DNA from: a virus
Taxonomy: Duplodnaviria; Heunggongvirae; Uroviricota; Caudoviricetes
DNA: 39,397 nucleotides
Direction: 5' to 3' (one strand)
IMG/VR virus record: IMGVR_UViG_3300044638_005715
Span: 1-39,397 of that record
The first letter of the stretch is position 1. The number at the start of each line of letters is the position of its first letter. Under the pieces are notes generated by a model. The model saw only the letters and a program-made list of their open reading frames with translations. It made no database searches and was not told the DNA's origin. Shown piece by piece: positions 1-39,397 of the stretch. A program made the position numbers and the translations under genes.

Positions 1-199
1 CCAATTACCGTAAATATATCAAATAATGAAGTCACCATCAATACGGGCCAAAACAAATAAATATAGTGATTTTCGCACTAAAATATACGAAATTCAAGAA
101 TTTATTTATAAAAATAATCGAAAACATGCAGAAAAACCTATAATATTCAATATAAGGAATGATATTTATTTAAAAGCAAATATTTTTAACCAAATTCAA

Positions 200-227
200 T
201 TGACAAATGATGAAAATGAGTTAAAAT
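200..227 (+). promoter_or_regulatory. sigma70-type promoter TTGACA-N16-TAAAAT
   Basis: TTGACA 200-205, TAAAAT 222-227; same 16-nt spacer as the other promoters in the window. Confidence 0.5.
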
Positions 228-338
228 GAACGCAATCCTTGTTATTTTGATATGGGCCCTTATTTTGTTTTCCTTATTGTTTATGTGTAATCTTTTGTTT
301 AATTGTTCCACTAGATGATCTAGTAGATTAGGTGTTAC

Positions 339-530
339 ATGTCTGTCGTCTTTATACTATTTGTTATATATATATTCTCTGTCATTAATATTATATTGGC
401 GATTCATGAACTAAAACTAATGCAATGGCCCAAGTGCCCATTTGAATGGATGCAGGCCGTCTCCAACATCATGATTTTAATTACTTCTATATTGTTTATT
501 ATATTGGAATATGTGGCGGTATATCGATGA
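339..530 (+). CDS. small membrane protein (63 aa)
   Basis: Two hydrophobic stretches; stop overlaps next ATG (ATGA at 527-530). Confidence 0.6.
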   Translation: MSVVFILFVIYIFSVINIILAIHELKLMQWPKCPFEWMQAVSNIMILITSILFIILEYVAVYR

Positions 531-1624
531 ATGTGGGTTTGATTATAAAACGACAGGAAGATAATGTATATTATCAATGTATGTCTATGAATATAGATAT
601 TTTTTATGACCTATTTAATGAAAATATAGGTGATATTGATATGTCAGTATATAATGAGGTTTTCGAGGAAAATACCTTACATGAAGAATGAATGTAAGAA
701 TATAAATTTTCATAGAATCTATATAGATGATGCTATAAAGAGACATGTTGGACATAGCCCAAGAGATTATATTTGTTCAGATATCTTGTTGGCTATTGAT
801 GATGTTGTTTTTTATCCAGTAAGTATGCCACTTTATGATGATATATATGAGATTACAGAAGATGAGACGTTATTTATACCATAAAATACAAGATGATATC
901 ACAGAAGATATGGATAGGGTATTAAGGGAAAGAATCAGTCCGAATATAAGACATAATTATATTGGATATTATACAAATATAGTAGATAGAGCCCTATGTC
1001 CACTTTATATGCCTATTTTTGAAGTTGTGTGGAAATATAATGATAAAAAATCTAGCAGATGAATTGAGTTATAAAGCATCTAATGCAATATATACCAAGA
1101 TGGTTGATAAATTCAGTACCACTATCATAAATAATGTGCATATGGGTATAATGTGGCCAATAGAGGGTGCCCATACAAGATTACAGTATAAAACATTGGA
1201 AATTGTTCTAAATACTAAATAAATGACTAAAAATCTATCAAATGAATTATATAAATACCCCAGACTTGCAATAATGAAATTTATTGAATCAGGACAACAA
1301 AATAAAATGCCTGAAATAATACATTGTATGAGAATTCCAGTGGAGCATATCTTTATGCCTATAAAAATAGTATATGCTGTAAAAATGAATGGTATTTGAT
1401 TTTATTCTGAAAATATGGGGTATTGCTAATTGTGTGGCCGGGCCCCCTTTAAAAACACATAAAACCAAAACAAACCATTCCTCATTTATCTTCCCTTTTA
1501 ATATTATATAGGTATCTATCTTATTAATATTATATGGGTATATTTTTAATTATTTATATAAATCCATTTTTAAAAACAATCCTTTATTACCTATCTGTCA
1601 TTCTTATTCAATAAGGAGAAAAAT

Positions 1625-1939
1625 ATGCATGAAGAAAACCCATATTCATCTAAGGATACTGTAGTTCTTTGGAGGGATGTATTTGCAGTTATTGAAGAGG
1701 TAAAACAAGAGGGTTGTTTGACGATTGACAATGAGGCATTTAATAGATGTTTGTATCTTGTTGTAAATAAATTGAGGGAAAGGGCCGATAAAACACCTAA
1801 GAATATAATGGCCATTAAGATGCTTCCCTGGATGTGTGGCGAATGTGGAAGGCATGAGGTACAAAATCTCAGGTTATACGAGGGGGGGCCGTCATTAATT
1901 GGGACCTGCGATCATTGCGGTTGTGAATGGGTGTCTTAA
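1625..1939 (+). CDS. hypothetical protein with C-terminal Zn-ribbon
   Basis: AAGGAG SD upstream; CGEC...CDHC motifs. Confidence 0.7.
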   Translation: MHEENPYSSKDTVVLWRDVFAVIEEVKQEGCLTIDNEAFNRCLYLVVNKLRERADKTPKNIMAIKMLPWMCGECGRHEVQNLRLYEGGPSLIGTCDHCGCEWVS

Positions 1940-2322
1940 TTCTATGGCATACATAATATACCCACCAATATCACACCATATATATGATTCTATTAAATTA
2001 GACATATATAAATTTTGTCAGAATAATGTATTATCTAAGAATTTACCTATAGGAAATACGGAACGTGAATTATATTGGGGAATAGTATATGCCCACTTTA
2101 GCATATTTGATAGTACTAATAAAATTCCTGCAATAACGAAAGAATTATGGGCTAATAATGAATAAAGAAAAGAAAACATATACCGATGAACAAATGCGAA
2201 TTATAATTAAGATTAATATTGATCCAAATATACGCCTTCAAATTCTAAAATCTTTGAGCCCCATCAAGCTTAATATAGTGCATTGGGACATTCTACAAAA
2301 CATAAATAATATAGATTAAGAA

Positions 2323-2535
2323 ATGTGGAAAATAATTATTAGTATTGGGGCCGTACTATACATAATCCTGACTATTTTTATTATATTCTTTGTGTTTTTT
2401 ATATTTATGGGGGCCCCTATGGCTACAATCGACGACAATAGAATGTCACCAATACCATATACGGATGATGATGAAACAAGACTCAAATATAAAATCATAG
2501 TAGAGAAATGGGAAAAGGAAAGAGGCATTCAATAA
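2323..2535 (+). CDS. small membrane-anchored protein
   Basis: Long hydrophobic N-terminus followed by a charged tail. Confidence 0.6.
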   Translation: MWKIIISIGAVLYIILTIFIIFFVFFIFMGAPMATIDDNRMSPIPYTDDDETRLKYKIIVEKWEKERGIQ

Positions 2536-2863
2536 TCTATGAATAAACAAGAGCAGATACAGTATGCAACAAAGCGTATTTATCCAAGAATTAGTGACGA
2601 TAAGTTATTTTTCCATATCGTTGATAATATCCATAATAGAATTATATATAATATTGGCCATACCATATATCAATATATCGATGAAAAAATTAAAAAATAA
2701 AAAACTATATAAGACTAAGGAGATAGAGGGTGTATCAAGGAATGTTAATCATAAAATTCTTTACCATCACTTATTTTCCTATATTATAATTCGTCTACAT
2801 TACGCTGAATTCCTTAATATTCGTGAATCCATAACTGATTCATCATTAAATACCTATAAAAAG

Positions 2864-3092
2864 AAGGTAAAACGATCGGATGGGGATAATATAGGAAAAT
2901 TGCAGAAGGGACTTTAGAAATACCATATGAAGTGCGATTTTTGTTAGATAATGCAATCATAAAGCCTGGCAATGAATCAAAAAGATGAAAAGTAAAAATA
3001 TCAAGTATAATTTAGACGCAAAACACGATTTATTGAGACTGACTAAAGAAAAGGTAAAACCATCGGATTGGTATAATATATGTAAAATTCAG
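2864..3092 (+). repeat. imperfect 42-bp direct repeat (2864-2905 / 3051-3092) marking a tandem minigene duplication
   Basis: aaggtaaaacgatcggatggggataatataggaaaattgcag vs aaggtaaaaccatcggattggtataatatatgtaaaattcag; encode KVKRSDGDNIGKLQ / KVKPSDWYNICKIQ. Confidence 0.6.
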
Positions 3093-4067
3093 CATAATAT
3101 TTGGTTTAAAATATCCACTAACATAACATATAATATTCTAGACGTATTAGATGAAATCTAAATATGAAAAACATCATACATAAAATAGAGCATAGTGATA
3201 AAATATTCCCACATACTAAGTCTATTATCTATGAAATTATTACTATACCTAACATTATTCAGGTCATGAATGAGTCCAGGAAAAATAAAATTAATATAAG
3301 AAATCAACCATGGATAAATGTTAGTAGATACATATGTAATAATGTTAAATACAATGTAAATTCATGTATAAAAAATAATATTTTAGATAAAGATGGATGG
3401 CGACCAGTGTTTGATGAGTTATATAATCATATAAATCAAATAGTCAACAATGAATAAAAATAAGTATGAAATTTTCTTTATTACATCCTATAAAGTTACG
3501 AATCGTGTAGAATTGATATTTAAATATTTTATATTTACTCGTATTTATAATGAATTAAATATTCATTCTAGTATTTTGGGACGTATAACAACTGAAATTA
3601 GTAAAGAGGTATTGAAAAATAATGAGTAAAAATCAAAAAAACAAAATTGTAAATGAAATTGCTAATAATGTGAGGAATGACATAGATAACAATAAACCAA
3701 CTCCTAAAGTATGGTATTATATTCTATATGGAATTTTTTCCTATCAGGCCACATGGAATAACATAATTCCTCCCGAGGTCGAGCTAGGAAAGTTTGAAAT
3801 TGATCTAAATGAATATAGTAGTTGCAAATATACGCTCTTACATGATACTGTGCTAAATTATGAATGCAAATAAAAACATAAATATATTATGTCAGGTATT
3901 ACCATGAAGGAAGTTTATAATATTAGGGTTATAAATAAATCAATAAAAAAATATATTGACCCTGTAAAAATTGAGAATATACAAATTTTATGGGATAAAT
4001 CATTGGATCAAGTGGATTTTGTTTGGTATCCAATATTTGAATATATGAGAAATAATAGACATACATA

Positions 4068-4442
4068 ATGAATATTAGATTTAACTTATCTAGGGGCCCA
4101 AATTACAAAAAATGGTCTATTAAAGACGGCCTAAATAAACAATATATTTGCCCATCCGATGCTTTTATAAAATTATATGATTGTGTGCTCCATAATAATA
4201 AAAATATGGCCCAAAAGATACATAAAGGGGCCCCACGTAATGTTTGCGGGTGGATTAGAGCAAAAAGCCTGGAAATGCCCCCCATAGATGAAAATTCGGC
4301 CCATTGGATAGAAATTCCCCTATTTTACGATCCAAAAATTGCCCCAAATTGGCGGGGAATTCATGGGGAGGACCTTGACAATTACTTTTTTCCCCTTATA
4401 ATCATCAGGAAGAGATCAGTTAACGGCATTATTCAGGTGTAA
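4068..4442 (+). CDS. conserved large-phage hypothetical protein (124 aa)
   Basis: Pattern RFNLSRGPNYKKW...KIHKGAPRNVCGWI...YDPKIAPNW resembles a recurrent large-phage family (recalled). Confidence 0.65.
   Translation: MNIRFNLSRGPNYKKWSIKDGLNKQYICPSDAFIKLYDCVLHNNKNMAQKIHKGAPRNVCGWIRAKSLEMPPIDENSAHWIEIPLFYDPKIAPNWRGIHGEDLDNYFFPLIIIRKRSVNGIIQV
4375..4402 (+). promoter_or_regulatory. promoter TTGACA-N16-TATAAT (inside upstream CDS)
   Basis: Perfect hexamers at 4375-4380 and 4397-4402; next gene starts at 4444. Confidence 0.7.
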
Positions 4443-4443
4443 A

Positions 4444-4674
4444 ATGAACGAATTACAAATTGGCGACGTTGTATATTGCAGTAATCCACTACATTCTGGT
4501 TTTGGCCGCATACTTGATATTTGGCGAGATTTACCAGATGGCGAATATGTGAATGATTTTGCGGTTGTCCAGGTTATTACTATGCATAGTTGTTACAAAA
4601 TACCTCATAAAGTGGGCTCTATATGCAAGATTCCACTAAGTGAATTGTCTAAATCTCACACATATGATGAATAA
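4444..4674 (+). CDS. hypothetical protein, possible SH3/KOW-like barrel
   Basis: LQIGDVVY...GFGRILDI pattern; follows promoter 4375. Confidence 0.55.
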   Translation: MNELQIGDVVYCSNPLHSGFGRILDIWRDLPDGEYVNDFAVVQVITMHSCYKIPHKVGSICKIPLSELSKSHTYDE

Positions 4675-5911
4675 TGAAATCAATAATACATACTATCTAT
4701 TATTTCCCAAGAACTAAAGTAGAAAATAAGGCATTTCCTGTAATAGATGATTGGCTATATGAACCTTCAAGTGTTGATGCGTTTATTATAGAAAGGCAAA
4801 TTCATGAAAATCTAATTGATCAAAGTATCAAAAATGAACTTAAAAGAAGAAATAAAAAGTAATGTATTTGAAAGATTTGAAAGTGGCAGGCATAATGAAA
4901 TATCAACTGATGTTCGTTATAGGGTCCTTGTTCGCATAAACAATCCTATATGGCGTGTCTGTATTACATATTTTTGGAATATTAAAGATGAATTATCAAG
5001 AACCAAAGAAGAGTAAAATAGACACAAATACTAAATTTAAAACAAATGAGTATTTGCTAAACTTTAAATGTCTTAATGATCATATACAAGACCAATTCGA
5101 AATTCGTAACCAAATAAGACATGTAGCAATAGCCATTATATCAACCATATATGACAAGAATGTATCATAAAATTAATTCTAAATTATAAAATATGAAAAA
5201 ATGTCTAATCACACAGGCAAATAAAAATTATATTTAAAATTAAAATTATGAGATAGGCCCCTATTTTCAAAAAGTCTCCACACAAATTTACCGTAATTTA
5301 CCACACATAATTGATTTTTGGCCCCACTTTATTCCCCTTTTTATCAAGGTTACACTGTTATGAGCGTTATTGAAAAAAACCTCCCCCAATATATCCTGAA
5401 AAATGTAGAGCATAATATCGTTGTTAATAAGGCAAAATGCACTATTTATAAAACATGGAGTGACAAAGATATTGTGCGTGGAAGGGTAACATTTTTTGTT
5501 CAAGATCAAATTGTTAGTTACTTTTTTCAGCAGAAAAATGATATGGTTTCATGCTGGAAAACCCGCAAAGTGACCGAGGAACCAGATTTTACAGTATCGT
5601 TAGAAGAATTATGTGGTAAAAAATAAACTTTTTGTAACTTTTTGGAACTTTTTAATGAATGAAAGAGATATTTTAGTATATTGGGTTAGTCTTCATTGTA
5701 ATGCCGAAATTCAAATAAATACGGCCATAATTTATAAACTCACAAACATATTGAGAAATGAATTAGGTTGGATACATGGATCATTTGATGTGTATGGTAT
5801 TTTATCACGTAAATGTTTTAGGGTATATATAGATTATCCGACTGATTTAAATCGGGATGATGTGATTAACATACTGAATAATTTAAAATTACCCACCATT
5901 AATATTAAATC

Positions 5912-6412
5912 ATGATATTTTGCTTTGACTGCTTTGGAACAATATTTGATGCTTCTACTATTTTACAAGAAGATATAAAAAAATATGTCCATCATGTAAA
6001 CAAACCGGGGGCCTTTGAAAAGTTTGATTTTCCTCAATCATTTTGGGATCTGGGGGCCCATCCCGATTCGATGATGGGAATTGAGATGTTGAGAAATGCG
6101 GGCCATTATTGTATAACATTAAGTAATGGGTCAATAAACCTATTAAAATATCTGTCATCTAAGAATGGTATTATATGGGATGGTTATACTGATTTGGAGG
6201 CTTGGAGAGTTTATAAGCCCTCATTAGATGCTTACAAGGTAGTTGAAAAACAGTTTGGCTATAAACCGGCCGATTGTGTTATGGTCACTGCTAATTGTAC
6301 ATTTGGTGATATAGAGGGGGCCGAAAATATAGGGATGGAGGCATATTGTATTAGGGGTAATACGCCCTATAAAGACCTTATTGATTTTGCTCATTATATT
6401 ATTTCATTATGA
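5912..6412 (+). CDS. HAD-superfamily hydrolase, type II haloacid-dehalogenase-like
   Basis: Motif I FDCFGT, motif II LSNG, motif III YKP, motif IV ANCTFGDIEGA. Confidence 0.85.
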   Translation: MIFCFDCFGTIFDASTILQEDIKKYVHHVNKPGAFEKFDFPQSFWDLGAHPDSMMGIEMLRNAGHYCITLSNGSINLLKYLSSKNGIIWDGYTDLEAWRVYKPSLDAYKVVEKQFGYKPADCVMVTANCTFGDIEGAENIGMEAYCIRGNTPYKDLIDFAHYIISL

Positions 6413-7086
6413 AGAATTTAAAAGATTACTTGGTGAATAATTTGTTTTTTGTTGTTTCACACAAAACACATTCTTACAAAAATAAATGGGGAATTGTTAT
6501 GAACAACCTAATGCATCATGAAAGCATGGCTCATAACGATATTATAAGCCATAATATATATATAACAGTAAAACAAAATAAATGAATAATAAAACTAAAT
6601 TATTGGCAGGAGGAATGAGGATAAACAACTATATGTGGCGAAATGTCTGTCCTCATATCAGGATTATGATTTCTTCCAGGATTATGGTTTATGATTCTAT
6701 AAGGAATGAAATAGAAGCTAAAATCTATAATAACTTGAAAAATGAGCAAAGCTAGTATTGAATAATATAATGGCCCAAAATAAAAGTCTGAAAATTAAAA
6801 TCTTTTTTAAATTACAGGAAAAATTATATTTAAGTGACAATCTTAGTAGTAATATTGATATATTTGAAAGATTGCGTACTAATATATTTTTGGTGATTTA
6901 CACCAATGTACGAATATCAATTGAAAAATCTGAAACCCATATTATATAATACCACATATATACATTCTATTGTTACTAAAAATAAGTCAAATTCAAATTT
7001 AAGAACTATGGCCTGCATTACGATATATGTTGGTATTAAAATGAATTTGACTGAAAATATAAGGGAAGAAATTTTTTACCTTGCCC

Positions 7087-7114
7087 TTGACAACTAAATT
7101 TTGAACCCTATAAT
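7087..7114 (+). promoter_or_regulatory. promoter TTGACA-N16-TATAAT heading QV cluster A
   Basis: Perfect hexamers at 7087-7092 and 7109-7114. Confidence 0.8.
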
Positions 7115-7127
7115 GAAACAATATAAT

Positions 7128-7301
7128 ATGCATAGACAAGTACCTGCGTATATTGATAATCGGGTCAGGTATCAATTCGGGTATCATGTACGGGATTATG
7201 TCTGGCATAAAGTCAATCATCAAGTCGGGCGTCGTGTCTTGGGTCAGGTCAGAGTTCATATCTCATATCAGATCGATAATACTAGTGGCAATAATGATTG
7301 A
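7128..7301 (+). CDS. xxQV-repeat minigene A1 (diverged)
   Basis: MHRQVPAY...HVRDYVWHKVNHQVGRRVLGQV; start set to the ATG downstream of the promoter (ORF track start 7101 lies inside it); 8-nt overlap with next ORF. Confidence 0.6.
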   Translation: MHRQVPAYIDNRVRYQFGYHVRDYVWHKVNHQVGRRVLGQVRVHISYQIDNTSGNND

Positions 7302-7506
7302 AAATAGAACGATTAATCATGTCATGCATCGGGTCTGGAGTCAGGTCTGGATTCAGGTCCGTGGTCAGGTCAAGATTCAGGTCTTGGCTCAGGTCTATAA
7401 TCAGGTCGAGTATCAGGTTAGTAACCAGGTCCGGGATCAGGTCGGGCATAAGGTCAATAGTCTGGTTAGGGATAAGGTCTATTATACAAAGTTTTATAAT
7501 GATTGA
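7294..7506 (+). CDS. xxQV-repeat minigene A2 (70 aa)
   Basis: MIENRTINHVMHRVWSQVWIQVRGQVKIQVLAQVYNQV...; 12-nt CAGGTC periodicity; ATGATTGA start/stop overlap. Confidence 0.7.
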   Translation: MIENRTINHVMHRVWSQVWIQVRGQVKIQVLAQVYNQVEYQVSNQVRDQVGHKVNSLVRDKVYYTKFYND

Positions 7507-7678
7507 AAACAAAAAGATGAATCAGGTCGGGGATCAGGTCAGGAATCGTGTCATGCATCAAGTCTGGGATCAGGGCAGTGATAAGGTGAATGATAAGTTC
7601 TTGATTCGGGTCAAGTATCAGGATCAGGATAAATTTATGTTTGCACTTATAGCAAAAATTAAAAGGTTCTTACTATGA
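7499..7678 (+). CDS. xxQV-repeat minigene A3 (59 aa)
   Basis: MIENKKMNQVGDQVRNRVMHQVWDQ...; ATGA-coupled to the macrodomain gene. Confidence 0.65.
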   Translation: MIENKKMNQVGDQVRNRVMHQVWDQGSDKVNDKFLIRVKYQDQDKFMFALIAKIKRFLL

Positions 7679-8136
7679 TTAAATTGTCAGATGGCGATAT
7701 TTTTTATTCAAAATGTGATGCAATAGTAAACCCAGTCAATACCGTTGGTGTTATGGGGGCTGGATTAGCATTGCAATTTAAGAAAAGATTTCCAGAAATG
7801 TTTGAGGCATATGTAATACAATGCAATTCTGGCAATCTAGATATAGGTAAAAATTTTCTATGGAAAATAAAAAATGATCGATATATTATATGTTTTCCAA
7901 CTAAAAAGCATTTTAGAGACCCATCATATCTATCATATATTAGTGCCGGTTTAGAAGCATTGGAAAATGATTTATTAAATAATCCATCATATAGCAATAT
8001 TAAAAGCATTGCGATGCCAGCATTAGGATGCGGATTAGGAGGTTTGCCATTTGAGGATGTGGTAAGAGAAATTTTGGAATTTAATAGACTTAATCCAAGA
8101 ATAGACATAGAATTGTATATACCTAAACACAAATGA
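7675..8136 (+). CDS. macrodomain (Appr-1''-p processing / DarG-like ADP-ribose glycohydrolase)
   Basis: GDIF, AIVNPVNTVGVMGAGLALQFK, FPTK.H, SIAMPALGCGLGGL. Confidence 0.92.
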   Translation: MIKLSDGDIFYSKCDAIVNPVNTVGVMGAGLALQFKKRFPEMFEAYVIQCNSGNLDIGKNFLWKIKNDRYIICFPTKKHFRDPSYLSYISAGLEALENDLLNNPSYSNIKSIAMPALGCGLGGLPFEDVVREILEFNRLNPRIDIELYIPKHK

Positions 8137-8830
8137 ATAAATCACTTAGTCATCATTTTACTGATCAGAAGTTTAGACCAATCTTGAAATTGTATGAGTA
8201 TGAGCAATATATATGTAATAACATCAGTGAAAATATAAGAGATAATATTTTTATTGATATTAATATTCGAACTTTTCAAAAAATAAGACCATTAATTATA
8301 AGTATTATGAAAAATACAAATGAAAAAACATAAGGAAGCTATTTATTTTTTAGTAAGACCTAACTTGAGTGATCGGTTACCACGCTGTATTTGGTTTTGG
8401 TGTTGGGATCAGTTAGAGCTTAAACATGAATTGAGGAATATTGTAAAAGAAATTTATAATAATGTATGACCCACCAATTAAAAATAAATCAACGGAAATA
8501 CGTGATAATCTAGGACGACAAGTTAAAATTAAGTATGAAATGCTTTATAATATTATGCCAACCCCAACTATTAACAATAATATCTATTATAAATTAGAAT
8601 CAGATATAAAAGAAAATATATGGGATATGATAGTAAATTCAATACTTGATCAATTAGAAATAGATGCTATATATAAATGAATAAGAATTTAATTTATCAA
8701 ATTTATGATAAACCTAGACATTTGGCTGACAAACGTATAATTACTTCTGAAAATGTCTATTATATCGTAACACAAAATATTAGGCATAGTTTTATTATAA
8801 AACATAGTGTCTTATCTATTGAAATAAGAC

Positions 8831-9019
8831 ATGCATATAAAAAATAATTTTCAAAAAATACGTACAAATATTTGGTCCAAACTTGATATTCAACTTTATA
8901 TTCAAACTGGTTTCTGGATAAGAAATCATATTGCATTAGATTTTGAGCCATCAAGAGTTGATTCTATTAAGTATAAAATATTTCGCGATTTAGATTTAGA
9001 ATTACATGATAAAAAATAA
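8831..9019 (+). CDS. small paralogous protein (tandem duplicate 1)
   Basis: MHIKNNFQKIRTNIW; shares a 28-bp exact repeat (8837-8864) with the next ORF (9009-9036). Confidence 0.6.
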   Translation: MHIKNNFQKIRTNIWSKLDIQLYIQTGFWIRNHIALDFEPSRVDSIKYKIFRDLDLELHDKK

Positions 9020-9036
9020 TTTTCAAAAAATACGTA
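8837..9036 (+). repeat. 28-bp exact direct repeat ataaaaaataattttcaaaaaatacgta (8837-8864, 9009-9036)
   Basis: Direct comparison; both copies lie at the 5' ends of adjacent minigenes (IKNNFQKIR). Confidence 0.85.
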
Positions 9037-9546
9037 GAAATACTTGGTATGCAATTGCTATTATTAAGCTTAATATTCAAACTGACTCCTGGCCAATAAA
9101 TAATATTGCATCAGATTTGAAGCATCCATTAATTATCAAAGATCATATATTGCGTAATTTGTCATTACATCATGAAAAATAAAAAGTGTCAGATCATATC
9201 GTATCCATTATCGTATGCGTATCCATCGTTAAATATAAAACAAAGTGAAAATAAGTCGCTACAAAGAATATTATTCACTAAATGCTTTGCACAACTTAAT
9301 ATCTCAATGGGGTTTTTAAAGAAAGCAATTGTCGATACCTTAGATGAAATTATCTACTTTACAAAATAATGATAAAACATAAGATGACTAATATACGCAC
9401 TAATTTAGCTACCTATATTCAGAAATACTTACAAATAAAAATTACCAAATATATAATAGATGATATATGTATAAATATAGAAAATCCTAATGGAATGCAA
9501 GCTTTTACAAAATATATCATATATTCTGAAATTCAAAGGAACAACA

Positions 9547-9945
9547 ATGTATAAGATTAGAATAGATAGTCATATAACTGAAAAAAGGGCTCCAACAGAT
9601 GAATCTATTAGGTTGGCCAAAGAATATGAAGAAAAGATAATAAAATCCATCATTGCTGATGGTGTGTGCAACTTACAAATAAATCAAATAAGTTGGACAA
9701 TAAGAGATGATGGGCATAAATATACTATATATGTTATATTCTTTATTGATGAAAGAAAACAAAATATAGAAATTGATATTTATCGTAAAGATATTAAATA
9801 TAATAACATATTTAATGGAATGGATCAAACTACCTACATAGTTGATAGAATAATCAATGCAATATCTCAACATTGTTCCCGTGTAATTATGCATAATATG
9901 ATATTACAGGGTTTTTCCACATCTATTGAAGAAATGATAAAATGA
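9547..9945 (+). CDS. hypothetical protein
   Basis: Open frame with AAGGA upstream of ATG 9547; ATGA overlap with next gene. Confidence 0.6.
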   Translation: MYKIRIDSHITEKRAPTDESIRLAKEYEEKIIKSIIADGVCNLQINQISWTIRDDGHKYTIYVIFFIDERKQNIEIDIYRKDIKYNNIFNGMDQTTYIVDRIINAISQHCSRVIMHNMILQGFSTSIEEMIK

Positions 9946-10415
9946 AAACATATATTTTAAATGGTTTTATGTATCCATTAGATAAGTATTTTCCAAACAG
10001 TGATAAGGTGAAAAATATATGGAGATGGAATTGGAATAAGAAAAAAGCTATTGAATTTGCCGATACTATAAAGGGGCCCTGTCAATTAATTGGGTTTTCA
10101 GATGGGGCAACAGCCGCCCTAGAAGTTGCTAATAACTCTATATATGTACAAAGAGTATATTGTCATTCATGTATGTATAGATCACACGAAATGCTGCGTA
10201 GATTTGAAGTGGTGTTTTTTAGAACCAACGGCGATACAACACCGACTTATGATGGAACAGAGAAAAGGTTCCTATCATATAAAGTAGCTGGGTATCCATG
10301 TGAAATTATGGACCTAGATCCAGTTACAATAAGTAATAAAAATATAGTAGATAGAATTAGTGGTTTATTCGGCCATCAATTCGAAAATGCTATGCCCTAT
10401 ATTAAAATTACTTAG
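9942..10415 (+). CDS. minimal alpha/beta-hydrolase-like protein
   Basis: Nucleophile elbow LIGFSDGA (GxSxG); candidate Asp in TNGD; C-terminal GH. Confidence 0.6.
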   Translation: MKTYILNGFMYPLDKYFPNSDKVKNIWRWNWNKKKAIEFADTIKGPCQLIGFSDGATAALEVANNSIYVQRVYCHSCMYRSHEMLRRFEVVFFRTNGDTTPTYDGTEKRFLSYKVAGYPCEIMDLDPVTISNKNIVDRISGLFGHQFENAMPYIKIT

Positions 10416-10791
10416 GTTTCCAAGCAATAGCGTGCCCAGAATCTACCATTAGTTTATTTAATGAGTTGCCATTCTCATCATAAATAACAGCAAGCCACCT
10501 ACCAAATGAATCCTCTTTATCCTTAAATGTATTAACATATAATTCTTTTGCATTACTAATAAGCTCAGAAAAATATGCATTAGCGACCTCATATGCCTCC
10601 TTTGTTTTTTTTCTGTTCTCAGGAGTATTTATACCATAAAGTCTATATCTTTCTTCATCAAATGACCTTTTCCCCTGATCACAAACCAATATTATGGTAT
10701 CTCCATCTATTATGCGTGATATAGATATGACACGGCGAAAATATAAGAATTTTTTAATATCTTCACCAGTTACATTTTCAAATTCTACCAT
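10408..10791 (-). CDS. SNase/thermonuclease-family nuclease
   Basis: RIIDGDT, RLYGINTPE, DSFGRWLA, LNKLMVDSGHA. Confidence 0.9.
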   Translation of the reverse strand: MVEFENVTGEDIKKFLYFRRVISISRIIDGDTIILVCDQGKRSFDEERYRLYGINTPENRKKTKEAYEVANAYFSELISNAKELYVNTFKDKEDSFGRWLAVIYDENGNSLNKLMVDSGHAIAWKPK

Positions 10792-10815
10792 ATGTAATTC
10801 TCTATATATTTATAA

Positions 10816-11670
10816 TTACCAATTACGGCATGACCAATATCTTGCCTTCCATTTTGGACCAGGATTTGTGTCACATTTATGACGGGCCCTAAATAATTTC
10901 CTTCTTTCTGGATCGTTTTTCTTTATGGTCATATTTGGATCGCCAAACCGTACAATAACAATCTTACCTTTATCATTTTTAGTATAAACAGCAAATTTTT
11001 TAGGACCACTAGGAGTTCTAAATGGTTTATTTAATGTTACTTTACGACCTTGATATTCGGCCGCCATTTCCGTTTCCATATCATCTTCTTCATATGGTTC
11101 ATTATACATCATATAATCATAAGCAGACTCAATATGAACATCAGCTTTAGATATATTATCTTGAACCCATCCCTCTAATTCCTCATCATCTTCAAGTGCA
11201 TTATAAATAGCCATGGCCTTTTCTGCTATTTTCTTTAATTGGGCCTTTGCCATGCCACCTTCACCGCCATCAGATGATTGTGCCATTTTCCATGCTTTTG
11301 GATCTGGTCGATCTTTATCCCCAGGTTTAGCTGGCCTATATTTTTTTCCTTCTCTCTTTTTCTTCTTCCTAATATTTTCCCATAGGCTAGCCGAACTAAT
11401 AGTTTCAGGATCAACACCTTCATCTACATAATCTTCATCTGGCGGAATATAAAAGTTACTAACCCTTAATTCTTCTTCCCAACCACATTCATTGAATTCC
11501 AAAATAGCAGATGCTGAATCTTTAATATCTAAATCAATGGTAGCCTTAGACATACATACTGCTACTCTTTGCTTATTGTCTGGATAGTCCTTCTTCATCA
11601 TTTCGTCGCCCATGCAGCGACCCATAAAACTGGAACTATCTTCTCCCTTACGCTTACTTGGAATTGGCAT
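10816..11670 (-). CDS. modular phage protein (284 aa) of four short conserved modules
   Basis: PIPS..FMGRCM..YPDNKQRVAVC; LWENIRKK..KPGDKDRP; EGGMAKAQL..LEGWVQDNI; AEYQGRKVTLNKPF..RARHKC..KARYWSC (recalled from aquatic T4-like/large phages). Confidence 0.75.
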   Translation of the reverse strand: MPIPSKRKGEDSSSFMGRCMGDEMMKKDYPDNKQRVAVCMSKATIDLDIKDSASAILEFNECGWEEELRVSNFYIPPDEDYVDEGVDPETISSASLWENIRKKKKREGKKYRPAKPGDKDRPDPKAWKMAQSSDGGEGGMAKAQLKKIAEKAMAIYNALEDDEELEGWVQDNISKADVHIESAYDYMMYNEPYEEDDMETEMAAEYQGRKVTLNKPFRTPSGPKKFAVYTKNDKGKIVIVRFGDPNMTIKKNDPERRKLFRARHKCDTNPGPKWKARYWSCRNW

Positions 11671-11897
11671 TATTTGCGGCCCTCTTTAATATTTTCTTCC
11701 CACCAAAAATTAATACGGCAATGCTCTTTATCCCAAAAGAACACATAATCAATAAACATTCTAGTCATCATCCAATATATAGAATGATATTGGCATCTAT
11801 ATGAACGACTAGATAGCATTTCATCAAAATCGCCACCCAGTAATGTATTTAATGTTCTAGATGCAGCAATTTTAAAATGTTGAAATTGTGTTAGCAT
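11670..11897 (-). CDS. conserved small phage protein
   Basis: LNTLLGGDFDEMLSSRSYR...FIDYVFFWDKEHC pattern (recurrent phage hypothetical, recalled). Confidence 0.7.
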   Translation of the reverse strand: MLTQFQHFKIAASRTLNTLLGGDFDEMLSSRSYRCQYHSIYWMMTRMFIDYVFFWDKEHCRINFWWEENIKEGRK

Positions 11898-11898
11898 A

Positions 11899-12423
11899 TT
11901 ACTTACTATATAATTCGGAAAATTTTTCTATTGGCATATATCCATTATACTCAACAAATTCACCAGACTTATTATAAAATTGAAAGACGGGAACTGAACC
12001 AGTATATTCTATTGGTTTAATTTTCCATCCCTTCTTAACTAATAATGGTTGTACTTGTAATTTCCATACATCACAATGCTTACAGTCATCCCTAGTAAGC
12101 ATTTTAATCTCATCTTTAATTATGGTATTATCCTGTATTTTATCATTGATATCCATTTCATGAATTATACCATCACCACCACAATTTTCGCATTTCACAC
12201 AGATAGTTCCGTCACCAACCCTTCCAACACCACACTTCCCAGGTGGGCTATTACAGTCACGACATTTATCACCAACACTTTGTTTAACACCATCTATAAT
12301 CTCATCCTCATTTAAAGCTGTATATTTTGCCATTAATGCAACACTATTAGCATACTCCGTATATGAAATAGGTGAATTACAGCCGACAAAAAGGATAAAA
12401 AATATAGTAAATATTCTTAACAT
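11899..12423 (-). CDS. predicted lipoprotein with Zn-finger-like CxxC pairs and C-terminal thioredoxin/glutaredoxin-like domain
   Basis: GGAG SD before ATG 12423; lipobox-like FVGC; CRDC..GRVGDG..CENCGGDG; DCKHCDVWK...SVPVF. Confidence 0.7.
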   Translation of the reverse strand: MLRIFTIFFILFVGCNSPISYTEYANSVALMAKYTALNEDEIIDGVKQSVGDKCRDCNSPPGKCGVGRVGDGTICVKCENCGGDGIIHEMDINDKIQDNTIIKDEIKMLTRDDCKHCDVWKLQVQPLLVKKGWKIKPIEYTGSVPVFQFYNKSGEFVEYNGYMPIEKFSELYSK

Positions 12424-12436
12424 TATAAACTCCGTT

Positions 12437-12652
12437 TTATTTATTACATCCACAATCACATTGATTAATAATACAATTACAGGGTGAATTAATATCTAGT
12501 TTGAAACATGCCGGGCAATCTACACATTCGCACACGGCCCCATTAACAACAGAAGCAGAACTTGAACGCTCACTTGTGCCAATACAGTATGAACCTACTG
12601 ATAACACAACAAACAAACCTACTAAAAGTAAACAACTATTTAAATTCGTCAT
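12437..12652 (-). CDS. small secreted or membrane-anchored Cys-rich protein
   Basis: AAGGAG SD; hydrophobic N-terminus; CECVDCPAC...CNC...CDCGC. Confidence 0.75.
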   Translation of the reverse strand: MTNLNSCLLLVGLFVVLSVGSYCIGTSERSSSASVVNGAVCECVDCPACFKLDINSPCNCIINQCDCGCNK

Positions 12653-12661
12653 TATATCTCC

Positions 12662-14836
12662 TTAACCTAATAAACCAGTGCCCCAATTATTTATTTTTTG
12701 CATCTTCCAACCATTTAGGCCAGCAAATACACTACAGTCTCTATTTCTAATATCAGACCAACGGGCCCAAAATGAACCCTCTGGAATCATAATATTGCCA
12801 GTATTAGGATTGACTATCCCTAATTTAATCCATCTATTTTTTTTGTGTTTTGGAACATATTGGGCACTATCTAAAATATCACGGTTCCCAGATATCCATC
12901 TTGGGCCCCAACTATTCTGAACTAATACTAGGGGCTCTTTATATATCCTTTTAATAATTTCCCTATCATCGGCCGCAATATATGCCATAGCATGGGCCCA
13001 ACTACCTTGTCTTTGTGCCACACCATGCTCTGATCGCTGTTTGGCAAACCCTTCTGAACCACATGTATGAATAAATCGGCCCTGACCTAATGAATCACGT
13101 ATTCCCTCAAATGTATTAGTTCTTGCAGCAGTCCTAATAAGATTTTTACCTAATAGTGCCTGTATGGAATCTGGCGGTTGTGAAGCCCCCCATTTCCCTG
13201 CTAAAGCCGCATCATATTTGGTTAGATCTATATTTGATCCTTCTAGAGGGCCCCTTATTACAGCACCTGCTTTCTGCATACTAACATTAGCAGATGCCTC
13301 ACAGTACCAACCGTCACCACCATGGCCCCTAAACCAATAAAATACCTCAGTTGATAATGCACCATTTCTTATTCCATCAACAGATATTTTGGGCAATGTT
13401 TCTAACATGCCAGTTTGTTCATCTGTCTGACCTGATACAATTTCACCAATCATTGTGCCCAATATAGCATTCTTATTGGAGTGCGACACACAATTAAAAA
13501 TACCAAAACCATTACATATAAAATTATGATCATATTCTACTTCAATACAATAAACATAATTATTTTCTGGATCGACTATGTTAATTTCTTTTATCTTAAC
13601 TTCTCGACCATAACATTGTGATAAATTTGATATAGTTGTATATTCAGTTTTAGGAAGCATAAACTCTATAGAAGTTGCTATATTAGCAAAATCTAACATT
13701 AAATCCTTATTAACCGAAACGGCACATGACATATATTTGGATTTATGACCGTCTCCATCAAACCATCCTTTCAATAAAGCTATTTTATTAGATTGATTCA
13801 TTATAAAACATTCTTTACATAATCTTTTGGTATATGTATTACCATTAACTAAATATTTAAAGAATGATGCAATTATAGATGAAGAAACTCTTACATAAAT
13901 AACAGTTGGTTTAGATGGAACAGTATAAATATGTGGTTCTATACCAAAAATATCTATAAAATATTCTCTCAGTTTATCAGCAATTTCTGTCTCATGACTA
14001 CCTAAATTAAATGTAATTCTATTGAATTCTGATTTATCACCATCTATACCTCCCTCAGCAGCATATAATCCAATAATCCATGCTAATCTTTCATTACATT
14101 TAATATATCTATTTACCTGAATAGATGAATTTTTTCCCCTTATTTTATTTTCATCAACAGGGACTATCCTGTTTAGAGCAAAATCTATATCATCTGTTAT
14201 TGCTTCTCTATTATAGTAATGATATAAATCAAATATAAATTCTTCAGAATACAGAATGGGGGGTAAATAAACTTTGTCACCAATAGATAATTCAGATATT
14301 GGTTTACCCTCTAAGGTATGTGGATTAATAATATATTTATGATCCGGTGTAGATGCTATTTTATTTAAATAACCCTCTACAGAAATTTCTACCATTTTTT
14401 TATTATATGGCTTTTTAAAAACATTTGTAACCATTCGCTTGTTACCAGTGGCACTAATAACGTATTCGCCGACTTTAATGTCTTTAATTTGTTTTTCAGA
14501 ACCATCAGACATTCTTACTAAATCACTTCCATTTTGGCAATCGCCCCTACCCTGAGCAGGCCCCGGTAACGCAGTAGGAACCAATTCCATTATATGAACA
14601 AACGGGATTACTAATTGACTAGCAAACGCATTAAACCAATTGAATGCATATGCAGCATCTTCTACCTGTGTATATCCACCAGTTTGCTTAGATAATTCTG
14701 TAAATTTGTCTCGTTCTTCCGGGTCTAAGTATGTGCCCGCAAAACCATCGGTATACTTTCTGATGATATCATCTACAGGAAGTGCAAGAGAAGGATCTTG
14801 GTCCCATACTTTAGAATGCTTAGGATATATTTTCAT
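12662..14836 (-). CDS. papain-like (C1/clan CA) cysteine peptidase precursor containing an intein
   Basis: Spliced extein reads PAQGRGD|CVSHS (Gln oxyanion + catalytic Cys), WAHAM (His), VQNSWG (Asn); start placed at the ATGA overlap 14836 (track start 14851). Confidence 0.85.
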   Translation of the reverse strand: MKIYPKHSKVWDQDPSLALPVDDIIRKYTDGFAGTYLDPEERDKFTELSKQTGGYTQVEDAAYAFNWFNAFASQLVIPFVHIMELVPTALPGPAQGRGDCQNGSDLVRMSDGSEKQIKDIKVGEYVISATGNKRMVTNVFKKPYNKKMVEISVEGYLNKIASTPDHKYIINPHTLEGKPISELSIGDKVYLPPILYSEEFIFDLYHYYNREAITDDIDFALNRIVPVDENKIRGKNSSIQVNRYIKCNERLAWIIGLYAAEGGIDGDKSEFNRITFNLGSHETEIADKLREYFIDIFGIEPHIYTVPSKPTVIYVRVSSSIIASFFKYLVNGNTYTKRLCKECFIMNQSNKIALLKGWFDGDGHKSKYMSCAVSVNKDLMLDFANIATSIEFMLPKTEYTTISNLSQCYGREVKIKEINIVDPENNYVYCIEVEYDHNFICNGFGIFNCVSHSNKNAILGTMIGEIVSGQTDEQTGMLETLPKISVDGIRNGALSTEVFYWFRGHGGDGWYCEASANVSMQKAGAVIRGPLEGSNIDLTKYDAALAGKWGASQPPDSIQALLGKNLIRTAARTNTFEGIRDSLGQGRFIHTCGSEGFAKQRSEHGVAQRQGSWAHAMAYIAADDREIIKRIYKEPLVLVQNSWGPRWISGNRDILDSAQYVPKHKKNRWIKLGIVNPNTGNIMIPEGSFWARWSDIRNRDCSVFAGLNGWKMQKINNWGTGLLG
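13493..14539 (-). mobile_element. intein (349 aa) with LAGLIDADG homing endonuclease
   Basis: Starts CQNGSDLVRMSDGSEKQIKDIKVGE; block B TPDH; IIGLYAAEG and LLKGWFDGDG; block F VYCIEV; ends IFN followed by Cys+1. Confidence 0.93.
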
Positions 14837-15291
14837 TGCTGAAATGCCCAACCAATAGATTTATATAAGGAAATTAATTTACTCTTATTATCATCATTTA
14901 TTTTTATAGGGTATTCACCTATATATGTATTAAATAATTTGTCCATTTCCTCACTAGCACCAGGAAATAAGCCTTTAAGATCTCCGTGTTTCCTAATATA
15001 CATTGAGATCAAATCTTCATTGTATGATGGCAATTTATCAGACACCATATCAATAGTAGATAGTTCAAAAGTATCGGCCGCAGCAAACCACATAGACGCC
15101 ATTTTATCTTTTTGATCTTTAGTGGCCTTACTTGATTTAACTATATTAGCTAAATTACCAACCCTAGACATTTCATCGGGTGATAATTGAACAGTGCTCA
15201 CATTACTTTGTATATTAAGTGATTTTAAATTAGGGACACTAATTACAAATAATCCGGCAACTATAAGGAGAATAGGAATTATATTTTTCAT
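14833..15291 (-). CDS. secreted or membrane-anchored protein (152 aa)
   Basis: MKNIIPILLIVAGLFVIS signal-like N-terminus; coupled to both neighbours by ATGA overlaps. Confidence 0.75.
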   Translation of the reverse strand: MKNIIPILLIVAGLFVISVPNLKSLNIQSNVSTVQLSPDEMSRVGNLANIVKSSKATKDQKDKMASMWFAAADTFELSTIDMVSDKLPSYNEDLISMYIRKHGDLKGLFPGASEEMDKLFNTYIGEYPIKINDDNKSKLISLYKSIGWAFQQ

Positions 15292-15569
15292 TTCTTGTCT
15301 ACTATAGTCTCTGAGGTAACTGGTGGATTAATAATTCCATTTATGACATTTGTTAAGTCCTTATATATTTTTTCATCCTTATACCTTTCTCTCATATTAA
15401 TTAGTATTTCTAAGTCACTCATAATGCCATTCCCATTATTATTTAAAGGGGCCGCATTACGATCACATAACTTATTAAATATAGTAAATAATTGATCTTT
15501 AAAGAAAAACCCGGCCCCGCCAGATCCCAGTAATAAAAGTCCTAAAAGATTATCTTGAATAAATTGCAT
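15288..15569 (-). CDS. small membrane protein, possible holin-like
   Basis: N-terminal hydrophobic LLGLLLLGSGGAGFFF; operon context. Confidence 0.6.
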   Translation of the reverse strand: MQFIQDNLLGLLLLGSGGAGFFFKDQLFTIFNKLCDRNAAPLNNNGNGIMSDLEILINMRERYKDEKIYKDLTNVINGIINPPVTSETIVDKK

Positions 15570-15570
15570 G

Positions 15571-15867
15571 TTAGTTACCGTATATAATTGGTTTAATAGT
15601 TTTTAATATAGCGTTTTTTGCTAATTTCCTAGTTATGATTTGGGGAAATGGTAAATCAAGCTTAGGTATGATAATATCAATAACGGCCTCAATTGCCTTC
15701 ATTAAAGTATCTGGATTAATAGAGGGGTTCTTATCAAATATATCTTTAATTACACCTAATATCTGTATTAGAAGTGTACCCTTATCCTTCTCATTAATAT
15801 GAGGTATGATACTGTCATATATATCTTGACTTAACTTGTCTTCATCAAAATTATATTGCGATTCCAT
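15571..15867 (-). CDS. hypothetical helical protein, first gene of the - strand operon
   Basis: GGAG SD upstream; 98-aa ORF. Confidence 0.7.
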   Translation of the reverse strand: MESQYNFDEDKLSQDIYDSIIPHINEKDKGTLLIQILGVIKDIFDKNPSINPDTLMKAIEAVIDIIIPKLDLPFPQIITRKLAKNAILKTIKPIIYGN

Positions 15868-15906
15868 ATTTTCTCCAATTTGTATAAAAATAAATACTCA
15901 ATGGGA

Positions 15907-15934
15907 TTGACAGGAAGGAAATTTAATTTAAAAT
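15907..15934 (+). promoter_or_regulatory. promoter TTGACA-N16-TAAAAT heading QV cluster B
   Basis: TTGACA 15907-15912, TAAAAT 15929-15934. Confidence 0.65.
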
Positions 15935-15978
15935 TATGTGAGTTTGTGTGAATCCTTTTAAAAAATTGTGGTATTACT

Positions 15979-16182
15979 ATGATAAATAATCATATTGATT
16001 ACAAAAATGTAAAAAATAAGGTCAATAATCAGGTCCGTGGTCAGGTCAAGATTCAGGTCTTGGCTCAGGTCTATAATCAGGTCGATAATCAGGTCCATGG
16101 TCAGGTCAGGGTTCAGGTCAAGATTCAGGTCTCCATTCAGGTCGAAAATCATGTCCATCATACCAAGGGCAATAATGAATAA
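15979..16182 (+). CDS. xxQV-repeat minigene B1 (67 aa)
   Basis: ...NQVRGQVKIQVLAQVYNQV...HHTKGNNE. Confidence 0.7.
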   Translation: MINNHIDYKNVKNKVNNQVRGQVKIQVLAQVYNQVDNQVHGQVRVQVKIQVSIQVENHVHHTKGNNE

Positions 16183-16351
16183 AAAGAGCGTTATTAAGCA
16201 GGTCCGTGGTCAGGTCGATAATCAGGTCATGTATCAGGTCAATTATCAGGTCTATAATCCGGTCTGGAATCAGGTCTGGGATTATATCAGTGATAAGGTC
16301 AGGGATCAGGTCTGGGATCAGGTCCATCATACTAAGGGCGATAATGAGTAA
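16175..16351 (+). CDS. xxQV-repeat minigene B2 (58 aa)
   Basis: AAGGG SD-like + ATG; MNKKSVIKQVRGQV...HHTKGDNE. Confidence 0.7.
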   Translation: MNKKSVIKQVRGQVDNQVMYQVNYQVYNPVWNQVWDYISDKVRDQVWDQVHHTKGDNE

Positions 16352-16520
16352 AAAGAGCGTTATTAAGCAGGTCCGTGGTCAGGTCAGGAAGCAGGTCATG
16401 CAGCAGGTCGATAATCAGGTCAATAATCAGGTCTGGAATCAGGTCTGGGATTATATCAGTGATAAGGTCTGGGATCAGGTCTGGGATCATGTCTATCATA
16501 CTAAGGGCGATAATGAGTAA
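16344..16520 (+). CDS. xxQV-repeat minigene B3 (58 aa)
   Basis: MSKKSVIKQVRGQV...YHTKGDNE; near-duplicate of B2. Confidence 0.7.
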   Translation: MSKKSVIKQVRGQVRKQVMQQVDNQVNNQVWNQVWDYISDKVWDQVWDHVYHTKGDNE

Positions 16521-16797
16521 AGAGAGCTTGAATTCACGGGTCAAGGATCATTTCAGGTGTCATGTCGGGGATCAGGTCGGGGATCAGGTCAGGGATCAAG
16601 TCTGGGATCAGGTCTGGAATCAGGTCCGTGGTCAGGTCAAGATTCAGGTCTGGGCCCAGGTCAGGAATCAAATCCAGGATCAGGTCTATAATCATGTCGA
16701 TAATCAGGTCTATAATCAGGTCCGTAGTCAGGTCGGTAATCAGGTCCGTGGTCAGGTCGGGGATCAGGTCCATCATACCAAGGGCGATAATGAGTAA
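16513..16797 (+). CDS. xxQV-repeat minigene B4 (94 aa)
   Basis: MSKESLNSRV...GDQVGDQVRDQVWDQV...HHTKGDNE. Confidence 0.7.
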   Translation: MSKESLNSRVKDHFRCHVGDQVGDQVRDQVWDQVWNQVRGQVKIQVWAQVRNQIQDQVYNHVDNQVYNQVRSQVGNQVRGQVGDQVHHTKGDNE

Positions 16798-16990
16798 AAA
16801 GAGCGTTATTAAGCAGGTCCGTGGTCAGGTCGGGAATCAGGTCATGTATTATGTCAATTATCAGGTCCGTTGTCAGGTCGGTAATCAAGTCAGGAGTCAG
16901 GTCTATAATCAGTTCGAGAATCAGGTCATGCAGCAGGTCAGTGATCAGGTCTATAATCATGTCTATCATACCAAGGGCGATAATGAGTAA
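16790..16990 (+). CDS. xxQV-repeat minigene B5 (66 aa)
   Basis: MSKKSVIKQVRGQV...YHTKGDNE. Confidence 0.7.
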   Translation: MSKKSVIKQVRGQVGNQVMYYVNYQVRCQVGNQVRSQVYNQFENQVMQQVSDQVYNHVYHTKGDNE

Positions 16991-17168
16991 GAATATCACG
17001 GTTCAGATCCAGGATCAAGTCTGGGATCAGGTCGGGGATCAGGTCTGGTATCAAGTCTCCAATCATGTAAGAAGAATTGATGTCGAGAATCAGATCCGGT
17101 ATAAAGTCTGGGATAAAATCAAGAATAATATAGGAAATAAGGTTATGAATTTACTAATTTCTCAATAA
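16983..17168 (+). CDS. xxQV-repeat minigene B6 (61 aa, diverged C-terminus)
   Basis: MSKNITVQIQDQVWDQVGDQV... Confidence 0.65.
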   Translation: MSKNITVQIQDQVWDQVGDQVWYQVSNHVRRIDVENQIRYKVWDKIKNNIGNKVMNLLISQ

Positions 17169-17193
17169 ATAAATTATTTTTTTAAAAAAATGG

Positions 17194-17221
17194 TTGACAT
17201 TTTTTTGCTTTATGGTATACT
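17194..17221 (+). promoter_or_regulatory. promoter TTGACA-N16-TATACT with extended -10 TG, upstream of ruvB
   Basis: TTGACA 17194-17199; TGG-TATACT 17213-17221; A/T tract upstream. Confidence 0.8.
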
Positions 17222-17265
17222 AGATGGACCGATGTGATGAATTAAAATAATAAGGTAAAAAAAAC

Positions 17266-18159
17266 ATGGTTAGACCCGTCAATCTAAATCAAATTGTTGG
17301 GCAGACAGATGCTAAAACTGTTATTCAGGTATTATTGAATGCCTCTATGATTAAAAATGAGGCAATGCCACACATCTTGTGCAGTGGGCCCGCAGGAAAT
17401 GGTAAAACGACTGTTGCTAAATGCACTGCCGCCGCCAAGGGCACAAAACTATATGAAATTAATGCAGCTAATATTAATACTATAAATCAAATATCAGAGA
17501 TTATAGGAGGGATGAAAGACCAAGATATATTATTTATTGATGAGATCCATAATTTAAAGCCAAAAGTATGTGAATGGCTATATACTGTTATGGAGGATTT
17601 TAAATATTATGAGAAAGTTGGCTCATCCATTATTGTTCGCCAGACGGCTCGTATAACTATTTTTGGTGCCTCAACGTGTATTGGCAAGCTTCCTACGCCA
17701 TTAAAAGCCAGATTTAAATTTACGGCCGAATTTGTGCCATATACAGAAGATGAACTGTGTGATATTGTGCAATTGGTTTGCCAGTCTTATAATTTTAAGC
17801 TCAATTCAAAGCTAGCACATGTAATAGCCAAAACATGCAGATTGACCCCTCGATTGGTGGTAAGTCGCACAGAATGGATAAGAGATTACATGATTTCAAA
17901 AAATTTAAGGAAAATCTCTTGCGAAGAGGTTATAAGTATCATAAAACTTCAGGGCGTAGATGAAGACGGCCTTACCCGCCTGGACCACTCCTACCTCTCC
18001 GTCGTGAGAGATAATCATCCAATCAGTGTAGGACAAATCGCCCACAAACTAAATATCGATAAGGACACAGTAATCAATGATGTGGAGCCTTATCTCATCA
18101 AGAGTGGTTTAATTGAGATTACTACCAAGGGTCGCATTCTGGGGAGAAATTACAAATGA
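17266..18159 (+). CDS. ruvB: Holliday junction branch migration AAA+ helicase RuvB
   Basis: RPVNLNQIVGQ, Walker A GPAGNGKTT, Walker B ILFIDEIH, LKARF, TPR, C-terminal VEPYLIKSGLIEITTKGR. Confidence 0.92.
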   Translation: MVRPVNLNQIVGQTDAKTVIQVLLNASMIKNEAMPHILCSGPAGNGKTTVAKCTAAAKGTKLYEINAANINTINQISEIIGGMKDQDILFIDEIHNLKPKVCEWLYTVMEDFKYYEKVGSSIIVRQTARITIFGASTCIGKLPTPLKARFKFTAEFVPYTEDELCDIVQLVCQSYNFKLNSKLAHVIAKTCRLTPRLVVSRTEWIRDYMISKNLRKISCEEVISIIKLQGVDEDGLTRLDHSYLSVVRDNHPISVGQIAHKLNIDKDTVINDVEPYLIKSGLIEITTKGRILGRNYK

Positions 18160-18449
18160 CAGCCATAGAAAAAATTGCCGAATTTTACTATAAAAAACAC
18201 TCATCTGTTGATAAGGCAATTCATGAAGTATTAAGCCTTCGTATTACTAATATAACAGAAGATGATACAGAAGTCAGAATTACTCTATCTAGGCCCGGTA
18301 TACTTATTGGTAGAAATGGTACAAATATTACTGACCTTATAAATCATATGGGCAAATCTATAAGAATTATAGAGGCAGAAAATTGTGTTACTGATCAAAT
18401 AATCATAGAAATATATAATCAAGATCCATCATATTTAAATGACTATTGA
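18156..18449 (+). CDS. stand-alone type II KH-domain protein (uS3-like KH)
   Basis: VRITLSRPGILIGRNGTNI matches the RPG.VIG..G GxxG loop of the S3 KH domain. Confidence 0.7.
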   Translation: MTAIEKIAEFYYKKHSSVDKAIHEVLSLRITNITEDDTEVRITLSRPGILIGRNGTNITDLINHMGKSIRIIEAENCVTDQIIIEIYNQDPSYLNDY

Positions 18450-18625
18450 ACATCGCAGATACTCTTTACAAGAATCTGATCAAATATGTGATCAAATAAT
18501 TGATAATAAGTATACATATAGTGTATCACATCTAATAGTTAATACTATGTGGAATCAATTTGGCCTTATGTTAAAAAATAATGTCAAACATGCAGTACGA
18601 AAGATTGACAATAAGGGGCAAAATA

Positions 18626-18811
18626 ATGAATAATAAAGATATTAATTGGATTGCGGTTTGTTTCTGTATTCTTATTTTTTCATTAACAATTGGATTTTTG
18701 GGCGGGGTTTTATTGGTAGAGGAAAAATTTCGTAAAGAATTAAAGGCAAGAAACCTTATTGAGGATTATATAGATGATAATCGAGAGGTAAAATGGAGAT
18801 ATAAGGAATAG
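18626..18811 (+). CDS. small membrane protein
   Basis: IAVCFCILIFSLTIGFLGGVLLV; AGGGG SD-like. Confidence 0.6.
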   Translation: MNNKDINWIAVCFCILIFSLTIGFLGGVLLVEEKFRKELKARNLIEDYIDDNREVKWRYKE

Positions 18812-18814
18812 AAA

Positions 18815-19660
18815 ATGCTATTAACAGGTTCAAGGGCCCTTGACATTCATTGTGGTCGCCCCAATAGTAAATCAGACTGGGATTTCATTGCATCAGAAGA
18901 TGAGCTTAATGAAATAGGTTTAACATTTGTGGGCCAACATTCTACTAAGATCAATAATGTAGAATTTCTTAATAAGAGCATATTAGGCAATGATATATTT
19001 ATTGGTGATGGGCCGCCCCTCCAGTACAATACCTTATTTTCTTTCCCTTATAAAGTATGTACTTTACAGGAATTATATATTCAGAAACGAAGCCATATAC
19101 ATAGGCCCCTAAATTTCATGCGTCACATTCATGAATTGGAAGTGATCAAAAATAAATGTATGGAAATGGGATGCTGGCCAGTAAACCTAAATCAATTAAA
19201 GCAACGCATTAAATTAACAAAACAGTTATATAAGGATAATGTTCCATCATTAAATAAAACAAATGATGATTTTTTCGATGATGCAGTAAAGAAACAATAT
19301 GTTCATGATGATATTCATATTGCTATGGCACACTATGGGGCCCCTATCTATGAAAGTTTAAAAGTGGATAAGGAATTAGCTAAATGTGAAAGGGATTTAT
19401 GGGATATGTTATTACATAGGGATAAAATTAAATGTGTGCTTGAGGAAGCATATGTAATAGCACTTGAGCGATTTATTATTCCAAAAATGCTTGACAATCA
19501 GCCATTTTGTAGTAAAATATCATTTCTTAGGGCCTTAGAAAAGATTTGTACTACATTAACTAGTGGCTGGTTTAGAGATTTTGCAATTGATAATTACTTT
19601 GAGATCAAAAATAGTATGATTGATTATGTGGATGTTTTTAATAAAAAATTTAAGGGGTAA
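18815..19660 (+). CDS. phage protein with N-terminal nucleotidyltransferase-like motif
   Basis: LTGSRAL...SDWDF (GS + DxD); HDDIH; EEAYVIALERF. Confidence 0.6.
   Translation: MLLTGSRALDIHCGRPNSKSDWDFIASEDELNEIGLTFVGQHSTKINNVEFLNKSILGNDIFIGDGPPLQYNTLFSFPYKVCTLQELYIQKRSHIHRPLNFMRHIHELEVIKNKCMEMGCWPVNLNQLKQRIKLTKQLYKDNVPSLNKTNDDFFDDAVKKQYVHDDIHIAMAHYGAPIYESLKVDKELAKCERDLWDMLLHRDKIKCVLEEAYVIALERFIIPKMLDNQPFCSKISFLRALEKICTTLTSGWFRDFAIDNYFEIKNSMIDYVDVFNKKFKG
19491..19518 (+). promoter_or_regulatory. internal promoter TTGACA-N16-TAAAAT
   Basis: Inside the upstream CDS, ~150 bp before 19664. Confidence 0.45.
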
Positions 19661-19663
19661 TAT

Positions 19664-20005
19664 ATGTTATTAGAAGAAGTTCTGTTTTCTGAAGATCGTA
19701 ATGATTACAATTTAATTTCAGAATTAAAAGATATGCTGCTTTATGAAGAATGTAATAATACTATAAATGGATCACAAGTTAATTATAATGTGAGTATAGT
19801 TGACACATTTGGCGGTGAGGGCAAGGGAGAGAAGTATTGGGTAATTTTTAGTATTTCTATTAATGGAGACCCTGATACAGAAAAAACATATAGGGTCAAT
19901 GGTGAATATTATTCATATGAAGGTGTTACCTTATACTTTAGTAATATTGAAGAAGTAAAAAAAGTAAAGGTTACTACCACAAAATGGAAGGCTGTTAAAA
20001 ATTAA
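19664..20005 (+). CDS. phage hypothetical protein, GGEGKGE family, copy 1
   Basis: GGEGKGEKYWVIFSI...YRVNGEYYSYEG; paralog of 21836-22180. Confidence 0.75.
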   Translation: MLLEEVLFSEDRNDYNLISELKDMLLYEECNNTINGSQVNYNVSIVDTFGGEGKGEKYWVIFSISINGDPDTEKTYRVNGEYYSYEGVTLYFSNIEEVKKVKVTTTKWKAVKN

Positions 20006-20006
20006 T

Positions 20007-20672
20007 ATGAAAAGCATGTATATATTTAGTGATACCCACTGTATGCACGATCATATTAAATTAGATAGACAATATGATATGGCTATTTTTTGCGGTGATA
20101 TGTCTAATAGCTTTGATCTAGCAAAAAGTGAGGTCGAATGTAGAAGGTTTTTAGATTGGTACAATGAGGCCCCTTTTAAGTATAAACTATTAATTCCAGG
20201 TAATCATGATAGGGCCATTGAACATAAATGGGTTCATCCAGATGAATATAAAGAATTAACATGGTTTTTTAATGAAACTAAAATAATTGATGATTTGAAA
20301 ATATTTGGTAGCCCATATACTCCAGTCTATGGAAAGTGCGGGGCCTATATGTATAATAGAAAAGATGCACATAAATATTGGCATTGTATTGAAGAGGGAA
20401 CTGATATTGTCATTACACATGGGCCCCCACTTGGAATACTTGATCTTGCCGATCATAACCAGGATAGATCACTAATTGCACAAGTGGGTTGTAGAACACT
20501 ATATAAGACAATAGATAAAATTCGGCCCAAATTACATTGCTTTGGTCACATTCATTCAACAGATAGATTTAATAATAGGGGAATTTATAGCAATGATAAT
20601 ACAGCATTCATAAATGCCGCCTGTTTTAATCATACCAAAAATGTATTTTATCAGGGCATTTCCATAAATTAA
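20007..20672 (+). CDS. calcineurin-like metallophosphoesterase
   Basis: SDTH, CGD, PGNHD, ITHGPP, CFGHIH. Confidence 0.92.
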   Translation: MKSMYIFSDTHCMHDHIKLDRQYDMAIFCGDMSNSFDLAKSEVECRRFLDWYNEAPFKYKLLIPGNHDRAIEHKWVHPDEYKELTWFFNETKIIDDLKIFGSPYTPVYGKCGAYMYNRKDAHKYWHCIEEGTDIVITHGPPLGILDLADHNQDRSLIAQVGCRTLYKTIDKIRPKLHCFGHIHSTDRFNNRGIYSNDNTAFINAACFNHTKNVFYQGISIN

Positions 20673-20682
20673 AAATAATCAC

Positions 20683-20710
20683 TTGACAATTCAAAAATTT
20701 CCCCTATAAT
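20683..20710 (+). promoter_or_regulatory. promoter TTGACA-N16-TATAAT
   Basis: Perfect hexamers, intergenic. Confidence 0.8.
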
Positions 20711-20726
20711 GATGAAGAGGTTTTAA

Positions 20727-20888
20727 ATGTTTCTGTTTTTGTGGATGTTGGCTGGATTTTTTATTTGCACTTGGCTGATGCAAGTCATTAGTTCTTTTGC
20801 AAAAATTACTACATATCATCATTATAATATTATTTTTGGATTAATCGGGTCGTTAGTAGCTTACACTTATTTTAATGGGTTATTTTAG
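20727..20888 (+). CDS. small membrane protein (53 aa, absent from ORF track)
   Basis: GAGG SD; MFLFLWMLAGFFICTWLMQ...IIFGLIGSLVAY; directly after promoter 20683. Confidence 0.55.
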   Translation: MFLFLWMLAGFFICTWLMQVISSFAKITTYHHYNIIFGLIGSLVAYTYFNGLF

Positions 20889-20897
20889 GTTAAATAT

Positions 20898-21434
20898 ATG
20901 AAACATTCTGTAGTAAATTTTGCTGTTAGTGCTTATGATGGTGTTTATAGAAAATATGATGAGATGCCATATATAGTACATCCATTTGATGTTTTAAAGT
21001 TGATCGTCGGACTAGATATTAAAGATGAGGTAATGCATAATGCTGCATTATGTCATGATATCAAGGAAGAGGCCCCTCATATATCATATGGGGAAATAGA
21101 GAGGGAAATTGGAACAGAGGCAATGGAAATTGTTAAAGAATTGACATTTGAGCCTATGCGTAATGGAATTCCAACCCATTTACAAAAAGCCGCCTATATT
21201 AATGGATTAGCTTGTGCATCACCAAAGGCCCTTGTTATTAAATTAGCTGATCGAATGTGTAATTCATTGGATTTTATGAAACATGATCAAAAATATGCTG
21301 TGAAATACTGGAATAAAGCATCTGTATTATGTGATGCTTTTCATGATCGCGATGATATTATTAATGTTATTGGTGTAGAACCATTTGCAAAACTTCGTAC
21401 CATGCTAAGTCTTGTTCCCGGTGTAATAGGTTAA
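20898..21434 (+). CDS. HD-domain hydrolase, RelA/SpoT-hydrolase (Mesh1/SAH)-like
   Basis: RK..EMPYIVHP, AALCHDIKEE, IVKELT, VIKLADRMCN. Confidence 0.8.
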   Translation: MKHSVVNFAVSAYDGVYRKYDEMPYIVHPFDVLKLIVGLDIKDEVMHNAALCHDIKEEAPHISYGEIEREIGTEAMEIVKELTFEPMRNGIPTHLQKAAYINGLACASPKALVIKLADRMCNSLDFMKHDQKYAVKYWNKASVLCDAFHDRDDIINVIGVEPFAKLRTMLSLVPGVIG

Positions 21435-21436
21435 AA

Positions 21437-21643
21437 ATGAATTGGAAATGTTTGTTTGCACATAATTGGGTTACAATAGATAGCGAACATATCTTTTGCA
21501 ATAGAACTATTTTATTACATAGGCGAGTATGTCTTAGATGTAATAAAATCGATGATGAAATTACACAATTCAAAAACGAACAAATAAAAGAAGCAGAAGA
21601 CAGAGAGTTGGCACGTAAAATATTTAATAGGAGTAAAAAATGA
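21437..21643 (+). CDS. small Cys/His protein (DUF1660-like)
   Basis: WKCLFAHNW...CLRC. Confidence 0.5.
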   Translation: MNWKCLFAHNWVTIDSEHIFCNRTILLHRRVCLRCNKIDDEITQFKNEQIKEAEDRELARKIFNRSKK

Positions 21644-21835
21644 GAAAGGTTACAATCGATTTAGCATATAGGATGATTATTGGGCGTGGTTGGACCCCAC
21701 CAATCAATAGGGACAAATATGATGATGAAGAATTATGGAATATTATTGTAGATATTGAGCATTCTTATAAGAAATTAACCGAGTCTATTAAACAATTAAA
21801 AAATTTATATAATAAAAACAAAAAGGATAAATGAA

Positions 21836-22180
21836 ATGAATATTGAGGAAGTATTATTAGAAACAGACCGTCAAGATGAAGACGTAATTGATACATTAGA
21901 AGAATTTATACAATATTATCGTATTGATGCTACAACAGATATTAATATTGGATCAAATAAATATGATATTAAAATCATGGATGGATATGGTGGTGAAGGA
22001 AAAGGAGAAGACTATTGGGTTGTTTTTAGCATCACAATTAATAAAGATGAAACAACACAAAAAATATATATGGTTAATGGAGAATACTATTCATATGAAG
22101 GTTCTACATTATACTGGCATAATGTAAAAGAAGTTGAATGTGTAAAAGTGGTTGTAGATAAGTGGAGAGAGAAAAAATAA
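21836..22180 (+). CDS. phage hypothetical protein, GGEGKGE family, copy 2
   Basis: GGEGKGEDYWVVFSI...YMVNGEYYSYEG. Confidence 0.75.
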   Translation: MNIEEVLLETDRQDEDVIDTLEEFIQYYRIDATTDINIGSNKYDIKIMDGYGGEGKGEDYWVVFSITINKDETTQKIYMVNGEYYSYEGSTLYWHNVKEVECVKVVVDKWREKK

Positions 22181-23113
22181 TTATTATGTCAAAATTTATA
22201 GTTACTGGAACAGTAGTTGGCAGTATTCATCTTGGTGAATATGATGCAGAAACTGCCGAGGAAGCTGTTGAAAAGGCCCTAGATAAAGCATATGTTGGTT
22301 TTTGCCATCAATGTTCACATCAATGCGAAAATGCTGAGGTTGAGTCAGCAGAGGCGGAATTAGTAGATTAATTATGAATACACGCACACTATTAGAATTA
22401 GAAGGGGCGAGAGTGCTCCTTATTCATGCACAAAACATAATTGCTGAGGCATGTCGTAAAATTAATGAGTCGGGAATATCATTTGAACGTGAGAAAGCAT
22501 GTATTAAAAGCAATCTTTCTACATCATTACATAGTATAAATTATGCTAATTCTGAAATTATATATATAATGAATGATATAGAAAATGAACAAAAGTAAAT
22601 CAATTCTTAAATCACCAGAAAAGGCAGTATATTTTAAAATCCTTCACAAATGTCGTAACGGCAAGTGTAAGAATATTTATATGATGCATATTTCATGTAT
22701 TGATTTCTGTATAGATTCTATTCAAATATTAGGGCCGATAAAGAATGGGATTGAAAAATGACCACATTTAAAATAATTAGAAAGCAAATTACTGAATATG
22801 AATTTATTGTTAATGCTCCAGATATATTAAGGGCAGAAATAACGGTCTCATGTGGACCAATAGAACGTGTACTAAACAAGGAGAGTATATATGAATATCA
22901 TGTTAAGGAATATTCATTAGTTGATAAACCTATGGAAATAAATGATGAATAAATTTGAAGTAATTTGTCGGATACCATTGCATACAGTGTTTTATCAACA
23001 TCTATTTGGTAAATATGGTAGTGAAAATCTGATAAGAAAATATCTAATGATGCATATTTCTCTTGGGGGATTTATTACACAGGAAATAGAAAAAAAAATC
23101 TTTTAAAAAACGC

Positions 23114-23141
23114 TTGACAACAAATTTTTTGACCTTATAAT
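23114..23141 (+). promoter_or_regulatory. promoter TTGACA-N16-TATAAT with upstream A-tracts
   Basis: Perfect hexamers; GGAG SD follows before 23185. Confidence 0.85.
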
Positions 23142-23184
23142 AAAACACATAAACCTTTAAACCCTTTCCCTTACGGAGAAAAAA

Positions 23185-24036
23185 ATGATTGATAGTTTGA
23201 CGCCAGAGCAGGAAGCACAGTTGCCAGTTTATCGAGACAAGTGGATTAATATTGGTCTCCAAACTGGCCCCTGTAATTTTGAGGAAGCATGTAAGTGGGT
23301 ACGTGTCGCCTATGAAAAGGCTAATCTAGCACCACCAAAGGATATTATTCATGCACATGGTCCACTTGAGGCCATTGATATCATCCAGAAGAAAACTGGT
23401 GAAACTAAGTCTGAAATTCTAGCAGGCCAAATGTATGGCAATCATGATGCTAACTGGCTCGGCTATTATGAGTATTTTTGGAAGGTTTTGGGAGTGGAAG
23501 AGTGTAATTTGCTTGAGGGCCTGATTAACCTAGCTTATCATGCTGGGTGGTGGAATGCTTATGAGGATTTTGCAGTAGTGCAAGATTTCCCAGTCATTAT
23601 TCATCGTAATCAGGAAGGGGCCCTTCATTGTGAGGATGGTCCTGCCCTACATTATAATGATGGTCTAAAGATTTGGCAAATCGATGGGCATCGTGTAAAT
23701 GAGCAGATTGTAATGAGGCCAGAAACCTTAACCGTAAAACAGATTCATGCGGAAACCAATGCCGATATTCAATCAATTATGTTGAATCGATTTGGTTGGC
23801 ATCGTTATATTGTGGATACTGCCGCAAAATTATTGGATAATCGTCATAATTACGTGGAAAATACCAAGGAGGCACTATATGATTGTGGTACACAAGGATT
23901 GAGATTATTGGTAACCTGCCCCAGCGGCAGAGTATTTAGTAAGGGCATTGGCCCTGGTATTAAGACATGTCAAGCCGCCCAAAGTTGGCTTGGCAATGAT
24001 GTTGAGAATAAGTTTAATATTATTGGTCGAACCTAA
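23185..24036 (+). CDS. DUF6745-like protein
   Basis: LTPEQEAQL..RDKW..GL.T, GNHDANWLGYY, GWW, LHCEDGPAL.YNDG..IW.IDG, NRFGW, LLVTCPS (family recalled). Confidence 0.75.
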   Translation: MIDSLTPEQEAQLPVYRDKWINIGLQTGPCNFEEACKWVRVAYEKANLAPPKDIIHAHGPLEAIDIIQKKTGETKSEILAGQMYGNHDANWLGYYEYFWKVLGVEECNLLEGLINLAYHAGWWNAYEDFAVVQDFPVIIHRNQEGALHCEDGPALHYNDGLKIWQIDGHRVNEQIVMRPETLTVKQIHAETNADIQSIMLNRFGWHRYIVDTAAKLLDNRHNYVENTKEALYDCGTQGLRLLVTCPSGRVFSKGIGPGIKTCQAAQSWLGNDVENKFNIIGRT

Positions 24037-24050
24037 TTAGGAGCTTTAAA

Positions 24051-24494
24051 ATGAATGTTGTTGATGAAATTGTAGATTTTGCAAAGCGTATTGCTAATGG
24101 TGAAGAAGATGTGTTGCCCGGTCAACCATTGAATTTCACCGAAGCCTCAACTATCAATGATAGGATTTGGCAAGGTGATATGGCAATCACTATTACTAAT
24201 AGTGAACCCCCCAAGGACTTTGTTGAAAAGAAGGACGTTCTAGTCCAACTTGTTCCAGGTAATACCACTGGGGCAAAACACTGCCTACAGAGTAAGATAG
24301 GTGTGGAGCAATGGGTTCCACAAAATTGGACTGAACTAGGGCTTATTGGCCCATGGATGCGATTTAGTGAACCAAATACTATTTTGCACCCAGTACACGG
24401 TTCTGTTAGTGTTCCTGCCGGTTTTTGTGTTCAAATCACATACCAAAGGGAATATGATGAAATTCAAAAGGCTGAACGTCGAGCAGCAGACTGA
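24051..24494 (+). CDS. partner protein of DUF6745 (QGD...H...HP.H...QREY family)
   Basis: WQGD, AKHCL, ILHPVHGSV.VPAG, TYQREY..RRAAD; AGGAG SD. Confidence 0.7.
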   Translation: MNVVDEIVDFAKRIANGEEDVLPGQPLNFTEASTINDRIWQGDMAITITNSEPPKDFVEKKDVLVQLVPGNTTGAKHCLQSKIGVEQWVPQNWTELGLIGPWMRFSEPNTILHPVHGSVSVPAGFCVQITYQREYDEIQKAERRAAD

Positions 24495-24507
24495 TTTTTA
24501 GCTTATT

Positions 24508-24547
24508 AAAAGGGGGTGGTGCCTAAAATCATCGCCCCCTTTTTTTA
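24508..24547 (+). terminator. intrinsic terminator
   Basis: Stem gggggtggtg (24512-21) / catcgccccc (24530-39), 8-nt loop, T-run; flanking A-run may allow bidirectional use. Confidence 0.85.
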
Positions 24548-24804
24548 TTTCAATAACTTAATGGAATCTATTATGACTAATGAAATTTTTGACAAATTAG
24601 ATAAGTTAGAAGAACTTCATAAGAAGTTTGAAACTTATCAAGCATATATTAATGCCATAGAATCTGTTAAATCAGAAATCACAAAAATAACCCATGAATT
24701 AACAAAAGAGTTGAAACATTTTGACTTAAATATGAGTAATTTTGGTGGTGAGTATAGAATAATTCAATTTTTAATTTCATTTAAGCAAAAACTAAGAGAA
24801 AAAA

Positions 24805-25092
24805 ATGGGGTCTAATCTAGATTCATTTAAAGAAGCTTTTTCATGTGGTCAATCAATAGATCCCATATGTGAGTGTGGAGAACAATATACCAAATATGAT
24901 GATGATGATTATCTAACTCCAATGATATATTTTGAGGGAAAACGGTATGTGTATGATTGTAGCTGTTGGCATGAAAGGGCCACTAGAATAGCGAATTGGA
25001 TAGATGCACATAGCCACAATATTGTAGCATATATGAAAGCAGAAAAAGCAAGATTATATGCAATATCAGATATGTATCCAGTCCCAGAATAA
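24805..25092 (+). CDS. small Cys-containing hypothetical protein
   Basis: CECG...YDCSCWH. Confidence 0.6.
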   Translation: MGSNLDSFKEAFSCGQSIDPICECGEQYTKYDDDDYLTPMIYFEGKRYVYDCSCWHERATRIANWIDAHSHNIVAYMKAEKARLYAISDMYPVPE

Positions 25093-25307
25093 AATTATGA
25101 AACAACTAACATTACCGGGTACAGTTCCTCAACAACCAATTTGGTGTGGCTACAAAGGTGGGGCTTGGTACATTTATTTCGAATACAATGGGGCTTGGTG
25201 GGTTACATGCAATGCATGGGATGAACCAAAAGGACCATATACACAAAAACAAGCGGAAGAAAAGGCATGGAGTTTGGCTAGTGAGTCTGCGAGGTACTAA
25301 TAAAATT

Positions 25308-25946
25308 ATGACCATTAATATAATTACATTTTTTATCCTTCTCGTAATGGGCCTATTGCTATATGGATATATGAGAAGGAAAAGAAAACTCCTTATTATT
25401 ATGAGGGGCATTCCAGGAAGTGGTAAATCCACAATGGCTAAAAAGTTTGCTGAACAATATGGGGGCCCTTCCTGTATAGTTTCGGCAGATGATTTCTTTA
25501 TGCGTGATGGCATATACAAATTTGATAGAGATAAACTTTTTCAGGCCCATAAATCCGCAAAGCAAAAATTTTATTATGAAATACCAAATAATAATTTGAT
25601 GATTGTAGATAATACTAATTTATCATATGGCGAATTTGAATATTATATTGATACATGGAAAGTTAGAGAATATCCAAATAGATATAGGATTTTATTAATC
25701 ACCGTTGATCATGATTTTGATTCATGTTGTGAGCGAAATGTACATGGTGTAGATAATGAAACATTAAAAAAGATGTTGCATAAAAAATTAAATCAAGACT
25801 CTAGATTGGAATGGGCTGCTTTTTATTTAGGAAAAATATATACATTTGAGCCTGCATGGATTAATAAATGGTATAATAATTCCAATTCAGAAAATGAAAT
25901 GGATGAGTTTGTAGAAAACACTTTAAAACACTATAAAATGATTTGA
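25308..25946 (+). CDS. P-loop kinase (AAA_33 / PNK / N4BP2-like) with N-terminal transmembrane helix
   Basis: IIITFFILLVMGLLLYGY-type hydrophobic segment, then MRGIPGSGKST, VSADDFF, IVDNTN, CCERNVHGV. Confidence 0.8.
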   Translation: MTINIITFFILLVMGLLLYGYMRRKRKLLIIMRGIPGSGKSTMAKKFAEQYGGPSCIVSADDFFMRDGIYKFDRDKLFQAHKSAKQKFYYEIPNNNLMIVDNTNLSYGEFEYYIDTWKVREYPNRYRILLITVDHDFDSCCERNVHGVDNETLKKMLHKKLNQDSRLEWAAFYLGKIYTFEPAWINKWYNNSNSENEMDEFVENTLKHYKMI

Positions 25947-25970
25947 CAATTTTAAAATAGGAATTACAAT
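25943..25970 (+). promoter_or_regulatory. promoter TTGACA-N16-TACAAT, near-leaderless
   Basis: -10 ends at 25970, ATG at 25972. Confidence 0.55.
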
Positions 25971-25971
25971 A

Positions 25972-26175
25972 ATGAATGTGACATTAAGCTTGTATGATTT
26001 GGTTTTTTGGTTAACGATATTTTTCGTTTTATTCGGTGCAACACTTGGACTAATTGGTGTCTGGGTGGAGAAATTTTGGGAGTCTGAACAATGTATGAGG
26101 CTATTATTGACAGATGTAATTTTAGCTGTAGCTTCTGGTTTAGTAGCTACCATTATGAAATTTCTTGGTAATTGA
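25972..26175 (+). CDS. small two-TM membrane protein
   Basis: Two hydrophobic segments. Confidence 0.6.
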   Translation: MNVTLSLYDLVFWLTIFFVLFGATLGLIGVWVEKFWESEQCMRLLLTDVILAVASGLVATIMKFLGN

Positions 26176-26464
26176 TAGTATATTAGAAGTTGACAACAAT
26201 AAGGATAAAAATGTATTTTCAAAATAATCAACTATATGTAGTTCAAAATAATCGATGGCATACAACCATAAATGACTTAGGCCAAACAGTCAAACTTTAT
26301 AAGGGGCTTCCTGGCACAATTCGTGTTATTACAAAGGTTCGTAGGCGTCGAAACAAGTATTTTATTAGGGGCCTAAAAGAGTCATTCAATACGTTGGAAG
26401 AATGCATTTCTTTACTTCGTGATACTTTTGGCGATTTTATTGTTTTAAATGAGGTTACAGCAGA

Positions 26465-27310
26465 GTGATTACCCAATATCCAGATGGCCAACTTGATATT
26501 TCATTAACCAATGAAGAATTAGATATGCATGGAATTGTGCATTCTATACGTTCATATAATGATTTATTTGAATTAGCATCTATCGTAGATGTATTAAAGC
26601 ATAATAATAGGGGCCCCATACCACTATATTGTCCATACTTATTTGGTCAAAGATCTGATCGGCGATTTGATAAGAAGGCATCTTTTGGATTTAAACTTAT
26701 TGCTGATTTTATTAATAAATTAGGATTTAGTAGTATTGAATTATTTGATCCTCATAGTTCTACTATTCCTTCCCTTCTTAATAGATGTAATGTAAATGAG
26801 TCTATGTGGGAGGAAACTGTTATGCAGGCAGTCGAAATGACAAAGACTGCAAATGGTACTGATGAACTATATGTAGTATCTCCAGATGCCGGTGCATATA
26901 AGAAACTATTTATGCTGTGCAATAAATTTAATATGCCCCTTGTTGCTGCAAATAAGTTTAGGGATTTGAAAGGTAATATAGATTTAAATTTTTCTGTTCC
27001 AAAAGCAGATATTAAAGATAAACACTTCATTATTATTGATGATATATGTGAGTATGGTGGAACATTTAAACGACTTACGAATGAATTGATCGGTAGTATG
27101 GGAGCCAAATCAGTATCATTATATGTTTCGCATTTTTCGGGAGGCGGAAACGTATCATATAGTGATGAGGAAAAACTTTCTTTTGTTATTGATGGTATAT
27201 TAGAAATAGTGACTAGGATTTATACTACCAATAGTATAAGTCAAAACATGTCTAAGTTGAATAGAAATGTTTTTAACGTAATTGATTTACCAATGTGGAG
27301 TATAAACTAA
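26465..27310 (+). CDS. Prs-family pyrophosphokinase (probable NARP1 Adps-type)
   Basis: YPDGQ, PYLFGQRSDRRF, VVSPDAGA, IIDDICEYGGTF; GTG start; abuts the Nampt-like gene. Confidence 0.85.
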   Translation: MITQYPDGQLDISLTNEELDMHGIVHSIRSYNDLFELASIVDVLKHNNRGPIPLYCPYLFGQRSDRRFDKKASFGFKLIADFINKLGFSSIELFDPHSSTIPSLLNRCNVNESMWEETVMQAVEMTKTANGTDELYVVSPDAGAYKKLFMLCNKFNMPLVAANKFRDLKGNIDLNFSVPKADIKDKHFIIIDDICEYGGTFKRLTNELIGSMGAKSVSLYVSHFSGGGNVSYSDEEKLSFVIDGILEIVTRIYTTNSISQNMSKLNRNVFNVIDLPMWSIN

Positions 27311-28741
27311 ATGACAACTAAAAATAATCCATTAATCGCTCTTGACGTTTATAAAATGGGGCACATGTCGCAATTTGCACCTGGAACAAGCAAGGTGTAT
27401 GTCAATTATTGTAATAGATCTGATAGATATTTTAATGAATATGTATTTTTTGGTCTTCAGTATTACATGCAAGAATATTTATCTAAAAAATTAACCCCAG
27501 AAATGGGTGAAGAATTTTTAGAATATAGAAGGATGATTGTTGGACCACCAGAAGAAGGTGTTGTAGATAAGATTAGGTCTTTATGCAAAATTGGATATTT
27601 TCCAATTAAAATTAAAGCACTTCCAGAAGGATCTATAATCACAAAAAATATTCCTGCATTTACAATAACAGAAACCATTCCTGGATACCATTGGACTGTT
27701 GGAATGGTAGAGTCCTTACTTTTAAAGGTTTGGTATCCATCTGTTGTTGCTACAGCATCTAGAAAATATAGGTCTTTAGTAAATGAAATATTTACTGAAT
27801 CTGTTGATGAAGAAGATTATTTCTTGAAAGATTTTATGGTTCATGATTTTGGATATAGATCAGATTCTTCGGAAGAAAGTGCTGCTATTAGTGGGGTTGC
27901 TCACCTACTAAACTTTGTTGGAAGTGATACTGTTCCAGCATTGCCAATGGCAATTAAGAATTATTATGCAGATAAAAGTAAGCCTATTATGCTCTCTGTT
28001 CCAGCATCAGAACATTCTGTAGCTTGTTCTTTTGGAAAGGAGGGTGAATTTGAATATTTTGAAAATATGCTTAATATTTATAAGGATGGAATAGTTAGTA
28101 TAGTTTCAGACCAATATGATGTTTATAAAGTATTTAATGAATATCTACCAAGGTTGAAAAATAAGATTGTTGCTAGAAATGGTAAAACTGTTTGCCGTCC
28201 AGATAGTGGCGATCAGGAAATTATTATTTGCGGAGATGCTAATTCAGAAAAGGGATCGCCACAAGAACTTGGATGTATTAGAATGTTAGATAGGACATTC
28301 GGACATAAGGTTAATTCCAAGGGATATAAAGTATTACATCCCTCCGTTGGTCTAATATATGGAGATGGATTATACTATGATAAGTATGAAAAAATTCAAA
28401 GACGATTAATGTCTATGGGCTATTCTGCACAAAATTTAGTAATTGGTGTTGGAGGAATTTTAAGAAATTGGACAAGAGATACTACCGGTGTTGCTATTAA
28501 GGCTACTTATGTAGAAAAGAACGGAAATCAAGTAGAAATATATAAAGATCCAATAACTGATCCAGGGAAAAAATCACATAAGGGATTATTAATGATATAT
28601 CAAGAAGATGGTATATTTAAAGTAAAAGATAGGTGTTCATGGGAAGAAGAATCACAAGGTCTACTTCAAACTGTATTTGAGAATGGAAAACTAATTAGAG
28701 AAACAACATTGTCAGAAATTAGGAATAGATTATATGCATGA
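27311..28741 (+). CDS. nicotinamide phosphoribosyltransferase family protein (NadV/Nampt; probable NARP1 Namat-type)
   Basis: DVYKMGH, FFGLQY, HDFGYR, VPASEHS, SIVSDQYD, RPDSGD, LIYGDG, DPITDPGKKS.KG. Confidence 0.92.
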   Translation: MTTKNNPLIALDVYKMGHMSQFAPGTSKVYVNYCNRSDRYFNEYVFFGLQYYMQEYLSKKLTPEMGEEFLEYRRMIVGPPEEGVVDKIRSLCKIGYFPIKIKALPEGSIITKNIPAFTITETIPGYHWTVGMVESLLLKVWYPSVVATASRKYRSLVNEIFTESVDEEDYFLKDFMVHDFGYRSDSSEESAAISGVAHLLNFVGSDTVPALPMAIKNYYADKSKPIMLSVPASEHSVACSFGKEGEFEYFENMLNIYKDGIVSIVSDQYDVYKVFNEYLPRLKNKIVARNGKTVCRPDSGDQEIIICGDANSEKGSPQELGCIRMLDRTFGHKVNSKGYKVLHPSVGLIYGDGLYYDKYEKIQRRLMSMGYSAQNLVIGVGGILRNWTRDTTGVAIKATYVEKNGNQVEIYKDPITDPGKKSHKGLLMIYQEDGIFKVKDRCSWEEESQGLLQTVFENGKLIRETTLSEIRNRLYA

Positions 28742-29142
28742 AGAAAGTGTTCAATATTTAATAAGGGAAGAAACATTAGATAAGGTGATTTCTTTCCTAG
28801 ATATCGATTATCTTAGACATAAAAGATCATATGATAAATTACAGTTGTCTATTCTTAATCGTTTTAACAATGATACAAATATAATTCGTTATAATATAGA
28901 GAATCACATAAATGATGAATAAGAAAGGATCTATTGATTTAGGTGAGATAATTAAAGTTGAAAATCATATTGAGGGCACAATAATGAATTATATTTGGAG
29001 ACATATGGAGAATGATGTGTGGCTTCATGTAGTATATAATATTGAGGTCCCAGTTAATGGGACAATTATGGAAAATTTTAAATATATTAAGAACAATGGC
29101 TGATGGCATTCATATCCGGAACGAAATTTTTAAACAAAAGCC

Positions 29143-29170
29143 TTGACAACTCGCTTTTGCCCAGTATAAT
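29143..29170 (+). promoter_or_regulatory. promoter TTGACA-N16-TATAAT
   Basis: Perfect hexamers, intergenic. Confidence 0.8.
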
Positions 29171-29222
29171 CTAAATGTCAGATAGATTTTGATTGATAAG
29201 ATTTTACATAAGGGAAAAATTA

Positions 29223-29495
29223 ATGAAACAGGCAATTTTTACCGTTGTTGATTACGGCATTGATGGACGTAGTTATAAAATTATTGTCTATGCGTCAACC
29301 GACGAAGGTGAAAGAGATAGTTTCCTTGATAATTCTCCGCACAAAAACAGGTTTATAAAAGAAGATATTGTTGAAGATTTAGATTCGATTGCTATAAAAG
29401 TTTGGGACAGTTTAGATGGTTTAGAAAAACTTGCCCTTGAAAGAACTGACTGTGTTCTTTGGAAAGAATCTCCACAATCAAAATATTCGGTATAA
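29223..29495 (+). CDS. hypothetical protein
   Basis: AAGGG SD before ATG 29223; first gene after promoter. Confidence 0.6.
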   Translation: MKQAIFTVVDYGIDGRSYKIIVYASTDEGERDSFLDNSPHKNRFIKEDIVEDLDSIAIKVWDSLDGLEKLALERTDCVLWKESPQSKYSV

Positions 29496-29695
29496 AACAA
29501 TGAAAAATAAATATGCAGTAATAGTTACTACAATAGATCGTAATTTTCATGATCCACAAGATGTGAATGAAATATTTATTCCTTTTTATAATAAAAATGA
29601 GTTAATCGAATGGATTAAGAAAAACATTAATGTTCAAAAGTTTAAAGTCATTGAATATAATATTCTAAATATCAAAACAAATATAAGTATATAAT

Positions 29696-30289
29696 ATGAT
29701 TGCTACAGAAGAAATTATTCAAGCATATAAATTAGATTATAGGGATTATGGACTATTATTCCCTGATAATGAATATGTTTTATCAAAAACCAACTTTATT
29801 GATTTGGGTGATAAGGATCTGAATAAAAATATAATATCTAATTGGTTTATGAATATTAATGAAAGAAGGGTAGATAATCAAGTTTGGCAAAGTTGGAGTA
29901 ATGCCCGTCATAAATATTTTTCATACTGTGTAACATCTGGCACTATTAATGAAACAAAACAAGCATGTCCCAGAATTGCTTTACGCAAAGAACATGATAC
30001 AGAGCCCCAACTACAAGAACTATTAAAATATATTAAACATAGTATATATTGTAAGGAAAGATATAAGTATGATTCCAAATATATTCAATATTTAGAATCT
30101 AGGCCGTTTATTTATGTACAGATTTTTGAGCATACTTTATCTGAGGATGGAGTATATGCACTACATATATTCACACCTAATGATATTGGATTATATCAAT
30201 TAAGGTATGGCAGCACTTATTTGCTTAAAAATTTTCATAGTTTTATTTCTGCTATTGAATATACGAAAGAGAATCATTATTATGAATAA
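29696..30289 (+). CDS. hypothetical protein (197 aa)
   Basis: Long ORF in a tightly packed run. Confidence 0.65.
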   Translation: MIATEEIIQAYKLDYRDYGLLFPDNEYVLSKTNFIDLGDKDLNKNIISNWFMNINERRVDNQVWQSWSNARHKYFSYCVTSGTINETKQACPRIALRKEHDTEPQLQELLKYIKHSIYCKERYKYDSKYIQYLESRPFIYVQIFEHTLSEDGVYALHIFTPNDIGLYQLRYGSTYLLKNFHSFISAIEYTKENHYYE

Positions 30290-30797
30290 TAATTTACAAT
30301 CTGGAAAAGTTGTTCATTGCAAGAAACACTCATATGATGTATATATTGGTAGACCTTCTAAGTGGGGTAACCCATTTATTATAGGTAAAGATGGTAATAG
30401 AGAAGAAGTAATAAGCAAATATAGAGAATGGATTGTTAATCAACATGAATTATTAAAAGATTTGCAAGAATTAAAAGGAAAGGTACTTGGGTGCTTTTGT
30501 GCTCCACAAGCTTGTCATGGTGATGTATTAGTAGAGCTTGCAAATAATGCTACTGTAAAGAAAACGGAAATAAGATTCCATAATGATACATGGCTAGTTA
30601 AACATGCTAGTGGCGGATTTGAAGGAGTTTTTACTCATAAGGCCGTTGAAGTAAGGGGCGGAGAATGGTTTGAAGTTAATGAAATAAATGATTTGACAAT
30701 ACATGTTGAAGGGCATTATGATGTTTTGGACTGTAGACATACCTATCTTTTAAATGTGCCTCCATCATTATATGAGGTAAGGACTTATTTATCATAA
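30282..30797 (+). CDS. DUF4326-domain protein with C-terminal extension
   Basis: VVHCKK..YDVYIGRPSKWGNPF..G...REEVI..Y...LKGKVLGCFCAP.ACHGDVL. Confidence 0.85.
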   Translation: MNNNLQSGKVVHCKKHSYDVYIGRPSKWGNPFIIGKDGNREEVISKYREWIVNQHELLKDLQELKGKVLGCFCAPQACHGDVLVELANNATVKKTEIRFHNDTWLVKHASGGFEGVFTHKAVEVRGGEWFEVNEINDLTIHVEGHYDVLDCRHTYLLNVPPSLYEVRTYLS

Positions 30798-30851
30798 AGT
30801 ATATTGATATTCCTACTTATAGACTATTAATTTGAAGGCAAAATACAATCA

Positions 30852-31637
30852 ATGACTACTATGCTATTACATACTGACCTTGGACATGACCCAGATGATG
30901 CTATAGCAATTGCCTTATTATGTGAGTATGGTTATATACCAGATGAGCTAGTTTTACATCCTGGTTATCATGATCAAATAAGTATTGCTTCTAGAATATA
31001 TAACCAATACTCATTATTGGGTCACCCTCCAATATCTTGCACAAAATTAGATTGTGATGACTCAAAATACAATGCTGGAAAACATTCTGTATTTCTAACA
31101 AAACTTACACATAGATTTGTAAGATACCCAATGCCAGATAATTTCGTTGTAAATCGGGCACTTGTAATCGGGCCCCCTTTGGGACTTGGAGATATTGAAT
31201 GCGACCAACTTTTTATGCAGGGGGGATATTCACCAAATAGTGTGATCCAACTTGAAAAATTTATTGGGATGAAGGCCGTTCCATCCTATAATCCAAATGG
31301 TGCCAAGAAAGACTTTAATAAAATTATTAAATCCAAAAAGATTAAAGAGAAGTATTTTATAGGAAAAAATGTTTGCCATGGATTTACCAAGGAAAAGCTT
31401 AGATCAATCTGGCAGCCGCAAATAAATCATTCATTCTATCCTGTAACTAGCTTAGTTAAAACATTCTGGGATAAACTCGATGACTCAAAAGCTATGCATG
31501 ATGTATTGGCAGCTATTCTATTTATAGATAAAGAAAAGGGAATTTGGGAGAAAACTAAGCCTACATGGATAGATGGAAAACTAACTACAGAACCCACAGA
31601 TGAAGAAATTTATACATTAATAGGTTTGCGAATATAA
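30852..31637 (+). CDS. nucleoside-hydrolase (IU-NH)-like protein
   Basis: N-terminal TDLGHDPDDAIAI Asp cluster; MQGG; YNP; MHDVLAA. Confidence 0.65.
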   Translation: MTTMLLHTDLGHDPDDAIAIALLCEYGYIPDELVLHPGYHDQISIASRIYNQYSLLGHPPISCTKLDCDDSKYNAGKHSVFLTKLTHRFVRYPMPDNFVVNRALVIGPPLGLGDIECDQLFMQGGYSPNSVIQLEKFIGMKAVPSYNPNGAKKDFNKIIKSKKIKEKYFIGKNVCHGFTKEKLRSIWQPQINHSFYPVTSLVKTFWDKLDDSKAMHDVLAAILFIDKEKGIWEKTKPTWIDGKLTTEPTDEEIYTLIGLRI

Positions 31638-31691
31638 TTGAAATTAATGTAAATTGTTTGATATTTGACACTTTTAAGGAATTTATTATTT

Positions 31692-33677
31692 ATGTTTAAT
31701 GAATTAAATGCAAAATTACAGGCCAACTTTAATCGTCTACAGTCAAGCCGAAGACTTTATAATGTTGCGATAGATAGAGACAAGATTGTCCAATTATATT
31801 TGGATGGGTTTTCAGAAGAATTGCGGCAGGAACACACATGCAACTGTTGTAAATCATTCCTTCGGCAGTTTGGTGGCATTGTAACAATTGATAATAATTT
31901 TCACCTTGAATCAATATGGGATGATCTCGGAGAAATTCCATCAGAATATATAAAATCAATTAAAAATATTCGCCAGTATATTCATTCTCTTCCTATCTCA
32001 TCTGTATTTTATAATACATTCTCTAAGTGTGGAACGGAAAAAAATATAGATATAAATCGTGGTACTATATGGAATCACTTTTTTATTAATCTTGATCGAA
32101 AATTTGTTACCAGTGTCAATGATTTAGGCGAAAAGCGTAACACTATTAATACATCAAAGACTGTATTTGAGCGTGCATTAAAAGAAATTACAACTAATTC
32201 CCTAGATGTAACAATTGACCTAATTGCCCAAAACTCTCTATATCGAGGTAACGAATTCAAGGCGAATATTGTAAAATTTAAGAAATTACAAGAACAATAT
32301 AAGAAGCTTAGATCAGATGAGGCAAAGTCAAATTTTTGCTGGACTGCCGCAGTCATTGAGAATCAGGCCGTATTAAAAATTAAGAACTCGGCCATTGGAA
32401 CATTACTTGAAGATATTTCAAATGGACTAGAGCTTGATGATGCAGTTACGAAGTATGAAAAAGTAGTGGCCCCTACTAACTATAAGCGGCCCACTGCTCT
32501 TATTACACCAGTAATGATTAATGCAACAAAGAAAAAACTTGAGGAATTATGTTTAACTGACAACCTAGATAGGCGTTATGCAAATCTTACAGATATTAAT
32601 GCTGAATTACTATTATTTACAGATAAGAGTTCTCAAGCCAGAGATATATTTGGAGATATGAGTAAAGACAGTATTGTTGATGTAAGTAAATTAACAAAGG
32701 TAGAAGAAATTAGTATTAGAGATTTTATAGGCAATATACTTCCTAATTCTAAATCCATAGAACTACTTGTTGAGAATAGACATTTTAACAACTTTGTTTC
32801 CCTTTTAACTTCTGTTGAAAAAGAATGTAAATTATTTAAGTGGGATAATTCATTCTCATGGTCATATACTGGTGGAATTACGGATTCTATTAAGGAAAAA
32901 GTAAAACAGGCCGGTGGTCGAGTTGACGGAGAGCTTCGTGCCTCATTATCATGGCATAATTATGACGACCTTGATCTTCATTGCGTGGAACCAAATGGTA
33001 ATACTATTTACTTTCGAAGCAAAATTTCATCTTCATCTGGGAAACTAGATGTTGATATGAATGCTGGTGGCGGAACAACTAGAACACCCGTAGAAAACAT
33101 TATATGGACTAATGCACACACAATGAAAGAAGGTCTATATACAGTTAAAGTACATAATTTCTCAAAACGAGAAACTAATTATACGGGTTATGAATTAGAA
33201 ATCGAATGTAATGGACAAACATATAATTTCTCTAGTAATAAGAATCCAGTCGCACAATCATTTGGACTTTCAATACCATTTACATGGTCCCGTAAAGATG
33301 GTATTAAGTTTAATGATAAAAACATTGCATCTACTACTATATCTAAGGATAAGTGGGGTGTAAAATCTAATACCTTTGTTAAAGTAAAACAATGTATGCT
33401 TTCTCCTAATTATTGGGGCGGGCAAGTTGGAAATAAGCATTATATGTTTATATTGGATAATTGTGCTTCCGATGAAGAACCGAGGGCATTTTTCAATGAA
33501 TTTTTAAGAAATGATTTAGATTCTCATAGAAAAGTGCTGGAAGTTTTGGCATCGAAGGTTAAAATAGATCATACGGACAATCAACTTTCGGGTCTTGGAT
33601 TTTCTGATACCCAGAGAAATAGTTTTATTGTTCGTGTTACTGGTGCGTTTAGTCGAGTTTTAAAGGTTAATATTTAA
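31692..33677 (+). CDS. large conserved phage protein with N-terminal Cys motif and YfaP/DUF2135-like C-terminal domain
   Basis: RQEHTCNCCKSFL; LRASLSWHNYDDLDLHCVEP; KLDVDMN; PVENIIW. Confidence 0.75.
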   Translation: MFNELNAKLQANFNRLQSSRRLYNVAIDRDKIVQLYLDGFSEELRQEHTCNCCKSFLRQFGGIVTIDNNFHLESIWDDLGEIPSEYIKSIKNIRQYIHSLPISSVFYNTFSKCGTEKNIDINRGTIWNHFFINLDRKFVTSVNDLGEKRNTINTSKTVFERALKEITTNSLDVTIDLIAQNSLYRGNEFKANIVKFKKLQEQYKKLRSDEAKSNFCWTAAVIENQAVLKIKNSAIGTLLEDISNGLELDDAVTKYEKVVAPTNYKRPTALITPVMINATKKKLEELCLTDNLDRRYANLTDINAELLLFTDKSSQARDIFGDMSKDSIVDVSKLTKVEEISIRDFIGNILPNSKSIELLVENRHFNNFVSLLTSVEKECKLFKWDNSFSWSYTGGITDSIKEKVKQAGGRVDGELRASLSWHNYDDLDLHCVEPNGNTIYFRSKISSSSGKLDVDMNAGGGTTRTPVENIIWTNAHTMKEGLYTVKVHNFSKRETNYTGYELEIECNGQTYNFSSNKNPVAQSFGLSIPFTWSRKDGIKFNDKNIASTTISKDKWGVKSNTFVKVKQCMLSPNYWGGQVGNKHYMFILDNCASDEEPRAFFNEFLRNDLDSHRKVLEVLASKVKIDHTDNQLSGLGFSDTQRNSFIVRVTGAFSRVLKVNI

Positions 33678-33690
33678 GGAGTTTTAAATT

Positions 33691-34065
33691 ATGTCATTAT
33701 TTGAAAAGGCTGCAAAGCAGAAGTTGCGTTTTAATTCCAATAAGGGTCTTTTGAACACCGAGGATTTGTTTGATCTTAGTTTGACATCATTGGACAATAT
33801 TGCAAAAGGTATTTATAAGCAATTAAAGGATGAGGCTGAAGTATCCTTTATTTCTAAGAAGTCTAGTGCGTCTTCAGAGTTAGAGCTAAAACTAGATATT
33901 GTCAAGTATGTCATTGAATATAAGGTGTCACTTGATGAAGCTAATAAGAAGCGTGCTGAAACAAATGCACGAAAGCAGAAAATTGAAGAAATTCTACTTC
34001 GTAAGAAAGAAACCGAACTTGAAAATCTTTCTGTGGAAGAACTAACGGCTATGCTACAAAGTTAA
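33691..34065 (+). CDS. conserved phage coiled-coil protein, partner of upstream gene
   Basis: AAGGAG SD; FEKAAKQKLRF..KG.L.TEDLFDL; pair recalled from large phages. Confidence 0.75.
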   Translation: MSLFEKAAKQKLRFNSNKGLLNTEDLFDLSLTSLDNIAKGIYKQLKDEAEVSFISKKSSASSELELKLDIVKYVIEYKVSLDEANKKRAETNARKQKIEEILLRKKETELENLSVEELTAMLQS

Positions 34066-34087
34066 TTGGAAAATTAAAGGTTTAAAA

Positions 34088-34369
34088 ATGGGACTTCCTG
34101 GCATAATAAATATAAATATAACCACATCATTTGATGAAGGGTCAAATTCTGTATCTCGAAGAATCTACTATTTAGGAGGTTGGGGTCTTAATTGCCTAGC
34201 GGCCTCTCATTTGGGTGATCCAGAGTTTTGGTGGGATATTAATCGGAGCATTATGGAAGATACCATTGATTTGCGAGATGGTACATACACATTAGAAAAT
34301 AAATATGTTGGTCCAGGGCCTTTTGATTACAAGTGGTCGCCAACTGAAAACATTAATGGAGATATATAG
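34088..34369 (+). CDS. hypothetical protein
   Basis: AAGG SD; 93-aa ORF. Confidence 0.6.
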   Translation: MGLPGIININITTSFDEGSNSVSRRIYYLGGWGLNCLAASHLGDPEFWWDINRSIMEDTIDLRDGTYTLENKYVGPGPFDYKWSPTENINGDI

Positions 34370-34371
34370 AC

Positions 34372-34548
34372 ATGAGTGGCATAGAATTACGACCAATAGA
34401 AAGAGAAGGATTTTGTCGTGGCTGTGATAAAACCCTTGAAAGGGGAACATATATTATATATACTTATAGTTATAGGAATCGTGGACAAAATATTTTGTTT
34501 TGTATTGAATGTGCTAAAGAAATTGGTAAGTTAGTTGAAAAACAATGA
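34372..34548 (+). CDS. small Zn-finger protein (58 aa, absent from ORF track)
   Basis: GGAG SD; FCRGCDK...FCIECAK; ATGA overlap with next ORF. Confidence 0.65.
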   Translation: MSGIELRPIEREGFCRGCDKTLERGTYIIYTYSYRNRGQNILFCIECAKEIGKLVEKQ

Positions 34549-34772
34549 GTAAAGAAGTCCTACCGGAAGATACAGAAAATAAAATTTATATAGAAGAAAT
34601 GTTATTATTCTCTATTGAAGACCTAATTAATATCTGTAATGAAAAATGGGATAATGTAAAATTATCCGAACTAAAAATAGAACATGAGCATATTCAGGTT
34701 AAGTGTTTCGGATATGATCAATATGATTCATCTGATTATAAAAATTACTTTGTAGTAACTAAGCAATCATAA
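34545..34772 (+). CDS. hypothetical protein
   Basis: EHEHIQVKCFGYDQYDSSDY. Confidence 0.6.
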   Translation: MSKEVLPEDTENKIYIEEMLLFSIEDLINICNEKWDNVKLSELKIEHEHIQVKCFGYDQYDSSDYKNYFVVTKQS

Positions 34773-34806
34773 TAATTAAGAACCTTTAAATTCTACAAAT
34801 TTCTGG

Positions 34807-34834
34807 TTGACAAATCTCTTTATTGTGATATAAT
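34807..34834 (+). promoter_or_regulatory. promoter TTGACA-N16-TATAAT (extended -10 TG)
   Basis: Perfect hexamers, intergenic. Confidence 0.8.
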
Positions 34835-34869
34835 TCGGGTGTTAATTAAAACAGTTTTAAGGAAAAAAA

Positions 34870-35055
34870 ATGATTGCATTTTTGATTAGATTCTTTTTCA
34901 TGATTGTATTAAATATAGTAGGATTTTCAATAATTGTAACTTCACTACGGGCTAAATCTGATAGTGAAGTTATGCTTGGTTTATTTGAATTTCTTATTCT
35001 ATTTGTTATCAATCTAGTGTTTATTAAAATCTATGTGTTAAATTCTAAATCTTAA
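34870..35055 (+). CDS. small two-TM membrane protein
   Basis: AAGGA SD; two hydrophobic helices; precedes the SPFH gene. Confidence 0.65.
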   Translation: MIAFLIRFFFMIVLNIVGFSIIVTSLRAKSDSEVMLGLFEFLILFVINLVFIKIYVLNSKS

Positions 35056-35068
35056 TTGGAGAAAATTT

Positions 35069-35923
35069 ATGTTTAAAAAGTTTATGTTAGTTTGTGCGGG
35101 GATTTTTGTTATTGGCCTTTCTGGATGTACTAAGGTTCCACCAGGAAATGTAGGTATCAGGGTTAATATGTATGGCAGCAATAAGGGCGTTGATAATGCC
35201 ATGCTTGAGACTGGCCGTGTATGGTATAACCCAATCACAGAGGATATTTTTAAATTCCCAACATATATGCAGAATGCTGTATGGACAAAGGAGGATACTG
35301 ATGAATCTCCAGGTGATCAAAGTGTCACCTTTAACTCTGTAGAAGGCTCTAGTATTAATGCCGACGTAGCCATTAGTTATCAGATTATTCCAGAAAGTGT
35401 ACCTAGTATTTTCATTCAACTTCGACAAGATGCTGACTATATTACTAGTGTTTATGTTCGTAGTAAGACACAAGATGCACTTTCTCGTACAGCTAGTAAG
35501 ATGAAGGTAATTGATATTTTTGGATCAAAGAAAGAGGAACTTTTACAGAATGTGAAGGATGACCTTCAAACTACTATGCCTGGATTTAAGTTTGATATGA
35601 TTACTTTTATTGGGGCACTTCGTGTTGATCCTCTAGTTGAGCAAAGTATTAGTGCAACTATTCAAGCTACACAAAAAGCTATCGAGGCCGAAAATAAAGT
35701 TAAACAATCTGTCGCCGAAGCACAGCAAAAGGTTGAGGAAGCTAGGGGTCTTGCAGAGTCTATATTGCTAGAAGCTAAGGCTCGCTCAGAGGCAAATGAG
35801 CTTTTGACTAAATCTTTATCTCCACAGCTAATTCAATATGAAGCACTACAAAAGTGGGATGGTATTCTACCCAAGGTTACTGGCGAAGTCGTACCATTTA
35901 TTACTGTTGACAAGGAAAAATAA
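35069..35923 (+). CDS. SPFH/band-7/prohibitin-domain membrane protein
   Basis: N-terminal TM or lipobox LSGC, KVPPGNVGI, coiled-coil AEAQQKVEEARG, YEALQKWDG.LP. Confidence 0.9.
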   Translation: MFKKFMLVCAGIFVIGLSGCTKVPPGNVGIRVNMYGSNKGVDNAMLETGRVWYNPITEDIFKFPTYMQNAVWTKEDTDESPGDQSVTFNSVEGSSINADVAISYQIIPESVPSIFIQLRQDADYITSVYVRSKTQDALSRTASKMKVIDIFGSKKEELLQNVKDDLQTTMPGFKFDMITFIGALRVDPLVEQSISATIQATQKAIEAENKVKQSVAEAQQKVEEARGLAESILLEAKARSEANELLTKSLSPQLIQYEALQKWDGILPKVTGEVVPFITVDKEK

Positions 35924-35936
35924 TACAAATATTTTC

Positions 35937-35964
35937 TTGACAATTGGCCCCCATCGGTTAAAAT
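35937..35964 (+). promoter_or_regulatory. promoter TTGACA-N16-TAAAAT
   Basis: Intergenic, upstream of 36021. Confidence 0.7.
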
Positions 35965-36020
35965 GAGAATATGAAGAAAGAAGTCATTTAAAAATTCAAC
36001 ACATTAATGGAGCTATATAT

Positions 36021-36440
36021 ATGATTCTTGAAAGATTTGTTAAATGTTTTCTTGTTGGTATTTTCTTGCTAACACTCACACCTATTACTGTGATACCATT
36101 TGGTAAATTCATTGGGGGCCTCAATATTGAATATTCAGAAGGAACTAGGTCTGGAATTGTTCAAAAGATAAGTAAAAAGGGGCTTATTTATGAAACGTGG
36201 GAGGGCGAATTAAACCTTGGCTATAATACCACGAATACAGAATCAAACCAGATTATTCCAGCTATTTTTGAATTTTCTGTTAGTTCTGATGGGGTTGCAG
36301 AATTAATTCAAGCGGCCGAAGCATCTGGAGAAAGAGTAACATTACAATATAAACAATATATTATGCATGGATATCATAGGGGCTCAACACCATATGATGT
36401 AATTGGAATTAAGCCTAAAACTAATACGGTAGAAAAATGA
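36021..36440 (+). CDS. membrane-anchored protein (YSEG.R.G..QK.SKKG...TWEGEL family)
   Basis: N-terminal TM; motif recurrent in phages near SPFH genes (recalled). Confidence 0.7.
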   Translation: MILERFVKCFLVGIFLLTLTPITVIPFGKFIGGLNIEYSEGTRSGIVQKISKKGLIYETWEGELNLGYNTTNTESNQIIPAIFEFSVSSDGVAELIQAAEASGERVTLQYKQYIMHGYHRGSTPYDVIGIKPKTNTVEK

Positions 36441-37690
36441 AACTAACTTGTGAAAACTCTAATTATTGTGCAACTGTAGTCCGCATCCACAATCTAGTGA
36501 GTCTAGATGGTCTAGACAATCTGCTTGGGTTTCCATGTTTTGGAAATATGGCACTTGTATCTAAAGATCATAAAGTTGGACAACTAGGTATATTATTTAC
36601 GGCAGAAACAAAATTGTCTGATGATTTCTGTCGAGAAAACAATCTTTATCGTGATTCCGAGTTAAATAAAGATAAAAATAAGACAGGTTATATTGACAAG
36701 AATAGAGTAAAAAGTCTTAAAATTCGTGGCAATGTATCTACAGCCCTTTTTATGCCACTATCTTCTCTTTTTTACCTTGGTATAAATCCTGAAGATTTTA
36801 AGGAGGGCGATTCATTTACACATATCAATGGTGTTGAAGTATGCCGGAAATATGTAATAGAATACATGCAGAGTGGATTAAAAAATAAGCAAAAGGGACA
36901 AAAACGTAAATGTATTGTCAATGAAAATATTTTTAAACAACATATTGAAACTGAATTCTTTTTGCGTAATCTTAACAATTTTAAAGACAATGATTGGATT
37001 ATTGTTACAGAAAAAATTCATTCAACATCTGGAAGATTTGGTCATATTAAAATAGATCGAGATCTTAAATGGTATGAAAAGATTGCTAAATTCTTTAATT
37101 TTAAAATTCAGGAAACAGAATATAAGCAAATATGCGGCAGTAGAAGGGTTGTTAAAGTAGATGGATCACAACAATCATTTTATAAAACTGATGTTTGGAA
37201 ACAAACACTTGATAAAATTCAACATTTAATTCCAAAAGATTGTATTATATATGGAGAAATTGCTGGTTGGGATGGTGATAAACCACTTCAGAAAGATTAT
37301 ACATATCAAATCCCATCCGGAAAAACACAATTTTATATCTATCGTATTGCAACAGTTAATGATGATGGATTTATGATTGATTGGTCCTGGAATAATATTA
37401 AATCTTTTTGTGTAAAAAATGGATTATTACATGTTCCAGAAATTTATCAAGGATACTTTAAAAATTTTAATTATCGAGAATATGAGAATAAGAAATTTAG
37501 AGAAGAATTGGGGTTAAATCAGTGTTTACCACTTGATAAAGAAGCTCCATGCTCAGAAGGTATTGTAATACGATTAGAAAATAATCTTACTCCATACTTA
37601 ACCAAGTTTAAGAGTCCAGAGTTTTACTTACATGAAGGTAATGAAATTACTGCCGGTAGATTAGATATAGAAACTTTAGAGAGTATTTAA
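36437..37690 (+). CDS. RNA ligase, DRB0094/Rnl2-like, with N-terminal OB domain
   Basis: TEKIHSTS (motif I Lys), YGEIAG (III), FYIYRI (IIIa), SEGIVIR (IV), KFKS (V). Confidence 0.82.
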   Translation: MKLTCENSNYCATVVRIHNLVSLDGLDNLLGFPCFGNMALVSKDHKVGQLGILFTAETKLSDDFCRENNLYRDSELNKDKNKTGYIDKNRVKSLKIRGNVSTALFMPLSSLFYLGINPEDFKEGDSFTHINGVEVCRKYVIEYMQSGLKNKQKGQKRKCIVNENIFKQHIETEFFLRNLNNFKDNDWIIVTEKIHSTSGRFGHIKIDRDLKWYEKIAKFFNFKIQETEYKQICGSRRVVKVDGSQQSFYKTDVWKQTLDKIQHLIPKDCIIYGEIAGWDGDKPLQKDYTYQIPSGKTQFYIYRIATVNDDGFMIDWSWNNIKSFCVKNGLLHVPEIYQGYFKNFNYREYENKKFREELGLNQCLPLDKEAPCSEGIVIRLENNLTPYLTKFKSPEFYLHEGNEITAGRLDIETLESI

Positions 37691-37709
37691 ATATAATGAG
37701 GAATTTTAA

Positions 37710-38003
37710 ATGAAAATAGTAGTTACACCAAATAATAAAGATACTGTACATGTCAAGGATGTTAGTAGAAATAAATATTATGGAGTTATTACTCCTCAAA
37801 ATAATAAGGGATTTATAACAAGACTAAATTATAATAGTGGACCATATATTTCATTATGCTGTAATGATATCACTTGCGGTAATTATTTTTATAATGTTAA
37901 TTCAGAAAGTTTGTCAATTCATATAAATAACATAATTTGTAATGGCAATACTGTTTATGAATTTGATACGAACGAAGAATTATTTAAATGGTTGGCATCA
38001 TAA
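37710..38003 (+). CDS. hypothetical protein
   Basis: GAGGA SD; 97-aa ORF. Confidence 0.6.
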   Translation: MKIVVTPNNKDTVHVKDVSRNKYYGVITPQNNKGFITRLNYNSGPYISLCCNDITCGNYFYNVNSESLSIHINNIICNGNTVYEFDTNEELFKWLAS

Positions 38004-38006
38004 TAT

Positions 38007-38687
38007 ATGGAAACATATAAAATCATTTCAGATGAAAGTAAATTAGATCAATTTATTGAATGGTTGCCAGAACTGAAACCATCAGAGGTTTACTACGTTC
38101 AATTATTTGGCAGAAAAAAATATTTGGAAACTGGAACTATTCAATCTGGTCATCAATCATTAAATAGATTTATTTGTAAAAAAGACAGAATCAAAGAAAA
38201 GATTCGACAGTTGGAAATTCCACTTGGTGCATATAAAAATCGCCATGTAGAATTACCACAAGAATGCTTATGTCTTTATATCTGCCCTAATCCAAGATGC
38301 CACGAAAAGGCCGCAAAGAATCTATTAAAATCATTGGCCGATAAGATTACTAAGTCATATGAGGGTTACAATACCCATCAGTTAGCAATGACTGAATTAC
38401 ATAGGGCAAAATCTAGGAATTTTATTGTAGATTTTGATTATGATGAAGTGGATTATAATGATATAAAGCATAATGTTGAATCTGTATTAAATAAGGATGC
38501 ATTTAAAGTATTGAAAACTAGGGGCGGATTTCATCTATTAGTTATGCCAGAAAAAGTTCATGAAGATAAGAGAAATAAATGGCATAATAAATTGGTTAAC
38601 CTGGGGGCCGACGTTGTTGGGGACTGCTTAATTCCAGTCCCATTTTGTTTCCAGGGAAATTTTGTCCCGTACTTTCTTGACATTTGA
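38007..38687 (+). CDS. AEP (prim-pol) superfamily-like protein
   Basis: IVDFDYD (DxD) and LKTRGGFHLLV (TxxGxH). Confidence 0.55.
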   Translation: METYKIISDESKLDQFIEWLPELKPSEVYYVQLFGRKKYLETGTIQSGHQSLNRFICKKDRIKEKIRQLEIPLGAYKNRHVELPQECLCLYICPNPRCHEKAAKNLLKSLADKITKSYEGYNTHQLAMTELHRAKSRNFIVDFDYDEVDYNDIKHNVESVLNKDAFKVLKTRGGFHLLVMPEKVHEDKRNKWHNKLVNLGADVVGDCLIPVPFCFQGNFVPYFLDI

Positions 38688-38704
38688 TTTTTTACCCTTA
38701 TAAT
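38677..38704 (+). promoter_or_regulatory. promoter TTGACA-N16-TATAAT
   Basis: Perfect hexamers at a gene boundary. Confidence 0.8.
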
Positions 38705-38749
38705 AATTGTGTTGGTTTTACTCTCTCTCTAACTTGAAAGGAAAGCAAA

Positions 38750-38956
38750 ATGACTGATCGTGATGTAGCTCAAAGACTCCTATATCTGGAATCAAAAGTT
38801 AAGGAATTGGAGGCAATTATCAATTCATTCAATCGAATAAATGCTCATGATGATATGATGGATGATGAATACATGGAGGAAGTTAACTATATGTTTCGAC
38901 AATGCGATAATGTAGATGAAGATCTTGAAGAGTATGAGTGGAAATTTATTTCCTAA
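38750..38956 (+). CDS. small acidic protein
   Basis: AAGGA SD; D/E-rich. Confidence 0.6.
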   Translation: MTDRDVAQRLLYLESKVKELEAIINSFNRINAHDDMMDDEYMEEVNYMFRQCDNVDEDLEEYEWKFIS

Positions 38957-38962
38957 TATAAT

Positions 38963-39397
38963 ATGAATGTATTTTATCTATATGATGATCCAAGGCAATC
39001 TGCAATATCACTTGTAGATATACATACTAGTAAAATGATTGTAGAATCATGTCAACTACTAGCCAATGCATATCCACTTGATGTTCTTGCACATAAAGAT
39101 TGCCCACGGACCAAAGAGGGTAATGTTCGTAAATATTCATATGTTCATCACCCATGTACTACATGGGTGCGTAAAAGTTTATCCAACTTTAATTGGTTAT
39201 TAGAACATGCCATCTATTTGTATGAGGAAAAAATATATAGAAAGGGTGGTGATCATTTCTGTATAGGTTTTTTAAAATGGTGTTTTGATAATGCCCCGCC
39301 AATTCAAGATGTGGGAGTAACATGTCCAGCACTAGCTTTTAAAAATTATGCACATTTTCAAGATGTAACAAATCCCACATTATCATATAGGAAATTT
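38963..39397 (+). CDS. pyrimidine-dimer DNA glycosylase / endonuclease V-like protein (3'-truncated by window)
   Basis: MNVFYL..DP..SA....D.H..KMIVESCQLL...HHPCTTWVR.S..NFNWL; open to window end. Confidence 0.75.
   Translation, partial: MNVFYLYDDPRQSAISLVDIHTSKMIVESCQLLANAYPLDVLAHKDCPRTKEGNVRKYSYVHHPCTTWVRKSLSNFNWLLEHAIYLYEEKIYRKGGDHFCIGFLKWCFDNAPPIQDVGVTCPALAFKNYAHFQDVTNPTLSYRKF

Follow-up and report, generated by a model that had tools for sequence, protein, structure and literature searches.

A class 1 LAGLIDADG intein inserted at the putative catalytic cysteine codon of a C1-like peptidase gene in an uncultured phage

The window that we analysed, a stretch of 39,397 nucleotides from an uncultured freshwater phage, carries a gene for a C1-like (papain-fold) peptidase that is interrupted by an intein directly before the codon for its putative catalytic cysteine. 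We consider it probable that a mobile class 1 intein with a LAGLIDADG endonuclease entered the gene at this codon, that it splices spontaneously and that its endonuclease is decaying. The intein appears to behave as an optional selfish insert rather than as a built-in redox switch. A first-pass annotation of this DNA had already reported the insertion, and we confirm that observation. Its interpretation is supported in part: the papain-like host and a cysteine that would serve both splicing and proteolysis are supported, redox-gated activation of the protease is not.

The open reading frame at 12662..14851 is uninterrupted, and the ATG at 14836 agrees with the start of homologous proteins, which gives a precursor gene at 12662..14836 encoding 724 amino acids plus a stop codon (this gene, its parts and the lipoprotein gene described below lie on the minus strand). 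An identical protein is on record (P0295), and a variant that differs at four residues (P0268) comes from another sample. The N-extein (residues 1-99; 14540..14836) resembles a pro-region, ends in Gln95-Gly-Arg-Gly-Asp99 and aligns with residues 1-99 of P0002, an intein-free relative. It is followed by an intein of 349 amino acids (13493..14539) and by a C-extein of 276 amino acids (12665..13492), which homologs and fold evidence mark as the catalytic core of the peptidase. Excision of the intein in silico yields a host protein of 375 amino acids with an Asp99/Cys100 junction, and intein-free homologs show the same junction, so that the boundaries proposed in the first-pass annotation were exact. 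The GC content of the intein is 27%, compared with 40-41% in the exteins.

Sequence searches with both exteins against Pfam, PHROGs and the PDB gave no match, and none of 119 homologs matched PF00112 at E<=1. A profile of these homologs had a single, non-significant match among PDB sequences (E 1.1), to a papain-family enzyme (3ioq), in which HMMER aligns the N-S-W-G motif with the Q-N-S-W-G motif of the host family. P0002 shares 73% identity with the joined exteins, and its model has a pLDDT of 95.9 and a C1 papain fold; the top Foldseek matches of this model are all C1 peptidases. In VIA-align comparisons it superposes on xylellain (3ois) with Z 20.5 over 232 residues (rmsd 2.9) and on about 50 entries for C1 enzymes and proenzymes with Z 16-19; residues ~20-70 of the N-extein, as seen in the P0002 model, align with the propeptides of C1 proenzymes. 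Matching AFDB clusters carry the name Peptidase C1A, and some neighbouring Atlas clusters have 14-82% PF00112 members.

The conserved residues agree with this fold. Cys100 of the spliced protein (13490..13492) is invariant in the 119 homologs and is the first residue of a model helix (100-119). The putative catalytic His266, in an S-W-A-H-A-M motif (12986..13003), is likewise invariant and lies on a model strand (260-274), and Gln95 together with Asn292, Ser293 and Trp294 of the Q-N-S-W-G motif (12905..12919; Asn292 putatively catalytic) are each conserved in at least 90% of the homologs. The papain-like motif that had been read before the cysteine is present as far as the conserved glutamine is concerned, but its spacing differs: the glutamine stands five residues before the cysteine (Q-x-x-G-x-C) and not six as in papain. 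The first-pass reading of the host as a papain-like protein is borne out by the P0002 model and by conservation, and from fold and conserved residues the host is probably a C1-fold cysteine peptidase. As the intein lies directly before an invariant, helix-capping cysteine, Cys+1, the splicing nucleophile, would also be the protease nucleophile, as had been proposed.

The host family has hundreds of members in metagenomes, nearly all of its sequences coming from uncultured phages; a tblastn search of 50,697 GenBank phage records with the C-extein found no match. Homologs of the C-extein comprise 508 shorter and 34 longer proteins, with 572 matches among cluster representatives. Export of the peptidase by the Tat or Sec route was considered and rejected, 294 family members being without a twin-arginine motif or signal peptide except for two distant ones with an N-terminal anchor.

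Our best guess for the peptidase, made with low confidence, is that it acts at the host envelope, since its gene belongs to a conserved group of genes for envelope-directed proteins. A further reading, in which the host is not a usual protease but a papain-fold envelope hydrolase that cuts peptidoglycan peptides or envelope lipoproteins, so that the intein interrupts a lysis function, seems unlikely to us. The gene does lie between genes for a membrane-anchored protein (14833..15291) and a lipoprotein, both conserved neighbours, and the order membrane protein, peptidase, zinc-ribbon secreted protein recurs in distant phages. Two genes upstream of the peptidase in L011 lies one that encodes PG_binding_1 and Peptidase_M10 domains, and secreted trypsin-like genes follow downstream in L013 and L015. 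Six common endolysin families are also absent from the 137-kb genome: PF00959, PF01510, PF01464, PF13539 and PF01551 gave no match, and neither did PF00182, which matched no control genome either and is hence uninformative. That search, however, covered these six families only. The structural neighbours are all true C1 endopeptidases rather than NlpC/P60 or CHAP proteins, the near-complete lack of export signals in the family speaks against the idea as well, and none of the peptidase's neighbours carries a PHROG lysis annotation.

The intein itself is readily recognised. Residues 100-448 of the precursor match the Pfam families Intein_splicing (PF14890, 48-51 bits against a cut-off of 35.8) and LAGLIDADG_3 (PF14528, 38-41 bits against 22.5), and an intein profile finds PI-PkoII (1e-20) and PI-SceI (5e-14) in the PDB. 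Its AlphaFold2 model has a pLDDT of 90.4, with the splicing domain above 90, and Foldseek matches it to TliVMA, PI-PkoII and PI-SceI. A Hint-fold domain with blocks A, B, F and G is present, beginning with Cys1 and ending with Asn349, which is followed by cysteine; these are features of class 1. In a comparison with 22 related inteins, Cys1, the T-x-x-H motif, the Asp-His of block F and the terminal asparagine vary little or not at all. In block B, which reads T-P-D-H (14339..14350), T64 and H67 are invariant, as are C331, V334, F340 and N349 in blocks F and G (13493..13558), a segment that includes a cysteine at block F position 4, the Asp-His pair and the terminal Phe-Asn.

Two details of this segment had caught attention in the first-pass annotation. 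The usual, though not obligatory, penultimate histidine is indeed replaced by phenylalanine. In a comparison of blocks F and G among some 60 inteins at the Cys100 site, related inteins have His, Asn, Ser, Lys or Phe at this position, and those ending in F-N, N-N, S-N or K-N occur across several lineages. In phage inteins generally, the penultimate histidine is poorly conserved and other residues are common, with effects on splicing rate (PMC5050341). Two intein types are found at the Cys100 site: in one, the cysteine at block F position 4 is a trait of the lineage, and the other has aspartate there. Phenylalanine together with this cysteine is unusual and could slow splicing or render it conditional. 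Membership of class 3 was considered and rejected: position 1 is a cysteine, and the triplet is Tyr-Cys-Ile rather than Trp-Cys-Thr.

The endonuclease is of the two-motif type. Both LAGLIDADG helices retain their acidic ends, Glu162 in the first (14048..14086; model helix 150-162) and Asp263 in the second (13745..13783; model helix 249-263). Among the 22 related inteins, A161 and E162 are invariant in the first helix, and in the second G258, G262 and G264 are invariant and D261 and D263 at least 90% conserved. The full alpha-beta-beta-alpha-beta-beta-alpha fold is, however, not found in both halves. Compared with its closest full-size relatives (378-379 amino acids), the window intein lacks 29 residues, and alignment with P0122, P0270, P0269, P0288 and P0224 places this in-frame deletion directly after the residues A-N-I-A-T-S-I (13667..13687). 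The missing piece corresponds in the AlphaFold2 model to the second beta-hairpin of the second LAGLIDADG half, and residues 293-307 have a pLDDT below 50, so that the apparent shortening after the second motif in the first-pass annotation is real. With one hairpin of its DNA-binding saddle lost, the endonuclease is probably no longer competent for homing, which in the homing cycle would correspond to degeneration. P0268 has the same shortened length, and the same intein lineage includes mini-inteins of 133 amino acids without an endonuclease, so that full-size, damaged and mini inteins all occur at one site.

Both intein-free alleles and further inteins, which the first-pass annotation had suggested looking for, were found. 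The closest relative of the window protein, P0002 (375 amino acids), has an uninterrupted G-D-C-V-S-H-S and sits in contigs syntenic with the window, and hundreds of other intein-free homologs of 331-385 amino acids have a contiguous G-D-C; in L001 the empty site lies around 10290-10310. In relatives, inteins occupy about six insertion points adjoining the Cys, His and Asn motifs: those at the His motif lie directly after His266 or two residues further on, and those at the Asn motif follow either the Asn or the Gly of Q-N-S-W-G. These points were assigned from local domain matches and junction motifs, global alignment with hmmalign having misplaced the inserts. On the host tree, from which about 10 mis-parsed junctions were excluded, the window protein is sister to the intein-free P0002 (support 99), and intein presence requires at least 25 changes over 139 rows, against 41 when the labels are shuffled. 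Such sporadic presence is as expected for a selfish element. The window intein is also 71% identical to the inteins of P0122 and P0270, whereas the corresponding host proteins are just 62% identical.

In the proposed course of events, the translated intein would fold, Cys1 would form a thioester, Cys+1 would accept the N-extein and the terminal asparagine would cyclise, joining Asp99 to Cys100 and thereby forming the active site. Before this joining the precursor would have no active site and hence no activity, and the reaction would run of its own accord, without regulation. That the protein is inactive until spliced can reasonably be inferred, yet the same is true of nearly any intein in an active site.

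It is quite unlikely, in our estimate, that the intein is kept in order to delay or gate the peptidase, for example through a reversible disulfide among Cys1, the block F cysteine and Cys+1 or through zinc, so that the enzyme would gain activity only in a reducing compartment or at a late stage of infection. Three cysteines at or near the splice centre make disulfides conceivable, the block F cysteine is retained throughout its intein type, redox-sensitive splicing is documented elsewhere, in M. smegmatis DnaBi1 (PMC6195587), and the rate effects of other penultimate residues cited above would also fit. P0002, as the nearest relative, and the majority of family members, however, have no intein, and the other type of intein at Cys100 carries aspartate in place of the block F cysteine. 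That cysteine is a lineage trait, unaccompanied by the class 3 Trp and Thr. Endonuclease decay and the mini-inteins match a selfish life cycle instead.

The thioredoxin-like protein encoded two genes downstream (11899..12459), which the first-pass annotation had linked to redox-gated activation, lends no support either. It is predicted to be a lipoprotein and combines a DnaJ-like zinc ribbon of the CxxC type with a thioredoxin-like C-terminal region, whose CxxC reads C-K-H-C and whose Thioredoxin_2 match stays below the threshold (16.1 bits against a cut-off of 27, across 30 residues only). Its hydrophobic N-terminus ends in V-G-C, a lipoprotein-type signal of a kind that the peptidase lacks, and it is therefore predicted to lie outside the cytoplasm. 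An ortholog with 53% identity adjoins the intein-free allele in the same position (L001-L003), and zinc-ribbon relatives adjoin the peptidase in L009, L011 and L013; in distant phages only the zinc-ribbon part accompanies the peptidase, the thioredoxin-like part being lineage-specific. The more elaborate suggestion that some phage lineages keep the intein as a timer, its thiol- or redox-dependent splicing (Cys1, block F Cys, Cys+1) restraining an envelope-directed cysteine peptidase until late infection, strikes us as highly unlikely; if true, the intein would be a natural protease zymogen switch inside a conserved envelope or lysis gene module.

Also highly unlikely is a dead allele, in which the intein has ceased to splice and the phage is left without an active peptidase: the missing penultimate histidine and the 29-residue deletion, which could upset folding as some inteins need the endonuclease scaffold (PMC8966425), might point that way, but the frame of 724 codons is unbroken and is found again in other samples with just four substitutions, no residue essential for splicing is missing and all of them are invariant in related inteins, the splicing domain is modelled with high confidence, and the non-His ends are shared with several related lineages.

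ATPases and DNA-metabolism enzymes make up most of the intein hosts known so far. Within the literature that we searched, no paper describes a papain-like or C1 peptidase that carries an intein, in agreement with the earlier remark that proteases are rare hosts. As an intein, the case in the window is an ordinary one. Its value lies partly in the host: the analysis provides a fold and a likely chemistry for an unannotated phage family that numbers hundreds of members and is named in neither Pfam nor PHROGs, and the clustered intein positions serve as an independent marker of the family's active site. Because the residue that completes splicing would be the nucleophile of the enzyme, protease activity would report splicing directly, and the host-intein pair is suited to testing whether inteins are purely selfish or can regulate. 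The full-size, damaged and mini inteins also provide, side by side, a natural series for the study of the homing cycle.

Among known systems, the host is closest to papain family C1, with xylellain of Xylella fastidiosa (3ois) as the nearest member, together with the procathepsins. They share a two-lobe fold in which the cysteine starts the central helix, the histidine lies on a strand, Asn-Ser-Trp-Gly follows the next strand and a glutamine precedes the cysteine, and C1 propeptides overlay the N-terminal segment of the host. Identity is only 9-15%, and the glutamine of the host is one residue nearer the cysteine. Protease genes with inteins are known from ClpP of the Chlamydomonas eugametos chloroplast and from archaeal LonB, the latter entered as a P-loop NTPase (PMC4760082); both belong to the serine or ATP-dependent proteases, and neither has a papain fold with Cys+1 as its nucleophile.

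Class 3 inteins, such as those of mycobacteriophage Bethlehem DnaB and M. smegmatis DnaBi1, share the cysteine at block F position 4 with the window intein. They are defined by the lack of a position-1 nucleophile and by a Trp (B12), Cys (F4), Thr (G5) triplet (PMC2807308), whereas the window intein has Cys1. The closest parallels are the VMA-type class 1 inteins TliVMA (7qsu/7qss), PhoVMA (7qst), PI-PkoII (2cw7) and PI-SceI (1vde), in which a LAGLIDADG endonuclease with two motifs is likewise nested within a Hint domain and which have Cys1, T-x-x-H, the terminal Asn and Cys+1 in common with the window intein. Foldseek E-values of 4e-16 to 4e-13 accompany identities of only 13-15%; the VMA-type inteins reside in ATPases or polymerases and not in a cysteine peptidase, and the penultimate Phe and the block F cysteine set the window intein apart from them. 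The endonuclease of the window intein shows signs of degeneration, as does that of PhoVMA (PMC8966425), but by a different route: PhoVMA has lost its acidic residues, whereas the window intein has kept them and has lost the 29-residue beta-hairpin.

The open frame on the minus strand spans 12662..14851, and translation from the ATG at 14836 gives a product of 724 aa whose N-terminal residues agree with those of its homologs. In a Pfam scan, the middle of the protein matches Intein_splicing (48-51 bits, cut-off 35.8) and LAGLIDADG_3 (38-41 bits, cut-off 22.5), and both flanks are without a match. The intein occupies 13493-14539 on the minus strand (precursor residues 100-448), exactly the borders proposed in the first-pass annotation. 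It begins with Cys, carries T-P-D-H as block B and two LAGLIDADG helices that have both kept their acidic residues, has Cys at position 4 of block F together with an Asp-His pair, and ends in Phe-Asn, followed by the Cys of the C-extein. Its GC content is 27%, versus 40-41% in the exteins (the flanking parts of the host peptidase) and 32% in the whole window. At third codon positions, GC is 14% in the intein and 27-29% in the exteins (12665-13492 and 14540-14836).

Searching for C-extein homologs among shorter proteins only, we recovered 508, mostly of 331-385 aa. The best of them, P0002, has 375 aa, equal to the joined exteins, with 73% identity and an uninterrupted G-D-C-V-S-H-S junction. 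It was found on contigs of 94 kb and 156 kb in the same gene order as in the window: a RuvB-like gene comes first, followed by several small genes, the peptidase and genes for 75, 184 and 284 aa. A related phage thus has an intein-free allele at this locus.

The exteins had no match in Pfam, PHROG or PDB sequences, and PF00112 was reached by none of 119 homologs, even at E<=1. HMMER pairs the N-S-W-G strand of the family with its counterpart in a papain-family enzyme, at a non-significant score. In the alignment of the 119 homologs, Cys100, Gly160 and His266 (numbered on the spliced 375-aa protein) are invariant, and conservation reaches at least 90% at Gln95, Asn292, Ser293 and Trp294. An AlphaFold2 model of P0002 built from this alignment (pLDDT 95.9, pTM 0.93) has a long helix that starts at Cys100. 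The top Foldseek matches of the model in the PDB are all papain-family proteins, led by xylellain (E 3e-8) and followed by procathepsins K, B and L, Lpg2622 and falcipain; with VIA-align, xylellain scores Z 20.5 (232 residues, rmsd 2.9) and some 50 other C1 entries fall at Z 16-19. Matching AFDB clusters are nearly all named Peptidase C1A; the Atlas neighbors are clusters of viral 'hypothetical' proteins, in some of which PF00112 members make up 14-82%. Since proenzymes align from about residue 20 of the model and mature papain-type chains from about residue 71, the N-terminal part of the host protein resembles the end of a propeptide. The predicted fold and the conserved residues lead us to classify the host as a divergent cysteine peptidase of C1 fold, interrupted by the intein directly before its putative nucleophile, Cys100. 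One deviation from papain is the Gln, which precedes the Cys by 5 residues instead of 6. The observation in the first-pass annotation of an intein at the catalytic cysteine of a papain-like protease is thus confirmed, and the reading of it as an insertion in a papain fold is supported.

Of 1.84 billion cluster representatives searched, 572 matched, with about 46 long forms among the 150 matches listed; a word-index search found 34 long forms versus 508 short. Insertion before Cys100 is seen in about 60 proteins, with both full-size and mini inteins. Further insertion points lie before the conserved Cys of G-D-G-W-x-C, immediately after His266, two residues past His266, immediately after Asn292 and after N-S-W-G, and five family members carry two inteins per protein. 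Inteins at the Cys site are of two types, with Cys (the type in the window) or Asp at block F position 4, and those near the His and Asn motifs are mostly of a third type ending in G-N. Judging from these sequences, the peptidase family is an intein hot spot. In a phylogeny of 139 host proteins, the intein-free P0002 is the sister of the one from the window (support 99), and presence of the Cys-site intein requires at least 25 changes, versus a mean of 41 with shuffled labels. The intein shares 71% identity with those of the homologs P0122 and P0270, whereas their host proteins are only 62% identical to that of the window. Multiple sites, sporadic distribution on the tree and intein identity exceeding host identity together form the pattern of a mobile, optional element.

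The suspicion that the endonuclease is short after its second LAGLIDADG motif proved well founded. The intein lacks 29 residues present in its 378-379-aa relatives, after A-N-I-A-T-S-I. In its AlphaFold2 model (pLDDT 90.4), which resembles TliVMA, PI-PkoII, PI-SceI and PhoVMA, the first endonuclease half is complete, and the second ends after helix 278-289, with a disordered linker (293-307) replacing the second hairpin. An assembly error is ruled out because a variant from another sample, with four substitutions, has the same length. Mini-inteins of 133 aa occur in the same lineage (P0290, P0232 and P0254), and these together with the shortened intein fit the stages of degeneration and deletion in the homing cycle (PMC8966425).

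The penultimate Phe in place of His, also seen at first pass, is unusual. The His is frequently absent in phage inteins (PMC5050341), and related inteins have N, S, K, F or H here. Despite the block F Cys, a class-3 intein is ruled out by the Cys at position 1 and a Tyr-Cys-Ile triplet. Redox-sensitive inteins are documented (PMC6195587), and the first-pass annotation suggested redox-gated activation from Cys1, the block F Cys, Cys+1 and a thioredoxin-like neighbor. That neighbor (11899-12459) encodes a predicted lipoprotein that combines a DnaJ-like CxxC zinc ribbon with a C-terminal C-K-H-C region, the latter matching Thioredoxin_2 below threshold. Its ortholog also adjoins the intein-free allele, and in the distant phage loci L009, L011 and L013 the zinc-ribbon part alone travels with the peptidase. 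On these sequence comparisons, a redox switch is not supported.

Two further inteins were seen in the whole genome record (G000). The ribonucleotide reductase small-subunit gene (PF00268, 164 bits) is split at its E-S-E / R-H iron-ligand motif by one of D-T-E-V-L-T / G-N type (G000:C1 ~61140-63070; L008:1165-3096). The gene for DNA polymerase III alpha is broken into two parts (G000:C1 ~79160-82130; L005:217-3182), the first ending with an N-terminal intein half and the second starting with the C-terminal half (H-N, then Ser); between them lies a free-standing 282-aa gene with a sub-threshold TnsA-like endonuclease match (24.5 bits, cut-off 26.5). This locus is a 'fractured gene' with a split intein. 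Within the window, 15958-17168 holds GC-rich (46%) short repeats, open in several frames on both strands, with translations of D-L-I-P-D-L or Q-V-R-G-Q-V type. At 26465-28741, a ribose-phosphate pyrophosphokinase-like gene adjoins a nicotinamide phosphoribosyltransferase gene (PHROG 619, 448; PF04095), which looks like an NAD-salvage or NAD-restoring pair.

The source virus record in IMG/VR is 137 kb (137218 bases) and 92% complete, and the window is its first 39 kb. The peptidase belongs to a minus-strand run of small genes, of which several encode proteins with an N-terminal membrane anchor. A similar arrangement recurs in unrelated phages (window 10408-15867, minus strand; L009:7386-9262; L011:7090-9544; L013:4187-7207): upstream of the peptidase, a protein that is membrane-anchored or secreted has a similar A-I-A/G-W-A motif at its C-terminus, and a zinc ribbon (CxxC...G-D-G-T...CxxCxGxG) encoded at most two genes downstream is secreted or a lipoprotein. 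Genes for secreted trypsin-like peptidases follow the peptidase in L013 and in locus L015, and in L011 the second gene upstream encodes PG_binding_1 and Peptidase_M10 domains. Across the 137218 bases, Phage_lysozyme, Amidase_2, SLT, Peptidase_M15_4, Peptidase_M23 and Glyco_hydro_19 had no match; the last of these matched no control genome either. The conserved arrangement may be an envelope or lysis module; given the neighbors and the lack of a match to these six endolysin families, a peptidase role in either process is possible, as a guess.

Within the literature searched, there was no description of an intein in a papain-like or C1 peptidase. Inteins in proteases are already known from ClpP and LonB (PMC4760082).

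Follow-up and report, generated by a model that had tools for sequence, protein, structure and literature searches.

Two arrays of small, overlapping genes were found in the window analyzed here, a stretch of 39,397 nucleotides which represents the first 39 kb of a 137-kb uncultured phage record (32% GC, 92% complete). The best joint explanation, which we consider reasonably probable, is that these arrays are two operons of early, translationally coupled genes which derive from the repeat tract of DUF6745 proteins, encode helical modules and evolve by whole repeat units. The first layer of this explanation can be put forward with considerable confidence, namely that the minigenes are real genes, that they represent a split-off DUF6745 tract and that they evolve unit by unit.

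Array B extends from position 15979 to 17168 on the + strand. It consists of six overlapping ORFs of 58-94 amino acids built from 12-nt units which read x-x-Q-V, and the hexamer CAGGTC (Gln-Val) forms the second half of each unit. An earlier sequence-only reading had described six such ORFs joined by a 27-nt junction, and the ORF coordinates bear this out:

15979-16182, + strand: minigene B1, 67 aa
16175-16351, + strand: minigene B2, 58 aa
16344-16520, + strand: minigene B3, 58 aa, tandem paralogue of B2
16513-16797, + strand: minigene B4, 94 aa, 9 units longer than B2 and B3, predicted to form a single long helix
16790-16990, + strand: minigene B5, 66 aa, 2 units longer than B2 and B3
16983-17168, + strand: minigene B6, 61 aa, with a C-terminus of its own and one register slip

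Neighboring ORFs share 8-nt overlaps (ATGAATAA / ATGAGTAA). The 27-nt junction comprises the C-terminus (H-H/Y-T-K-G-D/N-N-E-stop), the motif AAGGG located 5 nt upstream of the following ATG, and this ATG itself. The start spacings of 169, 169, 277 and 193 nt all follow the form 12n+1 as proposed. The starts of B1 and B2 are separated by 196 nt (12n+4). Unlike the other minigenes of array B, B1 and B6 possess termini of their own. The 4-residue register had been thought never to be broken. It is broken once, in B6, where a 5-residue unit follows residue 29.

In the 39-kb window CAGGTC was observed 65 times compared to an expected number of 6.4, a count reached by none of 100 shuffled sequences. 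Nearly all copies lie in the arrays, where all of them are located on the + strand, and runs of CAGGTC with 12-nt spacing occur at two places only in the whole 137-kb genome. The strong preference of the arrays for CAGGTC as the Q-V word, in spite of the AT-rich genome, was confirmed by codon counts. In the arrays Gln is encoded by CAG in 58 of 64 cases and Val by GTC in 68 of 76 cases, whereas in 102 long ORFs of the genome CAG accounts for 27% of the Gln codons, GTC for 8.5% of the Val codons and CAGGTC for none of the 51 Q-V dicodons. Asp and Asn at the x-x positions of the arrays are encoded by GAT and AAT, the codons usually found in this genome. Among 143 in-register units position 4 is Val in 99 and Ile, Phe or Leu in 18 more, position 3 is Gln in 77, position 2 is Asn or Asp in 65, and position 1 is occupied by Arg, Gly, Trp, Lys or Tyr.

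Array A, located 8.7 kb from array B at 7128-7678, contains three ORFs of the same design. It was absent from the sequence-only reading, as was the DUF6745 origin of the repeat. The features of array A and of the gene that follows it are:

7128-7301, + strand: minigene A1, 57 aa, degenerate x-x-Q-V units, leader about 6 nt after the -10 box
7294-7506, + strand: minigene A2, 70 aa, 8-nt overlap with A1 (ATGATTGA)
7499-7678, + strand: minigene A3, 59 aa, 8-nt overlap with A2, stop codon overlapping the ATG of the Macro gene (ATGA)
7675-8136, + strand: Macro-domain gene (PF01661, E 1.2e-15), translationally coupled to array A
7353-7409, + strand: 57-nt block with an exact copy at 16029-16085 in array B

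The repeat of array A has degenerated further than that of array B, with Gln replaced by Arg, His, Lys or Tyr in many units; every fourth position is still hydrophobic. A1 has practically no leader, and a clear Shine-Dalgarno sequence was not found at the junctions of array A, both of which speak against the preferred explanation. The identical 57-nt block points to gene conversion or to a recent copying event from one array to the other, so that the two appear to have exchanged sequence recently.

Both arrays are preceded by promoter sequences. The claim that array B possesses its own promoter holds as far as can be judged from the DNA:

7087-7114, + strand: promoter of array A, TTGACA-16-TATAAT, 12/12, early sigma-70-type
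15907-15934, + strand: promoter of array B, TTGACA-16-TAAAAT, 11/12, early
17194-17221, + strand: next early promoter, TTGACA-16-TATACT, which serves the RuvB-like AAA+ gene and closes the array B unit
23114-23141, + strand: promoter of the DUF6745 gene, same class as the array promoters, 12/12

The strict class TTGACA-16-TAnAnT is represented in the genome by 19 forward and no reverse sites (shuffled sequences: mean 0.66, maximum 3). Seventeen of the 19 sites are found within the first 53 kb, and array A, array B and the DUF6745 gene are each directly preceded by such a site. Probably, the two arrays and the DUF6745 gene form one early class which is read by the host polymerase. The neighboring genes are of accessory or early type and encode the Macro protein, an SNase-like nuclease, an intein-bearing protein and the RuvB-like AAA+ protein, followed by HD and metallophosphatase proteins, NAMPT and an RNA ligase as further neighbors. 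In an early, promoter-led region of this kind genes for host takeover or anti-defence are expected. Words of the stretch are held by 24 lake or freshwater metagenome runs, 15 of which hold at least a fifth of the words; the sequencing runs listed as holding the stretch include no RNA runs.

The structure of the B4 protein was predicted using AF2 without an alignment. The best model (pLDDT 78) displayed a single helix comprising residues 3-92; the other four models reached pLDDT values of 52-72. From the geometry of such a helix it follows that a hydrophobic line formed by Val at every fourth residue would advance by 40 degrees per unit and circle the helix approximately every 9 units. The modeled peptide would be a rod along which Val and Gln form a spiral ridge, with two variable lines of mostly polar or aromatic residues. 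The sequence-only reading had proposed amphipathic peptides and structure prediction as a check. A helical monomer was obtained for B4, and the Val residues would wind round this helix and not form a classical amphipathic face. Gly, Asn and Asp are frequent in the minigene proteins for a helix. A solenoid similar to that of pentapeptide repeats was rejected due to the period of 4 instead of 5 and the helix predicted by AF2; pentapeptide families were not found among the Pfam matches of the six array B proteins, even at E values up to 1.

Proteins that host a comparable tract were sought among the matches listed of three IMG/VR scans, in which a hexamer (CAGGTC, CAAGTT or CAAGTA) had to occur four times at intervals of 12 nt. 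Among the matches listed, 66 loci carried the tract inside an ORF of at least 280 aa, and minigene chains were present in only 10 loci (about 8 records). In the long tract-bearing proteins (350-600 aa) a conserved N-terminal segment is followed by the tract and this in turn by a DUF6745 domain (PF20530). Protein gp38 of the Mycobacterium prophage prophiGD102-1 is organized in the same way, its units reading x-x-Q-L. When 1.84 billion representatives were searched exhaustively using HMMER and the B4 protein (94 aa) as query, 761 clusters were obtained (E up to 0.001), 164 of them below 1e-10, with a best E value of 1.7e-41. Nearly all of the best 150 of these 761 matches are proteins of 300-600 aa which were aligned within their tract, and PF20530 was detected in 51 of 60 sampled matches. 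Using tblastn, B4 matched the mycobacterial prophage tract only, and in a language-model atlas it is placed beside viral hypothetical proteins of 61-96 aa without a Pfam family. PF20530 did not match any of the six array B proteins, for which Pfam and PHROGs gave nothing significant. Since the domain resides on a separate gene, the minigenes are derivatives of the tract and not members of the DUF6745 domain family.

In this phage the domain is encoded by a single gene:

23185-24036, + strand: DUF6745 gene without tract, 283 aa, sole copy in the genome

When this protein was aligned with tract-bearing relatives both flanks were found to be kept, with a short linker at the tract site. Its fold, predicted with 52 relatives in the alignment, is one compact unit (pLDDT 93.6, pTM 0.83), and the tract site at approximately residues 72-84 corresponds to a stretch of slightly lower confidence. 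Because the predicted fold is compact, the tract of the relatives would have to be an excursion from the globular body. Fold searches with the model found no solved relative (Foldseek: E > 0.4; VIA: best Z 4.9, on a 46-residue beta piece), and an AFDB search retrieved other DUF6745 models only.

Of eight other array-bearing records six contain one DUF6745 gene. Five of these genes are tract-less, and the sixth, from a 369-kb phage, retains degenerate tract remnants only. In four of the six records the DUF6745 gene is an immediate neighbor of the array or lies within it. No DUF6745 match was obtained in the remaining two records, whose completeness is only 46% and 63%. Five further records carry a DUF6745 gene with a tract, and in these no period-12 CARGT runs were seen outside this gene. 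The pattern is complementary: free tract genes are accompanied by a tract-less DUF6745 protein. The simplest reading of these sequences is fission, in which the tract would have left DUF6745, become a free-standing gene and multiplied. An N-terminus of the type M-(S)-K-(K)-S-V-x-K-Q-V is found in this phage and in the loci L098, L124 and L284, and N-termini of other types are found in L217, L218 and L247. As the termini differ between lineages, fission may have occurred more than once.

The comparison with related phages, which had also been proposed as a check, gave x-x-Q-V arrays with tract-less DUF6745 elsewhere but no close relative of the arrays described here. A blastn search with 15500-18500 against 50,697 phage records yielded no match, a close relative of the arrays was not found via the RuvB-like neighbor gene, and a search for homologues of B5 at near lengths gave no candidate. 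The junction pattern AAGGGCRATAATGARTAA matched viral contigs eight times, in all cases at ordinary gene junctions without repeats. Scans of metagenome contigs for the junction and for the P-loop of the neighboring gene resulted in 0 matches each. In the literature searched, no paper names DUF6745 or PF20530 and none describes chains of tetrapeptide-repeat minigenes.

How the units change can be seen by comparison of the paralogues. The lengths of B2 to B5 differ by 0, 108 and 24 nt. Between B2 and B3 there are 11 non-synonymous and no synonymous codon differences, nine at x-x positions, two at Gln and none at Val, and several of them are multi-base changes in adjacent codons which resemble swapped units. 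This distribution, together with the 57-nt block shared by both arrays, is in agreement with the earlier claim of copying at the DNA level with permuted x-x positions. As all differences between the paralogues are non-synonymous or concern whole units, the minigene family is, judged by these comparisons, diversifying. The constant (A/G)ATCAGGTC, about 8 nt recurring every 12 nt, is a conspicuous site at which slippage and unequal exchange could be anchored without loss of frame and register. Unit slippage or unequal crossing-over would be enough to explain the pattern of the arrays.

The same observations could also be taken as signs of active diversification, i.e. of a programmed, fast-reshuffling library in which order and number of the units change within populations in order to track hosts. 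The whole-unit replacements and 12-nt length steps between paralogues, the exclusively non-synonymous differences between B2 and B3 and the conversion tract linking arrays A and B are in line with this explanation, as is the finding that escape mutants of the Tweety protein gp54 arise via gain or loss of repeats (PMC9262239). Nevertheless, we regard it as unlikely. A reverse transcriptase (RVT_1) was not matched in the 137-kb record, which separates the arrays from the targets of diversity-generating retroelements, and a dedicated recombinase is not encoded next to the arrays. Furthermore, contigs from four lake metagenomes (2020, 2024) showed mostly zero differences from pieces of the window. 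No clean gain or loss of a 12-nt unit was seen in them, although short-read contigs break in arrays and drop rare variants. Joints at which such contigs skip or go back contain foreign letters and could be traced back to array A or to the arrays of other phages. The only indel was the loss of 3 nt at position 16434, seen in a single contig with a depth of 2.6. The sequence-only reading is partly supported: coding units and copying of units stand, and the recombination-driven, dedicated diversification system is not supported.

Equally improbable in our view is the explanation that the minigenes are decaying leftovers, i.e. a tract excised from DUF6745 which expands selfishly as minisatellite ORFs without function. 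The minigenes have no known function, the degeneration of array A visibly exceeds that of array B, and the nine exact minigene products are absent from a collection of 15 billion proteins, all of which would fit such decay. The absence from this collection also means that gene callers miss or mis-frame the minigenes. However, the same split is seen in several unrelated phage records, where as many as 15-24 coupled genes are intact, Val is kept through synonymous drift, and strong early promoters are kept. Even array A retains both the hydrophobic residue at every fourth position and the coupling into the Macro gene.

The coding status of the repeat was assessed at the level of the whole family. 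In each of the three hexamer scans many of the matches listed were ORFs reading x-x-Q-V in frame. Uniform arrays elsewhere use CAAGTT (27 of 27 in L188) or CAAGTA (32 of 33 in L355), and CAGGTC was found in 33 of 33 units of L092, a locus with 28% GC. The 371 units of the complete 369-kb phage contain 258 Val, encoded by GTT, GTC, GTG and GTA, 41 Ile and few others. As different synonymous hexamers are used across phages, it is the amino-acid pair that is conserved and not the DNA word. Apparently, uniform CAGGTC within one array is the result of copying from a founder unit and not a DNA motif. Only the Q-V frame gives a constant reading under all codon variants, and only in this frame an ATG, a stop codon and an 8-nt overlap are present at every junction. 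On these grounds the minigene ORFs are almost certainly coding, as shown at the family level. A restriction or methylation word was rejected since outside the arrays CAGGTC occurs at about the expected frequency, and origin iterons were ruled out by the 12-nt period, the variable half-units and the coding signals.

It is very unlikely that the CAGGTC array acts as DNA or RNA (as an array of protein-binding sites, an iteron-like element, an RNA sponge or an antitoxin-like repeat RNA) with incidental ORFs. In favor of such a role, CAGGTC is nearly free of synonymous change though CAG and GTC are rare in this genome, the repeats can be read through without a stop in all three forward frames and in the reverse frames, the arrays have a GC content of 41-44% compared to 32% for the genome, and the near-exclusive use of CAGGTC at such a low GC content could hide a role at the DNA or RNA level. 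Against it, other phages encode Q-V with different hexamers, and DUF6745 proteins contain the repeat in frame. The variable half-unit switches freely between classes of amino acids, yet each junction retains its ATG, stop and overlap. A period of 12 nt does not coincide with the helical repeat, and no Rfam family, including type III antitoxin repeats, matched positions 6900-17400 at the gathering score. For such antitoxin repeats the units would have to be longer and less variable.

The preferred explanation, i.e. early coupled genes derived from a DUF6745 tract, can be summarized as follows. Nine small genes, translationally coupled, would be transcribed early from host-type promoters. Each product of 57-94 aa, comprising little beyond its x-x-Q-V run, is predicted to form one long alpha-helix. 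The minigenes would be free-standing, amplified copies of a tract which most relatives keep inside one DUF6745 protein; the DUF6745 protein of this phage would have lost the tract, which persists as separate genes. The arrays would evolve through 12-nt units being gained, lost, swapped or converted as a whole. Since these events would be anchored on the constant stretch of about 8 nt in each unit, frame and 4-residue register would be kept and the Q-V codons homogenized. Selection would hold Val and mostly also Gln, leaving the two exposed positions free to vary. The products may then serve as helical binding or spacer modules of variable length and variable surface, together with the tract-less DUF6745 protein or replacing it.

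A function of these early variable helical modules in host takeover or counter-defence, with or instead of DUF6745, is possible, and we propose it tentatively. It is deduced from an analogy with gp54 of Tweety, a counter-defence protein tuned by its repeats; this analogy is weak, and gp54 is not homologous to the minigene products. A more specific version, in which the products are interchangeable, trans-acting stalks that dock on the tract-less DUF6745 protein, so that the nine helices form a combinatorial set of binders, seems doubtful at present. If true, it would amount to a split, multi-allelic, repeat-tuned counter-defence protein by which one phage covers several host defence variants.

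Proteins with DUF6745 tetrapeptide tracts are common, as one 94-aa query retrieved its 761 clusters at 50% identity. The split form suggests that the tract is a module which can work alone, or at least persist alone under selection. The short peptides can be expressed singly and therefore provide a simple experimental handle. The arrays would also be a clean natural example of a constant DNA anchor which keeps frame and register while exposed residues diversify. If the analogy to Tweety gp54 holds, such arrays might be widespread, fast-evolving phage factors for counter-defence or host takeover.

The gp54 protein of Tweety, like gp57 of Che8 and gp51 of PMC, is a tetrapeptide-repeat, mutationally tunable counter-defence protein with 12-bp repeats, the number of which retunes counter-defence (PMC2884959, PMC9262239). 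It shares with the minigenes a unit of 12 bp in which two residues are fixed and two vary, the variable ones changing non-synonymously, a repeat number which varies between phages, and a tract GC content unlike that of the rest of the genome. In contrast to the x-x-Q-V minigenes, gp54 contains A-A-x-x repeats in a single protein of 374 aa with unique N- and C-terminal domains. It has no Pfam family and no DUF6745 domain (hhalign probability of 0.15% against the DUF6745 profile). The role of gp54 was shown genetically.

The tracts of DUF6745 proteins are closer counterparts. Those of prophiGD102-1 gp38 (x-x-Q-L) and of the IMG/VR loci L092:2779-4119 and L053:2841-4310 (x-x-Q-V) possess the same unit of 12 nt and 4 residues as the minigenes, share their residue preferences (R/G/W, D/N, Q, V/L) and also vary in length. 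In these relatives the tract is located between the N-terminal segment and the core of one protein, whereas here it is distributed over nine separate genes of 57-94 aa. Arrays of the same minigene class are present in other uncultured phages (L098, L124/L035, L051, L217/L164, L218, L284 and, with x-x-Q-L units, L247). They comprise 6 to more than 20 coupled genes for 45-115 aa with 8-nt overlaps of the ATGAnTAA type or short spacers, and several of them display an N-terminus of the type M-K-S-V-K-K-Q-V. The tract-less DUF6745 gene adjoins the array or is located elsewhere in the genome. Lineage-specific features are the termini (here ...H-H-T-K-G-D-N-E), the codons (here CAGGTC) and the copy number. 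The arrays described here represent phage tetrapeptide-repeat proteins in a split, amplified and operon-coupled form.

A strict promoter class with the pattern TTGACA-16-TAnAnT was represented by 19 sites in the phage genome, every one of them on the + strand and 17 located within the first 53 kb, compared to 0.66 sites in shuffled sequence.

Window 200-38704 and genome up to 119676, + strand, TTGACA-16-TAnAnT sites (sequence pattern)

This class looks like the early promoter set of the phage, and its sites would provide a map of the early transcription units.

For array A, the three chained x-x-Q-V minigenes A1-A3 at 7128-7678, only 13 nt separate the end of the -10 box of the predicted promoter from the A1 start codon (window 7109-7130). 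Because of this short distance the A1 leader would comprise approximately 6 nt and lack a Shine-Dalgarno sequence. Translation of A1 would thus be near-leaderless. The last minigene of the array shares an ATGA overlap with a Macro-domain gene (7675-8136), indicating translational coupling. Macro domains constitute a family of ADP-ribose binding or hydrolase proteins, and genes of this type are often tied to ADP-ribosylation conflicts. The coupling connects the repeat peptides of array A with this type of gene.

Between the two arrays, a 729-aa ORF on the - strand (12662-14851) contains an intein that includes a LAGLIDADG endonuclease (Pfam matches Intein_splicing and LAGLIDADG_3).

The DUF6745 protein (23185-24036) yielded a compact, very confidently predicted model (pLDDT 93.6), for which no solved structural relative was found (Foldseek E > 0.4; best VIA Z 4.9). 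Its structure would be well worth determining.

Metagenome contigs diverging from the window at 16583-17101, inside array B (six minigenes, 15979-17168), contained other period-12 arrays with CAAGTC/CAAGTT in the same lake samples. Thus, several phages of these lakes carry such repeat genes. One low-depth contig of the lake run X6 (2020) lacked 3 nt at window 16434 and differed at 16410 and 16413. This contig may come from a variant strain in which an in-frame change disrupts the 4-residue register.

An array of the same class was observed in another uncultured phage (IMG/VR locus L247; record of 125583 bases, 46% complete), in which no DUF6745 match was found. There, a chain of over 24 minigenes, each 50-90 aa long, spans 1235-9018; the minigenes are built from an x-x-Q-L unit and have M-E-N-L-N-K-K-I and D-G-K-S-Q as their termini.
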